This document shows, piece by piece, positions 1 to 64,000 of a stretch of 64,000 bases of DNA. Within the stretch, counting starts at the first letter, position 1. Every line of letters starts with the position of its first letter. The position numbers and the translations under genes were made by a program. The stretch comes from an uncultured Clostridium sp. (GTDB taxonomy: Bacteria > Bacillota > Clostridia > TANB77 > CAG-508). The notes under the pieces are model-generated. The model saw only the letters and a list, made by a program, of their open reading frames with translations, searched no databases and had not been told where the DNA came from. The stretch lies in the NCBI GenBank assembly GCA_948469315.1, contig CAOKLQ010000009.1, positions 11,168-75,167 on the forward strand. Reading direction: 5' to 3'.

Positions 1-3000
1 AATCATTTAGAACTATGGAGGATATTGTATTTTTAATAAGATATAATGCAGATGGAAGTATGGCATCATGTAATCAAATAGCTAATAATAGAGGACAAAT
101 AAACAAAAAAGTAAAATTAGATATGGCTACAGATGGAAAAATAAGAACATTAAATAATCAAAGAGTACATTTTAAAATAACAGTTCCTAATGATAATGCA
201 TTTGATTTAATAATAAAAAATGAAGATACTAATTATAGTGGATTAGGAATAGAAGGTTCAAAATTTGATGTAAGTATAAATGGAGTAGCATATGATCTAG
301 AACAAACTAATCAAATAGGAGAAACTACTTTGCAAAATGTAACTCAATCTGGAGAATTAACAATAAATGTTGCCCAAAGAGAAATAGGAGAAGGTTATAA
401 ATATGATGCAAATAATAATGCTACAATAAATCTACAAAAGGGGACAGATATATATAGCTTAGATTTATTGCAAAATCAAGATGGATATATAGATGATGAA
501 AATGCACAAACTACAAAAGCTATAATAAAAGTAGATGAAGAATATGGAACCGTAACAGTAACATTTACAAACGAAACAAAAACACAATTAACAATAGTAA
601 AACAAGATATAAATACATCAAAGAGATTGCCAAATGCAGTATTTGAAGTAACTGCATGTAAAGTAGATTCTAATGGAAATGAAATAGGAGATACAAAACA
701 ATTAACAACATTAGAAAATAATACAACAAACAATGATGGTATAATACATTTTGAATTAGGAGTTGCACCTCAATCCGAAATTTGGAAATATACATTTAAA
801 GAAGTAGTACCACCAGAAGGCTATAATAAAATAGTAGATTTAACCTTAACAGTAACATATGATCAGTATGGAAGAATATCTAATTTACAATCTAATAAAG
901 TAAGTAGATTAACTCCAATAATGAAAACACAAGGATATAATTGTCATAGTATATATTCAATTATAAAAAATGGTGATGTTTCGCCAGCATATACAGTAAA
1001 AGTAGTAACAGAAGATTCACAAACAAGAAGAAGAATAAATGGATCTAAAATATATACAAATATAACAGATGATTTTACAGGAAACTTAATTACAGTTAAT
1101 CCAAGAACAGAGTCTTCTGCAAAAAATGGAACAATTTCTGAAACTAAAAATTTAGGAATAGATGGTAAAACATATACAGATAAACAAATAGAAGAATTAG
1201 CAAAAGAAGATAAAGATCCAATAATAGTAGAAAAAGGATTAACATATATAGATAATGTGGATTTTGAAGGAAATATAAATATAGAGGTTAGCCAAAGAGA
1301 AACAGCAGATGGCTATGTATTTGGAAGTCAACATACAGAAGGAAACATAAAACTTAAAGCTACATATGTACCACATTTAAATGATGATCCAACAGTAGAA
1401 TTTGAAGTAATAGATTATGATGGATTTGAGAGTCAGTTAACACTTGATAAAACAAATAGAATAATAACAATAAAAATATTAAATGAATCAAATGTAATGT
1501 TTAACATAAATACTAAAACACCAGGAGAAAAAGGTACTCCAATACAAGGTTCAAGTTATAATATTACTGCAGAAATTCAAACAGCTACAGATACAATATT
1601 AACAGATATAAATAAAACTACCTCAATGTCAGATGAAAAAGGACAAACAAAAACAAATGTAGGAAATAGCTTTGCAGGAAAAACAGTAGTATATATGTTA
1701 CATCAAAATACACCATCAGGATATCAATCAATTGATGATATAAAACTAGAAGTAAAATTCGATTCTAGTGGAAATATTAAATATATAGAACCATTATCTT
1801 CAGAAGACAATATTACAATAGATTATAGTAAAACTGAAGGTGGAAAAAATATATATTTAGAAGTATATAATAGAAGAATAATTTCAGATTATAGAATATT
1901 TGTTGAAAAACATGCACAAGACACAGACGAAGAAAATATGTATGGAAAATTACTTACAGGAGCAAAATATCATATAATAATTAATCAACAAAATAGTGGT
2001 GTGGAGATGATAGAATGGACAGCTACTACAAATAGGGATGGACTTATTGAAATACCATATATATTAGACGGAGTTGGATATATAACAATAACAATAGAAG
2101 AGTTACAAGCACCAGAAGGATATAAAGAAGATGATGTAAGAATTCTAAAATTATTTAGAAATATAAATACAGGAGAATTTGAACAAATAGATGGGGATGT
2201 AAACTTTGAATGTAATGAAGATAATACAGAAGTTTACTTAAAACCAATAGACAATCAAGAAGATAATAAATATACATTAGTAATTAATAAATATTCAACA
2301 GCAACAAAAACACGTATAAAAAATAATCAAGCACAATTTAAAGCTGAGTTGATTAAAAAAGATGATATAGGAAATATAACTTATCAAGAAGAAATAGAAA
2401 ATATCTATACAGATACATCAGGAAAAGCAGTAATGGATAACTTAACAATGCCAGAAGAACTAGGAAACTATATATTGAAAATAACAGAAGAAAAAGAACC
2501 TAAAGGATATATAAAATTAGAAAATCCAGTAGAAATTGGAATTACATTTGGAAAAGATTCGCAAAATAACACAATAATAGAATCTGTAAATGCGCAAGAA
2601 GTAGAAAATGCATCAATATCAACATTTAAAAAACAATTAATAGGTGTAAATATACAAAATGATGTAGATAGAGATTTAGAAGAAGATGAATATGCTTTAG
2701 ATATAACAAAAGTCGATAGTACAACAATGGAAGGAATCGAAAATATGGCAATATTCAAAGTTTGGTTACCAGATAAAAATGAAACAGCAGTATATGCAGA
2801 AACAAAAATAACGCAATTAGGAGCTGGAAAATTAGAGTATTGTTATATAGAACAAGATAAAGATTATAAAGTAAGACTAACACATATGAAAAAACCAACA
2901 ATAGAACAAATAAAAGAATCACCAAATCAAAAAGTAATACAAGAATATACATTCCAAGAAGTTGTAGCGCCAGATGGATATGCCTTAGATTCAAGCACAT

Positions 3001-4796
3001 TAACATTAGAAGTAGAATTTGGAATAAAAGTAAAAGAAGATGGAACACAAGAAGTAGTAATTACAAATGCAAAGACAAATGACGAAACTAAAATCCAATT
3101 AACTTCTGTTTATGAACAAGAATTAAGTGCAAATGTTTTAAATAATGAGAAGGCAAGCTCATATACTGTACATTACGAAGCAAATACAGACCAAGAAGTA
3201 AAAAATATTCCAGCAGATCAAAATAAATTAGCAGGAATACCTTTAACAATAGATGCAAATATTCCTGTAAGAGAAGGTTACACATTTGTTGAATGGAATA
3301 CTGAGCCTAATGGAAGCGGAACTACATTTAATCCAGCTGGTACATATGCACTAGATGCAGATGTAACATTATATGCAATATGGAATATAGCGCAATATAA
3401 AGTACATTATGAACAAAATGCGCCAATAGATCCAAATACAGGAGTTGCAATAGGATTAGTTACAAATATACCAGAAGATCAAGTAAAAGCACATAATATA
3501 GAATTAATACTTGATGATGATCAAAAAACACCAATAATATCAAATGTAGCAAACTACTATGAATTTGCTGGATGGAATACAAAAGAAGATGGAACTGGTA
3601 CACAATATGACGAAAAATCAGTATATAATATAAATGAAGATTTAAATTTATATGCACAGTGGAACTATATAATACATTATAATGCAAATGTACCAACAGA
3701 TAGTAATGGATTCCCATTAACAACACCAGCAAACAATATTCCAACAGATCAAAGCCAAAGTGTAAATAGTACCCAAGATGTAGTAATAGATGACTTAGAT
3801 GTATATAAAAATCCACCAACAATGGAAGGATATATCTTCAAACAATGGAATACATTACCTGATGGTACAGGAGATACATATAATCCAAATGATACATATA
3901 AACAAAGAAAAGGAATAGATTTATATGCAATATGGCAATATGAAATAATTTATAGTAAAAATACACCTGTAGATGAAAATGGATTTGCACAAAATGTTAC
4001 AATAAACAATATGCCATCAAGTCCACAAATAGAAAATGTAAATACTAAAGCTAAAATAACAAATAATATTCCAGAAATGGAACCAAATAATTATGTATTT
4101 AAACAATGGAATACTATGCCAGATGGTACAGGTAATAGCTATAATGCAGATGATGAATATAGTGGAAATATAAGTATTACATTATATGCAATATGGGATA
4201 TAAGCAATGGATTATATTTAAAGATACCAGAACATTCACAATATGAAATTGGAGAAAATAATACAAAAGAATATAAAGATGGCGATAAATATATATCTAA
4301 TATAATTCCTGAATTTAACTTAAATAGAAATGGAACACAAAAACAAACAGGAACAACAGTAGAGGAATTCTTTAATAATATAGATACTAATGCATCTAAT
4401 AAAATTATAAAAGATAAAGATGGAAATATATTAGAAAATGATGATTTAGTAGGAACAGGAGCTATATTATCATTAACTAAAAATAATGAAAATATAGAAA
4501 TTGCTTTATCTATAATTGGGGACTTAAATGGAAATGGACAAATTGATATAAATGATCAATCAGAATTATTAGTAGCATATAAGAAAAGATCAGCAGCTAA
4601 ACAGTACTTTATGGATAAATATCCATCAAGTGAATTAAATATTAATGGAGAATTATTATATAAATCTTCAGATTTAAATGATAATAAAATAGGAACAGAT
4701 ATAAATGACCTTTCTGTTATGCAATTAATTAGAGGATATAAATTTGAAGAAAGTACTGGAATTACAGGATTAAAATTATGGAAAGGAGGTAATTAG
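1..4796 (+). CDS. Large secreted surface repeat protein, 5'-partial: SpaA/Cna-B-type fold repeats, five Listeria-Bacteroides (Flg_new) repeats, C-terminal X-module + dockerin
   Basis: ORF 15..4796 has no stop back to nt 3 and no signal peptide, so it continues upstream of the window. It has repeats ending in PxGY (YTFKEVVPPEGYNK, IEELQAPEGYKE). At ~3160-4200 there are five units of the type YTVHYEAN...REGYTFVEWNTEPNGSGT...VTLYAIWN. The C-terminus IIGDLNGNGQIDINDQSELL ... SDLNDNKIGTDINDLSVMQLI is a duplicated dockerin-type Ca-loop. Confidence 0.8.
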   Translation, partial: SFRTMEDIVFLIRYNADGSMASCNQIANNRGQINKKVKLDMATDGKIRTLNNQRVHFKITVPNDNAFDLIIKNEDTNYSGLGIEGSKFDVSINGVAYDLEQTNQIGETTLQNVTQSGELTINVAQREIGEGYKYDANNNATINLQKGTDIYSLDLLQNQDGYIDDENAQTTKAIIKVDEEYGTVTVTFTNETKTQLTIVKQDINTSKRLPNAVFEVTACKVDSNGNEIGDTKQLTTLENNTTNNDGIIHFELGVAPQSEIWKYTFKEVVPPEGYNKIVDLTLTVTYDQYGRISNLQSNKVSRLTPIMKTQGYNCHSIYSIIKNGDVSPAYTVKVVTEDSQTRRRINGSKIYTNITDDFTGNLITVNPRTESSAKNGTISETKNLGIDGKTYTDKQIEELAKEDKDPIIVEKGLTYIDNVDFEGNINIEVSQRETADGYVFGSQHTEGNIKLKATYVPHLNDDPTVEFEVIDYDGFESQLTLDKTNRIITIKILNESNVMFNINTKTPGEKGTPIQGSSYNITAEIQTATDTILTDINKTTSMSDEKGQTKTNVGNSFAGKTVVYMLHQNTPSGYQSIDDIKLEVKFDSSGNIKYIEPLSSEDNITIDYSKTEGGKNIYLEVYNRRIISDYRIFVEKHAQDTDEENMYGKLLTGAKYHIIINQQNSGVEMIEWTATTNRDGLIEIPYILDGVGYITITIEELQAPEGYKEDDVRILKLFRNINTGEFEQIDGDVNFECNEDNTEVYLKPIDNQEDNKYTLVINKYSTATKTRIKNNQAQFKAELIKKDDIGNITYQEEIENIYTDTSGKAVMDNLTMPEELGNYILKITEEKEPKGYIKLENPVEIGITFGKDSQNNTIIESVNAQEVENASISTFKKQLIGVNIQNDVDRDLEEDEYALDITKVDSTTMEGIENMAIFKVWLPDKNETAVYAETKITQLGAGKLEYCYIEQDKDYKVRLTHMKKPTIEQIKESPNQKVIQEYTFQEVVAPDGYALDSSTLTLEVEFGIKVKEDGTQEVVITNAKTNDETKIQLTSVYEQELSANVLNNEKASSYTVHYEANTDQEVKNIPADQNKLAGIPLTIDANIPVREGYTFVEWNTEPNGSGTTFNPAGTYALDADVTLYAIWNIAQYKVHYEQNAPIDPNTGVAIGLVTNIPEDQVKAHNIELILDDDQKTPIISNVANYYEFAGWNTKEDGTGTQYDEKSVYNINEDLNLYAQWNYIIHYNANVPTDSNGFPLTTPANNIPTDQSQSVNSTQDVVIDDLDVYKNPPTMEGYIFKQWNTLPDGTGDTYNPNDTYKQRKGIDLYAIWQYEIIYSKNTPVDENGFAQNVTINNMPSSPQIENVNTKAKITNNIPEMEPNNYVFKQWNTMPDGTGNSYNADDEYSGNISITLYAIWDISNGLYLKIPEHSQYEIGENNTKEYKDGDKYISNIIPEFNLNRNGTQKQTGTTVEEFFNNIDTNASNKIIKDKDGNILENDDLVGTGAILSLTKNNENIEIALSIIGDLNGNGQIDINDQSELLVAYKKRSAAKQYFMDKYPSSELNINGELLYKSSDLNDNKIGTDINDLSVMQLIRGYKFEESTGITGLKLWKGGN

Positions 4797-4798
4797 TA

Positions 4799-5779
4799 AT
4801 GAAAAGTAAAAAATTATTAATAATATTAATAGTATGTATTATAATTATAATAACATCTGTAACAAAGATATATTATGCAAATTCAGAAAATACCATAGAA
4901 TTAGCTATATTGACAGAGGAAAGACAATATAAAAAAGGAGATATAATAACAATAAACATGCAAATTACCTCTATACCTAATTCTAAACAAATAAATGTAT
5001 TGGGATTTATGATAGATATGGACAATGAATTTTTAGAAATAAATTCTATATATGATGAAGATGAAGGTAGCAATGTATTAGATATGAAAGCCCTAAGAGA
5101 ATGGTCATTATCATATGATGAGGAAAGCAAATGTATATTATTAACAAGACAAGATTTATATTCTAACATAAATGAGAATATATTTAGAATAAATTTAAAG
5201 GTAAAGAAGGACTTTGATAAAAAAGATATTAAAATTACAGATATAGAATCTGCAGGAGGAGCAACACAAGAAAATACATTCTATTCAAATGATATAAGTT
5301 TACCAATACAAGGAATGGGACAGCAAACAACAGATAAATTATATTTATCAACTTCAGAATATAAAATAGGTGAAACTAATACTCAAAATTATGAAGATGG
5401 AGACGAATATCTATACAAAGTATCTCCAAATACAACAATAGAAGAATTCAAAGATGATACTAACTTAAAAACAAATGGTAATATAAGCGTATATAACGCA
5501 AATGGAGAAGAACAGACCAATTTAAATGAGTTAGTAAAAACAGGAATGAAGATAAAAGTTGCAAAAGAAGGATATGAAGATATTGAATTAATAATATCTG
5601 TAATAGGAGATATAGATGGAGATGGAATTGTAACAGCATCAGACTTAGCAGATACAATAAAAGCAGTATTATCAAATTTTAATCTAAAAGAAGAACAATT
5701 CAAAGCAATAGATATGGATGAAGATAAATCAATTACAGCAGCAGATTTAGCAGATGAGATTAAATTATCATTAATGTAA
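4799..5779 (+). CDS. Secreted cohesin-like module + X-module + dockerin protein (adaptor-type)
   Basis: The N-terminus MKSKKLLIILIVCIIIIITS is a signal peptide or anchor. A ~130-aa segment (KKGDIITINMQITSIPNSKQINVLGFMIDMDNEFLEI...IFRINLKVKK...ITDIESAGG) has a cohesin-like pattern. The C-terminus is VIGDIDGDGIVTASDLADTI...AIDMDEDKSITAADLADEIKLSL (dockerin). The start lies 3 nt after the upstream stop, with AGGAGG just before it. Confidence 0.7.
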   Translation: MKSKKLLIILIVCIIIIITSVTKIYYANSENTIELAILTEERQYKKGDIITINMQITSIPNSKQINVLGFMIDMDNEFLEINSIYDEDEGSNVLDMKALREWSLSYDEESKCILLTRQDLYSNINENIFRINLKVKKDFDKKDIKITDIESAGGATQENTFYSNDISLPIQGMGQQTTDKLYLSTSEYKIGETNTQNYEDGDEYLYKVSPNTTIEEFKDDTNLKTNGNISVYNANGEEQTNLNELVKTGMKIKVAKEGYEDIELIISVIGDIDGDGIVTASDLADTIKAVLSNFNLKEEQFKAIDMDEDKSITAADLADEIKLSLM

Positions 5780-6052
5780 ATAAAAATAAGGAGGAGTTAT
5801 AAAATTCCTCCTTACAATATTAACATAAATACAAGATTGACAACCAAATAACTATTATTACAAAATATTACTAAAATGTAATATAAATAAAATAATACAA
5901 AAGTCTTAATTTTTATAAACCTATTTCCGTAAATAATTAAAATGATTTAAAAGTAAAAAATAGTATAATATTACAAAAACTGCCATTGATTTTTGTAAAA
6001 AAACTCGTTATAGTAAAGTTAGTGTAAAATGAGTTTTTAAGGAGGAAAAAAT

Positions 6053-9000
6053 ATGAACAAAGGAGAAACAAAAAGCACTTTAATTTTAAAAAGAATATTG
6101 AGCTTATTAATAACTAATATAATGTTAGTATCATTATTTGCCCCATATTCAGTAGTATTTGCTACAGAAGGTGAAGATACACAAACAACACCGAAAGTTA
6201 TAATGGAATTAACTACTACTTCAACAACAGTAACTCAAAATGATCTTATAGAAGTTAAGTTAAAACTAACATCTGTTCCAAGTGGGTTAAATGTAATAAA
6301 TTTTGATATTGAATATGATAAAGATGTATTACAAGTTTATTATAGTGAAGAAGATGGAAATTATATATATAGTGGAAAGCAACAATGGCAAGCTGACTAT
6401 ATAGATGACTATGTAACATTAAATAGAGGAGAACTTTTTGGAGAAGCAGAAGAAGAGTTAAATAAAGTAATTTTTACAATTACATTTAAGGCTTTAAAAA
6501 ATGCAGAAACAACACAAGTTTCAATAGCTAATGTAGAAACTGCTGGAGGACCTGTTTTAAATTATCCAGGAGAAGCTATGCCTTTGATAATAGGAAATGT
6601 GCCAGAAGTGCCACAGACTCATATAGTTACATATAATTATATAGCAAATGGAGGAGAAAGCGTAACAATAAATGATATTGCGCAGACAACAAATAACACA
6701 TTAGAAGTATCAGAAAATAGTCAAATAGATTTAACACCAGTAGCTAATAAAGAAGGGTATACTTTTATAGGATGGAATACTGACAAAGATGCAACAGTTG
6801 GATTAACAGCTGAAGAAGCAATAATGGGAACATCTGATGTAGAATTATTTGCAATATTTAGTAAAACAGTTATAGCAACATCTCATTATTATGATAACAT
6901 AGGAGTAGAGCAAACAATATTAGTAAATGGTGTAATGTATAATAATGATACAGATGTAGAAATAATATTGCCTACACTTACACAAGATTATACAGATACA
7001 AATGGAAAAACATGGACAAAAAAAGGATGGACTACTGAGACTACAGCAAATGTAAAAAATATACTAACAGAAAATGCATCAGTAACAATAACTGCAGATG
7101 CAGATTACTATATGGTATATGAAAGAAATTTGAATATAACATATGATACAAATGGAGGAACAATTGCGCCTACAGCACCAATAGGACTAAAAGCAACAGT
7201 AAATACAAGTGATATAACAAATATTGAAGGAAGCAAATTAACAATAACAAATACAACACCAGTAAAAGCTGGATATGAATTTGAAAATGCATGGACAACA
7301 AATAGTGACGGAACAGGAACATCATATACAACAGGAGAAGAATATACATTTACAGATGATTGCACTTTATATGCAAAATGGAATGCAAACACATATACAA
7401 TAAAATACAATGGAAACGAAAACGATAGTGAAAATTCTATAATGCCAGATACAACATATGTATATGAAAGTAACGAAAGTACAGGAGTAAATCTTAGTGC
7501 AAATATATATACAAAAGCAGGATATAGATTTGAAGGATGGGCAACAACCCCTGATGCAACTAATCCAGAATATGAAGACGAAAATTTAATGTTAAATGAA
7601 GACATAATAGAGAAATCAAATAATGATAAAGAAATAATATTATATGCAATATGGGGAGAAGTAACATATAATATAACATATGTATCAGATCCAGAAGGAT
7701 TAACATTACCAACTACTAATCCAACTACATATGAATCAAGTAATGGAATAATAACATTAGCAAATCCAGAAGTAGCAGGATATACATTTATAGGATGGAC
7801 AGATAATAAAACTGTAACAATACCTGTAACAACATATGAAATAAATACACTAACAGATGATATAGAAATAACAGCGCATTTTGAAGCAAAAGAATATACA
7901 ATATCATATAATGGAAATGGAAATACTAGCCAAGAGACAAGTATGGAAGATGATAAATACATATTTGCAACAGAGGGATTAACACTAAAATCAAACACAT
8001 ATACAAAAGAAGGATACGAATTTAAAGGATGGGCAACAACACCTGATGCATCTGAAGCAGAATATGAAGATGAACAAACAATACAAGATAACGATATACT
8101 AGAAAAAGAAATAGAAGGAACAATAACATTATATGCAGTATGGGGAGCAAGTTCAAACACACCATACACAGTAGAACACTACAGACAAAATACAGATGGA
8201 ACATATCCTACTATTCCAAATGAAACGGAATCTTTAACAGGAATAACAGATACACAAGCTACAGCTAAACCAAAAACGACAGCCGAATATATAGGATATG
8301 TAGTAGATGAAGATCGTACAAGTACACAAAACACAGGAACAATAACAGCAGATGGAAACTTAGTATTAAAGATATATTATAAAACGGCTGAATATACAGT
8401 AACATTTGATGTAAATGGAGCAGATCCTCTAGCAAACAATACAAAAGTTGTAAAATATGGACAAGCATATGGGAATATGCCAACACCAACATGGGATGGA
8501 CATACATTTTTAGGATGGTTTGATAGCCAAACAGATGGAACAAAAATAGAAGATACAACTATAGTTACGCAAACAAAAGATCATATACTATATGCTAATT
8601 GGGACATAAAAACATATACAGTAGAATTTATAGGAAAAATAAATGACGGTTCACCAGAAGGAATAGATAGTGTAATAAAATCAGTACAAGTATCTTATGG
8701 AGATAACATTATACCAGCACAATTAGGAATTGATTTAGAAGCACTAAAGCAAGCAGTAGTTACACCAAAATATACTTATACAGTAAATACACAAAATCCA
8801 TTTAATGGAGATTTAACTACACCAGTAACAGATAACAGACAAATAAATATAAATTACAATACACCTACAATAAACAAATATACGGTAACATTTTATAATG
8901 AAGGAGCAGATCCTCAAGTAGATACACCATTAGGAACAGATATAGTAGATTACGGAAGTACTGCAAGTGATGCACGTATAAATCCTGTAAAACAAGAAGA

Positions 9001-10792
9001 TAATACATACACATATCAATTTGCAAGATGGGTTGATATTAATAACAATATAGATGATTTAAGTAATGTAATAGATTCAAGAGATGTATATGCAACATAT
9101 ACACCTGTATACAAAAATTACGAAGTAACATTTTTAGATGAAGATGGAATAACTAAAATAAGCGAAAAGTTAGATTATCATTATAATGACATACTTACAG
9201 TACCAGCAAATCCAACAAAACCACAAACAGCTGAATATAGCTATGAATTTGAAGGATGGATCCAAAGTACAGATCCAGAAGAGACAATAGTAGATTTAAA
9301 TAACATGAGAGTTACACAAAACAGAACATATAAAGCAAAATATAGACAAGTAAAAAGACAATATACAGTAACATTTTTAGATGAAGATAAATTAGCTGTG
9401 TTAGGAACAAGTACAGTAGATTATGGAACATCTGCAACAGCTCCAGAAGTTCATGATAAGCAAGATGGAGTTGGATATAACTATGTATTTGACAAATGGG
9501 TAATAGACTTAGATGCAAGTCCACAAGTAGAAGCTGATTTAAGCAATGTAATAGAAAACGCAAATGTATATGCAACATATACAAAAACTCCAATTTCATA
9601 TAAAATAAAATATGAAGGAACAATGGATGCTGCAAACCCAAATAAAGTATCATATACGGTAGAAGATGAAGACTTTACACTATTACCATTAGGACAAAAA
9701 GTAGGAATGGAATTTAAAGGTTGGTATACAGATACAACATATACTACACAAATAACAAGTATAGAAATTTCAAAAATGGATAAAACTAATCTAAATGATG
9801 TGACAGTATATGCAAAATGGGAAATACAAGGATTAATGTATTTTGTAAAAGAATCAGCAAGTGATGACAATGCTACACTTGAAGACAATAGAATATATGA
9901 TAACTTCGATAATGCAAAAGAATATGTAGATACATTATTTAATGAAGGAGAAGGAATAGCTTTAGGAATATATGATTTAAATAATGATTTAGTATATTTT
10001 CCAGAAGTAAAGACAAAACTATACTATGTAAAAGAAAATGAAACAATAGAAAATGAAACATTAAGTGCAGATAGAATATATGACGATTTTGATTTAGCTA
10101 AACAATATGTAGATAATTTATTTGAAGAAGGAACAATAATAAGAATATATGATCAAAACAATAAACTAATATATGAACCAAAACAAGAAACTCCAAAAGT
10201 ACAATATTTTGTTAAAGTAAACAAAGAAGATGAGAATACTGATGACAATACATTCGATAATTTTAGTGATGCAAAAATATTTGCAGACGAAAATGTAGAA
10301 AACAAAGTAAAAGTATATGATATAAATGGAGAGATAGTATATGAACCACAAGAAAAATTATATTTAAGAACACAAACTTATAAAATAGGTGAAAATAAAC
10401 TTGACGAATATGAAGAAAATGATTTATACTTATACAGAGTAAATGCAAATACATCATTTGCAGAATTTAAAACTAGTCCAAATTGTATAACAAATGGAAA
10501 TATAACAGTATACAAACAAGATGGAAGTATACTTAAAGACAATGAAATAGTAGGAACAGGAATGACTCTAAAAGACGAGTTAAATGGACAAATAATAACA
10601 CTAACAATATCAGTAATTGGAGATACAGATGGAGATGGAATAGTAACAGCAGCAGATTTGGCAGATACAGTACAAAAAACAATAGACAACATAAACTTAA
10701 ATATGTTGCAATTTAAAGCAATAGACATGGATGAAGATAATCAAATAACAGCAGCAGATTTAGCAGATGAAATTAAATTATCATTAATATAA
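6053..10792 (+). CDS. Very large secreted protein: N-terminal cohesin-like module, ~14 Listeria-Bacteroides (Flg_new) repeats, three novel ~55-aa repeats, X-module + dockerin
   Basis: RBS AAGGAGG precedes the start, and the N-terminus has a signal peptide (LLITNIMLVSLFAPYSVVFA). The cohesin-like segment reads VTQNDLIEVKLKLTSVPSGLNVINFDIEYDKDVLQV...VIFTITFKALK...IANVETAGG. Units of the type Y.I.YNGN...K.GY.F.GW.T....LYA.W recur. The C-terminus is VIGDTDGDGIVTAADLADTV...AIDMDEDNQITAADLADEIKLSLI. Confidence 0.8.
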   Translation: MNKGETKSTLILKRILSLLITNIMLVSLFAPYSVVFATEGEDTQTTPKVIMELTTTSTTVTQNDLIEVKLKLTSVPSGLNVINFDIEYDKDVLQVYYSEEDGNYIYSGKQQWQADYIDDYVTLNRGELFGEAEEELNKVIFTITFKALKNAETTQVSIANVETAGGPVLNYPGEAMPLIIGNVPEVPQTHIVTYNYIANGGESVTINDIAQTTNNTLEVSENSQIDLTPVANKEGYTFIGWNTDKDATVGLTAEEAIMGTSDVELFAIFSKTVIATSHYYDNIGVEQTILVNGVMYNNDTDVEIILPTLTQDYTDTNGKTWTKKGWTTETTANVKNILTENASVTITADADYYMVYERNLNITYDTNGGTIAPTAPIGLKATVNTSDITNIEGSKLTITNTTPVKAGYEFENAWTTNSDGTGTSYTTGEEYTFTDDCTLYAKWNANTYTIKYNGNENDSENSIMPDTTYVYESNESTGVNLSANIYTKAGYRFEGWATTPDATNPEYEDENLMLNEDIIEKSNNDKEIILYAIWGEVTYNITYVSDPEGLTLPTTNPTTYESSNGIITLANPEVAGYTFIGWTDNKTVTIPVTTYEINTLTDDIEITAHFEAKEYTISYNGNGNTSQETSMEDDKYIFATEGLTLKSNTYTKEGYEFKGWATTPDASEAEYEDEQTIQDNDILEKEIEGTITLYAVWGASSNTPYTVEHYRQNTDGTYPTIPNETESLTGITDTQATAKPKTTAEYIGYVVDEDRTSTQNTGTITADGNLVLKIYYKTAEYTVTFDVNGADPLANNTKVVKYGQAYGNMPTPTWDGHTFLGWFDSQTDGTKIEDTTIVTQTKDHILYANWDIKTYTVEFIGKINDGSPEGIDSVIKSVQVSYGDNIIPAQLGIDLEALKQAVVTPKYTYTVNTQNPFNGDLTTPVTDNRQININYNTPTINKYTVTFYNEGADPQVDTPLGTDIVDYGSTASDARINPVKQEDNTYTYQFARWVDINNNIDDLSNVIDSRDVYATYTPVYKNYEVTFLDEDGITKISEKLDYHYNDILTVPANPTKPQTAEYSYEFEGWIQSTDPEETIVDLNNMRVTQNRTYKAKYRQVKRQYTVTFLDEDKLAVLGTSTVDYGTSATAPEVHDKQDGVGYNYVFDKWVIDLDASPQVEADLSNVIENANVYATYTKTPISYKIKYEGTMDAANPNKVSYTVEDEDFTLLPLGQKVGMEFKGWYTDTTYTTQITSIEISKMDKTNLNDVTVYAKWEIQGLMYFVKESASDDNATLEDNRIYDNFDNAKEYVDTLFNEGEGIALGIYDLNNDLVYFPEVKTKLYYVKENETIENETLSADRIYDDFDLAKQYVDNLFEEGTIIRIYDQNNKLIYEPKQETPKVQYFVKVNKEDENTDDNTFDNFSDAKIFADENVENKVKVYDINGEIVYEPQEKLYLRTQTYKIGENKLDEYEENDLYLYRVNANTSFAEFKTSPNCITNGNITVYKQDGSILKDNEIVGTGMTLKDELNGQIITLTISVIGDTDGDGIVTAADLADTVQKTIDNINLNMLQFKAIDMDEDNQITAADLADEIKLSLI

Positions 10793-10850
10793 ATTAGTTA
10801 TTAATATTTAAATAAAAATATAAAAACAAAAGAAAGGAAGGAAAAGACAC

Positions 10851-11582
10851 ATGAAAAATAACTTAAAATTAAAGATGTTTGTTGGAATATTAATTATATG
10901 TATTACATTAGCTATTAGCAATATATCTAGAGCTTATTCAGCAAATGCAGATTTATTATCAGCTAGTAAATTGGAATCTGGAAAAGATGTAAAAGTAACA
11001 TTAACAATTAAAGATATAGATGCAGATGATGGAATACGTAGTATAACAATTGGTAAAGTATCATATGATACAAATGTATTTGAACCAATAACAGCATCAA
11101 GCTTTGTAGGAGAAAATGGATGGTCAGCAACATATAGTACAAGTTCAGGAAAATTAGCAATAATTAATGGAAATCCTATGACAGCAAATAATTCAGTAGT
11201 AACATTAACATTAAAAGCAAAAGAAGGGATAACTGAAAAATCAACACAAATAAAATTTGAAAACATAGTAGTTGCATCATCATCAACAACAACAGGAAAT
11301 ATTCAAGTAGGAACAAAAACAGTAACAGTATATGAAGATAGAAATTCTCAAAGTGGTAGTGAAGACGAAAATCAAGATACAAATCAAGGTGGAACAAAAG
11401 CAAATACAACAACATCATCTACTAAAAATAATAAAAATATAACAACATCAAAATCAACATCAAGCAAACTACCAAAAGCTGGAGATGCGTCAACAATAGC
11501 TATTGCAACAGTTGCAGTAATACTTTTAGTTATAGCAATTGTGGGTTTTATAAAATATACAAAACAAAAAGACATAAAATAA
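10851..11582 (+). CDS. Sortase-anchored (LPKAG) cohesin-like cell-wall protein, candidate anchoring scaffoldin
   Basis: It has a signal peptide (MFVGILIICITLAISNISRAYS). The cohesin-like segment is GKDVKVTLTIKDIDADDGIRSITIGKVSYDTNVFEPI...VVTLTLKAKEG...IKFENIVVAS, followed by a Thr/Ser/Asn-rich linker. The sorting signal is LPKAG (11469-11483) + hydrophobic stretch + KQKDIK tail. Confidence 0.7.
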   Translation: MKNNLKLKMFVGILIICITLAISNISRAYSANADLLSASKLESGKDVKVTLTIKDIDADDGIRSITIGKVSYDTNVFEPITASSFVGENGWSATYSTSSGKLAIINGNPMTANNSVVTLTLKAKEGITEKSTQIKFENIVVASSSTTTGNIQVGTKTVTVYEDRNSQSGSEDENQDTNQGGTKANTTTSSTKNNKNITTSKSTSSKLPKAGDASTIAIATVAVILLVIAIVGFIKYTKQKDIK

Positions 11583-11601
11583 AAAAGTAAAAAATAATAA
11601 A

Positions 11602-11631
11602 AAAGACGACAATTAAATTGTCGTCTTTTAG
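11602..11631 (+). terminator. Rho-independent terminator after the LPKAG protein gene
   Basis: AAAGACGACAATT-aa-AATTGTCGTCTTT forms a 13-bp stem followed by T-rich sequence. Confidence 0.7.
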
Positions 11632-11721
11632 CATAAAAAAAATAAAAATAAAAATAAAAAAATATTGCAAAGAATAGACATAATTGATAAAATGAAAAAA
11701 ACAAAAAAAGGAGATAAACAA

Positions 11722-12327
11722 ATGAGAAAAAAAGATATGTCTAGTAAAAAAATAGATCTAAGTCAACTAATACAAGATCCAAAAAAAAGAAAAATAATTA
11801 TAATAAGTGCAATAATAATATTACTACTGATAATAGGAATATTAATTATAAATAAAACAGCTAAAAACAATAAATTAAAACAAATATCAAAAGCCCAAGA
11901 AGAATATGGATATGATAAGCCATATGTGCCAGAAGGATTTACACACATAGAGGGAGAATGGAATACAGGATATGTAATAAAAGATATAAACTTAGGAAAC
12001 GAATTTGTATGGATACCAATAGATGGACAAAAGGTAGCAAATTTGCAAAGAAGAAACTGGTCAGTAACAGATATAAGTATCGAAAAGTGTAATGAGCAAT
12101 TAGAAGAAACATTTAAAACAAGTGTAGAAAGATATGGAGGATATTATGTAGGAAGATACGAAGCAGGGACTCCAGAAGGAAAGGAATTTTCATCAGAAGA
12201 TGAAATGAACATAAATGGAAAACCTGTAACAAAAAAGGGATCAACAATATGGAATAACATAAACTACCAAAATGCACGGAACAAGCGCCCAGCAAATGTA
12301 TGGGACAAACCCAGAAATAACAAGTAG
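11722..12327 (+). CDS. Frame segment 1/3 of a TM-anchored FGE-sulfatase(x2)-RCC1 protein: N-terminal membrane anchor + first half of FGE/SUMF1-like domain 1
   Basis: RBS AGGAGA precedes ATG 11722, and the TM segment is KIIIISAIIILLLIIGILII. The sequence PYVPEGFTHIEGEWNTGYVIKD...GGYYVGRYEAG...KKGSTIWNNINYQNA parallels the second copy at 12700-13040. Frame 0 dies at 12327 and homology continues in +1 from ~12278. Confidence 0.75.
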   Translation: MRKKDMSSKKIDLSQLIQDPKKRKIIIISAIIILLLIIGILIINKTAKNNKLKQISKAQEEYGYDKPYVPEGFTHIEGEWNTGYVIKDINLGNEFVWIPIDGQKVANLQRRNWSVTDISIEKCNEQLEETFKTSVERYGGYYVGRYEAGTPEGKEFSSEDEMNINGKPVTKKGSTIWNNINYQNARNKRPANVWDKPRNNK

Positions 12328-13402
12328 CCTAATGAACAGCTATGCATATGATACAATGCTTACATGGCTAGAATCAAGTGGATACAATGTAGAAACTAAT
12401 AGTAGTAATTGGGGAAACTATAGTAATAATGAAAATACAAACAATCAAGTAGAAAAAGCAGGAACAAATAAAAGCTGGAGTGCAAACAACATATATGACT
12501 TAGCAGGAAACGTAGGAGAATGGACAAGTGAAAAAGGAGAAAAAGGACAAATACAAAGAGGAGGAAGTTACTATAACGAAGGAAATATAACACCAGCAGG
12601 AATAAGACAAGATACAAGCAAAACAATAACAGCAAATAACATAGGATTTAGACCAATAATATATAAAACAGGAAACTCAGTAATAGAAGGATATGATAAT
12701 CCATATATACCAAATGGATTTACACATATAGAAGGAGAATGGAATACAGGATATGTAATAAAAGAAGAAACAACAGGAAACGAATTTGTATGGATACCAG
12801 TAGATGGATATAATTTGAATTTAGAAAGAAGCGAATTTGAAAAAACATTTGCAAGTATGGAAAAAAGTACAGATTCAATAGAAATAGCATTTAGAATAAG
12901 TGTATATACACATGGAGGATACTATGTAGGGAGATATGAAGCAGGAATAGATAATACAAGTGGGGACAATGTAGGCTTGCCAGTAAGTAAAAAAGGAGTA
13001 GAGCCATGGACAAACATAAGTATGAACAATGCAAAGCAATCTGCACAAAAAATGTATGAGCAAAACAATGAAATAAACAGCAGTTTAATGAATAGTTATG
13101 CATATGATACAATGTTAAACTGGCTAAAAAAACAAGATTATAGCATTTCAACATATGATGTAGACACAAACTCAAGCACATGGGGAAACTATAAGAATAA
13201 TGCAAACGGAACAAAAGAACTTACAGGGTCAAATGAAAGTTGGAAAGCAAACAACATATATGACATAGCAGGAAATGTATGGGAACAAACAACAGAAAAC
13301 TATAAAGATGAAGTAGTTGTAAGGGGAGGAGACTACTTAAGTAATCGGAGATGTTTTGCCAGCAGGAACAAGAGACCATGCATCGCAAGAAAGTACATTT
13401 AA
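12272..13402 (+). CDS. Frame segment 2/3: remainder of FGE/SUMF1-like domain 1 plus FGE/SUMF1-like domain 2
   Basis: The first part reads SAQQMYGTNPEITSSLMNSYAYDTMLTWL...NIYDLAGNVGEWTSE...RGGSYYNEGNITPAGIRQD...GFRPIIYK. A second copy follows: ...NSYAYDTMLNWL...NIYDIAGNVWEQTTE...RGGDY. These are typical FGE-sulfatase motifs (NVxEWT, RGGS). Confidence 0.75.
   Translation: MHGTSAQQMYGTNPEITSSLMNSYAYDTMLTWLESSGYNVETNSSNWGNYSNNENTNNQVEKAGTNKSWSANNIYDLAGNVGEWTSEKGEKGQIQRGGSYYNEGNITPAGIRQDTSKTITANNIGFRPIIYKTGNSVIEGYDNPYIPNGFTHIEGEWNTGYVIKEETTGNEFVWIPVDGYNLNLERSEFEKTFASMEKSTDSIEIAFRISVYTHGGYYVGRYEAGIDNTSGDNVGLPVSKKGVEPWTNISMNNAKQSAQKMYEQNNEINSSLMNSYAYDTMLNWLKKQDYSISTYDVDTNSSTWGNYKNNANGTKELTGSNESWKANNIYDIAGNVWEQTTENYKDEVVVRGGDYLSNRRCFASRNKRPCIARKYI
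12277..12280 (+). other. +1 frame junction at in-frame CGG-A (GCA CGG A)
   Basis: Paralogy with domain 2 (NNAKQSAQKMY vs NA..SAQQMY) confines the shift to 12277-12283. Skipping C gives NAGTSAQQMY with no gap. Confidence 0.6.
13346..13349 (+). other. +1 frame junction at in-frame CGG-A (AAT CGG A)
   Basis: The shift must lie in 13341-13358, bounded by a stop in the new frame at 13338 and the PAG anchor at 13359. Skipping C gives RGGDYLSNGDVLPAG, the same length as RGGSYYNEGNITPAG with the G aligned. Confidence 0.6.
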
Positions 13403-14597
13403 TTATACAGGATTTAGAGTGATAATGTATAAAGAAGTATTATCAACGCAGAATTCTAATAGATTAAAAATAGCGGCAGGAAGAGAACACTCTTTATATT
13501 TAGATGATTTAGGAAATATATGGGCTTGGGGAAACAATTCGAGAGGACAATTAGGACAAAGAGTAGGAATCGCTAAAGCAACAAAGCCTATTCAAATAAC
13601 AGATTACGAAACAAATCAAGTTAAGTTTATAGAAATACAAACAGATGCAGATACAACTTTAGCATTAGATGAACAAGGTGCAATATGGGGATGTGGACAT
13701 ACTAGTGATGGACAATTAGGAGACGGTACATACTCTAGTGGAACAACTGAACGTAATGAATATGTATTTAAAAAGAGAGTTGATAAAACAGAAGAAGGAA
13801 TAAAATTTACAACAATAGCAAGTGGAGAAGAACATAGTTTTGCATTAGATAATAAAGGAAATATATGGGGATGCGGATATAATAGATATGGAACTCTAGG
13901 AGACGGAACAAGTTCAACAACAGCCATAAATAAATTAAAGCAAATAACAAATTGTGAAGAAAGCGGAATAAGATTTATACAAATAGTAGCTGGAAACAAT
14001 CATGGAGTTGCTTTAGATGAAAGAGGAAATATATGGGCATGGGGATCTAATAGCTCAGGACAATTAGGAGATGGGACAACAACCACTTCTAGAGTACCAA
14101 AACAAATAACCAATTATGAAGAAAGCACAATAAAATTTACGCAAATAGCAGCGTCTGGAAATTATAGTTTGGCTATAGATGAAAAAGGAAATATATGGTC
14201 ATGGGGAGCTAATAGCTTTGGCCAATTAGGAGATGGAACAAAGACTACTTCGAAAGTACCAAAACAGATAACCAATTATGAAGGAAATGTTAGATTTACA
14301 CAAATAGCTAGTGCAAGTGATCATGCTTTAGCACTAGATGAGCAAGGAAATATATGGTTATGGGGACACAACAATAAGGGACAATTAGGAAATGGAACAA
14401 CAGAAGAATCCCTTGTACCAAAGCAAATGACAAATGACGAAAAATTAAAGTTTATGCAAATTTCAGCAGGAGGTAACCATAGTTTAGCACTAGACGAAAG
14501 AGGAAATATATGGTCATGGGGATTTAATAGTTTTGGTCAGCTAGGAGATGAAACAACACAAGATTCTCTTATACCAAAAAAGATATATTTACAATAA
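13356..14597 (+). CDS. Frame segment 3/3: end of FGE domain 2 followed by a seven-blade RCC1-repeat beta-propeller
   Basis: PAGTRDHASQESTFNYTGFRVIMYK completes FGE domain 2 (compare PAGIRQDTS...GFRPIIYK in domain 1). Seven repeats of the type HSLALDE.GNIWSWG.NS.GQLGDGT follow. Confidence 0.8.
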   Translation: MPAGTRDHASQESTFNYTGFRVIMYKEVLSTQNSNRLKIAAGREHSLYLDDLGNIWAWGNNSRGQLGQRVGIAKATKPIQITDYETNQVKFIEIQTDADTTLALDEQGAIWGCGHTSDGQLGDGTYSSGTTERNEYVFKKRVDKTEEGIKFTTIASGEEHSFALDNKGNIWGCGYNRYGTLGDGTSSTTAINKLKQITNCEESGIRFIQIVAGNNHGVALDERGNIWAWGSNSSGQLGDGTTTTSRVPKQITNYEESTIKFTQIAASGNYSLAIDEKGNIWSWGANSFGQLGDGTKTTSKVPKQITNYEGNVRFTQIASASDHALALDEQGNIWLWGHNNKGQLGNGTTEESLVPKQMTNDEKLKFMQISAGGNHSLALDERGNIWSWGFNSFGQLGDETTQDSLIPKKIYLQ

Positions 14598-14866
14598 TAA
14601 CATAAAATTTTAACTACATTTTACTAAGATCACTACGGAATAGAGAACTTTGGCGAATTATAGAAAAGTAAGGATAAAAAAGTAATAATTTGTAATAAAA
14701 TCTTAAAGAAAAAGACATATTACACTTTATTACTTTTTTTATGCTATTTGCGTAAGAGTAAGCGTTTCGGGCTTTGTAACATGGAAAAAACTACTATTTG
14801 ATTTATATCTACAAAATGCTACAATTTATTTGTAAATTTATAGATAAAAATAGTAGGAGAAAAGCC

Positions 14867-17800
14867 ATGGAGCATTTAAAGAAAAACAGTATTAAATTTA
14901 TATTAATTATTATGCTAGTACTAATAGCAGTACTTGCAATATTTATGGTGCCACAAAAAGCAGCTCAAGTAAATAGATGTAAGATAAGTGTTGTAGATAA
15001 TGGCTTTACACAAAAAGTACAAAATGAAGATGTAAGTGTAATGCAAAAAATAATAAATAATACACAAAAAGAATTAACATTTCAAGTAGAACTTGAAAAC
15101 TATCAATATCAAACAACACAAATAGCACTAGTAATAGACAATTCATATTCAATGTGGAGTGGAGATAAACTTATAAATTCAAAAGATTCAATAATTAACT
15201 TAGTAAACAATATATTTAATAATATAGAAAATGTCCAAATGTCTTTATCTACATATGATGGTAATAAAGTTGCAATGGGGACAAACAAAGAAGAAATTAT
15301 AAGTCAAATAAATAATATAAATAATTATCAGGGAATAACATCAAAAACAGGACTTAATTTTGCAAAAGAAACATTTACAAATGAAAATGTAGGTAAATAT
15401 ATGATTTTATTTACAGATGGACAAGAAAAAATAACTGATGTAATATCTCAAATAAAAGAAGATAAAATAAATTTATTAACAGCTTTTTATGGAAATGATA
15501 AAACAATTTCGAACCAATACAAATTAGCAGGAACAGTATATAATATAGAAGATGTTACACAAGAAAATTTAAACAATACAATAACAGCAATAGAAGCAAA
15601 AATAAAATCTAGAATGATAAAAGAAGTACAAAATATAAATATAGAAAATATATTTTCAAATGAAATTGCACAAAATTTTATATTTGAATTAGTAGGAACA
15701 CCAAGTATTGGTACAATTACTAAAACAGATTTAGGATATACATGGAATATTGATAAACTAAACAAAAAAGACAAAGCAACATTTAGCTACAAATTAAAAT
15801 TAAAAAATGACTTAGATAGAAATATAATGTATAAAGATATAAACACAAATAACAAAATGAATGTTAGATATCAAGATTCTGAAAGCCAGGAAAATGTTGT
15901 ATTAGAAAATAACAATACACCAAAAATAAATATAACAGAAACATATACTATTAAAATTAAAGCGATAAATAAGAAGTATACAGGAATAAATGCAAAAAAT
16001 ATAGAATTTAAAATAGAGCAAATTGATAGCTTAGGAAATATACTGAGGACTGAAGTTCAAAGAACAAATAATGATGGAGAAATAATACTAGATGACATAA
16101 CACAAAATGGTACATACGAATTTAAAATAACACAAATTGGAGTACCAGTAGAATATGAACTTAGTGATGAAAGTAAAAGAGTAAAAACACTGCAGATATC
16201 TAAAGATTATATATCTAACAATCTTACAGCTACAACAAATGATGCCGATGATATTTTTGAAATAAGTAGTAATGATTATGAAAAAGTGGTTACAGCTACA
16301 GTAAAATTAGACCCAAAAGAATTTATTTTAAATATAAATAAAATAGATGAAGAATATAAAAACAATTTAGCAAATGTAGACTTTTTATTAATACAGCCAA
16401 CAGTAGCAAGCATTCCATCAGGAGCAACAGTTAATGTAAGAACTGATGAAAGTGGAAAAGCAGTAATTACAGGTGAAGTTGCAGGACAAGGGACATATTC
16501 ATATATACTAAAAGAAGTAAACACACCTATAGGATATTATGAAAATAAAGAAGATATGAATCTTAATATTACATTTAATGAAGAAGGAAAGCCTATAGAT
16601 ATCTCATCTAACTTAGAAAATATATTAATAGATGAAGAAAATAAAATACAACAAGATGCTATAAATATAGATGTAACAAATAAAATGCTAGATTATAAAT
16701 TAAAAGTACAAGCATTTAATGAAAAATATAAAGATATACAAGTAGATAATGTAAAAGTATCTGTAATAGGAAAAGACCAAAGTGGAGCAACAGTATATAG
16801 CAAAGAAGCAACTACACAAAATGGAAAAATAGAATTACCAATAAACAAATATGGTGAAATAGCCTATACAATAAAACAAATTTCAGCTCCAGCAGAATAT
16901 AATATAACGCAAGATGTAACATATACAATAACAAGAAACTTTGAGGACAATAATTTAGTATTAAATTTAGGAGCAGATAACGAAGATATTATTTTAGATA
17001 ATGATAAAAAAGAATTAACTGTTAATATATATTTAGAGCAAAGAACATTTAATTTTAAATTAAACAAAATAGACAAAGATGAAACACAAGTCAAACTAGA
17101 TGGAGCAAAAATAAAACTAATACAGCCATCAAAAAGAGATGCATTAGAAGAAATAACTCAAAATGGAGAATTAAATTTTAATGCAGATGTTGTATGCTTA
17201 GTGGATAATAATAATGGAACATATACTACTAAATATAGCTTAAGTGAAATTGAAAAACCAATAGGTTATCAGAAAATAAGTAAATCTATTGGAATTAATA
17301 TAACATTTAATGATAATGGAGAAGTTATAAATGCAGTAAGTGAAGATGAAGAATATGTAGAAATTATAAAAAGAAATTTAGAAGTAGAAGTAAACTTAAA
17401 AAATGAGAAACAAACATATTCTATGCAATTAATAACAAAACATAAAAATTATGAAGATATAGCTATACCAAATGTTAGGGTGGATATTACAGGAAATACA
17501 CAAAATGGAATATTTTTAGATAAAATAAGCTTAACAACAGATGAAAATGGAAATTCACAAGTAATAGAAAACTTAAAACAAGATGGTAAAATAGAATTTC
17601 AAATACAAGAGACCTGGGTTCCTACAGGATATTTATTAAATAATGAAAAAGCCTGTGCATCATATAATTATAAATCAGAAACTTTATCAACAGCTGAAGG
17701 AAATTCTAAAAACATAAAAGTTGAAGTAGATAATAACCAAAGAATATTAAAAATAACAGTATATATAGAACCAAAAACATTTGATATAGATATAAGTAAG

Positions 17801-20800
17801 ACAAGCTCTATATTAGATGGAAGATTAATTGAAGGAGCAACATTTACATTACAGCAACCAGATATAGGTGAGCAAAAAAGAGATATTATAACAAAAGATA
17901 CAAAACAAGACGAAATCTTAAAAATGACTGCAGAAGTAGCAGGGCAAGGTGGACCATATGAGTATATTCTAAAAGAAGTAGAAGTGCCAGAAGGATACGA
18001 AAACAGTAAAATACAAGTAAAATTTAATATAACATTTGATTTAAATGGAAATATAACTAGAATTTCTACTCAAGAGATCAATAATACTAAAGACAATTAC
18101 ATAAAAGACGAAAGTAGCGATTATATAGCAAATACGCAGCAGAAAGATTATGTAACAATAGGAGATTTAATAAATAACAATAATAATGATGTAATACCAG
18201 TAACTATTGAAAATGAAGTAGAAAAAACAAATTTAGAAATATTAGTAGTAAATAAGAATTATACTCAAGTAGTAGTAAAAGATGTTGATGTAACAATAGC
18301 TGGTCAAACTTCAAATGGGGAATTTTATAGAAATACATTAAAAACAAATGAAAATGGGAAAATTAATATTGCAAGAATAGATAATATAGGAGATTTTGAT
18401 TTTAGTGCAATAGCTATAAAAACTCCAACAGGATATTTACCTCAAACTTCAGCAACAACAGCATACTTAAATAAAGATGCTCAGACAACAAAGCTAAGCT
18501 TAAGAGCAAATAGCACAAATGTAAGTGTGCAAGGTAATAAGATAATTATAAAAATATATTTAGAGCCAAAAACATTTGATATAGAAATAAGTAAATATGA
18601 ACAAGCTTTAGGTGACTTATTAATACCAAATGCTAAATTTTCATTAACACAACCAGATATAGTAGAAGGTATACCAAAAAATATTAATAAAGATAAAATT
18701 GAAAGAAGAATTGTTACAGGAACAACGAAAAAATCAGAAAAACTAGTAATAAAAGCAGAAGTAGCAGGACAAGGAACATATGAGTATACTTTAAAAGAAA
18801 AAGCACCAAGTGGATATGAAGATAAACAAATTGAATATACACTAAAAATAACATTTGATGAAAATGGAAATATGCAGAATGTACAAAGAGCAGACGATGA
18901 AAAGACAATCAGTAGTAGTAGTCATGTAAGTTTAGGTCAATATACTATAAATAAAATACCGCTTACTATAATGAATTATCAAAAAACATATAGTATAACA
19001 GCAGAATTAACTAATACAAAATATAGAGATATACATAGACAAGACAAAATAATAAAAGGAATAAAAATAGAAAATGCAAAAGTTAAAGTAATAGGAACTA
19101 CTAACAATTCAATTGTATATGAAAGTGATATTCTTACTACGGATTCTAATGGACTAGTAACATTTAAGCCTTTAACCCAAAGAGGAGATGTAACATATAC
19201 AATTAAATTAATAGAAGTACCAACAGGATATATAATACCAGAAGATAAAGTTATAGGAATAAATAAAGATGAAATAACGACTGAAATTACAAAAACAAAT
19301 AATGCAACTAATGTAACAATAGATAACACTGAGAAATCTATACATGTAGATATGTTTTTAGATGTACAAACATTTGAAATTGAAATAAATAAAAAAGATA
19401 AAGATGAAGACGATGTTTTAGTTTCAGGAGCACATTTTACAGTTGTACAACCAAGCTTTGCAGATATTGGAAGATCAGATCGTAAAAGAAATGATATAAC
19501 AGGATCAACTAGCCTAAATACACCTTTAAGCTTAACAGCAGAAGTTGGAGGAGTAAATAGTCCATATATATATAAAATAACAGAAGATACTGTACCTTCA
19601 GGCTATACAGTAGATAATAAATTAACACAAATAGAAGTTACATTTAATAAAGATGGAACAGTAAAAGATGTTAATTGTTTAAATGATAATGAGCAAGCAT
19701 ATATAGATAGCACAAGGACAAATGGTTCAAAAATAGCTGTAAATATTGTAAATACTAAAAAGCCATATAACATAAATGTTATAGCATCTAATAAAAAACA
19801 TGAATCAGTAAAAGTAGAAGGGCTAAATTTAAAAATAATAGGAAAAGATAAAACTAATCAAATAGTATATGAAAGTGAACAATTAGTTACTGATTCATCT
19901 GGTCAAGTAAATGTTTCTGGATTAAAAACAACAGGAGATATAACATATGAAATAGTACAATTAGAAAAAGCACCAGCAGCATATATTTTAGGTGATAAAA
20001 AAATAGTAAACTTAAATATAAACAAACAAAATAATGTAATTACATGTTCAAATTCTGTTGATGGAGATATTGTAGTAAATAATAATTCAAAAACCATAAC
20101 AGTAAAACTTTTCTTAGATCCAAAGACATTTATGATAAATATAAGCAAACTAGATTATGATGATAAGCTAAATAACATAAATACTCTAATACAAGGAGCT
20201 ACATTCCAATTAACAGATCCTAGGGGAGTAAGCTATGAGGCTAGAACCCAAAAAGATAGTATATTAAATATGGAAGCAGAAGTTGCAGGAGAAGGAACAT
20301 ATACATATGAATTATGGGAAACATGGCCACAAGGATATCAGGAATTTTACGCAAAAGCAATTTTAACAATAACATTTGACGAAAATGGACAGATAATACA
20401 AGAACAACAAAATCAACAAAGTCAGAGTCCAGTTGTAATTGAAGCGCAGTGGTGGACATGGAGAAGAGATAATGAAGGAAATTTAACTAGCTACAAAACA
20501 GAAAATGAAAAAGGAATAATTGAGCTTACTGGTAATACTACAAATAGCGTAGATTTATTTATTACAAATGTAAAAAAAGAGTATTCTATAGTTATAAATG
20601 CAAAAGATGATAAATATGGAAATTTAGTTGATGATGTTCGTATGCAAATAATTGCTACAGGTGAAAATGGAACACAATTATTTAATAAGATTGAAAAAAC
20701 TGAAAATGGAACTATTAAAATTCCTTATCTTAGATATATAGGGAAGATGCACGTTGTAATAAAACAGGTAAGTGTGCCAAAACAATATAATAACTTTACA

Positions 20801-23800
20801 GATAAAAACCTTGTATTTACAAAAGAGTTTCCATCAATAAATGCAATAATTGATATAGATAATACATCACCAGATATTGATGCACAAGTAAAAACAACAA
20901 GTTCTACAAAAGGTCCTATAAACAGTCCTACAACAATTAGTGCAACTATAATGTTAAATAGAAAAACATTTAATATTAATCTAGAAAAAGCTGATATAGA
21001 CAATAATCAAATTTTATTACCAGGAGCTAGATTTGTATTAACACAGTATGATAAAAAGAATACGCAAACTGAAGTAACAAATGAAGATGGTAGATTAGTA
21101 TTATCAGCTGATATAGAAGGAATAGAACAAGATGATGTAGAAGATCAAAAAGAATATTTATACAAATTAGAAGAACAAACAGCACCAAATGGATACAATA
21201 AAATAACAACTATAGTACATATATATGTAACATTAAATAAACAAGATGAAATAACAAATGTTAGAATAACAAATGGCTCAAGTTTTATAATTGAAAAACA
21301 AGAAAATAGAACTAATAAAAATATAGACTTATTAGCTAAAAATGCAAAAGGTGGAAAATTATATAACTTAGAATTTACAAAAAAATATGTAAATAAACCA
21401 GTAGAAGGCTCAAGATATCAAATAAAAATTAATGCAGAAAGTGGAGAAAGTCTAAATATAAAAGAATTCACAAATGAAAAAGGACAAATAAATGTATCTA
21501 AAATACCAGGAAGTCAAAAAATAATAATAACATTTAGGGAATTACAGCCAGCACAAGGTTATGAATTAGATGAAAAAGAAAGAACTGTAACAGTACAAAG
21601 AAGCTCACTTACGGGAAATATTGAAATAATAGAAGAAGAAACTTCAAGTGATGTAATAGCTAAATATGATAAATCTACAAACACAATATGTGTAGAAATA
21701 AATAAACAAATAACACAGCAAGAAAATTTAATAAAAATAATAAGTGTAGATAAAAATGACGAAACAAAAAAGGTAGCATATACAACAGTACAATTAAGCT
21801 TGCCAGAAACTGGAGAAATTATAGAAAAAACTACAAATAGTTCTGGATATATTAATCTTAATGATATTAAAGCACCAGGAGAGGGAGATTATACATATAT
21901 ACTTAAAGTTACAAAAACACCAAAAGGATATTTAGACTTCCAAGGTAAAGATATATGTGTAAATATAACATTTGATGAAGATGGATATATAAAAGATACA
22001 TATCTTACAATACCAAATGAATATGCTAATGTATATTATTCTATTGAGCAAACTAAAGATAAATTATGTAATATTGCAAATATAGTAGAAAAAAATACAC
22101 CAAGGGAAATTATAAACTTAAATTTATTAAAAAAAGGTGAAAATAATAGCAACTTGAAAAATGTAGAATTTGAAATAGTTTCAGCAACAACAATAGATAA
22201 AGAAGAAACAATTTCGTCTACAACAAAGAAGACAAACCAAGATGGAAATTTAAGTTGTGAGATATTATCAGGAGATAGAGTTGAAATAACCATAAGAGAA
22301 ACAAAAACTTTAGAAGAATATAAATTAGATAGCACTCCGAGAACTATTATATTGGAAAAAGTAGGAGATAATTTAAGAATTGTACAAAGTCAAACAAATA
22401 ATAATTTTGAATGTGAACTTATAAATAATAACTTAAATGTAATAATGCAAAATGTATTTAAACCTGCTAAAGTAATAATGCAATTAATAAATGAAGATGA
22501 AAGTGGAAATGCAATAAAATTAAGAGGAATAAACGTAAAATTAAAAGAACTTTCATCAAATAAAGAATTTGATGTTACAACAGATGAAGCAGGAGAAATA
22601 AACTTTAATGATTTACCAGTAGAGCAAGAAGGTTCATATAACTTTGTTATTACAAAAATGACAACAATTCAAGGACATGAAATACCAACAGTAAATACAC
22701 AAACTCCAATAAGAATAACTGTAAATTATGTTAAAACTGAGCAAGGAGATTTAGAAGTTAAAGATCCAATAAGATATTCATCACCAGAAGAAATAGTAAA
22801 AGGAGTATCTTATACAAATTATTCAGCACCAGAAGAATATAGACTATTTTTAAGAGTAGTACTATCAGAAGTAGTTTCTAGAGATAATAATTATAATGTA
22901 AATATCTACAAATTAGATAAGCAAGAAAAAGAGGAAAATAAAGAAATATATCTTGGAGGGGCAAACTTTAATATAAATGTAGATTACTTAAATGGTACAG
23001 TATTAAACTCTAATGATACAACAAACGAAGAAGGTAAAATAGCTTATACAATTCCATTTGTTTGTGGAAACATGAAAATCAATCTTCAAGAATTAACAGC
23101 ACCAGAAGGATATGAAATAGATGATAAAGATATAAAACAAATAATATTAAATAAAAATTCAGATGGTAATGTAATTATTGAAGAAGATATTAATAGTAAT
23201 AGTATGTATACAACATTTGATAATGAAAACTTAAATATATTTGTTATGGATAGTACTAAAAAAGATACACCACCAGAAGATCCAGATAAGGAATATGATA
23301 TTACTCTGGAAATAGATAAAATGGATAAACAAACTCAAGAAAAAATAGCTGGAGTAGAATTTAAAATAATACAAATAGATGAGCAAACAAAAGAAGAAAT
23401 AGGAAATCAAGCACAAATAACAACAAATGAAGAAGGAAAAGCACAATTGCAAATATCTGGAGTAAAAGCAAAAGGAGAATATGTATATAAAATAAAAGAA
23501 AACACACCAGAAGGATATAAACAAATAGAAGAAATGAAAATAAAAGTATACATAGGAGAAAATGGAAAAGTAGAGAAAGTAGAACAATTAGAAGAAAATA
23601 TTGCAATAAAAGAAACAAAAGTAGAAGATGAAATTGCAAAAGTAGTAGTAGAAAACGAAAAAGACAATATAGTACCAAATCCAGATGATACACAATACGA
23701 ATTTATACTAGTATTAGAAAAAATAGATAAAGAAACTCAAGAAAAAATGAAAGGAATAGAATTTACAATAACAAAAATAGATGAACAAACAGGAGAGGAA

Positions 23801-24358
23801 ATAGGAGAAATAATAAATGTAACAACAAATGAAGAAGGTAAGTTAGCATTTAAAATATCTGGAGTAAAAGCAAAAGGAGAATATGTATATAAAATAAAAG
23901 AAAACACACCAAAAGGCTATAAGCCAATAGAGCAAATAAAAGTAAAAATATACATAGGAGAAGATGGAAAAGTAGAAAAGGTAGAACAATTAGGAAAAAA
24001 TACAGCAGTAAAAGAAATAGAAGTAGATGAAGGTATTATTAAACTAATAATACAAAACGAGAAAGAAGCTAAAAAACCAGAAAATAATACAACAAAGCCA
24101 GATAATAACACAATAAAAGATCCAGAAGGAAATAACTTAAAACCTACAAATACGCCAAATAATCCAGAAGATCCAAAAGACAGCAACCAAAATAAATTAC
24201 AAAATATGAATTCTCAAAACAAAACAATTGTACAACAGATAAAACAAGCAGTAAATAAAATTCCATATACTGGAGCAAGTTATACAATAATTTTACTATT
24301 ACTAACTGGTACAACACTAGCAACAATATCATACATAAAATATAAAAATATAAAATAA
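14867..24358 (+). CDS. Giant (~3160 aa) wall-anchored adhesin: signal peptide, vWA domain with MIDAS motif, >20 alternating SpaA/Cna-B-type fold domains, IPYTG sorting signal
   Basis: RBS AGGAGA precedes ATG 14867; the ORF track start at 14798 lacks an RBS. The signal peptide is FILIIMLVLIAVLAIFMVPQKAAQ, and the vWA domain reads LVIDNSYSMWSG...ILFTDGQ. Domains of the type FxLNKIDxxxxxxLxGAxFxLxQP...YEYxLKEVxxPxGY recur. The C-terminus is IPYTG (24260-24274) + hydrophobic stretch + KYKNIK. Confidence 0.85.
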   Translation: MEHLKKNSIKFILIIMLVLIAVLAIFMVPQKAAQVNRCKISVVDNGFTQKVQNEDVSVMQKIINNTQKELTFQVELENYQYQTTQIALVIDNSYSMWSGDKLINSKDSIINLVNNIFNNIENVQMSLSTYDGNKVAMGTNKEEIISQINNINNYQGITSKTGLNFAKETFTNENVGKYMILFTDGQEKITDVISQIKEDKINLLTAFYGNDKTISNQYKLAGTVYNIEDVTQENLNNTITAIEAKIKSRMIKEVQNINIENIFSNEIAQNFIFELVGTPSIGTITKTDLGYTWNIDKLNKKDKATFSYKLKLKNDLDRNIMYKDINTNNKMNVRYQDSESQENVVLENNNTPKINITETYTIKIKAINKKYTGINAKNIEFKIEQIDSLGNILRTEVQRTNNDGEIILDDITQNGTYEFKITQIGVPVEYELSDESKRVKTLQISKDYISNNLTATTNDADDIFEISSNDYEKVVTATVKLDPKEFILNINKIDEEYKNNLANVDFLLIQPTVASIPSGATVNVRTDESGKAVITGEVAGQGTYSYILKEVNTPIGYYENKEDMNLNITFNEEGKPIDISSNLENILIDEENKIQQDAINIDVTNKMLDYKLKVQAFNEKYKDIQVDNVKVSVIGKDQSGATVYSKEATTQNGKIELPINKYGEIAYTIKQISAPAEYNITQDVTYTITRNFEDNNLVLNLGADNEDIILDNDKKELTVNIYLEQRTFNFKLNKIDKDETQVKLDGAKIKLIQPSKRDALEEITQNGELNFNADVVCLVDNNNGTYTTKYSLSEIEKPIGYQKISKSIGINITFNDNGEVINAVSEDEEYVEIIKRNLEVEVNLKNEKQTYSMQLITKHKNYEDIAIPNVRVDITGNTQNGIFLDKISLTTDENGNSQVIENLKQDGKIEFQIQETWVPTGYLLNNEKACASYNYKSETLSTAEGNSKNIKVEVDNNQRILKITVYIEPKTFDIDISKTSSILDGRLIEGATFTLQQPDIGEQKRDIITKDTKQDEILKMTAEVAGQGGPYEYILKEVEVPEGYENSKIQVKFNITFDLNGNITRISTQEINNTKDNYIKDESSDYIANTQQKDYVTIGDLINNNNNDVIPVTIENEVEKTNLEILVVNKNYTQVVVKDVDVTIAGQTSNGEFYRNTLKTNENGKINIARIDNIGDFDFSAIAIKTPTGYLPQTSATTAYLNKDAQTTKLSLRANSTNVSVQGNKIIIKIYLEPKTFDIEISKYEQALGDLLIPNAKFSLTQPDIVEGIPKNINKDKIERRIVTGTTKKSEKLVIKAEVAGQGTYEYTLKEKAPSGYEDKQIEYTLKITFDENGNMQNVQRADDEKTISSSSHVSLGQYTINKIPLTIMNYQKTYSITAELTNTKYRDIHRQDKIIKGIKIENAKVKVIGTTNNSIVYESDILTTDSNGLVTFKPLTQRGDVTYTIKLIEVPTGYIIPEDKVIGINKDEITTEITKTNNATNVTIDNTEKSIHVDMFLDVQTFEIEINKKDKDEDDVLVSGAHFTVVQPSFADIGRSDRKRNDITGSTSLNTPLSLTAEVGGVNSPYIYKITEDTVPSGYTVDNKLTQIEVTFNKDGTVKDVNCLNDNEQAYIDSTRTNGSKIAVNIVNTKKPYNINVIASNKKHESVKVEGLNLKIIGKDKTNQIVYESEQLVTDSSGQVNVSGLKTTGDITYEIVQLEKAPAAYILGDKKIVNLNINKQNNVITCSNSVDGDIVVNNNSKTITVKLFLDPKTFMINISKLDYDDKLNNINTLIQGATFQLTDPRGVSYEARTQKDSILNMEAEVAGEGTYTYELWETWPQGYQEFYAKAILTITFDENGQIIQEQQNQQSQSPVVIEAQWWTWRRDNEGNLTSYKTENEKGIIELTGNTTNSVDLFITNVKKEYSIVINAKDDKYGNLVDDVRMQIIATGENGTQLFNKIEKTENGTIKIPYLRYIGKMHVVIKQVSVPKQYNNFTDKNLVFTKEFPSINAIIDIDNTSPDIDAQVKTTSSTKGPINSPTTISATIMLNRKTFNINLEKADIDNNQILLPGARFVLTQYDKKNTQTEVTNEDGRLVLSADIEGIEQDDVEDQKEYLYKLEEQTAPNGYNKITTIVHIYVTLNKQDEITNVRITNGSSFIIEKQENRTNKNIDLLAKNAKGGKLYNLEFTKKYVNKPVEGSRYQIKINAESGESLNIKEFTNEKGQINVSKIPGSQKIIITFRELQPAQGYELDEKERTVTVQRSSLTGNIEIIEEETSSDVIAKYDKSTNTICVEINKQITQQENLIKIISVDKNDETKKVAYTTVQLSLPETGEIIEKTTNSSGYINLNDIKAPGEGDYTYILKVTKTPKGYLDFQGKDICVNITFDEDGYIKDTYLTIPNEYANVYYSIEQTKDKLCNIANIVEKNTPREIINLNLLKKGENNSNLKNVEFEIVSATTIDKEETISSTTKKTNQDGNLSCEILSGDRVEITIRETKTLEEYKLDSTPRTIILEKVGDNLRIVQSQTNNNFECELINNNLNVIMQNVFKPAKVIMQLINEDESGNAIKLRGINVKLKELSSNKEFDVTTDEAGEINFNDLPVEQEGSYNFVITKMTTIQGHEIPTVNTQTPIRITVNYVKTEQGDLEVKDPIRYSSPEEIVKGVSYTNYSAPEEYRLFLRVVLSEVVSRDNNYNVNIYKLDKQEKEENKEIYLGGANFNINVDYLNGTVLNSNDTTNEEGKIAYTIPFVCGNMKINLQELTAPEGYEIDDKDIKQIILNKNSDGNVIIEEDINSNSMYTTFDNENLNIFVMDSTKKDTPPEDPDKEYDITLEIDKMDKQTQEKIAGVEFKIIQIDEQTKEEIGNQAQITTNEEGKAQLQISGVKAKGEYVYKIKENTPEGYKQIEEMKIKVYIGENGKVEKVEQLEENIAIKETKVEDEIAKVVVENEKDNIVPNPDDTQYEFILVLEKIDKETQEKMKGIEFTITKIDEQTGEEIGEIINVTTNEEGKLAFKISGVKAKGEYVYKIKENTPKGYKPIEQIKVKIYIGEDGKVEKVEQLGKNTAVKEIEVDEGIIKLIIQNEKEAKKPENNTTKPDNNTIKDPEGNNLKPTNTPNNPEDPKDSNQNKLQNMNSQNKTIVQQIKQAVNKIPYTGASYTIILLLLTGTTLATISYIKYKNIK
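23285..24075 (+). repeat. Near-identical tandem duplication (~405 nt x2) inside the giant adhesin gene
   Basis: DKMDKQTQEKIAGVEFKIIQIDEQTKEEIG...GVKAKGEYVYKIKENTPEGYKQIEEMKIKVYIGENGKVEKVEQL is followed by EKIDKETQEKMKGIEFTITKIDEQTGEEIG...GVKAKGEYVYKIKENTPKGYKPIEQIKVKIYIGEDGKVEKVEQL. Confidence 0.8.
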
Positions 24359-24363
24359 TAATT

Positions 24364-24389
24364 AAAGGAGCACAAAATGTGCTCCTTTT
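24364..24389 (+). terminator. Rho-independent terminator of the giant adhesin gene
   Basis: AAAGGAGCAC-aaaat-GTGCTCCTTT forms a 10-bp stem directly after the stop codon. Confidence 0.75.
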
Positions 24390-24538
24390 GCTAATTAAGA
24401 TCAATTGGATATTTATAAAGTTTGTTATAAGTTCATATAATAACATCTTTTACTAAAATGCTTAAAAGTTACCATTGAAAAACTTTAAAAAATGAGTTAT
24501 AATAACAAACATAATTATATAAAAGGAGCGATTTATAT

Positions 24539-25597
24539 ATGTTTGAAAAATTAGAGGAAGTAGAAAAAAGGCATGAAGAGCTAACAAAGTTAATTTCAGA
24601 TCCAGAAGTTATTTCAAACCAAGCCCAGTGGCAAAAATATATGAAAGAACATGCAAGCCAAGAAGAAATAGTAATAAAATTTAGAGAATATAAACAAACA
24701 AAAAAAGCCATGGAAGATGCAAGCGAATTAATGTTAGATATAGAAATGAAAGAACTTGCAGAGCTAGAGTATTATGAAGCAAAAGAGAGATTGCCAAAAC
24801 TAGAAGAAGAATTAAAAGTACTATTAATACCAAAAGATAAAGATGATGATAAAAACATAATATGTGAAATAAGAGGTGGAGCAGGAGGAGAAGAAGCAGC
24901 TCTCTTTGCAGGAACTCTATATAGAATGTATTCAATGTATGCAGAAAAAAAGCATTGGAAATTAGAAGTATTAAACGAAAATGAAACTGGACTTGGAGGA
25001 TATAAAGAGATATCATTTATGATTACAGGAAAAGGTGTATATAGTAGACTAAAATTCGAAAGTGGAGTACACAGAGTGCAAAGAGTACCAGATACAGAAA
25101 GTAGTGGAAGAATACACACATCAACTGCAACAGTTGCAGTTTTGCCAGTAGTAGAAGATGTAGAAATAGATATAAATCCAGCAGATGTTAGAATGGAAGT
25201 ATTTAGAGCGTCAGGAGCAGGAGGGCAACATGTAAACAAAACATCATCAGCAGTAAGGTTAATACATGAGCCAACAGGAATAGTAGCAGAATGCCAAACA
25301 GAACGTTCACAACTGCAAAATAGAGAATATGCAATGAGATTACTAAAATCTAGAATATATGATGAAGAAAAACAAAAACAAGATTCTAAGATTGCAAATG
25401 AGAGAAAAAGTCAAGTAGGAAGCGGAGATAGAAGTGAAAAAATACGTACCTACAATTACCCACAAGGACGTATTACAGATCATAGAATAGGTTTAAGTAT
25501 ATACCAAATGGAAGACTTTTTAAATGGAAATTTAGATGAAATGATAGATAGTCTAACTGCAGCAGACAGAGCAGAAAAGTTAAAAGGTGATGAATAA
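24539..25597 (+). CDS. prfA: Peptide chain release factor 1
   Basis: At 352 aa it has the GGQ motif ([11 protein letters not shown]) and the RF1-type PxT tripeptide in [34 protein letters not shown] is upstream. Confidence 0.93.
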
Positions 25598-25746
25598 AAA
25601 TACAAATAAGGTTAATATAGATTTTTCTTTGAAATTTTAATTATTGCTATATCATATGGACTTTAAACATGTAACTATCTGTTTCATGAATCTGAAAGAA
25701 GTAGAACATTTAGAGATTATTTTGATATTGAGTAAAAAAGCAAAAG

Positions 25747-25782
25747 CTCTAAGAATTATAATTTTAATTCTTAGAGTTTTTT
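25747..25782 (+). terminator. Rho-independent terminator after prfA
   Basis: CTCTAAGAATT-8 nt-AATTCTTAGAG is followed by TTTTTT. Confidence 0.8.
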
Positions 25783-25802
25783 AATTATGAAATTTTAATC
25801 TA

Positions 25803-25831
25803 TTGACAAACAAAGTAAAAAATAATAAAAT
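25803..25831 (+). promoter_or_regulatory. Sigma-A-type promoter for tRNA-Lys
   Basis: TTGACA (25803-25808), a 17-nt spacer and TAAAAT (25826-25831) lie ~22 nt upstream of the tRNA 5' end. Confidence 0.6.
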
Positions 25832-25853
25832 AATTATGAAATGGAATTTATAT

Positions 25854-25929
25854 GGGCCATTAGCTCAGTTGGTAGAGCAGCAGACTCTTAATCTGACGGT
25901 CGGAGGTTCGACCCCTCTATGGCTCACCA
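25854..25929 (+). tRNA. tRNA-Lys (anticodon CUU), CCA encoded
   Basis: A cloverleaf was folded by hand: acceptor GGGCCAT/ATGGCTC, D-arm GCTC/GAGC, anticodon loop CTCTTAA, T-arm GGAGG-TTCGACC-CCTCT. There is one G27-A43 mismatch in the anticodon stem. Confidence 0.9.
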
Positions 25930-25934
25930 CTATG

Positions 25935-25972
25935 AAATAAAGAGCTAATTATTAAATTTGCTCTTTATTTCT
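25935..25972 (+). terminator. Rho-independent terminator after tRNA-Lys
   Basis: AAATAAAGAGC-14 nt-GCTCTTTATTT, T-rich at the 3' side. Confidence 0.7.
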
Positions 25973-26059
25973 TATATTCTTAAGAAAGTAATTAACGAAA
26001 GTGCTTACGTTTTTTAAGAATATTTTATATGATAAAAATTTTTATAAAAGGAGGAAGCA

Positions 26060-27010
26060 ATGTTTAAAATATATAATACAGATATTCAAACAAGTGAATT
26101 TAAAGAAATAAAAAAAGTAAAAAAAGGCAGTTGGATAAACATGGTTTCCCCAAGTAATGAAGAAATTAAGCAAGTTTGCCAAAAATTACAAATAAACGAA
26201 GATTTTATAACAGACTCTTTAGATTCAGAAGAAAAACCAAGAATAGAAATAGAGCAAGATGATGGAACAATACTATTTGTAATAGATGTGCCTGTAATAG
26301 AAAAAGAAAATGAAACATATGAATATACAACAATGCCACTTGGAATAATATTTGTAAGAGATGACTATATCATAACAGTATCACTTAAAAAATATATGGT
26401 AATAGAAAAATTTACAAAATCAAAAATAAAAAACTTTGCAACATATATGAAAAGCAGATTTTTATTTCAGATAATGCTAGAGAATTCTTCAGAATATTTA
26501 AGCTACTTAAAAAGGATAAATAAAGAAACGCAAATAGCAGAAAGTACTCTAAAAAATTCTATGAAAAATAGAGAACTGTTAAAGATGTTAAGCTTAGAAA
26601 AAAGCTTAGTATATTTTACAACATCAATAAGAGCAAATGAAGTAGTAATGGAAAAGACTTTAAGAGGAAAATTTATAAAATTATATGAAGATGATGAAGA
26701 CATATTAGAAGATGCTATAATAGAAAATAAACAAGCAATAGAAATGGGAAAAATATATAGCGACATCCTAAATGGAACAATGGATGCATATGCCTCAATA
26801 ATTTCAAATAACCTAAATGGAGTAATGAAATTTTTAACATCAATAACAATAGTACTAGCAGTACCAACAATGGTATCAAGCTTTTGGGGAATGAATGTAA
26901 AGTTGCCATTTGAAGCAGAAAGGTTTGGCTTCATAATAATGATTGCAATATCAGGAATATTAACTCTAATTGTAACATGGTGGTTAAAGAAGAAAGATAT
27001 GCTAAATTAG
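26060..27010 (+). CDS. corA: CorA-family magnesium/cobalt transporter
   Basis: It is 316 aa with a cytoplasmic N-domain, two C-terminal TM helices and the signature GMN motif (SFWGMNVKLPF). RBS AAGGAGG is upstream. Confidence 0.9.
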   Translation: MFKIYNTDIQTSEFKEIKKVKKGSWINMVSPSNEEIKQVCQKLQINEDFITDSLDSEEKPRIEIEQDDGTILFVIDVPVIEKENETYEYTTMPLGIIFVRDDYIITVSLKKYMVIEKFTKSKIKNFATYMKSRFLFQIMLENSSEYLSYLKRINKETQIAESTLKNSMKNRELLKMLSLEKSLVYFTTSIRANEVVMEKTLRGKFIKLYEDDEDILEDAIIENKQAIEMGKIYSDILNGTMDAYASIISNNLNGVMKFLTSITIVLAVPTMVSSFWGMNVKLPFEAERFGFIIMIAISGILTLIVTWWLKKKDMLN

Positions 27011-27017
27011 ATTGGTG

Positions 27018-27050
27018 CCAATTGGGGTCAGACCCTGATTGGTATTTTTT
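27018..27050 (+). terminator. Terminator after corA (imperfect GC-rich hairpin + T-run)
   Basis: CCAATTGGGGTC-a-GACCCTGATTGG is followed by TATTTTTT. Confidence 0.6.
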
Positions 27051-27141
27051 GGACTTTTTGGGACAGACTTGAAAATTCAAAAAATTGAATAAAACATAAA
27101 AAAACACATAAACTAATAAAAACAAAAGGGAGGTTGAATAA

Positions 27142-27333
27142 ATGAAAATTATAGATACAATTGCATTAATCCTTATAATTATAGGAGCACTAAATTGGGG
27201 TCTTATAGGAATATTTGAATTTAACTTAGTAGAAGCTATCTTTGGAGCCATGACATGGCTTTCAAGAATAATATATATTCTAGTAGGAATTTCTGGATTA
27301 TGGGGAATAAAATTATTATTTGATAATAATTAA
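27142..27333 (+). CDS. DUF378-family small membrane protein
   Basis: It is 63 aa with two TM helices and the characteristic IIGALNWGLIGIF motif. RBS GGGAGG is upstream. Confidence 0.8.
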   Translation: MKIIDTIALILIIIGALNWGLIGIFEFNLVEAIFGAMTWLSRIIYILVGISGLWGIKLLFDNN

Positions 27334-27349
27334 AATAAATAATAAATAA

Positions 27350-27386
27350 TTTTTAAGAGCACGATATTTCGTGCTCTTAAAAATTA
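27350..27386 (+). terminator. Rho-independent terminator after the DUF378 gene
   Basis: TTTTTAAGAGCACGA-tatt-TCGTGCTCTTAAAAA is a perfect 15-bp stem. Confidence 0.75.
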
Positions 27387-27486
27387 TTTATAAAGAACCA
27401 AACATTCTTACGCAAGTTTTATGATTTACTTGATTTTTATATAAAAGCAATGTATAATTTATAAGCAAAGATGAGGAGGAATATAT

Positions 27487-29070
27487 ATGTTATCTGTAAA
27501 TGGTGTAACTGTTAGATTTGGAAAAAGAGTGTTATTTGAGGATGTAAATATTCGCTTTGGAAAAGGAAATTGCTATGGAATAATAGGAGCAAATGGAGCA
27601 GGAAAGTCAACTTTCCTTAAGGTTTTATCAGGAGAGATAGAACCAAGCAAAGGTGATGTTTCTATAGATAAAGGTGAAAGAATATCTGTTTTAAAACAAG
27701 ATCACTTTGCATATGAAGATTATACAGTAATAGATACAGTTATAATGGGAAATAAAGAACTTTACGATATTATGAAAGAAAAAGATAAAATTTATGCAAA
27801 ACCAGATTTTAATGAAGAAGATGGAATGAAAGCTGCAAAATTAGAAGAAAAATTTGCAGAACTTGATGGATGGAATGCTGAGAGTGATGCAGCTATACTT
27901 TTAAATGATTTAGGAATAGATAGCCAAAATCATTATAAATATATGAGAGAATTAGAAGCAAGAGACAAGGTTAAAGTACTTCTAGCACAAAGCTTATTTG
28001 GAAATCCAGATATACTTTTACTTGATGAGCCTACAAACGATTTAGATTTAAAGAGCATAGCTTGGCTTGAAGAGTTTTTAATAAACTTTGAAAATACAGT
28101 ACTTGTTGTATCGCATGATAGATACTTTTTAAACAAAGTATGTACAAATATAGCAGATGTTGACTTTGGAAAAATAAAAGTATATCCAGGAAATTATGAT
28201 TTCTGGTATGAATCAAGTCAGCTTGCACTAAAACAAGCAAAAGAACAAAATAAGAAAAAAGAAGAAAAAATAAAAGAGTTACAAGACTTTATAGCAAGAT
28301 TTAGTGCAAATGCATCAAAATCAAAACAAGCAACATCAAGAAAAAAGTCATTAGAGAGAATTGAGTTAGATGAAATAAAGCCATCAAATAGAAGATATCC
28401 ATATGTTGATTTTAAGCCAGATAGAGAACCAGGAAATGATATATTAACAGTTAGAAATTTAAGTAAAGTAGTAGATGGTCAAAAAATATTAGACAACATA
28501 TCTTTTACAGTAAAAAAAGGTGATAAAATAGCTTTTCTAGCAGACAATGAGAATGCAAAAACAGTATTATTCCAGATACTTGCAGGAGAGATAGAAGCTG
28601 ACGTAGGAGAAATAATATGGGGAACAACAATAACAAATACATATTTCCCAAAGGATAACAATTATTTATTTGATATAGATCTATCTATAACAGACTGGCT
28701 AAGAGGGTATTCAAAAGATCCAGATGAGACATATGTAAGAGGCTTTTTAGGAAGAATGCTATTTTCAGGAGAAGAAGCTCTAAAAAAAGTAAATGTAATG
28801 TCTGGGGGAGAAAAAGTAAGATGTGTACTATCTAAGATGATGTTATCAGGGGCAAACTTCCTAATAATAGATGAGCCAACAAACCATCTAGATATGGAAA
28901 GCATAACAAGTGTAAATGAAGGAATGAAAAAATTCATAGGGAATATCTTATTTACATCACATGACCATCAATTAACACAAACAGTAGCAAACAGAATAAT
29001 AGATATAAAAGAAGATGGAAGATTAATAGATAGAGAAGTAACATATAATGAATATTTAGGGATAGAATAA
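27487..29070 (+). CDS. ABC-F family ATPase (YbiT/YkpA-like translation factor type), no TM domain
   Basis: It has two ABC cassettes: Walker A GANGAGKST, signature SGGEKVR and Walker B LLLDEPTNDLD / LIIDEPTNHLD. A charged inter-domain linker reads KQAKEQNKKKEEKIKELQDF. Length is 527 aa. Confidence 0.88.
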   Translation: MLSVNGVTVRFGKRVLFEDVNIRFGKGNCYGIIGANGAGKSTFLKVLSGEIEPSKGDVSIDKGERISVLKQDHFAYEDYTVIDTVIMGNKELYDIMKEKDKIYAKPDFNEEDGMKAAKLEEKFAELDGWNAESDAAILLNDLGIDSQNHYKYMRELEARDKVKVLLAQSLFGNPDILLLDEPTNDLDLKSIAWLEEFLINFENTVLVVSHDRYFLNKVCTNIADVDFGKIKVYPGNYDFWYESSQLALKQAKEQNKKKEEKIKELQDFIARFSANASKSKQATSRKKSLERIELDEIKPSNRRYPYVDFKPDREPGNDILTVRNLSKVVDGQKILDNISFTVKKGDKIAFLADNENAKTVLFQILAGEIEADVGEIIWGTTITNTYFPKDNNYLFDIDLSITDWLRGYSKDPDETYVRGFLGRMLFSGEEALKKVNVMSGGEKVRCVLSKMMLSGANFLIIDEPTNHLDMESITSVNEGMKKFIGNILFTSHDHQLTQTVANRIIDIKEDGRLIDREVTYNEYLGIE

Positions 29071-29102
29071 AAAATTAAAAATTTTAAAAAGGGAAAATAA
29101 TT

Positions 29103-30026
29103 ATGAAAATTGGAAAATTAGAAGAAGTAGATATTAGAGAATTATGGAAGCATGAACAATATAACTTTTCAGATTGGTTAGCTAAAAAGGAAAATATTGA
29201 AAACTTAAATAATATATTAGGATTAACTTTAGTTGATATTAGTAAAGAAACTTATGTAGGGACTTATAGATGTGACTTATTTGCTAAAGATGAAACAACA
29301 GGTACTAAGGTTATTATTGAAAACCAACTTGAAATATCTAATCATGATCATTTAGGAAAAATAATTACTTATGCTTCTGGATTAGATGCAAAAGTTATTG
29401 TATGGATTGTAAAAGAAGCAAGAGAAGAACACAGAAGTGCTATTGAATGGTTAAATAATAATACTAATAGCAATGCAAATTTCTTCCTAATAGAAATTCA
29501 TGCGTATAAAATAGGAGACTCAGATAAAGCTCCTATGTTTCAGGTTGTAGAACAACCAAATGACTTTATAAAGAAAAATAAGTCTTTCAATAATAATGAT
29601 AGCATGAATAAATCACAATCTCAGAGAATTGAATTTTGGAATCAATTTAATGATGTAATTATAGAAAGAGGAAAGCCATTTAATGTAAGAAAAGCCACTA
29701 CTGATCATTGGTATAATGTTGCTATAGGTACAAGTGAAGCCCATATTGATATTACGCTAGTTAATAAAGATTCTGTAATTGGTGTAGAATTATATATAAC
29801 TGATAATAAAGGATTATTTGATAAACTTTATAATAAAAAAGATGATATAGAAGCAGATTTAGGATTTAAATTAGATTGGAGGAGATTAGATAACAGTAAA
29901 GCTTCAAGAATAATTTATCATATTAAAGGGCTAAATTTTGAAGATCATAGTAATTATAATGAATTAATGAATAGGACAATAGATATAGCAGTATTAATGA
30001 GAGACACATTTAAAAAATACATATAA
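29103..30026 (+). CDS. DUF4268-type protein with N-terminal PD-(D/E)xK-like nuclease core
   Basis: The N-terminal half RCDLFAKDETTGTKVIIENQLEISNHDHLGKIITYASG matches the D...ExQ nuclease-like core seen in this family. The C-terminal half is FWNQFND...WYNVAIG...VELYI...DLGFKLDWRRL. It sits directly upstream of an R-M system. Confidence 0.65.
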   Translation: MKIGKLEEVDIRELWKHEQYNFSDWLAKKENIENLNNILGLTLVDISKETYVGTYRCDLFAKDETTGTKVIIENQLEISNHDHLGKIITYASGLDAKVIVWIVKEAREEHRSAIEWLNNNTNSNANFFLIEIHAYKIGDSDKAPMFQVVEQPNDFIKKNKSFNNNDSMNKSQSQRIEFWNQFNDVIIERGKPFNVRKATTDHWYNVAIGTSEAHIDITLVNKDSVIGVELYITDNKGLFDKLYNKKDDIEADLGFKLDWRRLDNSKASRIIYHIKGLNFEDHSNYNELMNRTIDIAVLMRDTFKKYI

Positions 30027-30079
30027 TATATATTTGAGTACTATATAAACAACTTATTGTATTATTATATTAAGTAAAG

Positions 30080-31885
30080 ATGGGAGAAAACATGGATACA
30101 AATAGATTAAAAATTTTAGCAAAAGTAATAGAAGAATCAAAAAAGTATATAGAAAATGAAAGCGAGATTCCTATTGAGTTTCAGAAAATATTGTTTCCTT
30201 CTGGAAGAAAGGAATGTGAGTTAGTTTATGCTGGAAAGGAAAGTGCTGAAGAAATAATATCAAAAGTAATTGCAGTTCCATTACAAGAAGAAAAGATATT
30301 TCCTTCAAATTATAAAAAGTCCCAAAATGACTGGATTAATAAATTGATTTTTGGAGATAATATACAAGTTTTAAAAAGTTTAGTTAAATATAAAGAAAAA
30401 GGAATGCTTAAAAATCCCGATGGAACAGATGGAATAAAATTAATTTACATTGATCCGCCTTTTTCAACAAGAAGAGATTTTAAAACTTCAAGTGAGGATC
30501 AAAAAGCGTATTCTGATAAAAAAGCTGGAGCAGACTTTCTAGAATGGTTAAGAAAAAGATTAATTTTATTAAAAGAGGTGCTTTGCGATGATGGATCAAT
30601 TTATGTACATTTAGATAATAAAAAAGTTGCTTATGTAAAAGTTTTAATGGATGAAATTTTTGGGGAAAACAATTTTAGAAGTTCGATAATTTGGGATACA
30701 TCAATTCCATATGTCGCAGGAAATAAATGGCTATCACCTAATTGGATTTATTCTCAAGCTACAATTTTATATTATACAAAGTCAAAAACAGACTATGTGT
30801 TTAATAAAGAATATGAAGAAATTATACAACCATCAGGAGACATTTCTAAAAAGCCTATAAAAGATGTATGGTGTGATATTAAAAACTTTGCAGGATTTTT
30901 AGGAGCTAAAGATTATAAAAGTAAATATCCAACACAAAAGCCAGAAGATTTAATAAAAAGAATAATTAAGGCTTCGTCAAATGAAGGAGATATTGTTTTA
31001 GATTGTTTTGCAGGATCTGGGACTACACCAGCTGTTGCAGAAAAGCTTAATAGAAAATGGATAGCAATTGATGTAGGAAAATTGTCAATTTATACTATTC
31101 AAAAAAGATTATTACATACGAAGAATATTAATCCATTTGCAGTATATTCAGCAGGACTATATGATGAAGAAAAATTAAACCAATTTGATGAATATAACTG
31201 GAAGTTATTTGTAATGCAATCATGGGGATGTACACCTAAATCAGAGAAAATTAAAAATTTTGAATTTGAGGGAACTAAAAATGGAGATTTAGTTAAAGTA
31301 TATTCACCACATGAGTTAAAAAAGATTGGAGCAAAAATTTCTATAGAAACATTAAATTCAATTTATTTAAGAATTGGAGAAGCTGCAGGTAGAAATGTAT
31401 TTATTATAGCACCTAAAGGAAGATTTGCTTTTGCAGAAGATGAAATTGAAATAGGAAATGTAACATTTAATATATTAAGAGTACCATATTCTATGTTAGC
31501 TAAATATACAGAAGACTTTTCTATTCCAATTCAGCCAAGAGATTCAAAAAATGTAAATGAAGCTGTTGAATCTATTGGATTTGACTTTGTTCAACCACCT
31601 GAAGTAGACTTTTTAATTAAAGATGATAATTTAATTATTAATAAATTTCAAAGTAATAGTAGAATAAAAGGTGAAGAAGAATCTTCTTTATCAATGGTTT
31701 TAATAGATTACAGTTATGATGGTAAGATATTTGATTTAGATGATGTTTTATATGAAAATAACTTTCATGAAAATAAAGCAAAATTTGATACAAGTAAAAT
31801 TGATAAAAAAGCCATGCTAATATTTATAGATAATGCAGGAAATGAAAGAAAGGTGGTAATAAATGAAGGACAAGATAAGAATTAA
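30080..31885 (+). CDS. mod: Type III R-M DNA methyltransferase (Mod; beta-class N6A/N4C MTase)
   Basis: Catalytic motif IV (IYIDPPFS) precedes the AdoMet motif I (DCFAGSGTT) with a variable region between, which is the beta-class order. The gene overlaps the downstream res by 23 nt. An alternative start at ATG 30092 sits just after GGGAGA. Confidence 0.85.
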   Translation: MGENMDTNRLKILAKVIEESKKYIENESEIPIEFQKILFPSGRKECELVYAGKESAEEIISKVIAVPLQEEKIFPSNYKKSQNDWINKLIFGDNIQVLKSLVKYKEKGMLKNPDGTDGIKLIYIDPPFSTRRDFKTSSEDQKAYSDKKAGADFLEWLRKRLILLKEVLCDDGSIYVHLDNKKVAYVKVLMDEIFGENNFRSSIIWDTSIPYVAGNKWLSPNWIYSQATILYYTKSKTDYVFNKEYEEIIQPSGDISKKPIKDVWCDIKNFAGFLGAKDYKSKYPTQKPEDLIKRIIKASSNEGDIVLDCFAGSGTTPAVAEKLNRKWIAIDVGKLSIYTIQKRLLHTKNINPFAVYSAGLYDEEKLNQFDEYNWKLFVMQSWGCTPKSEKIKNFEFEGTKNGDLVKVYSPHELKKIGAKISIETLNSIYLRIGEAAGRNVFIIAPKGRFAFAEDEIEIGNVTFNILRVPYSMLAKYTEDFSIPIQPRDSKNVNEAVESIGFDFVQPPEVDFLIKDDNLIINKFQSNSRIKGEEESSLSMVLIDYSYDGKIFDLDDVLYENNFHENKAKFDTSKIDKKAMLIFIDNAGNERKVVINEGQDKN

Positions 31886-34373
31886 AGAAAAGAACTTAGT
31901 TTTAGATGTTAGTGATAATGTAAATATAGAAGTATGGGATGAATCTAAGTATTATAATTTTGTTGATAATTTAGTAGGAAATAGGACCTACCAAAAAGAA
32001 GCAATACTAACTGCTTTGAAATTTATGTGCAGTGGTGAATATAAAAATACAAGTCAGTTAGCATATGAAAATTTTACAAAAAACGAATTAATTAAAGATG
32101 CATATGTAACATATGAAAACTTTGAAAGAAAGTTAAGTTTTCCTAATAGTTACTCAGCATCTATAGATTTAGCAACAGGAACAGGTAAAAGCTGGGTTAT
32201 GTATGCAATTGCTACAATAATGTTAGCTGAAGGAAAAGTAGATCAAGTATTAGTATTAGTGCCAAGTGTTACAATAGAAGAAGAACTAACAAAAAAATTT
32301 AGAAAATTTGCAATTGATGAAAATTTAAATGGTGCTTTAAAAAGTGTCCCACCAAAAATAACTAATGGATCTGAAAGTATAGTAAAAGGATGTATTTGTA
32401 TAGAAAATAGAGATGCTGTATATAAAAATTCAAGTAGTTCAATTTTAGATAGTTTAAATGGAAAAGGTCAAAAGACATTACTTTTATGTGATGAAGTCCA
32501 TCATGTATATTATTCTGAAGAAAACGAATGGAAATCATTTGTTGAAAAGATAAACTTTAAATATAATATTGGATTATCAGGAACATGCTATTATAAAGAT
32601 AATACATACTTTTCTAATGTTATATATAGATATTCGCTAAAACAAGCTATAGAAGATAGAAGAGTTAAATTGGTAGAATATGTTTCAGAAAGTAATATTC
32701 CAGTAAAAGATGAAGATAAGTGGAAAGTTATAATAAACTCTCATGAAGAAATAAAAAAGAAGATAAATTATCTACCATTAACACTTATAGTTACTGCAAA
32801 TGTAAATTCATGTAAAAAGAAAGCTAGTGAATTCAAAAGATTTTTAAAAGAATCTCTAAAATTAAATGATGAAGAAGTAAATGAAAAAGTTTTGATAATT
32901 CACTCAAAGTCTGATGCAGCATTAGATAGAATTAAATTAAAAAGTGTAGATAATTTAGATAGTAAAGTTGAATGGATATTTTCAGTTTCAATGCTAACAG
33001 AAGGCTGGGATGTAAAAAGAGTATTTCAAATTGTTCCTGACGAAGAAAGAGCATTTAATTCAAAATTATTAATAGCACAAGTATTAGGTAGAGGATTAAG
33101 AATACCAGTAAATTGGGATTATCAAGAAATGGGATTACCTAAAGTTACTATATTTAATCATGCAAAATGGGCAAGTAGTGTGAAAAAACTAGTTGACGAA
33201 GTTTTAGAAATTGAAAAGAAATTGTCAAATTCAATAATAGAAGATTCAGAATATAATTTTGAATTATTAAATGTTGATTATAAGCCAGATAAAATAGTCA
33301 CTAAAATAAAGAAAGAGGGAATGTATAACTTATTTGATAAAGGATATATTGTATTGCCAACTGATAGTCAAAATGAAACAATTAATGCAGATTTTGTTGA
33401 GGCTAATACTGATAAGATTAGATCGTGGATTACAACTATTTATCATAAGACTTATACTATAGATGATGTAGCAACTGCTATGTGGTATAAATTTGATGAA
33501 TTATCTGATGGTGAAGATAAGAATGAAGAACTTTGTAAAAAATATAAAGAAAAGTGGACAGTAGATAAATTAAAGAAAGTAATAAGTTTATCATTAGAGA
33601 AATCGGGAAATAATGAGATAACTGAAAAGCTAAAGCAGAAATTTCTATCTTCTATTGGAGTAATTTTTAGACAAGGTAGTTCATTTGTTGATTACAAAAT
33701 AATACCAGATAATTTTACTCAAATATCAACTAAAAGTATGCATAAAGATTATGTGAGTGCAAGTGCTTTAAACAAGGAGAAGGTTCTATTTTGGACATCA
33801 AGAACTGAGAAATATTTAAGTGAAGAAGAAATTGAGTTTTTTAATGAAGTTATAGATACTACTAATGCATATAGGCAAAAAGAAGTTAGAAATATTTACG
33901 ATTTTAAAACACCTCAAACATTTGTTATAGCAGACAGTGATCCAGAAAAGGAATTTATAAAGAAATTGACTGAGTTAAGAAATAACAATATAAAAAGTTG
34001 GGTAAAATCAAATTCTAAAGGATTCTACTCTTTTGAATACTCATGGAGAAAAGGTGAACATGCTCAAAGAGGGATATTCAATCCTGACTTCTTTATAATT
34101 TTTATGAATAGAGTTTTAGTAGTTGAAATAAAAAGTGATGAGCAAATAGCTAATCCTGAACCTGAAAATATAGGAAAACACAAAGCTGCAATAGAGCACT
34201 TTAAAGCTATAAATGAAAAGCTACATAAAGATAACAAGGATATAAGATATAAATTTACAATGTTAACTCCTAGGAACTATGAAGTCTTCTTTAATAAGTT
34301 GAATTCTGGAGACGTTTCTGATATAGATAGTTTTAATAGTGAATTAGATGCAACAATTTTGGAAAATAACTAA
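31863..34373 (+). CDS. res: Type III restriction enzyme Res subunit (SF2 helicase + C-terminal PD-(D/E)xK nuclease)
   Basis: It has Walker A LATGTGKSW, DEAH box LLCDEVHH and helicase motif VI QVLGRGLR. The C-terminal nuclease motif is NPDFFIIF...VLVVEIKSDE. Confidence 0.85.
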   Translation: MKDKIRIKEKNLVLDVSDNVNIEVWDESKYYNFVDNLVGNRTYQKEAILTALKFMCSGEYKNTSQLAYENFTKNELIKDAYVTYENFERKLSFPNSYSASIDLATGTGKSWVMYAIATIMLAEGKVDQVLVLVPSVTIEEELTKKFRKFAIDENLNGALKSVPPKITNGSESIVKGCICIENRDAVYKNSSSSILDSLNGKGQKTLLLCDEVHHVYYSEENEWKSFVEKINFKYNIGLSGTCYYKDNTYFSNVIYRYSLKQAIEDRRVKLVEYVSESNIPVKDEDKWKVIINSHEEIKKKINYLPLTLIVTANVNSCKKKASEFKRFLKESLKLNDEEVNEKVLIIHSKSDAALDRIKLKSVDNLDSKVEWIFSVSMLTEGWDVKRVFQIVPDEERAFNSKLLIAQVLGRGLRIPVNWDYQEMGLPKVTIFNHAKWASSVKKLVDEVLEIEKKLSNSIIEDSEYNFELLNVDYKPDKIVTKIKKEGMYNLFDKGYIVLPTDSQNETINADFVEANTDKIRSWITTIYHKTYTIDDVATAMWYKFDELSDGEDKNEELCKKYKEKWTVDKLKKVISLSLEKSGNNEITEKLKQKFLSSIGVIFRQGSSFVDYKIIPDNFTQISTKSMHKDYVSASALNKEKVLFWTSRTEKYLSEEEIEFFNEVIDTTNAYRQKEVRNIYDFKTPQTFVIADSDPEKEFIKKLTELRNNNIKSWVKSNSKGFYSFEYSWRKGEHAQRGIFNPDFFIIFMNRVLVVEIKSDEQIANPEPENIGKHKAAIEHFKAINEKLHKDNKDIRYKFTMLTPRNYEVFFNKLNSGDVSDIDSFNSELDATILENN

Positions 34374-34505
34374 TATAGATAAAAGAGTGTACTAATAAAG
34401 TAACTCTTTTATTAATATTTATTTATAAGAATTATTATAAATAAGCTTTTGTAATTATATTATAAAAAATATAAATAATTAACAAATAATAAGTAAGGAG
34501 AAAAA

Positions 34506-36783
34506 ATGGATAAAATAATACAAATAATATCAGAAGAATTAAATATAAAATATACACGGAGTAGAAGCTGCAGTAAAATTAATAGATGAAGGAAACACTA
34601 TACCATTTATTGCACGTTACAGAAAAGAAGCAACAGGAGGTCTAAGTGATGAAATTTTAAGAGAACTAGGAGAAAGACTAAATTACCTAAGAAATTTAGA
34701 ACAAAGAAAACAAGAAGTAATAAAAAGCATAGAAGAACAAGGAAAACTAACAGATAAAATAAAAAAATCTGTAGAAATTGCAAAAACCTTAGCAGAAGTA
34801 GAAGATATATATAGACCATACAAACAAAAGAAAAAAACAAGAGCAACAATAGCAAAAGCTAAAGGATTAGAGCCACTAGCTAAAATAATATATGAACAAA
34901 AAGAAACCAAAGACATAAACGAAATTGCAAAACAATACATAAATGTAGGGGTGGCGTCCTTAGACGACCCAAATATATCAAAACCTACAGACAAATCTAT
35001 GTCAGACACCGTAGGGGTGAACCACCTGTGTGACCTAAACGCACCAGAACCTACAACAAACAAAACATTAAATGACAACACTGTCTCAACTGCACAAGAA
35101 GCAATTGGGGGAGCCCTAGACATAATTGCAGAAATAATATCAGACGAACCAAAATATAGAAAAGAAATAAAACGTTTATGTTATAAAATGGGACTTATAA
35201 AAACAAAAGCAGTAGATGAAGAAGGAAAATCAAGTTATGAAATGTATTACGACTTCTCAGAAACAATTAAAACAATCCCAAGCCATAGAATACTTGCAAT
35301 AAATAGAGGAGAAAAAGAAAAATTTTTAAAAGTATCGTTAGAAAAACCAGAAGACCAAATAATAGGGTATATAAATAAAGATGTAATAAAAGGGAAAACA
35401 CAATTTACAACCATGTTAGAAGAAACTATACAAGATAGTTATAAAAGACTAATAGAGCCATCTATAGATAGAGAAATACGATCAGACCTAAGTGACAAAG
35501 CTGAAGAAAAAGCAATAAAAGTATTTGGACATAATGCAAAACAATTATTATTAGGAGCACCAATAAAAGACATAGTAGTTATGGGATTTGATCCTGCATA
35601 TAGAACAGGATGTAAAATAGCAATTATAGATGATACAGGTAAGTTATTAGACTATACAACAGTATATCCAACTCAGCCTCAAAACGATGTAGAGAAAGCT
35701 CAAAAAGAATTATTAAAACTAATAGAAAAATATAGTGTAAATATGATAGCAATAGGTAATGGAACAGCTTCAAGAGAATCTGAAATGTTTGTAGCAGAAA
35801 TGATAAAAAATGCTAAACATGAAGTGTTATATACAATTGTAAGTGAAGCAGGAGCATCAGTCTATTCAGCATCAAAACTTGCAACAGAGGAATATCCAGA
35901 TATCAATGTTTCAATAAGAGGAGCAATCTCAATTGCAAGACGTTTGCAAGATCCACTTGCTGAACTTGTAAAAATAGATCCAAAAGCAATAGGAGTAGGA
36001 CAATATCAACATGATGTAAATCAAAAGAAACTAGAGGAAAGTCTAGCAGGAGTGGTAGAAGGTGCAGTTAACAAAGTAGGAGTAGATGTGAACACAGCAA
36101 CATCATCACTTCTTTCATATATATCAGGTCTAAATAAAACAATAAGTAAAAACATTGTAAAATATAGGGACGAAAATGGAAAACTAAAAAATAGAAAACA
36201 GTTATTAAAAGTGCCTAAGCTTGGAAAAGTAGCATATGAGCAATGTGCAGGATTTTTAAGAATAATAGGAGGAGATAATCCAATAGATACTACTGCTGTT
36301 CACCCAGAAAGTTATGAAGCAGTAGAAAAGTTACTACAAAAAATAGGTTATCAAAAAGAAGATTTATTGCATAAAGAAAAAATAAAAAAATTAAGAGCAA
36401 AATTAAATGAGTTAAAGTTAAATGAGGTTGCTGGGGAATTAGAAATAGGGGAAATGACATTATCGGACATTATAGAAGAACTATCAAGACCAGGAAGGGA
36501 CGTAAGAGATGAAATGCCAAAACCTATATTAAGACAAGATGTACTAAAATTTGAAGATCTAAAAGAAGGAATGATATTAACAGGGACTATAAGAAATGTA
36601 ATAGATTTTGGAGCATTTGTGGATATAGGAGTAAAACATGATGGACTTGTCCACATATCAGAACTATCAGACAAATTCGTAAAAAATCCATCAGATATAG
36701 TGTCAATTGGAGATATTGTAAAAGTAAAAGTAATAGGAATAGATAATGAAAAACAAAAAGTAAAATTATCAATGAAAATATAA
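34506..36783 (+). CDS. tex: Tex/YhgF-like transcription accessory protein (S1 domain), read across a +1 junction at 34557-34560 and carrying a ~44-codon in-frame repeat insertion
   Basis: ATG 34506 follows AAGGAGA and gives MDKIIQIISEELNIKYT in frame 0. The +1 frame gives GVEAAVKLIDEGNTIPFIARYRKEATGGLSDE... through the YqgF/RuvC-like, HhH and C-terminal S1 domains (GTIRNVIDFGAFVDIG...GLVHISELS). The ORF track shows only 34951..36783 because that frame has no start codon before 34951. Confidence 0.85.
34557..34560 (+). other. +1 frame junction at in-frame CGG-A (ACA CGG A) in tex
   Basis: Ten nt lie between ELNIK and VEAAVKL where orthologues have 3 residues. Skipping C gives ELNIKYTGVEAAVKL. 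Frame 0 stops 10 codons later. Confidence 0.6.
34944..35076. repeat. Two tandem ~66-nt GC-rich repeat units inserted in frame within tex
   Basis: The units begin TGTAGGGGTGGCGTCC... and CGTAGGGGTGAACCACC... and end ...GTCAGACAC / ...AAATGAC. They encode VGVASLDDPNISKPTDKSMSDTVGVNHLCDLNAPEPTTNKTLND between conserved AKQYIN and VSTAQEAIGGALDIIAE. Confidence 0.7.
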
Positions 36784-36793
36784 AATCAAATAC

Positions 36794-36981
36794 CGTAGAG
36801 GCGGACGGCCCTGTCCGCCCGAACAAATTAAAACCGACAAACAAACCAACGTCAAATATTGTAGGGGGTTGGCGTACCTAAGGGTATAACGGATTTGTAT
36901 TCTCACATTCGTTCGAACAACTCCGAAATTTCCGACGACCCGAAAACATTCTAACTAACAAATAAACAAACGTCAGACATC
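36794..36981. repeat. Two more units of the same GC-rich repeat family in the tex 3' intergenic region, the second with a 52-nt nested insert
   Basis: Unit one is CGTAGAGGCGGACGGCCCTGTCCGCCCGAACAAATTAAAACCGACAAACAAACCAACGTCAAATAT (hairpin GGCGGAC/GTCCGCC). Unit two is TGTAGGGGGTTGGCGTACCTAA[52 nt]GACGACCCGAAAACATTCTAACTAACAAATAAACAAACGTCAGACATC. Both align position by position with the units inside tex. Confidence 0.7.
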
Positions 36982-37006
36982 AAAATGAAAATTTAAGGAA
37001 TATAAA

Positions 37007-37384
37007 ATGAAAAATCAAATAATAAAAAAGATAAGCATTAATTTTTTTATATTAATGCTTATAATATTAACATATAAATTAAATATTCGAGTATGTATAA
37101 TAAATAAATTATTCTATATTCCTTGTCCTTGTTGTGGAATAACAAGATCTTTTATTTATTTACTAAAAGGAGAAATGGCAATGTCTCTAAAGTATAACAT
37201 ACTTACAATTCCTTTGTTAATTTTTTATATTATATATATGTTTTTAAAAATTAGAGATATTATAAAAAAGGACAGTTCTTTAAATGTGAAGATAACAAAA
37301 TATAAGTCATGTCTTATAATAATTGCAGTAATTTTATGTGTTATAAGTGGAATAAAAAATATTTTTAATCCATTGTTATATTAA
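37007..37384 (+). CDS. DUF2752-family membrane protein
   Basis: It is 125 aa with the signature CPCCGITRSF followed by TM helices. Confidence 0.75.
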   Translation: MKNQIIKKISINFFILMLIILTYKLNIRVCIINKLFYIPCPCCGITRSFIYLLKGEMAMSLKYNILTIPLLIFYIIYMFLKIRDIIKKDSSLNVKITKYKSCLIIIAVILCVISGIKNIFNPLLY

Positions 37385-37388
37385 AGCT

Positions 37389-37423
37389 AAAAAATAAATC
37401 CTATTTTAAAGGATTTATTTTTT
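37389..37423. terminator. Bidirectional terminator between the convergent DUF2752 and DUF975 genes
   Basis: AAAAATAAATCCT-atttt-AAGGATTTATTTTT has A-run and T-run flanks on both sides. Confidence 0.7.
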
Positions 37424-37427
37424 ATTT

Positions 37428-38168
37428 TTATTGTATTGGATCTGAACTTTCTTCTACTTTTTGAACTTCTGTATCAGTTTTTCCAGCTAAGTTTTCATAA
37501 AAAGCAATTGTTGAAATTTGTATATAAGGCATAAGCCATAATAAACCTATTCCACAAGAAAGCATTGCAAGGAACATCCAACCAATAAATGTAAGTTGTA
37601 GCCAGAAGAATTCCCATCTATGTCCAGTCATTAATTTTTCACTTTCTTGAACAGCTTCTTTTGCAGTCATATTTTCATTGTCAAATACTATGTATAAACT
37701 TAACTGATATAAATAGCTTTTGATTATTGTATATATTAAACTTACAAAATAAGCTATACCACCAATTACAGCTAAAATAACTCCAACTGATGAACCAGTT
37801 GCTGACATAGCTATTCCTATAACCATAACTATTATTGAAACAATAACTAGAATTGCTGGAACAAGAAGTTTTACTAAAGTCCAACCTATAACCCCCCATA
37901 CTTTTCCAAATGAATTAAATCCATCTGAGAAAAATCCTACATAAGAAATTTCTGTACCTCTTTTTAATTTCATCATTGTAATTAAAAATCCAAAAGATAA
38001 TACTGGAGATATAACAGTTGCAACTAAACTTCCAACAAAAGGTATAAGATTTAATACAAAGCTAATTAAATAAACTAAAACTGAAAATACTAAAGTTGCA
38101 AGTGCTGCTTTTCCCCACTTTCCTGTAAGACTTTTACGTGCCACAGCTCTTATTTCTGATGATGTCAT
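37428..38168 (-). CDS. DUF975-family integral membrane protein
   Basis: ATG 38168 follows GGGGGAA. The protein reads MTSSEIRAVARKSLTGKWGKAALATLVF..., is polytopic, and ends in an acidic tail. Confidence 0.75.
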   Translation of the reverse strand: MTSSEIRAVARKSLTGKWGKAALATLVFSVLVYLISFVLNLIPFVGSLVATVISPVLSFGFLITMMKLKRGTEISYVGFFSDGFNSFGKVWGVIGWTLVKLLVPAILVIVSIIVMVIGIAMSATGSSVGVILAVIGGIAYFVSLIYTIIKSYLYQLSLYIVFDNENMTAKEAVQESEKLMTGHRWEFFWLQLTFIGWMFLAMLSCGIGLLWLMPYIQISTIAFYENLAGKTDTEVQKVEESSDPIQ

Positions 38169-38296
38169 AATTAATTCCCCCTTTATTTTATTATATATAT
38201 TAATATATTTATTAATACCAAAATTAATGATTAACATATAAATTATAAGATATATACTTACAAAATAATATGTTAGTATATTTAAATTTATGTTAC

Positions 38297-39346
38297 TTAT
38301 AATTCATTTTGAATTTCTTGTATTTTATTATATTCATTTTCTAATAATCCTAAGAATACTTTTGTAATTTCTGGATCAAATTGTGTTCCAGAGCATCGTT
38401 TTATTTCATCTATTACTAATTTTAAAGGTAAAGGATCCCTATAAGATCTTTTAGATGTCATAGCATCAAATGTATCTGCAATTGCTGCAATTCTTGCCAT
38501 ATAAGGTATACTTTCTCCAGAAAGCTGACCTGGATAACCTCTACCATCAAATCTTTCATGATGATGTTTTACAATTGGAATAATACTTTTAAAAATTGTC
38601 GCATTAGTTAAAATATGTTCTCCAATTATAGGATGATTTTTTATTTGAGAATATTCGTCATAATCTAATTTAGACTCTTTTAATAAAATACTATCAGGTA
38701 CTCCAATTTTTCCTATATCATGGAATAAGCCACCAATTCTTAAAGTTCTTAAATCTTCTTGAGGTAACTCTAATTTTTCACCAATTAAAACAGAATATGC
38801 CGATACTCTATCAGAATGACCTCTTGTATAAGGGTCTTTTGCTTCAACCGTATATCTTAATGTTTCTATACTTTCCATATAAGCCTTTTCTAGTTCAGAA
38901 TTTGCATAAGAAAGTTCGTTATTAATTCTTTTTATTTCATTCATTTGGGCTATAGATTTAATTCCAGATTCAATCAAAAGTAATAATTGATCAAATTTAT
39001 CACTTTTCTCACAATAACCTTGAATATCTAATCTTCTAATAGTATCAAGTGGCGGAGCTAAATCCTTATGACCAGTTAAAAGTAAAATATATAGCTCTTT
39101 ATTAAACTTACGTATTTGCTCAACAACTTGATCACCATGCAAAGGATACATCATAAAATCTAGAATCATTAAATCAAAATGTTCATTTTTTATAAGTTCT
39201 ATAGCTTTAGTAGGATCTGTAACACCAGTGAAATCATAACCAGAGCGCTTTAAAAAAATAGATAAAGAATCAACAATACCCTCTTCATCATCAACAGCAA
39301 TAATTTTATATCCAGAAGATTCTACTGTCTGCATATTTTTTCTCAT
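38297..39346 (-). CDS. Response regulator: receiver domain + HD-GYP (c-di-GMP phosphodiesterase-type) output
   Basis: ATG 39346 follows GGAGGC. The receiver reads KIIAVDDEEG...DLMILDFMMYP...LLTGH, and the output domain reads GHSDRV...LFHDIGK...HHERFDGRGYP. Confidence 0.88.
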   Translation of the reverse strand: MRKNMQTVESSGYKIIAVDDEEGIVDSLSIFLKRSGYDFTGVTDPTKAIELIKNEHFDLMILDFMMYPLHGDQVVEQIRKFNKELYILLLTGHKDLAPPLDTIRRLDIQGYCEKSDKFDQLLLLIESGIKSIAQMNEIKRINNELSYANSELEKAYMESIETLRYTVEAKDPYTRGHSDRVSAYSVLIGEKLELPQEDLRTLRIGGLFHDIGKIGVPDSILLKESKLDYDEYSQIKNHPIIGEHILTNATIFKSIIPIVKHHHERFDGRGYPGQLSGESIPYMARIAAIADTFDAMTSKRSYRDPLPLKLVIDEIKRCSGTQFDPEITKVFLGLLENEYNKIQEIQNEL

Positions 39347-39597
39347 ATTATGCCTCCTACACAAATTAAACATAAATAAGTCTAATTTTAATAAAACTAT
39401 TATATATACATATTTTAATAAAATCAATAGAAATTGCTAAAAAATGTAAGAAAAGGACGAAAAATGGTTACTATTCATATACAAAATTCCGAAATATATA
39501 TTTTACGGGCCATTAGTAATGGCTCATTTTTCAAAGGATAAGAAAAAAACAAGGAAATGGACTTTTATATTGATACAAAAGTCCACCACTTTGTCTA

Positions 39598-41595
39598 TTA
39601 AATTGGTATACTTATATAAAAACAAGTTCCTTTTCCTTCTTGAGACTCAAAACTAATATCTCCATTAAAATGAGCTTTTATTGTAGAATACGACATAAAC
39701 AGTCCAAGTCCAGAGCCATTCTTGCCTTTTGTTGTAATCATTTCTTTAAATAATTTAGACTTAACTTCTTTGCTCATTCCCATTCCAAAGTCTTGAACTG
39801 AAATTAAAAGACTTCCATCTTTTTTATCAAAATTTAAGTTAATTTGATTGCCTGTTTGTCCATTATAGCTTTGGATTGCATTTGAAATCATGTTATTTAC
39901 AACTTGTACTAAACTATTAACATTTCCATCTAAAACAGTATTTTTATCAATATTTAAGTTTATATTTAACGTTATTAACGAGTTTTTAAGTTCATGTTTC
40001 ATTAATATATCTACACGTTTTATTAATTCATCTATTGTAAAATCAACATCATTATCTGAAGATAATGTAACTGCTTGTCCTTTAACTGTAGTTATAATAT
40101 CTGACATATATTCTGTATATTCTTTTATTTTATTAACCCAAGTTTGCATATCTTTTGCAATTTCATGATGATCTTCATTTGTAACATCTAGATCACCAAT
40201 AGAACTATCATATTCTTTTATTAAATCATTTAGACCTTCTGTTGCTCCAGAAATAGACATTATGGGTGTTTTTAGGTTATGAGATATTCCACCAATTAAT
40301 TGTCCAAGTGATGCTAAACGTTCTTTTTCCATAAGCATATTTTGGTTATTTTGTAGTTGTTTAATATTTTGTGCAGTTAATGTTTGAATTTTATTAAATG
40401 ATTTAGTTAGATCACTTATTTCGTCATTTGCAGTTATTGGTAAATTTTTTGAGTATATTATATCATTTGAATTAGATATATTCTCCATACCCTTAACAAC
40501 ATCTTTTATATCATTTGAAAATGATTTACCTATATAAAATATAAATAATCCATTAAATATCATAAGTGCAATTGCTACCATAATAAAAGGTGTAATAAAC
40601 GTATTTTCAAATACAAAATATCTTATTCCAACAAAGTAGTCACCCAAGGTAGTATGTATTTTGGTAACACAACCTTCAACATTTTGTCCATAGTATTCAT
40701 AAACATGTCCATCTGTATTTTCATAAAATAATTTAATATAATTTTTTAAAAAGGTATTTAATTCTACTGGAGAATAATATACTTGGTTTGTGTCACAAGA
40801 AAGTATGAAGATTGTATCATTTTGTGAGTTTAAAGTAATATTGCTTAATATATTTTTTGCTTCTTCTAAATCATAAGTAGTATTATCTAAAAATCTTGAA
40901 TCTAGTTCTTGTTTATAAAAATAATTTATAAGATTACTTTTTTCTGTTGTCATTAAAGATAATGCTATTAACAAAATTAATACAAAAGAATATAGAAAAA
41001 GCGGTAATATTTGTATTAATAATTTCTTATATAAATTTAACCTAATTCCATTTGAATCATTTTTTCCTAAAGAATCTGTTTGGATTAATTTTGTAACAAA
41101 GAAATTTCTACTAACCATATAGGATATAATTGCAAATATTGCAGACAAAGAAAATACAACAGTAGATATTCTTATTATTAATTCAAATTCAGTATTAAAG
41201 ACAACTAGCAATAATGCGACTATAATAGAAGGAACAAAGAGTTCTATTATAAACATAACGAAAGGATAGTTAAAACACTTTTTTCTGATTTTTTTAATTT
41301 CGTTAGCCGAAAGGTTAGCTATATTTTTGCTAGAAATATTTAATTTTCTATATACAAGTCGTAAAGTAATATAAAGCATACATGTTAAAATTGAAATTAG
41401 AATTATACATTGATCTGTATATTTAATTCCAACTGTTTGAATTTGAAAGTCATTATCTATTGAGTTTACAGGATAATTTAGTATTTTAGGCAATGCAAAA
41501 TATAAAAGTATACAAGTAAATATAAAAATTATTGTATTAAGTAATGCTAATTTTTTCGGAGTATTTATATTAAATATTTTTTTTGTTTGTTTCAT
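39598..41595 (-). CDS. Membrane sensor histidine kinase
   Basis: ATG 41595 follows GGTGG. There are several N-terminal TM helices and a ~110-aa extracytoplasmic segment. The H-box is GGISHNLKTPI, the N-box NNMISNAIQSY, G1 VQDFGMGM and G2 GSGLGLFMS. The start overlaps the NRPS stop by 26 nt. Confidence 0.88.
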   Translation of the reverse strand: MKQTKKIFNINTPKKLALLNTIIFIFTCILLYFALPKILNYPVNSIDNDFQIQTVGIKYTDQCIILISILTCMLYITLRLVYRKLNISSKNIANLSANEIKKIRKKCFNYPFVMFIIELFVPSIIVALLLVVFNTEFELIIRISTVVFSLSAIFAIISYMVSRNFFVTKLIQTDSLGKNDSNGIRLNLYKKLLIQILPLFLYSFVLILLIALSLMTTEKSNLINYFYKQELDSRFLDNTTYDLEEAKNILSNITLNSQNDTIFILSCDTNQVYYSPVELNTFLKNYIKLFYENTDGHVYEYYGQNVEGCVTKIHTTLGDYFVGIRYFVFENTFITPFIMVAIALMIFNGLFIFYIGKSFSNDIKDVVKGMENISNSNDIIYSKNLPITANDEISDLTKSFNKIQTLTAQNIKQLQNNQNMLMEKERLASLGQLIGGISHNLKTPIMSISGATEGLNDLIKEYDSSIGDLDVTNEDHHEIAKDMQTWVNKIKEYTEYMSDIITTVKGQAVTLSSDNDVDFTIDELIKRVDILMKHELKNSLITLNINLNIDKNTVLDGNVNSLVQVVNNMISNAIQSYNGQTGNQINLNFDKKDGSLLISVQDFGMGMSKEVKSKLFKEMITTKGKNGSGLGLFMSYSTIKAHFNGDISFESQEGKGTCFYISIPI

Positions 41596-44500
41596 TATTA
41601 TTACCACCTATAAAATTATTTTTTTCTAAATATTTAATTAATTTTTCAATATATTCATTAGTAATTTGTGGCCAAATTAAATTGTTTTTTAAAAGTAGCT
41701 TATTTGTAATAGTATTATTTAGTTCAACATTACCATTATTATTTAAATTATTCAAATAACTTGTTATTCCAAAATATAATTTATTTGAAGACATAAGTTT
41801 ATCTTTAAATTCACACATATCAACAGACTTAATATTATAACCAGTATCAGTTATAAATTTTACCAAAGTTTTACCATTTAAATAATTTGAATTAAATAAA
41901 TGATATATTTCTAAATTTTTATTTTGTAAATTTATTAAATTTACAATAAAATTAGCACAAATATCAACAGGTGTAAATTCAAAATTAAAATTTAATAATT
42001 CCTTTGGAACGCAGCCTAAGCAAATAAAACTAGTTAATCTGTTTAAAAATGCATTTTCTTTAGCATTTTCTTGGAACATTCCATCTGTAAATCTGTTAGT
42101 AATATTCCCAATTCTATAAATTGATGCAACAAGTCCATTTTTGCACTCATTTATAATTAATTTTTCAGCTTCAAATTTACTTCTTACATATACATTATCT
42201 TTATATTTTTGACCAATATATAAATTAGACTCATCAAACTTAGAATTGTTTGGAGTTTCGACTAATCCATATCCAGATACAGATAATGTAGAAACATAAT
42301 GCAGTGGTATATTATTCTTTTTGCAAAATGTAACTACTTGTTTAGTTCCCTTTACATTTGTTTTGAAAAATTCATCATAACTACCATAATGTTTTACAAT
42401 AGCTGCTGTATCTATAACACAATCAATGTTATTACTTATTTTATCATATGTTTGTGAAGATAAACCTAAATTATCTTGCAAAATATTACCTTCAATAATA
42501 TTAATACGATTTTTATATTTTAAAAACTCATCTTCTGAAAAATATAATTTAAACTTAGAGTTTAATCTTTCATATGAAGAAATGTTACTTTTTTCTCTAA
42601 TTATACAATATATTTGTGATGTAGTTAACACAAGCAAGTTATGCAAAATATGAATTCCTAAAAAGCCTGTTGAACCAAATAATAAAATATTATTATAGTT
42701 AAACTTTTTATTTATAGGTTTGCTTATTTGGGAAATATCTGGATAAGTATTTTTATTATAATAATCTGAATTTGTATGGTCTAATATGTAATTTGCAAGT
42801 TCTCTAATTGTTTTATATTCATAAAAGACTTGAGTATTAACATCTATACCATTTGTGTAAAGCATAGTTTGGGCTTTTATTAAAATAAGAGAATCTATAT
42901 AATATTCAAATATATTAGCAGTTACACTTATTTTATCTTCTACATTTAATAATTCATAAAAAATGTTTTGTAATAACTCTTCTAAATTATTCTCAGGTGG
43001 CGTATAAGGAGCCTGTTTTATTTCTGGAATAGGTAAAAGTTTTTTATCTACTTTTCCATTAACACTAAGAGGTATATTTTCTAATCTAATAAAATATTTT
43101 GGAATCATGTATAATGGTAAGCTCTTACTTAAGAATAAATCTAAATTATCTAAGTCCTTATCGCAAATAGAGGTATAATAAGCACATAATATTTTTTGAT
43201 TATCTATATTAATTGTTGTTATATAACAATCTTTTATTTTATTATGTTTTAGAAGATTAGATTGAATTTCTCCTATTTCAATTCTAAATCCATTTATTTT
43301 AACTTGAAAATCTGAACGTCCAAAATACTCCATAGTTCCATTATAATATAACTTAGCTAAATCACCAGTTTTATATAATATTTTTGTGTTATCAAAAGGG
43401 CTTATTATAAAAGAACATTTATTGGCATTTTCTAAATTTATATATCCAGAAGATAAACAGTCTCCACCTATATACATTTGTCCAAGCATACCACATGGGA
43501 CTAAAGATAAATTATTATCTAAAATATAAATATTAACATTATCTATAGGTTTTCCAATTGGAATGGAAGTATATTTTTTATCTTTTTTTGAATATTCATG
43601 TATCATACAGCCAACAGTTGCCTCTGTAGGTCCATATTCATTATAAATATGTAAATCATTTATAAATTTAGATGAGATTTTTTCACAGGACTCTATGGAA
43701 AGCAGATCTCCACCTACAATCAATTTATTTACAATAGATTCAGAACAATCTATATCTAATAATAAATTTAAATGTGCAGGAGTAAGTTTTATAATATGAA
43801 CCTTTCTATCTTCTATTATAGACTTTAGTAATAATTGAGGATTTTCATTTTCATATATATATATTGTATTACCAGTTGTTAAAGGCGTATAAATAGAAGT
43901 TACAGTTAAGTCAAAAGCAATTGATGAATACAATGGAAAATTAGTATTTTTGCCTGAAACATATTGTCTTTTACAAAAGCTAATATAGTTTGATAAACTT
44001 TTATTACATATACTAACCCCCTTAGGATTTCCAGTAGAACCAGAAGTATATATTATATATGCTAAAGAATCATCTTTAATTTTTGAGGTATTAAAAGCTT
44101 TAGAAAAATTAGTGTCTAAAATTTCTAAATCAATTATATATTTGCTATCTTTTATTTGACTTATGCTTTTTTTATTTTTATTATTAGATAAGACTATTTT
44201 AGCGTTACTATTTTGAATAATGTATTTTACCCTATGTATAGGATATTTAACATCAATAGGAATATAGCAAGCTTCAAGTTTTAGTGTAGCTAAAATACTA
44301 ACAATTAGTTCTATAGAGTTTTCCAAAAACAAGCAAATTTTATCATAAGGCTTAATGTTCTTTTTAGATAATATGAAAGATAAATTGTTAGCCATACAAT
44401 TTATCTCTTTATATGTATAAGACTTTTCTTTATCACATATAGCAATATTATTAGGATTAAGTTTTACTTGATTTTCAAAATCTCTTATAACAGGAATATT

Positions 44501-45847
44501 AATTATATCTAATTTTGTATTATTATATTTATTTAATATAAAATCTTTTTCATCAGGTGATAAAATATCTATATTTTTTAGTAATATATAAGGATTATTA
44601 ATAACCTGATTAATTATGTGCATAAGTCTTTTATGTAGTAAAATTATATCTTTTTCGTGGAATAAATCTAATTTATAATCATAGTAAATAGAAAGTAATC
44701 CTGTATCATCCATATCATGTATATGTATATCTAAATTATTAGCAACTGTATTATTAAAAATCCAATTTGTATGATATTTTATATTAGATGTAGAATTATT
44801 ATTTCTAGCATTTTGGTAAGATAAAGCTACATCATATAAATTTTTAGAAAAGTTAAATTTCTTTCTTAAATCATTAAGTAAAATATTAAAAGGATATCTT
44901 TGGTTTCTAAAAATAGAAAATTCTGTATTTGAAAAGTCTTTTAATAACGAAATATAAGTATTATTTAAGTCAATATGAGTTTTAAAAGGAACTGTACTTA
45001 TAAACATTCCAATAGTATTTTTTTGGCTAAAATTACATCTATTAAGTACAGGAGTTCCAACAATTGGATTACTAACATTATTAATTTTAGATAAATAAAT
45101 ACTAAGTGCACTCATAAAAATACTATAAGCAGATGTTTTATATTCTGCAAAAAAGTTAGATAAACTATTACAGAAGTTTTTACTTAAACAATAAGATTTT
45201 CTTTTAGCTAAGCAAGAATTGGAATTTGTATCACAAATATAAGAAAAAGAAAGTGAGTCAAACTTAGAATCCCAAAATTCTTTTGATTTTAAAAATTTGG
45301 AACTATTTAAATATTCTTTTTCTGAATTTATAAAATCTATGTAAGAATAAGATGTATTATCAACTGGTTTATTATTTAATAAATTATCATAATTTGTAAT
45401 TATTTGATTTGTTAAAACAGTCATAGTCCATGCATCACAAATAATATGATGCAATTTTGCAATAAATCCTCCATGGCCATTTGGAAATTTAAAAATCGTA
45501 AAACTAAATAAATTATTATCAATAAGATCAAAACAACTATTAGTAACTTTAGTTTCTAAGTGATTAAGCTGTTTTTCATCTTCTAACTCTATTATTTCAA
45601 AATCTTCATCAACAAAACAATTAACATATTGTAATACAGAATCATTTTTAAGTAAAAGTCTTAATCTTATACCATCATTATTTTGTATAAAAATATTAAT
45701 AGATTTTTTTAATAATTCAAAATCTACTTTTTCATCTATGGTAAGAGTACCAACAAGGTTACCTATAGTACTTCCTTTATAATATTGCTCAGTAAGCCAA
45801 ATTGATTTTTGCGGGTTAGTTAATTCAAATAGTTGTTTTTTTTCCAT
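41570..45847 (-). CDS. Single-module non-ribosomal peptide synthetase, domain order C-A-T-R (terminal thioester reductase)
   Basis: The C domain has HHIICDAWT (HHxxxD). The A-domain cores are YIIYTSGSTGNPKG, NEYGPTE, YKTGD and GRSDFQVKINGFRIEIGEI. The carrier-protein serine motif is YYIDSLILIK. The R domain has LLFGSTGFLGIHIL (NAD(P)-binding) and YVRSK (YxxxK). ATG 45847 follows AGAGGGA; the ORF track GTG at 45856 is too close to the RBS. Confidence 0.9.
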   Translation of the reverse strand: MEKKQLFELTNPQKSIWLTEQYYKGSTIGNLVGTLTIDEKVDFELLKKSINIFIQNNDGIRLRLLLKNDSVLQYVNCFVDEDFEIIELEDEKQLNHLETKVTNSCFDLIDNNLFSFTIFKFPNGHGGFIAKLHHIICDAWTMTVLTNQIITNYDNLLNNKPVDNTSYSYIDFINSEKEYLNSSKFLKSKEFWDSKFDSLSFSYICDTNSNSCLAKRKSYCLSKNFCNSLSNFFAEYKTSAYSIFMSALSIYLSKINNVSNPIVGTPVLNRCNFSQKNTIGMFISTVPFKTHIDLNNTYISLLKDFSNTEFSIFRNQRYPFNILLNDLRKKFNFSKNLYDVALSYQNARNNNSTSNIKYHTNWIFNNTVANNLDIHIHDMDDTGLLSIYYDYKLDLFHEKDIILLHKRLMHIINQVINNPYILLKNIDILSPDEKDFILNKYNNTKLDIINIPVIRDFENQVKLNPNNIAICDKEKSYTYKEINCMANNLSFILSKKNIKPYDKICLFLENSIELIVSILATLKLEACYIPIDVKYPIHRVKYIIQNSNAKIVLSNNKNKKSISQIKDSKYIIDLEILDTNFSKAFNTSKIKDDSLAYIIYTSGSTGNPKGVSICNKSLSNYISFCKRQYVSGKNTNFPLYSSIAFDLTVTSIYTPLTTGNTIYIYENENPQLLLKSIIEDRKVHIIKLTPAHLNLLLDIDCSESIVNKLIVGGDLLSIESCEKISSKFINDLHIYNEYGPTEATVGCMIHEYSKKDKKYTSIPIGKPIDNVNIYILDNNLSLVPCGMLGQMYIGGDCLSSGYINLENANKCSFIISPFDNTKILYKTGDLAKLYYNGTMEYFGRSDFQVKINGFRIEIGEIQSNLLKHNKIKDCYITTINIDNQKILCAYYTSICDKDLDNLDLFLSKSLPLYMIPKYFIRLENIPLSVNGKVDKKLLPIPEIKQAPYTPPENNLEELLQNIFYELLNVEDKISVTANIFEYYIDSLILIKAQTMLYTNGIDVNTQVFYEYKTIRELANYILDHTNSDYYNKNTYPDISQISKPINKKFNYNNILLFGSTGFLGIHILHNLLVLTTSQIYCIIREKSNISSYERLNSKFKLYFSEDEFLKYKNRINIIEGNILQDNLGLSSQTYDKISNNIDCVIDTAAIVKHYGSYDEFFKTNVKGTKQVVTFCKKNNIPLHYVSTLSVSGYGLVETPNNSKFDESNLYIGQKYKDNVYVRSKFEAEKLIINECKNGLVASIYRIGNITNRFTDGMFQENAKENAFLNRLTSFICLGCVPKELLNFNFEFTPVDICANFIVNLINLQNKNLEIYHLFNSNYLNGKTLVKFITDTGYNIKSVDMCEFKDKLMSSNKLYFGITSYLNNLNNNGNVELNNTITNKLLLKNNLIWPQITNEYIEKLIKYLEKNNFIGGNNNETNKKNI

Positions 45848-46236
45848 AAAATTCACAGTCCCTCTTTATTTTATTAATTTTGAAAATTATATACTATAAT
45901 ATATTATAAATCAAACAAATTTGACAAAATTTGCGAAAAAATATAACTATTTAAAAATAAGCTTAGAATACTAAATTTGAATAGTAGAAAAATATAGGGA
46001 GTAATAGGAAGATTGCCTTTTTATAGAAATTTTTTCAAAGAGTATTCTTCCTAAATATGTATTTAATAATAAAATTTGGAAATAATAAAAAAGAGATCCT
46101 AAGATTTTCTAAAACATGAAAATCTTAAGAAAATCTAAGGCTCTCCATAATTATCTTCTACAGAAAATTCTCATTCATTATGAGAATTTTCCTAGAATAT
46201 AAAAAAGAAACAAAAATACATATTTTGGAGGTTTTT

Positions 46237-47370
46237 ATGAATAATTTTGAAAAAGCAAAAAAGCTTAAGAAAATAATTATTAAAATGGTAATTGTGGGAT
46301 TTGCTATTTTGCTTTTTTGGTGGTTATATACAATGTACTCAAAAATAGAAATAGCACCCAATATAGGTACAAATTATAATAATACCACAATAGAAAGAAC
46401 ATCATTATCGGTAATAGAGCAAGAAGAAAAAAGTAAAACAGTATCAGATGTAATTGAAGAGGCTAATAAAGCAGTTGTTGGAATTTCTAAAATAAAAAAC
46501 GTTGGTGCAAGTGTATTTACAAATGATAGTACAAAAAATTTAGGAATTGGAACAGGTTTTATTGTATCTGAAAATGGCTATATAATAACAAATGAACATG
46601 TTTCAGGAGAAAAATATAGTAATTGCTATGTAACACTAGAAAATGGAAAAATATATAATGGAAATGTAGTTTGGTCAGATAGTAATTTAGACTTAAGTAT
46701 TGTAAAAATAAACATGAAAGGTTTGGACTACATGAAATTAGGGGATTCAAATGATACAAAAATAGGACAGTCGGTATATGCAATAGGAAACCCTATAGGA
46801 TTTGAGTTTCAAAGAACAGTAACATCGGGAATAATAAGTGCGGTAGACAGAACAATAAAATTTTCAGAAAATGGACAAGATGTGTATATGGCAGATTTAA
46901 TTCAAACAGATGCAACCATAAATCCAGGAAACAGTGGGGGACCATTAATAAAGCCAAATGGAACAGTTATTGCAGTAAATTCTGTAAAAATTACAAGTGC
47001 AGAAGGAATAGGTTTTGCAGTTCCAATAAATGTTATAAAACCAGTTGTAGAAAAATTTATAGCAAATGGGAATTTTGAAGAAGCAACACTTGGAATATTT
47101 GCATATGACAAAAATGTAATTCCATATTTAAATAGCAATATGAACTTTGAATCAGGCATATATGTTGTACAAATTACGAAAAACAGTGCAAGCGATCAAA
47201 CAGGCTTGCAAGAAGGAGATATATTAGCAAAAATAGATGGAATAGAACTAAATAAAATGAATGATCTAAAAGCATATATATATACAAAAAATCCAAATGA
47301 CGAAGTACTACTCACAGTTATAAGAAATAAGGAAACTTTAGAAATTAAGGTTAAACTAGGGAAAAAATAA
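46237..47370 (+). CDS. htrA: HtrA/DegP-family membrane-anchored serine protease with C-terminal PDZ domain
   Basis: ATG 46237 follows GGAGG, and the TM anchor is MVIVGFAILLFWWLY. The catalytic triad contexts are ITNEHV, DLSIVKI and GNSGGPL. The PDZ-like segment is GIYVVQITKNSASDQTGLQEGDILAKIDG. Confidence 0.88.
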   Translation: MNNFEKAKKLKKIIIKMVIVGFAILLFWWLYTMYSKIEIAPNIGTNYNNTTIERTSLSVIEQEEKSKTVSDVIEEANKAVVGISKIKNVGASVFTNDSTKNLGIGTGFIVSENGYIITNEHVSGEKYSNCYVTLENGKIYNGNVVWSDSNLDLSIVKINMKGLDYMKLGDSNDTKIGQSVYAIGNPIGFEFQRTVTSGIISAVDRTIKFSENGQDVYMADLIQTDATINPGNSGGPLIKPNGTVIAVNSVKITSAEGIGFAVPINVIKPVVEKFIANGNFEEATLGIFAYDKNVIPYLNSNMNFESGIYVVQITKNSASDQTGLQEGDILAKIDGIELNKMNDLKAYIYTKNPNDEVLLTVIRNKETLEIKVKLGKK

Positions 47371-47430
47371 ATTGCATTATGTAAAGATATATGATATAAT
47401 TTTAAAAGTGCAAAAAAGGAGGCGGTGTAT

Positions 47431-48363
47431 ATGATGTTTGAAACTGATAATATGTATCGGCCTATATACGGAGAAGTGGAGGAATACTTCAATCAACCAG
47501 TAGTATATAATGGTCGGAACTTTATTTTAACTTTGGTTAAAGAAGGAATGGAAGGAGAGCCAATTGTTATTATCAACAATGGATGGGCAATGAAAGATCC
47601 TTTTTCAAAACCTATAAAGCCAAGTTATCAAAATTGCCAAATATATGGCTTGTATTACAAACTAAGTGATCCAAAATTACTAGAACCCAAAAGAGGCAGA
47701 ATAAAGAGAATTTGGAAAAAACATCCAGAATATTTTGGGTGCAGGGGTCTTTTAGATTCAGGAAAAGAACTTGAAAGATTAGTAAAAGACCAAATGTCAT
47801 GGGAAAATATTATACTAGTAGGTTTTACAAAATCTGCTACTATGATTTTAAATGGCATAAGCTGGTCAGAAAATGTGACAATTGATGCAATATGTCCAAT
47901 TTTTAAAGGGACTTATTCTGTAATGCCAGAAGTAATGAAAAAACATTTACATTGTTTTTGGTACTTAATAAGTTGGATATATTCGGGACATTTAGTAGAT
48001 GATGACATTGCTGTTGGAGCAAAATATTTAGAAGAATCAGACTATGCAGGATTAAAAAAAGCGGATGTAAATGTTATTATTTCTATTCTTGATAGAGAAG
48101 TTGAACACACATGGAAAGATGTTATACATCCAGTTAATTTATTTTTTAAGATTTGCTCTCCAATTATAGATGGCATAATCTATAAAGAAGAAGGTGAGCA
48201 GCCTCACAAGTCAAATGGTTTTTTGTCATATTTAACTCAACGTCCGCCCTTTAAGAATAAAATTATAGAGAATGGACATGTATATTCTAGTATGCCAACA
48301 ACTTTGAATCATCCCATAGTAAAATCGATGATCCAAAAACAAATTTATCAAAAGCAAAGATAA
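47431..48363 (+). CDS. Hypothetical cytoplasmic protein (no recognised domain), compositionally atypical
   Basis: AGGAGG lies 8 nt before ATG 47431. It is an uninterrupted 310-codon ORF with visibly more G/C-containing codons than its neighbours. It holds two of the three frame-0 CGG codons not at frame breaks (47458, 47515). Confidence 0.55.
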   Translation: MMFETDNMYRPIYGEVEEYFNQPVVYNGRNFILTLVKEGMEGEPIVIINNGWAMKDPFSKPIKPSYQNCQIYGLYYKLSDPKLLEPKRGRIKRIWKKHPEYFGCRGLLDSGKELERLVKDQMSWENIILVGFTKSATMILNGISWSENVTIDAICPIFKGTYSVMPEVMKKHLHCFWYLISWIYSGHLVDDDIAVGAKYLEESDYAGLKKADVNVIISILDREVEHTWKDVIHPVNLFFKICSPIIDGIIYKEEGEQPHKSNGFLSYLTQRPPFKNKIIENGHVYSSMPTTLNHPIVKSMIQKQIYQKQR

Positions 48364-48497
48364 AATAATCAGTAACAAACAAAATAAAGGTGTCTAAATA
48401 GGCACCTTTGTTTTTAGTTTGATATAATAAAAAATTAAAATATTTACAAATTATTATAAATATAATAAAATAATAAAAGTAAGGAGGGAGATTTAAT

Positions 48498-50019
48498 ATG
48501 GAACTTGCAATAGTTTTAAGCTTATTTTTAAGTATTTGGCACTCAATATTATTTTTTAGACAAGATGTACGGAATATCAGTAATATTATTTGCTATCCCA
48601 TTAATATTTTCACTTATAAAAGTATTGGATAAAATGGGAAAAATAAAAAACAAAAAATCATATATTTTAGTAGTACCAATTTTACTTCTATGTAGCACAT
48701 ATTTATTTTTCAACAATAATTTATTTAACATACTAAACATATTTGTAATACTAGCATTATTTGCTGCAATGATAATTTGGGCATTAAGTGAAAAATTAAA
48801 ATATACATTATTTTTTACAAAAATATTTAATGTAATAATTGGACCACTAGAATTTGTCGGAAAAGCACTTTCAATAATAAAAAGTTCAGTAAAAGGTGCA
48901 GGAAGTAAGAATAGCAAAATAGAGCTAACAAAAAGAATAATAAAAGCAATAATAATAGCTATACCAATTATATTAATAATACTATTTTTGCTAATATCAG
49001 CAGACGACAATTTTGCAAAAATATTTAGTGGTTTTGCAGATTATATTATAAAATTATTTACAAGCTGGGAAGTTGTATATTTTATTTTAAGAATTGTTTT
49101 AATAGCAGTATTATTTATATATTTTGTAAGCTTTATTTATAATTTAACAAATGAAAAAAGTTCATTTAATATTATTGAAAAAATAAACAAGCCAAAAAGT
49201 ATAAAAATAGACATATTTACAATAAATATAATACTTACAATATTAAATGTATTATATGCAATATTTAGTGTAGTACAAATAGTAAATTTAGGAGATACAA
49301 ACAAAATCGAAAGTTTATCGCAAACTGCAAGACAAGGATTTTTCCAATTAATGGTAGTATCAATAATAAACTTTATATTTATAATAATATCAACAATAAA
49401 TAAAGCAGATGAAAGTGTAGTAGCTAAAAGATATAAAAAAGTAATGAATATGTTAATGCTAATATTTACAATAGTATTAATAATAGTATCATTCCAAAAA
49501 ATGAGATTATATGTAGGAAAATATGGTTATACATACTTAAGAATACTAGTATTTTTCACACTTGTAACAGAAGTAATATTAACAATACCAACAGCAATAT
49601 ATGTTATAAAACAAAAAATCAACTTATTTTACACATATTTTGCAATAATTATAACAATGTATATAATAATGAATTTTATAAATATAAACAAACTAATAGC
49701 AAAAAGAAATGTAGACTTGTACTTTGAAACAGGAAAATTTGATTTTTACTACCTAAAAAAATTAGACAGCACAGATTCTGCATTAGAAATGAAAATATTA
49801 TTAAATAAAATAGAAAATGATGAAAATTTGAGTAATAGAGTAAATAATTATTTATATGATGTAAAAAAAGATTTAGAAGAAGAAAAAATTACATGGCAAT
49901 CATTTAATTTTTCAAAAAGTAAGGCAAAAAAAGAATTTGAAAAACTAGAAATAGAATATAAAAGAGGTTATGATAAAAAGATTAGAAATAATCGCTATTA
50001 TGATGAGGAGACTATATAA
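48498..50019 (+). CDS. Polytopic membrane protein (DUF4153/DUF4173-like), read across a +1 junction
   Basis: A strong RBS (AAGGAGGGAG) precedes ATG 48498, giving MELAIVLSLFLSIWHSILFFRQDV in frame 0. The +1 frame continues GISVILFAIPLIF... through ~12 TM helices to 50019. The track ORF 48565 has no RBS. Confidence 0.65.
48570..48573 (+). other. Candidate +1 frame junction at in-frame CGG-A (GTA CGG A)
   Basis: Both frames are open over 48532-48625, so the position is not pinned by homology. A T6 run at 48552-48557 is an alternative site. CGG-A is proposed by analogy with the other four junctions. Confidence 0.4.
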
Positions 50020-50269
50020 AAATGAAAGAGGGGTCCTATTTTAGGATACCCTCTTCTACTGATTAGTTATAATTTAGTTGTATTATTTACAAACCAGTAA
50101 CATAATGCATAGATAAGGGTAGAAAAGTATTAATTTAGTAAAATATGTTAACAAATATATAATAAAAGTTATATTAAAATTGATATTTTATGTAAATTGT
50201 GCTATAATAATATAGAAGTAAATTTTTTAAGTCTCTAACCAAAATTTAAAACTTTAAGGAGGTAGCAGT

Positions 50270-64000: not shown

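Follow-up and report, generated by a model that had tools for sequence, protein, structure and literature searches.

A candidate two-tier cohesin-dockerin cassette for the display of large non-enzymatic surface proteins in an uncultured gut Clostridium

Four adjoining genes, ORF1 to ORF4, lie on the same strand at the start of a 64-kb stretch of DNA (64,000 nucleotides, hereafter the window) from an uncultured gut Clostridium (26% GC). Between them they encode three cohesins, three dyads made of an X module and a dockerin, and one LPXTG-type sorting signal. ORF2 starts just past the ORF1 stop, with a gap of 2 nt, and a terminator scan found no site between any of the four genes. The sole strong site in 4700-12000 is the stem-loop at 11601-11629, likely a bidirectional terminator that closes the four-gene unit. 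A signal peptide and then a cohesin open ORF2, ORF3 and ORF4 alike, and the C-termini of ORF1, ORF2 and ORF3 consist of an X module of ~85 residues followed by a dockerin. The dockerins, shared module, cohesins, LPKAG motif and cargo listed by the initial annotation were all recovered where it had placed them, with three corrections. The features are as follows:

1..4796, +, ORF1, 3' end of a gene of 4,476 codons, the last 1,593 of which are in the window; the frame is open upstream of the ATG at 15
3153..4208, +, ORF1 Listeria-Bacteroides (Flg_new) repeat block (PF09479, 4 stretches, best at residues 1050-1121; repeat boundaries read off the translation)
4212..4511, +, ORF1 X module, long variant with an insertion of ~13 residues (aligns with the ORF2 and ORF3 X modules and with orthologs)
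4512..4796, +, ORF1 atypical dockerin (profile comparison by hhalign)
4799..5779, +, ORF2, 326 residues: signal peptide, cohesin, X module, dockerin (Dockerin_1, homologs, AF2 model)
4880..5310, +, ORF2 cohesin, approximate bounds (BLASTP, hhalign, Foldseek)
5339..5599, +, ORF2 X module (alignments; pLDDT about 90 and beta-rich in the AF2 model)
5600..5779, +, ORF2 dockerin, ORF2/3 type (Dockerin_1 at residues 270-318)
6053..10792, +, ORF3, 1,579 residues (Flg_new 222 bits, 9 stretches; Flg_new_2 36 bits)
6164..6607, +, ORF3 cohesin (Pfam Cohesin, isolated module)
10358..10612, +, ORF3 X module (X-module alignments)
10613..10792, +, ORF3 dockerin, ORF2/3 type (Dockerin_1, isolated C-terminus)
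10851..11582, +, ORF4, 243 residues, predicted anchoring scaffoldin (Pfam Cohesin, AF2/Foldseek, TIGR01167)
11601..11629, no strand assigned, palindromic 13-bp stem-loop with A and T runs on both sides (terminator scan)
14798-24358, neighbouring VWA/SpaA protein of 3,186 residues, with an IPYTG sorting signal at 24260 and no dockerin

The full ORF1 product has 4,476 residues on Logan contig L001, whose sequence is identical to that of the window. As the window holds only the tail of this gene, the feature begins ~8.6 kb upstream of it. This amends the extent first given to the feature (1-11582): all four genes are indeed present, but the unit starts outside the window and is closed by the stem-loop at 11601-11629. 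Full-length ORF1 contains VWA_2 (a faint match), SpaA and Flg_new domains. The VWA part is N-terminal and lies beyond the window edge, while the SpaA (prealbumin/CnaB-like) stalk scores 69 bits in Pfam over 4 stretches and Flg_new 108 bits, also over 4 stretches. Judged by its domain families this is a typical adhesin architecture, and ORF1 is putatively adhesin-like. Its stalk parts resemble those of sortase-anchored VWA/CnaB-type fibrillar adhesins, which have a VWA head and many SpaA/prealbumin-like domains; one of them is the neighbour at 14798-24358, whose SpaA-repeat similarity to ORF1 is weak (25-28% identity). Such adhesins are covalently attached by an LPXTG-type signal of their own, whereas ORF1 has an X-dockerin in its place. 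ORF3 is composed, in order, of a signal peptide, a cohesin, nine Flg_new repeats, three unannotated repeats of ~60 residues, an X module and a dockerin. Pfam scans of the cassette cargo returned Flg_new, Flg_new_2 and SpaA only and no CAZyme domain, in agreement with the earlier description of a cargo of Listeria-Bacteroides repeats and SpaA folds devoid of CAZymes. They also found no alternative attachment module in ORF1, ORF2 or ORF3, none of which has a sorting signal.

The X module abuts the dockerin in all three window proteins. Described beforehand as a shared module of ~80 residues, it is confirmed by an alignment of 14 sequences in which 11 columns are invariant. Neither Pfam nor NCBIfam has a family that matched it. 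The X-module family amounts to about 400 clusters at 50% identity, and among the matches listed of its 407 members (E <= 1e-3) the module nearly always lies 60-70 residues from the C-terminus. Searched against the PDB, the 14-sequence profile matched no X module or scaffoldin, and no sequence relation to the X modules of CipA or CttA is detectable. The only structures retrieved were designed propeller repeats, in which short-motif matches are summed. Its role is probably to brace the dockerin and make the joint resistant to load, as happens in the X-dockerins of types II and III.

The dockerins fall into two types, one in ORF1 and the other in ORF2 and ORF3, a division already suggested by the initial annotation and kept in four species, in each of which the ORF1 dockerin is distinct. 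The ORF2 dockerin is above the Dockerin_1 cut-off (31.2 vs 22.9 bits) and is modeled as three helices. The start points of its Ca loops, DIDGDGIVTASD and DMDEDKSITAAD, are separated by 34 residues, and phmmer relates it to the C. thermocellum Xyn10B dockerin 2ccl_B (E 1e-3). The isolated C-terminus of ORF3 scores just under the same cut-off (20.3 bits, E 6e-4), and its dockerin shares 42 of 57 residues (74%) with that of ORF2; both assignments hold. The atypical ORF1 dockerin is a different case. Pfam Dockerin_1 does not match the C-terminus of the window ORF1, and the dockerin of an ORF1 ortholog reaches 19.9 bits through its first loop only, but hhalign aligns the giant-type and ORF2/3-type profiles at 97.3% (E 2.6e-11). 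The first Ca loop, DLNGNGQIDIND, is canonical and starts at 4521. The second is probably ELNINGELLYKSSD, 37 residues past the first and carrying a 2-residue insertion, in which case DLNDNKIGTDIND, originally quoted as the second loop, is probably a third loop-like motif in the C-terminal extension. A tail of ~25 residues ends the domain. By profile homology the ORF1 C-terminus is a putative dockerin.

Among the N-terminal modules, those of ORF3 (36.1 bits, E 8.7e-9) and ORF4 (37.0 bits) are above the Pfam Cohesin cut-off of 24.1 when isolated, both being missed in full-length Pfam scans; 8 of 25 members of the ORF4 family match the same model. In the AF2 model of ORF4, pLDDT is mostly >93 over residues 31-170, and Foldseek ranks C. 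perfringens cohesins in all of the first six places, with 2vo8 at the top (E 8e-7, TM 0.82, rmsd 2.3 Å). The isolated ORF2 module has no direct match to Pfam Cohesin. It is related to the ORF3 cohesin by BLASTP (E 1e-12) and to the anchor-cohesin family by hhalign (82.7%), and its homologs P0028 and P0029 (48% identical) have PF00963 together with PF00404. Its model, of moderate confidence in this region (block-mean pLDDT 39-86, residues 21-180), matches 2vo8 with a TM of 0.77 (E 3e-7), and C. cellulolyticum cohesins and the ScaE cohesin 2zf9 are also among the Foldseek matches. The cohesin-X-dockerin order is visible in this model, and ORF2 can be described as a putative single-cohesin adaptor scaffoldin. 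Whether these modules would match a cohesin HMM or structure had been set beforehand as a test of the modular display-scaffold reading; they do, by HMM in ORF3 and ORF4 and by model in ORF2 and ORF4, which supports that reading, its adhesin label coming from the domain families.

In ORF4, the signal peptide and single cohesin are followed by a Ser/Thr/Asn-rich linker, LPKAG (11469-11483), a membrane span and a basic tail. This ending had been proposed as a sortase substrate signal, and TIGR01167 agrees with that prediction (16.8 bits, cut-off 15.9); Pfam Gram_pos_anchor gives 17.6 bits, under its cut-off of 20. Alanine takes the place of the canonical threonine in the motif, and its A-G is invariant across 25 homologs. 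No sortase gene was found within the 64-kb window.

The four-gene cassette is found in at least three other species of gut Clostridia, its gene order and architectures being repeated in L002/L007, L004-L006 and L009. In L002/L007 it is followed by a release-factor gene, as in the window's neighbourhood, and the adaptor of the L004 species is indexed in 108 blocks of the assembly collection. At eight loci the gene just upstream of an ORF4-type anchor ends with an X module and an ORF2/3-type dockerin, irrespective of cargo. Five of these loci (the window, L004, L007, L009 and L014) have Flg_new cargo, L011 and L015 have NPCBM with F5_F8_type_C, and the cargo of L017 is of another type. The dockerin proteins of L011 and L015 do not begin with a cohesin, and there is no giant ORF1-type protein among the called genes around them. 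We infer that the ORF4-type anchor may be a general socket, into which relatives would plug NPCBM/discoidin proteins of glycan-binding type.

These comparisons lead to a proposed wiring, in which the dockerins of ORF2 and ORF3 probably plug into the ORF4 cohesin, and that of ORF1 probably plugs into the ORF2 and ORF3 cohesins. It is drawn from the ORF2/3-type dockerin always being on the gene upstream of the anchor, from the ORF2 and ORF3 dockerins being more alike within a genome (59-75% identical) than across species (mostly 40-55%), and from the agreement of divergence levels inside each proposed pair. In normalised cross-species similarity, the ORF2/3 dockerins track the ORF4 cohesin with a mean difference of 0.04-0.05, and the ORF1 dockerin tracks the ORF2/3 cohesins with one of 0.06-0.08, both over four species and six pairs and both confounded by shared phylogeny. 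The order of stacking put forward by the initial annotation gains indirect support from these three patterns. All four proteins would be secreted, and a sortase encoded elsewhere would join ORF4 covalently to peptidoglycan via LPKAG. Its cohesin would then take the X-dockerins of ORF2 and ORF3 in a Ca-dependent manner; as these two are nearly identical and would both be ligands of ORF4, it is proposed that they compete for the anchor. The N-terminal cohesins of ORF2 and ORF3, a second and fast-diverging class, would receive the atypical X-dockerin of ORF1. As a result, a VWA/SpaA/Flg_new fibre of 4,476 residues (ORF1) and the 1,579-residue ORF3 would be held non-covalently on the wall. In this organism, cellulosome-style connectors appear to keep large surface proteins that are not enzymes attached to the cell, and we consider it fairly probable that the four genes form a two-tier, self-contained cohesin-dockerin cassette displaying such proteins.

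The same parts could instead supply the core scaffoldins of a cellulosome-, amylosome- or mucinolysome-like enzyme complex, with the ORF2 and ORF3 cohesins mainly recruiting glycoside hydrolases (GH) or peptidases encoded elsewhere, and with Flg_new and SpaA as spacers. Our view is 64 kb wide, and dockerin-bearing enzymes could be encoded outside it. Relatives do have NPCBM/F5_F8_type_C dockerin proteins beside the same anchor cohesin, the Limousia mucinolysome anchor cSca5 is also an N-terminal-cohesin and LPxTG protein (PMC12997984), and Flg-domain scaffoldins have been drawn for human Ruminococcus species (10.64898/2026.02.05.704116). However, no dockerin loop or X motif beyond those of ORF1-ORF3 was found anywhere in the 64-kb window, in which these three are the only dockerin proteins and none is a dockerin-bearing CAZyme. 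The cassette is numerically closed, with three cohesins for three dockerins, and is kept as a unit in four species. Flg_new and Dockerin_1 are present in six of six long X-module proteins scanned, none of which has a GH, and the largest cargo, ORF1, has the architecture of an adhesin. An enzyme complex is therefore an unlikely explanation.

Two further readings concern the connections themselves. The pairing of divergences described above speaks against a wiring in which the ORF1 dockerin enters the ORF4 cohesin directly and the ORF2 and ORF3 dockerins enter the ORF2 and ORF3 cohesins, giving head-to-tail chains or a mesh. So does the presence in L011, L015 and L017 of an ORF2/3-type X-dockerin protein beside the anchor cohesin; that of L011 and L015 has no N-terminal cohesin, and the called genes there include no second recorded cohesin match. 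Moreover, nothing would anchor chains of ORF2 and ORF3. Self-polymerisation is formally possible since ORF2 and ORF3 each carry both a cohesin and a dockerin, and the ORF3 cohesins of L004 and L009 resemble anchor cohesins and ORF2 cohesins to much the same degree, but we regard this wiring as quite improbable. It is also conceivable that nothing binds: the cohesin fold would serve as a general Ig-like or ligand-binding head, calcium binding by the EF-hand pair would do no more than stabilise the C-terminus, and the proteins would be released or attached in some other way. This would fit the atypical ORF1 dockerin, which the Pfam model does not match, and the many cohesin and dockerin modules outside cellulosomes for which no partner is known to have been demonstrated. 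Yet cohesins and dockerins strictly co-occur in one conserved cassette, the two dockerins of a genome are closer to each other than to their cross-species orthologs, and an X-dockerin gene always adjoins the anchor cohesin despite the cargo swaps. In addition, ORF1-ORF3 each finish with a dockerin and lack a sorting signal, and Pfam scans detect no further attachment module in them, which makes the absence of mutual binding very hard to credit.

The two-tier cassette, which is the reading we prefer, has several known counterparts. ScaE consists of a single cohesin and a sortase signal, as does ORF4. In Ruminococcus flavefaciens and R. champanellensis, this wall-linked cohesin (CohE; type III, PDB 4IU3) receives an X-dockerin dyad, that of ScaB or CttA, much as proposed here. 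The R. flavefaciens ligand CttA is a non-enzymatic cellulose-binding adhesin, and the type III X module stabilises its dockerin, with very high mechanical strength (PMC7456326). The cassette differs from this system in that sequence comparison detects no similarity between its X module and those of known structure, its cohesins find their best structural matches in C. perfringens, its cargo is made of VWA/SpaA/Flg_new giants rather than enzyme-loaded scaffoldins, with no CAZyme, and all its parts are in one four-gene unit.

The domain order of ORF2 is that of PDB 3KCP chain A, which we take to be the CohI9-X-DocII end of C. thermocellum CipA. This entry, titled 'interacting C. thermocellum multimodular components', is among the top Foldseek matches of the ORF2 model (3kcp_A, E 4e-7, 326 columns), with a TM of 0.33-0.35 and an rmsd of 14 Å; such a poor global fit indicates similar domains in the same order and no shared rigid structure. 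As in the type II CipA/SdbA pair, the scaffoldin's own dockerin would enter a cell-surface anchoring cohesin. CipA, however, has nine cohesins and a CBM3, its cargo is cellulases, and SdbA is anchored by SLH repeats without a sortase. Closer in its proposed adaptor role is R. flavefaciens ScaC, which is small and secreted, pairs one cohesin with one dockerin and alters the specificity of a docking site. ScaC has no X module and recruits enzymes, whereas ORF2 would recruit one giant adhesin-like protein. Among solved structures, those nearest to the cohesins of ORF4 and ORF2 are the C. perfringens GH33/GH84 modules (2VO8, 2JH2, 2W1N, 2O4E), with a TM of 0.77-0.82 and a sequence identity of only 11-17%. 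That pair is likewise non-cellulosomal and from a gut Clostridium, but it links secreted glycoside hydrolases together and has no wall-anchored cohesin, no such X module and no adhesin cargo. In other gut Firmicutes, the Limousia mucinolysome with cSca5 (PMC12997984) and the Ruminococcus bromii amylosome (PMC4611034), a protein with an N-terminal cohesin and LPxTG anchors the dockerin partners, showing that the cohesin-dockerin pair is re-used for tasks other than cellulose. Their cargo is mainly glycoside hydrolases and peptidases on multi-cohesin scaffoldins, unlike the non-enzymatic cargo and single cohesin per protein seen here.

The cassette can thus be regarded as a variant of known X-dockerin/anchored-cohesin systems such as ScaE-CttA. 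It likely serves in adhesion within the gut, to surfaces of the host or of the diet, a suggestion that comes from domain families only. A broader proposal, which we advance tentatively, is that an undescribed X-dockerin/cohesin lineage, possessing an X-module family of its own, has taken over from the covalent sortase signal in attaching fibrillar adhesins of >4,000 residues in uncultured Clostridia prevalent in the human gut. This lineage would form a closed plug-and-socket system of two specificities and two tiers, whose anchor would serve as a socket for swapped cargo, either Flg_new fibres or lectin-like NPCBM/discoidin proteins, and whose joint, by analogy with ScaE-CttA, may be mechanically ultrastable.

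Four genes on the forward strand make up the cassette, which we call ORF1 to ORF4:

window edge to 4796, + strand: ORF1, the 3' portion (last 1,593 residues) of a larger gene
4799-5779, + strand: ORF2, beginning 2 nt past the ORF1 stop
6053-10792, + strand: ORF3
10851-11582, + strand: ORF4
11601-11629: terminator-like hairpin just past ORF4

There is no in-frame stop between base 1 and the first ATG of ORF1 (at 15), and on an identical contig from another assembly (L001) ORF1 is called as a 4,476-residue product with matches to VWA_2 (faint), SpaA and Flg_new. Thus the window contains only its final 1,593 residues. The G+C content is 24-30%. Since the sole strong terminator-like hairpin found by a terminator scan of 4700-12000 is the one directly after ORF4, the four genes look like a single transcription unit.

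Full-length Pfam scans matched Cohesin in none of the proteins and left Dockerin_1 unmatched in ORF3. When the N-terminal modules were isolated, those of ORF3 and ORF4 scored 36.1 and 37.0 bits against Pfam Cohesin (cut-off 24.1); as these matches emerged only when the modules were scanned alone, the full-length negative is a filter or bias artefact. Cohesin is also matched by 8 of the 25 ORF4 homologs (best E 2.5e-10). The AlphaFold2 model of ORF4 has a block-mean pLDDT mostly above 93 across residues 31-170, and its six best PDB matches are all cohesin modules of C. perfringens, led by 2vo8 (E 8e-7, TM 0.82, rmsd 2.3 A). These were found by fold comparison alone: PDB sequence searches with ORF4 or with the 25-member family profile retrieved no cohesin. 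The N-terminal module of ORF2 has no direct Pfam match, but it is homologous to that of ORF3 (E 1e-12), PF00963 and PF00404 are both present in full-length ORF2 homologs at 48% identity, and its model matches 2vo8 (TM 0.77) and cohesins from C. cellulolyticum. The cohesin-like modules proposed in the initial annotation are therefore borne out, by bit scores in ORF3 and ORF4 and by model matches to solved cohesins for ORF4 and ORF2. The ORF2 model also aligns with 3kcp_A, the CohI9-X-DocII end of C. thermocellum CipA (E 4e-7), and this alignment spans the full 326 columns. Because the two fit poorly overall (TM 0.33-0.35, rmsd 14 A), the match reflects similar domains in the same order and not a shared rigid structure.

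At the other end of the proteins, the ORF2 dockerin exceeds the Pfam Dockerin_1 cut-off of 22.9 with 31.2 bits and aligns with 2ccl_B, the C. thermocellum Xyn10B dockerin. That of ORF3 reaches 20.3 bits as an isolated module (E 6e-4, below the same cut-off of 22.9) and is 74% identical to the ORF2 dockerin, so that both C-termini are dockerins as first read. The case of ORF1 is less simple. Its C-terminus matches neither Dockerin_1 nor anything in NCBIfam, and its ortholog in L002/L007 reaches 19.9 bits over the first loop only. However, a profile of four giant-type dockerins (those of ORF1 and its orthologs) aligns with a profile of eleven ORF2/3-type dockerins at 97.3% probability (E 2.6e-11), which favours an atypical dockerin here. 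The same alignment sets the second ORF1 repeat on ELNINGELLYKSSD, 37 residues past the first loop, the canonical spacing. The initial annotation had placed the second loop on DLNDNKIGTDIND, which could be read as a 13-residue type III-like loop; the motif is present and loop-like, but the profile alignment favours ELNINGELLYKSSD, and DLNDNKIGTDIND would then be a third loop-like element inside the C-terminal extension. The cassette thus has two good dockerins (ORF2 and ORF3) and a probable third (ORF1) that is divergent and atypical. Across the whole 64-kb window there are no further dockerin or cohesin genes, and no other dockerin loops or X motifs outside ORF1-ORF3.

The module of about 85 residues before each dockerin, here called the X module, was rightly singled out from the start: alignments show a genuine conserved domain, which is beta-rich in an AlphaFold2 model with a pLDDT of about 90. 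It has no match in Pfam or NCBIfam and no meaningful PDB sequence match. Hits to designed beta-propeller "Bagel" proteins (E 7e-10) were rejected as spurious, each being a sum of 4-7-bit matches to the short motif DxYLYxIxP. When searched against 1.84 billion representative proteins, the X-module profile finds 407 members at E <= 1e-3, and among the matches listed it is almost always placed 60-70 residues before the C-terminus, directly ahead of the dockerin. All six of the long members scanned combine Flg_new with a Dockerin_1 match above cut-off. The core of the module (profile positions ~16-84) also occurs as 4-11 tandem copies in three library proteins (P0136, P0171 and P0177), one of them SLH-anchored and another with cohesin and dockerin. 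In view of these copies, the X module may be one member of a broader family of small beta domains that lacks annotation.

ORF4, the anchor, ends in LPKAG followed by a hydrophobic span and KQKDIK. This C-terminus matches TIGR01167 (16.8 bits, cut-off 15.9), in keeping with the earlier prediction of a sortase substrate from the motif, membrane span and basic tail. The A-G of the sorting motif is invariant across the 25 ORF4 homologs. Within this family the motif is [LI][PL]xAG (LPKAG, ILNAG, IPAAG, MPYAG), and 25 of 25 members have Ala where Thr is canonical. No sortase gene was found in the 64-kb window.

The cargo of the cassette consists only of Flg_new, Flg_new_2 and SpaA domains in Pfam. 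The initial annotation's point that there is no CAZyme among the cargo therefore stands, and for that reason a cellulosome reading is not adopted. ORF1 is built like a Gram-positive fibrillar adhesin, combining a VWA domain with numerous SpaA stalk domains and Flg_new repeats, and from these families we infer an adhesion role. In ORF3, residues ~1236-1432 (9758-10351) form three tandem repeats of about 60 residues that follow the Flg_new array and precede the X module, with the pattern YFVK..D..N..FDNF.DAK.Y.D........I.VYD.N..LVY.P. They match nothing above threshold in Pfam and are kept in the orthologs of L007, L009, L013 and L014. Beyond the cassette the window contains:

11665-12327, 12272-13402 and 13356-14597, + strand: three overlapping ORFs in three frames
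14798-24358, + strand: VWA/SpaA surface protein of 3,186 residues, 3 kb downstream of the cassette
29103-34373, + strand: DUF4268 protein, N6/N4 DNA methylase and ResIII/SWI2-SNF2 helicase in a row
37428-45856, - strand: single-module NRPS-like enzyme of 1,428 residues and neighbours
53176-63299: two RepA_N replication-initiator genes, a MobA/VirD2 relaxase and a tyrosine integrase

The VWA/SpaA protein has a VWA domain with a DNSYS MIDAS-like motif, at least 12 SpaA domains weakly similar to those of ORF1, and a C-terminal IPYTG sorting signal with a membrane span instead of an X-dockerin. This contrast fits the view of the X-dockerin as the attachment device of ORF1. The sorting signals of this protein and of ORF4 differ (IPYTG and LPKAG), and two sortase specificities may be in play. 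The three overlapping ORFs jointly read as one membrane-anchored protein that combines a pair of FGE-sulfatase-like repeats with an RCC1 propeller of 7 blades; as the protein sequence runs on through both overlaps, there are two frameshifts, which mark either a pseudogene or assembly errors. An intact FGE-sulfatase-like gene (1,917 residues) occupies the same position in L013/L014, 0.66 kb downstream of the anchor cohesin. Further on, 29103-34373 looks like a type III restriction-modification system. The NRPS-like enzyme has condensation, AMP-binding, PP-binding and terminal reductase domains and adjoins a histidine kinase and a response-regulator/HD-domain protein. The RepA_N pair, relaxase and integrase suggest an integrated mobilisable element, and the GC skew changes sign at 56-60 kb.

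Synteny was proposed as a check, and the four-gene order and architectures are indeed found again in three other species-level groups. One is a human-gut "uncultured Clostridium sp." MAG (L002/L007), in which the cassette is followed by a release-factor gene; the window has one at 24539. In L004-L006 the giants have 4,129-4,132 residues, the adaptor 314, the Flg_new-dockerin protein 1,547 and the cohesin anchor 240, and the assembly collection indexes this adaptor in 108 blocks. The layout in L009 is the same; there (1-4084) the giant's X-dockerin is internal, not C-terminal, with more Flg_new-like sequence after it. A reduced two-gene form exists in L011/L012 and L015, where an NPCBM and F5_F8_type_C protein of 1,545-1,549 residues ends in an X-dockerin, with an ORF4-type anchor directly downstream, while L017 has an X-dockerin protein with yet another cargo. 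Among GTDB species representatives, the ORF2 alignment retrieved two relatives and a single ORF4 query none.

Three indirect lines, namely gene adjacency, dockerin likeness and divergence rates, lead to one wiring. In eight loci the gene immediately upstream of the anchor cohesin ends in an X module and an ORF2/3-type dockerin, whatever its cargo; the cargo protein of the two-gene loci lacks an N-terminal cohesin, and among the called genes there the anchor's is the only cohesin match on record. In each of four genomes the closest match of the ORF2 dockerin is the ORF3 dockerin and vice versa (59-75% identity within a genome, against mostly 40-55% between orthologs of different species), as one would predict for two dockerins that share a cohesin. 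The ORF1 dockerin differs from this pair in every one of the four, in agreement with the two dockerin types first proposed. Finally, normalised cross-species similarity, over four species only, separates slow-diverging modules (ORF2/3 dockerins and ORF4 cohesin, mean difference 0.04-0.05) from fast-diverging ones (ORF1 dockerin and ORF2/ORF3 cohesins, mean difference 0.06-0.08, the two cohesins differing by 0.02). Most likely, then, a sortase would link ORF4 to the wall, the ORF4 cohesin would hold the X-dockerin of ORF2 or of ORF3, and the N-terminal cohesins of these two would take up the giant ORF1 through its atypical X-dockerin.

Cohesin-dockerin pairs have been studied mostly as the glue of enzyme complexes. 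Among the parts of such complexes, ORF2 presumably has its counterpart in single-cohesin adaptor scaffoldins like ScaC. The anchoring logic resembles that of Ruminococcus ScaE and the X-dockerins of ScaB and CttA, in which CohE is bound covalently to the wall and the joint is reinforced by the X module (PMC7456326). The Limousia mucinolysome is likewise founded on an N-terminal cohesin with an LPxTG anchor (PMC12997984), and some scaffoldin-like proteins of human Ruminococcus have been depicted with Flg domains (10.64898/2026.02.05.704116). Unlike these systems, the cassette has an X-module family that sequence comparison does not link to any solved X module, a giant and non-enzymatic cargo, a closed four-gene unit with two predicted specificities, and a low-GC uncultured Clostridium as host. 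No description of this four-gene cassette was found in the literature outside subscription journals. The plugging of an X-dockerin into a sortase-anchored cohesin is thus a known principle, and what appears new is the display of adhesin-like giants.

The initial observation is confirmed, and its interpretation as a modular adhesin-display scaffold is supported to the reach of sequence, structure prediction and comparative genomics. A cellulosome specialist would not be astonished, but this is a clean, testable case of non-cellulosomal pairs in common gut bacteria. With three cohesins, three dockerins and two predicted specificities, it is a small closed system that is easy to test in vitro, and it would add orthogonal connector pairs and an X module, both new, to the tools of protein engineering and force spectroscopy. 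The neighbouring sortase-anchored VWA/SpaA giant is a natural comparison for ORF1. Reportedly, 4,333 human-gut MAGs (1.5% of UHGG) encode both cohesin and dockerin, most of them uncharacterised (PMC12997984), and for some of these, at least, the cassette suggests a function. It seems to fix very large adhesin-like proteins, none of them enzymes, to the wall of human-gut Clostridia, and if adhesion is indeed their role, this bears on how uncultured Clostridia keep hold of mucus or food particles.

Follow-up and report, generated by a model that had tools for sequence, protein, structure and literature searches.

The 64-kb window (the whole stretch of DNA that was analysed) carries a tex gene followed by a DUF2752 gene, and four copies of a GC-rich, hairpin-bearing unit, designated U1 to U4, lie within and directly behind tex (Table 1). 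U1 and U2 form a dimer inside the reading frame, and U3 and U4 form a second one in the 3' flank. The tex gene suffered a 1-nt frameshift after codon 17 (codon ~18), which is present in 3/3 assemblies, that is the window and two Logan contigs. The site reads ACACGGAGTAGAAGC in the window, L001 and L002 as compared to ACTC-AAGTAGAAGC in L003, whose Tex is 85% identical. The 745 codons that remain are intact, so the frameshift is probably of recent origin. It was overlooked in the sequence-only reading of this DNA. The next in-frame ATG/GTG/TTG after the frameshift is a GTG at 34951, inside U1. Its use as a new tex start codon was rejected, as the purine-rich stretch abuts the GTG without spacing. 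A programmed +1 frameshift at ACA-CGG-A was likewise rejected, as there is no slippery site.

Table 1. Positions of tex, the four units and the downstream gene in the 64-kb window
Feature	Position	Strand	Description
tex start	34506..34589	+	ATG 34506; frame closes after 27 codons; 1-nt insertion at ~34557-34560
tex main frame	34549..36783	+	745 codons, stop-free; stop codon at 36781-36783; domains Tex_N, Tex_central_region, YqgF, HhH, S1
Repeat-bearing Tex, peptide			VGVASLDDPNISK...
U1	34944-35009	+	inside tex, in frame; putative decayed REP of type GGGTCGGCG-tcct-CGACGACCC; GTAG head 34945-34948; imperfect hairpin 34949-34970; A/C-rich tail ending in GTCAGACAC
U2	35010-~35076	+	inside tex, in frame; GTAG head 35011-35014; AACCTACA at 35048-35055
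U3	36794-36859	+	first nt 10 nt past the tex stop codon; GTAG 36795-36798; perfect 8-bp stem, 36800-36807 with 36812-36819; tail after the stem
U4	36860-36981	+	GTAG 36861-36864; left arm ends at 36878; extra sequence 36879-36933; right arm GACGACCC at 36934-36941; tail ending in GTCAGACATC
DUF2752 gene	37007..37384	+	downstream of tex

All four units begin with (C/T)GTAG(G/A)GG and share a 40-nt A/C-rich tail containing AACC(T/G)ACA and the terminal sequence GTCA(G/A)A(C/T)A(C/T). The unit length is 66 nt, which corresponds to 22 codons, and U1 to U3 are collinear without gaps, whereas U4 is interrupted in its hairpin loop by 50-55 extra nt that contain a small hairpin of their own. Within each dimer, one unit follows the other head to tail on the + strand. 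The plan described in the sequence-only reading was borne out in its essentials, namely the four units and their common start, the two copies just past the tex stop codon, the insert nested in the hairpin of one of the latter (then given as 52 nt) and the contrast in G+C to the AT-rich surroundings, which amounts to 44-45% in the units as compared to 30.5% in the rest of tex and 26.5% in the whole 64-kb window. The hairpins are preserved to different degrees. U3 is the only unit with a perfect hairpin (8 bp, 4-nt loop GCCC, fold z = -2.6), whereas the hairpin of U1 is bulged and mismatched (z = -2.5) and that of U2 is decayed (z = -0.7). Pairwise identity among the units is merely 55-62%, indicating that the copies are old, with greater similarity among the tails (69%) than among the hairpins (52%). 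In U1 and U2, the head can pair with a CCTACA located 35 nt downstream, which could be the remnant of an inverted partner.

Alignment of tex orthologues confirmed that the intragenic dimer is an insertion, as had been proposed. The segment is absent from 9/9 aligned Tex orthologues, which have a short, charged linker of variable length in place of VGVASL...KTLND, and nearly all of the closest 120 among ~8000 Tex homologues are 724-727 aa long. The best match in a plasmid collection, from Acetoanaerobium, is 56% identical. In L003, both the intragenic and the 3'-flank segment are missing according to DNA alignment, and the spacing between tex and the DUF2752 gene is 15 nt as compared to 223 nt in the window. 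The frame is indeed open through U1 and U2; however, the net gain is ~35 aa and not the ~44 codons that had been assigned to the two units. At the DNA level, the 3' end of U2, encoding the final ~13 residues of the 'insert', matches the native linker of L003, and the Pfam match to Tex_central_region begins 13 residues before the end of the 44-aa 'insert'; from about 35061 on, U2 is probably native tex linker. The suggestion that the insert might map to a loop is consistent with structural modelling. The AlphaFold model of this Tex has a low overall quality (mean pLDDT 52.5) and was therefore read only for the contrast between the insert and its immediate surroundings: residues 131-173, representing the insert, are predicted as low-confidence coil with pLDDT values of 25-34, between helices at 80-89. 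The further claim that the element tolerates open frames is uncertain. The tex frame is open across both units, but with the frameshift at codon ~18 in all three assemblies tex may be a pseudogene, which makes it doubtful that the insert is tolerated in a working protein.

The resemblance among the units exceeds chance expectation. The pattern GTAGRGG-N16-CCYRAA-N8-AACCKACA yields three matches in the window (U1 to U3) as compared to 0.00 expected in 100 shuffles, although this pattern was derived from the units and the test is circular in this respect. Because the tests with the pattern and with the unit profile both use the units themselves, two independent tests were added. With U3 alone as query, U1 is the best other match in the window (E = 0.0098). 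In addition, the 64-kb window was scanned on both strands with a covariance model, R1, built exclusively from 34 foreign REPs. This model ranked U3 first (E = 1.3e-8, 28.9 bits), U1 second (E = 0.038), U2 third (E = 0.46) and U4 sixth (E = 7.9). Neither the unit profile nor R1 detected further copies in the 64-kb window, and the count stays at four, all at tex, when the overlapping contigs from this species (~25 kb) are included.

What kind of element the units represent is indicated by their match to GTAG-tagged REPs. According to published search criteria, such REPs have GT[AG]G 0-2 nt 5' of a hairpin with a basal stem of at least 7 fully paired bp, a loop of 2-5 nt and a GC-rich base (PMC6006769). 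The GTAG tetranucleotide is present at the start of 4/4 units. U3 displays all of the features listed, whereas the bulged and mismatched hairpin of U1, the decayed one of U2 and the interrupted one of U4 depart from the strict form. Judged by their sequences, these three may be read as worn copies of types that are found intact in sister strains. The latter strains stem from human gut metagenomes, have Tex proteins 80-84% identical to that of the window and G+C contents of 27-29%. They carry intact REPs that score 35 bits, both in the 3' flank of tex and at two other intergenic sites, of the types GTAG-GGGTCGGCG-tcct-CGACGACCC and GTAG-GGGCAGACG-cctc-TGTCTGCCC. U1 departs from the former type in three changes (a deletion, a substitution and an insertion), and U3 corresponds to the latter. 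U4 shares the 14-mer TTTCCGACGACCCG with an intact REP in L100 and would be a worn copy of this type. In the sister strains, intact REPs occur at a density of 1-3 per 22 kb, often directly behind the T-runs of terminators, and one strain (L104) is without intact REPs. At the level of sequence, these comparisons establish the tex 3' flank as a recurrent REP site with REP turnover.

The REP family is common in Clostridia. On one replicon of Vescimonas fastidiosa, a REP that is 93% identical to the core of U3 over 30 nt occurs at 23 places. A 40-kb stretch of this replicon contains 24 intergenic GTAG hairpins, arranged head to tail with a period of ~50 nt as well as in inverted pairs, and GTAG is the top tetramer preceding hairpins (23/208 occurrences). 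Inverted doublets of this family are also present in sister strain L100. In Monoglobus pectinilyticus (29.3 bits), the REP CGTAGGGGCGGAT-tccat-ATCCGCCCGAACAA... precedes a truncated Y1_Tnp gene by 90 nt, and the same REP recurs 15 nt past the stop codon of a methylase gene; this locus was found through a transposase search, that is independently of the unit pattern. At the metagenome locus L028 (26.2 bits), the 3' end of a Y1_Tnp ORF is likewise overlapped by a REP. The same 26-mer hairpin, e.g. GTAGGGGTCGGCGTCCTCGACGACCC, is found in genomes of ~28% G+C and in contigs of 61-67% G+C, indicating that the G+C content of the element is a property of the family and not of the host. The units are thus conspicuous in a 26% G+C genome because the family keeps its GC-rich hairpin types whatever the G+C content of the host.

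Searches with the complete unit were less productive. The strict unit pattern had no matches in viral contigs and hit two stretches in a collection of 185,579 species genomes that evidently lacks the species of the window; one of them is a chance match and the other a REP in a Ruminococcus MAG. A relaxed pattern retrieved 34 stretches from metagenomes, mostly by chance, of which ~8 have real GTAG hairpins; the tail match in this set is forced by the pattern itself and carries no evidential value. U1-U2 had no BLAST match among plasmids, and the Rfam searches, with gathering scores over the whole window and with E-values up to 5 over the region, returned no family. No REP elsewhere was found to carry the tail. 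As an HMM of the tail alone had no hits in Clostridial REP loci, conservation of the tail across genera was discarded as a hypothesis. No RAYT gene was detected in the 64-kb window or the sister loci by motif scanning, nor on the Vescimonas replicon by tblastn.

As a whole, the data are best explained by two head-to-tail dimers of decayed GTAG-tagged REPs, fused to a tail that is confined to this lineage, a reading to which we assign a probability of about 0.78. The label 'MITE/REP-like' used in the sequence-only reading is upheld for its second half by the independent model and the intact relatives; however, the units are probably not a classical MITE, as their inverted termini do not exceed 6 nt and the flanking repeats are imperfect. 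Several observations count against the interpretation as REPs. The 64 kb hold only four units, all at a single locus, which leaves dispersal in this genome unproven. Three of the hairpins depart from the strict REP definition, and the tails are more alike than the hairpins, for which copying of whole units does not account. Moreover, the tail does not accompany REPs elsewhere, the dimers are head-to-tail rather than inverted as is typical of REPINs, and the window contains no RAYT gene.

Judging from REPs that have been characterised (PMC3333891, PMC8266576, PMC3733652), the units would have spread as single-stranded hairpin DNA handled by a RAYT (REP-associated tyrosine transposase), i.e. a TnpA(REP)-type Y1 HUH transposase whose gene would lie elsewhere in the genome. 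One dimer would have inserted into the linker of variable length that connects the N-terminal to the central region of Tex. It may have survived there because its length is a multiple of three, because it is stop-free in that frame and because it encodes a disordered loop; the open frame, the variable site and the low-confidence coil that form the basis of this survival are documented above. The other dimer lies just past the tex stop codon, which is a typical REP position. Subsequently, the copies have decayed, with no sign of recent activity, and as they are much decayed, the REP insertion is probably older than the tex frameshift. By analogy, the copy inside tex most likely rides along as a neutral passenger, and U3 in the 3' flank could at most act as a stabilizing stem-loop at the 3' end of the mRNA.

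Alternatively, the arrangement might have arisen locally, without a transposase. In this case, a REP and its flank at the tex 3' end would have been amplified in tandem and then transferred to a site 1.8 kb upstream, within tex, through ectopic recombination or gene conversion. Such a scenario would suit the clustering of all four units of the window within 2 kb, the tail that is common to them and absent from REPs elsewhere, the use of the tex 3' flank as a REP site already in the sister strains, and a recombination tract in tex at 35431-36201. However, the hairpin types and their order differ between the two dimers (A-type/unknown inside tex vs B-type/A-type in the flank), identities reach only 55-62%, and long flanking homology is not visible. 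On balance, we regard local duplication as unlikely.

A non-autonomous element of another kind, that is a MITE or a palindrome-associated element derived from IS200/IS605 rather than a RAYT-linked REP, has less in its favour. The head (T/C)GTAGG of U1 and U2 is complementary to CCTACA 35 nt downstream, and both dimers are bordered by direct repeats, albeit imperfect ones (ACATAAATG / ACATTAAATG and ATCAAAT / ATCAAAAT). Nonetheless, the inverted ends (5-6-nt GTAGG/CCTAC) do not exceed 6 nt, and those of U3 and U4 are imperfect; flanking repeats of this kind are likely to occur by chance in DNA of 74% A+T and have no clear significance; and head and hairpin match REPs that adjoin Y1 transposase genes, so that this explanation appears very unlikely. 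A functional cis-acting RNA, e.g. a terminator, attenuator or small RNA retained at tex in a regulatory role, could draw on the strong stem-loop of U3, which begins 16 nt past the stop codon, and on the C-rich, G-poor tails, which resemble Rho-loading sites. It is nevertheless highly improbable: there is no Rfam match, three of four hairpins are decayed or interrupted, the whole 3' region folds no better than shuffles (z = -0.3) and relatives do without the segment. Furthermore, none of the units combines a GC hairpin with an immediate T-run as expected for an intrinsic terminator; instead, the hairpins are followed by CGAACAAA, CAAATAT or similar A/C-rich sequence. Finally, a lineage-specific, low-complexity Tex linker that merely looks like an intergenic repeat has almost no chance of being correct, since the length-variable, low-complexity linker at this site in orthologues and the modest identity of the units are outweighed by the collinearity of GTAG head, hairpin remnant and tail in all units, the second and third ranks of U1 and U2 with an independent model, and 44% G+C in a 26% G+C genome.

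Read in the tex frame (GTA-GGG-...), U1 and U2 are free of stop codons, and so is the intergenic U3; one forward frame of the units always begins with TAG, and one reverse frame is open as well. The openness results from the T-poor tail and the GTA-GGG phasing, and special selection is not needed. The proposal that the element is selected for open reading frames is not supported by the data: the case is a single intragenic one, and no other carrier of the 44-aa insert peptide was found among 1.84 billion representative proteins using HMMER or among candidates of a word-index protein search, which returned none. The sole HMMER match, P0121, was dismissed as a chance hit to a spurious, eukaryote-like tandem-repeat ORF.

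Rickettsia RPEs are palindromic elements of 100-150 nt in alphaproteobacteria, with many intragenic copies per genome. Their comparison with the units, drawn in the sequence-only reading, is apt as an analogy: in both cases a palindromic repeat is placed in frame in a conserved gene, adding a peptide while keeping the frame, although tex is frameshifted upstream. The sequence family is a different one, as the units have a GTAG tag, represent one intragenic case and share their peptide with no other protein, whereas RPE-4 and RPE-6 are CGTC-tagged (PMC3733652). The closest likeness is to the GTAG-tagged REPs of the REP-RAYT (TnpA-REP) literature (Nunvar 2010, PMC2817692; Di Nocera 2013, PMC3733652; Ton-Hoang 2012, PMC3333891; Corneloup 2021, PMC8266576), with which the units share the GTAG head directly 5' of a GC-rich hairpin, the position past stop codons, the grouping of copies, occasional in-frame intragenic copies and relatives adjoining Y1 transposase genes. 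Unlike surveyed GTAG REPs, they reside in a very low-G+C, Clostridia-like host, carry a conserved 40-nt A/C-rich tail, are decayed and stand head to tail, and no cognate RAYT is present in the 64-kb window. The 2013 survey lists no Firmicutes (PMC3733652), and RAYT group 1 has been reported in Clostridia. Like E. coli BIMEs, the units combine different hairpin types with a conserved extra-palindromic linker in short clusters; however, REPs in BIMEs alternate in orientation, whereas all four units point the same way. REPINs are inverted REP doublets (Bertels and Rainey 2011, PMC3116915) and use the same REP building block, whereas the dimers of the window are direct repeats.

Taken together, the phenomenon itself is already known: intragenic, in-frame GTAG or CGTC REPs, including dimers and clusters that encode 20-82 aa, have been published (PMC3733652), and the tex locus provides a new example rather than a new kind of element. 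A broader and doubtful idea is that gut Clostridia share one GTAG-REP system, with 26-nt hairpins identical at 28% and 61-67% G+C, and that in the species of the window the REP was fused to the tail to form a 66-nt, 22-codon, stop-free module able to colonise coding sequence. If true, the shared system would imply that REP/RAYT spread horizontally, against the mostly vertical picture obtained from Proteobacteria, and the tail-fused module would be a Gram-positive counterpart of Rickettsia RPEs. The identical REP hairpins shared across genomes provide a modest lead in this direction. For annotation, the value lies in recognizing the extra Tex segment as repeat-derived and not as a new domain. 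Read as REPs, the units would broaden the known range of the GTAG type, together with its occasional capture in frame by a gene, to Clostridia-like bacteria of very high A+T content, for which descriptions are scarce, and would explain odd GC-rich islands as well as spurious or extended ORFs in such genomes.

In the 3' flank of tex, the sister strains present three states, as this region carries either an inverted pair of REPs (GTAG head plus GC-rich hairpin; L100), one REP (L110) or no REP (L104). The Tex proteins of these strains are identical or nearly identical, and the REPs downstream of the gene represent a presence/absence polymorphism among strains. In the window, the loop of unit U4, one of the two units located just after the tex stop codon, contains an additional segment of 50-55 nt that bears its own 8-bp hairpin (CGGATTTG / CAACTCCG). 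A second copy of this segment was not found elsewhere in the 64-kb window.

Inspection of the tex reading frame revealed a 1-nt insertion past codon 17, which the window shares with two independent Logan assemblies. The earliest in-frame start codon downstream of the frameshift is a GTG within U1, one of the decayed GTAG-tagged units in tex. The gene may be a recent pseudogene. Comparison of tex in the window with L001, a Logan contig of the same species, showed that 59 of the 61 differences are concentrated in one internal tract, where they alter 33 codons synonymously and 15 non-synonymously. Judged from this clustering, the tract looks like the product of recombination within tex.

Coordinates of features in the window and in the compared contigs
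Feature	Location	Remark
ORFs of very large size and NRPS-like gene	window 15-24358 and 41570-45856	
DUF4268 and type III restriction-modification genes	window 29103-34373	between ABC-F gene and tex
5' part of tex	window 34506-34589	contains frameshift site ~34557-34560
GTG start codon	window 34951	within U1
Putative recombination tract	window 35431-36201	within tex
Extra segment of U4 loop	window 36879-36933	
Putative mobilisable elements	window 52660-64000	3' of two tRNA genes
tex 3' flank, sister strains	L100 12270-12365; L110 12265; L104 3786-3838	
Y1 transposase locus, Monoglobus pectinilyticus	L097 1977-6590	
Head-to-tail GTAG-hairpin arrays	L086 3828-4187; also L060, L080, L095	

Upstream of tex, a DUF4268 gene is present together with the methylase and ResIII helicase genes of a type III restriction-modification pair; these genes are not found at the corresponding position in the sister strains or in L003, a relative without the REP segments. 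The 3' part of the window harbours what look like two mobilisable elements, with genes for RepA_N, TnpV, NikA/MobC and a relaxase, followed by those for an integrase, another RepA_N and Mob_Pre; neither had a close match in the plasmid collection. In addition, very large ORFs, of 1593, 1579 and 3186 aa, are present in the window, together with a 1428-aa NRPS-like gene.

In Monoglobus pectinilyticus, two near-duplicate DNA methyltransferase genes, each followed at its 3' side by the same REP, flank a truncated Y1 transposase gene, whose annotated CDS itself contains REP copies. Contigs of 61% G+C filed as viral carry GTAG-hairpin units in head-to-tail arrays with a 56-nt period. Moreover, the 26-nt REP GTAGGGGTCGGCGTCCTCGACGACCC is identical in contigs L105-L109 (61-67% G+C) and L110-L116 (28% G+C), that is, in organisms differing greatly in base composition, and several further hairpin types were also found repeatedly in different genomes. 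This recurrence of identical hairpins across genomes hints that a REP system has spread horizontally among gut Clostridia.

Follow-up and report, generated by a model that had tools for sequence, protein, structure and literature searches.

The locus and its genes

Within the window, the whole 64,000-nt stretch of clostridial DNA analysed here, three genes on the minus strand encode a non-ribosomal peptide synthetase (NRPS) with one condensation-adenylation-carrier-reductase module (C-A-T-R), a membrane histidine kinase (HK) and a response regulator (RR) in which a receiver (REC) is joined to an HD-GYP domain.

37428..38237, minus strand: DUF975 membrane protein 3' of the regulator (Pfam; lineage-level synteny)
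38297..39346, minus strand: REC and HD-GYP response regulator, 349 aa (Pfam Response_reg, HD_5, HD)
39399..39427, minus strand: promoter-like site before the regulator gene (TTGATT-17-TATAAT)
39556..39587, minus strand: terminator-like hairpin 3' of the kinase (14 pairs followed by TCCTTGTTTT; judged by pattern alone)
39598..41595, minus strand: membrane histidine kinase, 665 aa (ATG 41595 behind a GGTGG ribosome-binding site)
41570..41595, minus strand: exact overlap of 26 nt between the end of the NRPS gene and the start of the kinase gene
41570..45847, minus strand: single-module C-A-T-R NRPS, 1425 aa (ATG 45847, stop 41572-41570; Pfam and NCBIfam)
45886..45927, minus strand: sigma-70-like promoter hexamers 5' of the NRPS (TTGTCA-18-TATATT, TTGATT-17-TATAAT; consensus match only)
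46180..47370, plus strand: HtrA/DegP-type serine protease, divergent neighbour (Pfam and NCBIfam)

The NRPS start is preceded by a ribosome-binding site (AAAGAGGGA), and a TTGATT...TATAAT pair was found at a comparable distance from the NRPS in L008 and L010, with TTGCAA...TATAAT in L004. The overlap of the NRPS stop with the kinase start, already described in an earlier note on this DNA, was exact, and the co-transcription deduced from it was upheld, with the tight junction conserved: the two genes overlap or almost abut in every locus (in relatives they overlap by 11, 11, 17 and 4 nt, and in two-module loci they stand 16 and 0 nt apart). This arrangement suggests translational coupling of NRPS and kinase. 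The hairpin, and behind it a regulator with the motif HHERFDGRGYP in its HD-GYP domain, were also found where the note had placed them. The kinase and regulator genes are set apart by this terminator-like hairpin, which was counted against a three-part cassette. A regulator start at TTG 39427 was rejected; ATG 39346 is likely and gives 349 aa, as in the orthologues.

The order of the chromosomal site in this lineage is htrA, NRPS-HK, RR, DUF975 gene and tex. htrA lies upstream in L004, L006, L008, L010, L012, L014, L097 and many same-lineage metagenome loci, and was missing from the cassette loci of distant lineages. The DUF975 gene also follows the RR in L012, L097 and many lineage loci. The HtrA/DegP protease marks a conserved chromosomal site, while its membership of the system is uncertain. 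The near-identical contig L012 differed from the window by 4 nt across the 7551-nt three-gene region, and by 2 aa in the NRPS.

NRPS domains and predicted product

44537..45832, minus strand: condensation domain, residues 6-437, HHIICDAW (Pfam Condensation, E 4e-74)
43028..44479, minus strand: adenylation domain, residues 457-940, code DLTKIGEVGK (AMP-binding 457-802, E 7e-67)
42785..42976, minus strand: carrier (T/PCP) domain, residues 958-1021, D985-S986-L987 (PP-binding, E 3e-8)
41609..42691, minus strand: thioester reductase domain, residues 1053-1413 (NAD_binding_4 1058-1301, E 4e-49; TIGR01746 full length)

Pfam found all four domains in the order claimed in the earlier note, and the motifs quoted there (HHIICDAW, GSTGFLG, YVRSK) are all present. 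Essential carrier and reductase residues were invariant in an alignment of 18 sequences with 48-69% identity, namely D985-S986-L987 (S being the carrier serine) and G1058, T1060, G1061, F1062, L1063, G1064, S1186, T1187, Y1220 and K1224, as were H133, H134 and D138 of the condensation domain and K932 of A10. The R domain matched 6vtj PCP-R (174 bits) and AusA R (131 bits) in the PDB, and the C domain matched TycC C (76 bits), RzmA starter C (39 bits) and CDA-C1 (23 bits). In sequence the C domain is closer to the LCL type than to structurally characterised lipid-starter C domains, which counts against the signalling explanation. Against the two-module relatives, its identity was 37-44% to the N-terminal C1 and 24-28% to the internal C2; on this comparison it is orthologous to C1 and of a 'starter-position' type.

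The Stachelhaus code was DLTKIGEVGK (Asn), shared by 67 of the 68 single-module homologues. Applied to two-module relatives, the extraction returned canonical codes for Val, Gly, Thr and Pro, and DLTKIGEVGK appears among Asp/Asn codes (PMC12283262). The positions had been misread earlier as 'D-L-T-V-Y-E', and the specificity, which had not been assigned by eye, can be assigned because this is a canonical code for Asn. The NRPS is thus predicted to load asparagine. Its product would be an N-acyl-Asn aldehyde or alcohol, given the orthology of its condensation domain with the two-module C1 and by analogy with ruminopeptin, reportedly an N-acyl dipeptide aldehyde made by a two-module synthetase (C-A-T-C-A-T-R). 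A pyrazinone, suggested previously, is unlikely because one N-acylated residue cannot form one.

The reported lack of accessory genes held in part. tblastn found no AMP-ligase homologue in the whole window, and no PPTase, thioesterase, MbtH or second NRPS module was found among the larger window ORFs scanned with Pfam; these were mostly of at least 150 aa, so that a small MbtH-like gene (~70 aa) could escape. The lack of an acyl ligase, and of a PPTase among the scanned ORFs, weighs against the signalling explanation. An acyl ligase gene, although absent from the window, adjoins the NRPS in many relatives: a FadD-like gene abuts it in at least four code groups, in varying position.

Kinase and regulator

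40384..41595, minus strand: kinase sensor half, residues 1-404 (hydropathy; varies with NRPS type)
39598..40383, minus strand: kinase core, residues 405-665, DHp with H-box SHNLKTP, and HATPase_c (Pfam HisKA, HATPase_c)

Hydropathy indicated about six TM helices in the sensor half, with an outside loop of ~115 aa (residues 211-327) and TM6 with a HAMP-like linker. A confident structure model of residues 186-350 (pLDDT 84.7) has a PDC/PAS-like fold; the best Foldseek matches of the sensor-loop model were HK sensor domains, and these were weak (E 0.015, none at E <= 1e-3). Pfam found neither a REC nor an HPt domain in the kinase, hence it is not a hybrid. Its orthologues share the starting residues MKQTKK, the core is 58-62% identical even to kinases beside two-module NRPSs, and residues 421-455 show 83-94% identity over all alleles.

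The REC domain of the regulator is 75-90% identical across lineage alleles, and the regulator is missing in L008/L009. GHSDR, FHDIGK, NHP, HHHERFDGRGYP and DTFDAM, motifs which we take to contain the HD-GYP metal ligands, are all present. NCBIfam gave a match below cut-off to a NosR-family RR c-di-GMP phosphodiesterase (209 bits), and the best PDB matches of the HD-GYP domain were V-cGAP3 (5z7c) and PmGH (4mcw). The earlier assignment to c-di-GMP turnover stands as regards the HD-GYP output and the lack of a DNA-binding domain (Pfam, NCBIfam). It is weakened as regards the nucleotide, since the nearest solved homologue is a 3'3'-cGAMP-specific phosphodiesterase and no GGDEF motif occurs within the window. 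The lack of a DNA-binding domain also bears on an alternative of the earlier note, namely control of NRPS production by the kinase, which would sense an external cue and switch production on or off. Co-transcription of NRPS and kinase would suit such control, but we consider it very improbable: the only adjacent regulator is without a DNA-binding output, the cassette includes no conserved transcription factor, and a sensor that changes with the A-domain code is not predicted by it.

Gene order and covariation in relatives

The earlier note had tied its idea of a small-molecule, two-component and cyclic-dinucleotide circuit to gene order, and the order was decisively conserved. NRPS-HK(-RR) was kept in all relatives examined from the NRPS side. 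A second set of loci was recruited via the kinase sensor region alone; a single-module C-A-T-R NRPS lay upstream in 53 of the 54 with enough upstream DNA, abutting the kinase in 49, and a REC protein lay downstream in 54 of 63 (with HD-GYP in 45 of the 63). At least 12 different A-domain codes occur among these loci. The circuit is further supported by covariation of the sensor with NRPS type.

At core identities of 0.65-0.75, TM1-5 identity was ~0.55 in same-code pairs (n=32) versus 0.27 in different-code pairs (n=122), counts that inflate the sample size because the loci are phylogenetically non-independent, many being strains of few species. Loci with the code DVAYLGGICK are as close to the window as Asn loci are when compared by Tex (identity 76-81%), by the kinase core (66%) and by REC (77%), but only 27-29% identical in the sensor and 30-33% in the A domain. 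L075 and the DAIFGGTMFK group share a core identity of 0.33, yet 0.43 in TM1-5, 0.46 in A and 0.41 in C. In all non-Asn alleles, including the 7TM kinases beside two-module NRPSs, identity rises sharply at kinase residues ~386-421, where the sensor meets the DHp. Counting against this pattern, the sensors of the distant Asn-code loci L041, L042 and L064 are only 28-29% identical to that of the window; code identity alone is insufficient to fix the sensor, and the difference might be due to the acyl chain or simply to divergence.

An NRPS and a sensor that change together while core and regulator stay constant, as seen over dozens of relatives from gut bacteria, form the pattern expected of a self-made signal and its receptor. 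The same covariation could arise without ligand-receptor matching, because the NRPS and the sensor-coding half are adjacent, and recombination that breaks within the conserved DHp may replace them as a block. The locus might then make an ordinary secondary metabolite, an N-acyl amino aldehyde inhibiting host or competitor proteases, beside an independent system for sensing the envelope or the environment, with just operon and site in common. In favour of this, the variable block is one contiguous stretch of DNA, the site is held by lineage synteny, as seen from htrA, tex and DUF975, and the two-module relatives, which have the architecture of the published protease-inhibitor family, are 37-44% identical to the window in the C domain. 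Dipeptide aldehydes from gut Clostridia were reported as protease inhibitors (PMC8210680, PMC8518294). However, linkage alone does not account for an identical domain-boundary junction in at least six allele types, for NRPS and sensor occurring together again on an unrelated kinase core (L075 versus the DAIFGGTMFK group), or for a sensor family found almost always with an upstream single-module C-A-T-R NRPS. Overlapping frames kept across ~30%-identity divergence also speak against this explanation. We regard this explanation as unlikely, though it retains an appreciable chance.

There is also a small chance of self-monitoring, in which the product is primarily an antimicrobial, protease inhibitor or membrane lipid and the kinase responds to it, or to its disturbance of the membrane, by adjusting physiology or immunity like NisK and BceS-type kinases, with no population-density signal. 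It draws on the same covariation as the signalling explanation. The top partial correlation of the TM1-5 bundle was with the acyl-selecting C domain (0.48, versus 0.21 for the loop), but these values derive from non-independent pairs. A FadD-like ligase often adjoins, and in L010 and L011 an MGDG-synthase-like glycosyltransferase and a PlsC-type acyltransferase directly follow the regulator; yet across groups the cassette has no conserved companion gene for immunity, transport or lipid handling, and the output is a cyclic-dinucleotide phosphodiesterase instead of a transcription factor for resistance genes.

Proposed signalling cassette

With slightly better than even confidence, we propose that the locus encodes a signal synthase, its cognate receptor kinase and a cyclic-dinucleotide phosphodiesterase. 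The domains with their catalytic residues, the Asn code, the overlap of the genes and the patterns of conservation and covariation were observed directly, and we infer product structure, binding by the kinase, nucleotide substrate and a controlled phenotype. The carrier domain would be loaded with L-Asn, which the N-terminal condensation domain would N-acylate, probably from a fatty acyl-CoA. The reductase would release N-acyl-asparaginal, which may cyclise via the side-chain amide or go on to the alcohol. This lipophilic product would be sensed by the kinase made from the same mRNA, via its 6-TM bundle and small PDC-like outside loop, and the kinase would set the phosphorylation of the adjacent regulator, with hydrolysis of c-di-GMP or cGAMP, not transcription, as the putative output. 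Joint swapping of NRPS and kinase sensor half between alternative 'alleles' at one site may create specificity groups.

Comparison with known systems

A search of a paper library found no description of an NRPS-kinase-regulator cassette. Among the nearest known systems are the two-module reductase NRPSs of gut Clostridia, which reportedly make (N-acyl) dipeptide aldehydes. They share with the window NRPS the C1 lineage, a terminal R domain (38-41%) and low-GC gut Clostridia as hosts, and those examined lie at the same htrA-flanked site with a kinase directly downstream. In contrast, the window NRPS has one module and a fixed Asn code, and its kinase has the 6TM and loop sensor, whereas HisKA_7TM stands beside two-module NRPSs.

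In the Xanthomonas Rpf/DSF system, RpfF is the synthase, RpfB an acyl-CoA ligase, RpfC the sensor kinase and RpfG the REC/HD-GYP protein. Here too a putative synthase of a lipid-like signal is clustered with a multi-TM kinase and an HD-GYP output, and an acyl ligase gene often adjoins in relatives. However, the window synthase is an NRPS and not of the crotonase family, the kinase is non-hybrid and the host a Firmicute; sequence likeness is that of generic domains. Staphylococcal agr has a hypervariable block (agrB-3'/agrD/agrC-5') beside a conserved AgrC kinase half and AgrA. The window resembles it in the contiguous variable block of proposed signal gene and kinase sensor half, the conserved core and regulator, and multiple alleles at one chromosomal site; it differs in a putative non-ribosomal N-acyl amino aldehyde or alcohol versus a ribosomal thiolactone peptide, and in a phosphodiesterase versus a LytTR transcription factor. 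The alpha-hydroxyketone systems CqsA/CqsS (Vibrio) and LqsA/LqsS (Legionella) likewise have a small-molecule synthase gene beside a 6-TM kinase, theirs with a hydrophobic ligand bound within the membrane or at its surface, but CqsA/LqsA are PLP-dependent acyl-CoA transferases, the phosphorelay leads to transcription and the proteins are unrelated.

PvfC-type enzymes (A-T-R) of Pseudomonas and Burkholderia (pvf, ham) are signal synthases, reductase-terminated and NRPS-like, with an amino-aldehyde-derived autoinducer as the PvfC product; unlike the window NRPS they have no C domain, an N-oxygenase partner, and a receptor that is not known to be related. The stand-alone C-A-T-R enzymes MxcG (myxochelin), NpsB/TomB (tilivalline/tomaymycin) and SfmC have the same domain order as the window NRPS, but other A-domain codes, no coupled kinase, and aryl-carrier-protein donors encoded beside them, of which there are none beside the window NRPS. 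The TomB C domain was among the PDB matches of the window C domain, and the MxcG NCBIfam model aligned end to end (5-1373 of 1442) at 450 bits, far under its cut-off of 2300.

Organization of the cassette

The window (GC about 26%) has the look of chromosomal DNA from an uncultured low-GC Clostridia bacterium. The cassette lies on its minus strand and comprises an NRPS gene, a histidine kinase gene and a response regulator gene, with the following features.

45927..45886, minus strand: promoter-like hexamers before the NRPS gene (pattern match)
45847..41570, minus strand: NRPS, 1425 aa, RBS AAAGAGGGA
41595..39598, minus strand: histidine kinase, 665 aa, ATG preceded by GGTGG
39587..39556, minus strand: terminator-like hairpin in the kinase/regulator spacer (pattern match)
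39427..39399, minus strand: promoter-like site in the kinase/regulator spacer (pattern match)
39346..38297, minus strand: response regulator, 349 aa

The first 26 nt of the kinase gene overlap the 3' end of the NRPS gene, stop codon included, and the spacer between kinase and regulator is 251 nt. The coordinates and motifs that an earlier note had read by eye were all borne out; its reading of the A-domain specificity code was mistaken, and DLTKIGEVGK was found instead. An Rfam scan of the window gave three tRNAs as sole matches and no riboswitch near the cassette, and no transcription factor was present in the cassette at any locus examined. No PPTase was found among the window ORFs scanned with Pfam; the enzyme that converts the NRPS to its holo-form must be encoded elsewhere.

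An inverted repeat with 13-bp arms (CTTAAGATTTTC...GAAAATCTTAGG) was observed at window 46097-46130, between htrA and the NRPS gene and 50-80 nt before the start of htrA. It was not seen in the shorter htrA/NRPS intergenic regions of the related loci L004, L008 and L010, and may serve as an operator or attenuator. No significant Pfam match was obtained for two ORFs close to the cassette (47425-48363, 312 aa; 50270-50791, 173 aa), and the 312-aa ORF had no NCBIfam match either.

Domains and predicted product of the NRPS

All four domains were detected by Pfam in the order C-A-T-R.

Residues 6-437: Condensation, 250 bits
Residues 457-802: AMP-binding, 226 bits
Residues 958-1021: PP-binding, 34 bits
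Residues 1058-1301: NAD_binding_4, 168 bits

TIGR01733 matched with 356 bits, exceeding its cut-off of 317, and TIGR01746 was covered over its full model length with 210.7 bits, slightly below the cut-off of 213.35. End-to-end NCBIfam alignments were obtained with the AusA second module and with MxcG, likewise a C-A-T-R enzyme, both at scores far below the family cut-offs. Catalytic residues were checked on an alignment of 18 homologues (48-69% identity), in which the following were invariant: HHxxxD of the C domain (HHIICDAW in the window, with A where G is usual), the A-domain core motifs (YTSGSTGxPKG) and A10 K932, the DSL serine S986 of the carrier, and in the R domain GSTGFLG (GxTGFLG), S1186/T1187 and Y1220/K1224 (YxxxK). 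The essential residues of the carrier and reductase, which the earlier note had left to careful alignment, are therefore intact.

Stachelhaus positions were anchored on GrsA PheA, for which the anchor returned DAWTIAAICK. The window code DLTKIGEVGK fits the Asn pattern DLTK[LIV]GEVGK and is present in 67/68 single-module homologues; it is the classical code for Asn and departs from DLTKLGEVGK by a single conservative substitution. It appears in the Asp/Asn code section of PMC12283262. The same extraction applied to two-module relatives (C-A-T-C-A-T-R NRPSs) gave canonical Val, Gly, Thr and Pro codes, indicating that the procedure is sound. The A domain is predicted to activate Asn.

The C domain is N-terminal, beginning at residue 6 with no carrier domain upstream. 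It shares 37-44% identity with the N-terminal C1 of the two-module relatives versus 24-28% with their internal C domain, and is orthologous to C1. In phmmer searches of the PDB it scored 76 bits with LCL-type TycC and 70 with LgrA, versus 39 with the starter domain RzmA-Cs and 23 with CDA-C1; by these PDB scores it is nearer to LCL-type domains than to the two structurally known lipid-starter domains. The closest solved R domains were the NRPS PCP-R didomain 6vtj, presumably archaeal, and the AusA R domain. We infer that the enzyme N-acylates Asn and then releases the product reductively. A pyrazinone product was ruled out because the product would hold a single N-acylated residue. No exact match to the window NRPS occurred in the protein collection, and searching genome contigs with the NRPS sequence gave only three irrelevant AMP-binding matches; L012, a contig near-identical to the window, was found via Tex.

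The sensor kinase and the response regulator

The kinase contains HisKA (26.9 bits, at the Pfam cut-off) and HATPase_c (66.7 bits) domains and the motifs SHNLKTP, DFGMGM and GSGLGL. Hydropathy indicated about six TM segments, of which TM5 and TM6 are separated by a 115-residue loop; the membrane part leads through a HAMP-like linker into HisKA and HATPase_c. With the H-box His of DHp, the N, G1 and G2 boxes of HATPase_c and a membrane anchor in place, it is a class I (HisKA) transmembrane sensor histidine kinase. No Pfam family covered residues 1-355. The full-length structural model was poor (pLDDT 64), while residues 186-350 alone were modelled confidently (pLDDT 84.7) as a long helix followed by a helix and five-strand sheet. 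Foldseek matched this model best to the extracytoplasmic sensors of the histidine kinases CzcS and KinD, none at E <= 1e-3; because these matches were weak, a PDC/PAS-type fold of the outside loop is proposed only tentatively.

The regulator matched Response_reg (60 bits) and HD_5 (127 bits) in Pfam. Read from the sequence, its receiver is complete (VDDEE, ILDFMM, LLTGH, CEKSD), with acidic pocket, phospho-Asp, Thr and Lys. The HD-GYP motifs GHSDR, FHDIGK, NHP, HHHERFDGRGYP and DTFDAM, which presumably hold the metal ligands, were all found, and the domain was aligned to V-cGAP3 and PmGH. The regulator has no DNA-binding domain, and all frames of the 64-kb window are free of GGDEF/GGEEF motifs. 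The best solved HD-GYP homologue was 5z7c (V-cGAP3, 156 bits), a 3'3'-cGAMP-specific phosphodiesterase of V. cholerae, followed by the c-di-GMP enzyme PmGH (127 bits). The regulator is a putative cyclic-dinucleotide phosphodiesterase, whose substrate may be cGAMP or c-di-GMP.

Conservation and distribution of the cassette

The order htrA (divergent), NRPS, kinase, regulator ... tex is kept in the single-module homologues L004-L012 (49-69% identity), where NRPS and kinase overlap by 4-17 nt. The NRPS-kinase-regulator order described in the earlier note thus proved to be conserved, with variations: an IS element separates kinase from regulator in L004/L005, the regulator is missing in L008/L009, a FadD-like ligase is added in L006/L007, and L010/L011 carry an extra glycosyltransferase and acyltransferase. 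A kinase also lies directly downstream of the NRPS in the two-module relatives L014, L015 and L097. L014 and L097 have htrA upstream and a REC/HD-GYP regulator beyond a mobile-element insertion, with DUF975 as well in L097. The kinases beside two-module NRPSs are 58-62% identical to the window kinase in the core, whereas their sensor (HisKA_7TM) is unrelated. HtrA was rejected as a member of the system as unproven: its adjacency tracks lineage synteny and does not extend to distant lineages.

We then relied on the kinase sensor region alone, searched against 1.84 billion proteins (E <= 1e-3). It gave 224 representative clusters, of which the full-length ones were nearly all kinases of about 620-700 aa. 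Alignment of the distant sensors led to 80 metagenome loci, many labelled human gut and a small number bioreactor or fermentation. C, A and R domains were encoded upstream on the same strand in 53/54 loci with >= 4.5 kb of upstream DNA, the NRPS ending <400 nt from the kinase in 49 of those 53. Downstream, a receiver domain was found within 4 kb in 54/63 loci with DNA on that side, and in 45 of these 54 it was joined to HD-GYP. The A-domain codes of the sensor-recruited loci were of at least 12 types, including Asn, DVAYLGGICK, DAIFGGTMFK, DILQ[ML]GM[VI]WK, DIFLIGLVYK, DVWHFSLVDK and DSELTAEVCK; we take DILQ[ML]GM[VI]WK to be Gly-type, DVWHFSLVDK Ser-type and DSELTAEVCK His-like.

In several groups the NRPS has a FadD-like AMP-ligase gene as its immediate neighbour, lying divergently upstream, co-directionally upstream, or between NRPS and kinase. 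Such ligases (AMP-binding + AMP-binding_C_3) are at L006:7919-9655, L035:3967-5676, L056:3911-5479, L092:8052-9692 and L094:8119-9723; none is present in the window or its closest relatives.

Several other features of these loci were observed. Directly 3' of the regulator, L010:17458-19307 encodes an MGDG-synthase-like glycosyltransferase and a PlsC-type acyltransferase (an Asn-code species, P0059 cluster, 132 members), a pair that may hint at lipid chemistry. Mobile DNA (Transposase_31; TraG/T4SS-coupling protein with DnaJ-like genes) separates kinase and regulator at L004:13526-14515, L014:17459-22339 and L097:17341-21163, and insertions seem to favour this spacer; L017 has an unexplained gap of about 2 kb between kinase and regulator (~12000-14087). 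In the DAIFGGTMFK group the kinase core is of a different lineage (about 0.3 identity), and a C-terminal part of ~200 aa with no Pfam match replaces HD-GYP behind the receiver (L069:11964-12932); the same arrangement occurs in L065, L070, L076, L077, L083, L085 and L086. The NRPS frame is interrupted in L030, L033, L036, L037, L040, L042 and L084 (longest ORF 803-1185 aa), and the sequence match of the kinase downstream spans sensor and core. These could be assembly errors, or signal-negative and receptor-positive variants.

Covariation of the NRPS and the kinase sensor

The loci of the window's own lineage with the code DVAYLGGICK were compared with Asn-code loci at a similar Tex distance. 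They were as near to the window as the Asn-code loci in Tex, kinase core, REC and HD-GYP; the exceptions were the sensor and the A domain.

Identity to the window by segment
Segment; DVAYLGGICK loci; Asn-code loci
Tex; 76-81%; 75-79%
Kinase core (residues 405-665); ~66%; 64-66%
REC; ~77%; similar
HD-GYP; ~64%; similar
Kinase sensor (residues 1-404); 27-29%; 59-62%
A domain; 30-33%; 55-61%

When all pairs with kinase-core identity of 0.65-0.75 were considered, same-code pairs (n=32) had identities of 0.55 in TM1-5 and 0.48 in the loop, versus 0.27 in both for different-code pairs (n=122). Three distant Asn-code loci had very divergent sensors. No P-values are attached to the pairwise and partial correlations, since the loci are not phylogenetically independent. 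Along the kinase, identity to the window rose from 14-40% to 83-94% at about residues 386-421 in every non-Asn allele. What varies is therefore the NRPS together with the sensor half of the kinase, whereas the kinase core and the regulator stay constant. The step at residues ~386-421 was also seen in the 7TM kinases of two-module loci. The converse was seen between locus L075 (DAIFGGLMFK) and the DAIFGGTMFK group: their kinase cores are unrelated (0.33), yet they have the top between-group identities in TM1-5 (0.43), loop (0.39), A domain (0.46) and C domain (0.41).

The simplest account of this pattern is that the sensor recognises the product of the NRPS with which the kinase is translated, and the regulator would turn this recognition into cyclic-dinucleotide hydrolysis. 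The main caveat is linkage: NRPS and sensor-coding DNA are contiguous, and recombination ending in the conserved DHp-coding region could move both together with no functional tie. However, many allele types have their block boundary at one and the same domain junction, NRPS and sensor have been re-associated on an unrelated kinase core, and the sensor family almost never occurs without an NRPS, which argues for a functional unit but does not prove it. A further limit is that the loci compared are non-independent samples. If the sensor does recognise the NRPS product, the circuit would be Rpf/DSF-like in its logic, its synthase being an NRPS and its specificity groups resembling those of agr.

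Relation to known systems

The dipeptide-aldehyde NRPS family (Guo 2017; rup) has two modules, whereas the window enzyme is single-module (1425 aa versus ~2476 aa in relatives). Measured on two-module metagenome relatives, the likeness is 37-44% for C versus C1 and 38-41% for the R domain. The resemblance to Rpf/DSF is functional only: the synthase RpfF is of the crotonase family whereas that of the window is an NRPS, and RpfC is a hybrid kinase with REC plus HPt, neither of which is present in the window kinase. As in agr, the putative signal gene and sensor half are hypervariable in the window's family while the kinase half and regulator are conserved, and the staphylococcal agr hypervariable region shows the same variable/constant architecture. 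The ribosomal AIP precursor, AgrB protease and LytTR regulator of agr are absent.

Three elements are known individually: single C-A-T-R modules, REC/HD-GYP regulators and pairs of synthase and kinase. Full-text searches, whose coverage excluded key primary papers on the two-module family, returned no description of an NRPS/kinase/HD-GYP cassette in Clostridia or of its co-diversification. On comparative-genomic covariation, the cassette is a candidate pair of autoinducer synthase and cognate sensor kinase.

NRPS genes with a terminal reductase rank among the most widespread biosynthetic genes in the human gut microbiome and, to our knowledge, host protease inhibition is the sole native role proposed for those of the gut. 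We consider it possible, though somewhat less probable than not, that human-gut and other anaerobic Clostridia possess a family of cell-cell signalling systems. In these, the autoinducer, an N-acyl amino aldehyde or alcohol, would come from a single-module NRPS and have a co-translated 6-TM/PDC kinase as its specific receptor, a REC/HD-GYP protein would lower a cyclic dinucleotide in response, and pherotypes (at least 12 codes plus the two-module 7TM versions) would be swapped as alleles at one chromosomal site. If so, the dipeptide aldehydes published as 'protease inhibitors' from gut Clostridia would at least partly act as such signals too. The products of reductase-terminated NRPSs would gain a bacterial function, self or kin signalling that controls second-messenger levels, and a receptor for each chemotype, and hard-to-culture anaerobes would be a natural source of orthogonal signal/receptor pairs. 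Because the predicted ligands (N-acyl-Asn-H and analogues) are small and open to synthesis, the hypothesis is directly testable.

Other features of the window

Between the ABC-F gene and tex, which are adjacent in relatives, lies a type III restriction-modification cassette (in the region 29103-36783 of the window).

29103-30026: DUF4268
30080-31885: Mod
31863-34373: Res

The match to full-length Tex begins at residue 19 (window 34561) in a frame open from about 34546, and the first ATG/GTG/TTG is at 34951. Since the homology precedes the first start codon, tex seems to have lost its 5' end through the insertion. The near-identical contig L012 encodes the same 610-aa form of Tex.

Window 52660-64000, adjoining two tRNA genes (52660-52733, 52831-52903), is likely an integrated mobilisable element.

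53176-53739 and 62367-63299: RepA_N proteins
54801-55973: MobA/VirD2 relaxase
56573-58537, minus strand: NUDIX, HD and metallophosphoesterase proteins, where the GC skew changes sign
60590-62017: tyrosine integrase

At the other end of the window (15-24358), very large predicted surface proteins (1593, 1579 and 3186 aa) stand in a row, near the following genes.

4799-5779: dockerin-containing protein
13356-14597: RCC1-repeat protein

The large proteins bear Listeria-Bacteroides repeats, SpaA-fold domains and a VWA domain, and may be adhesins.
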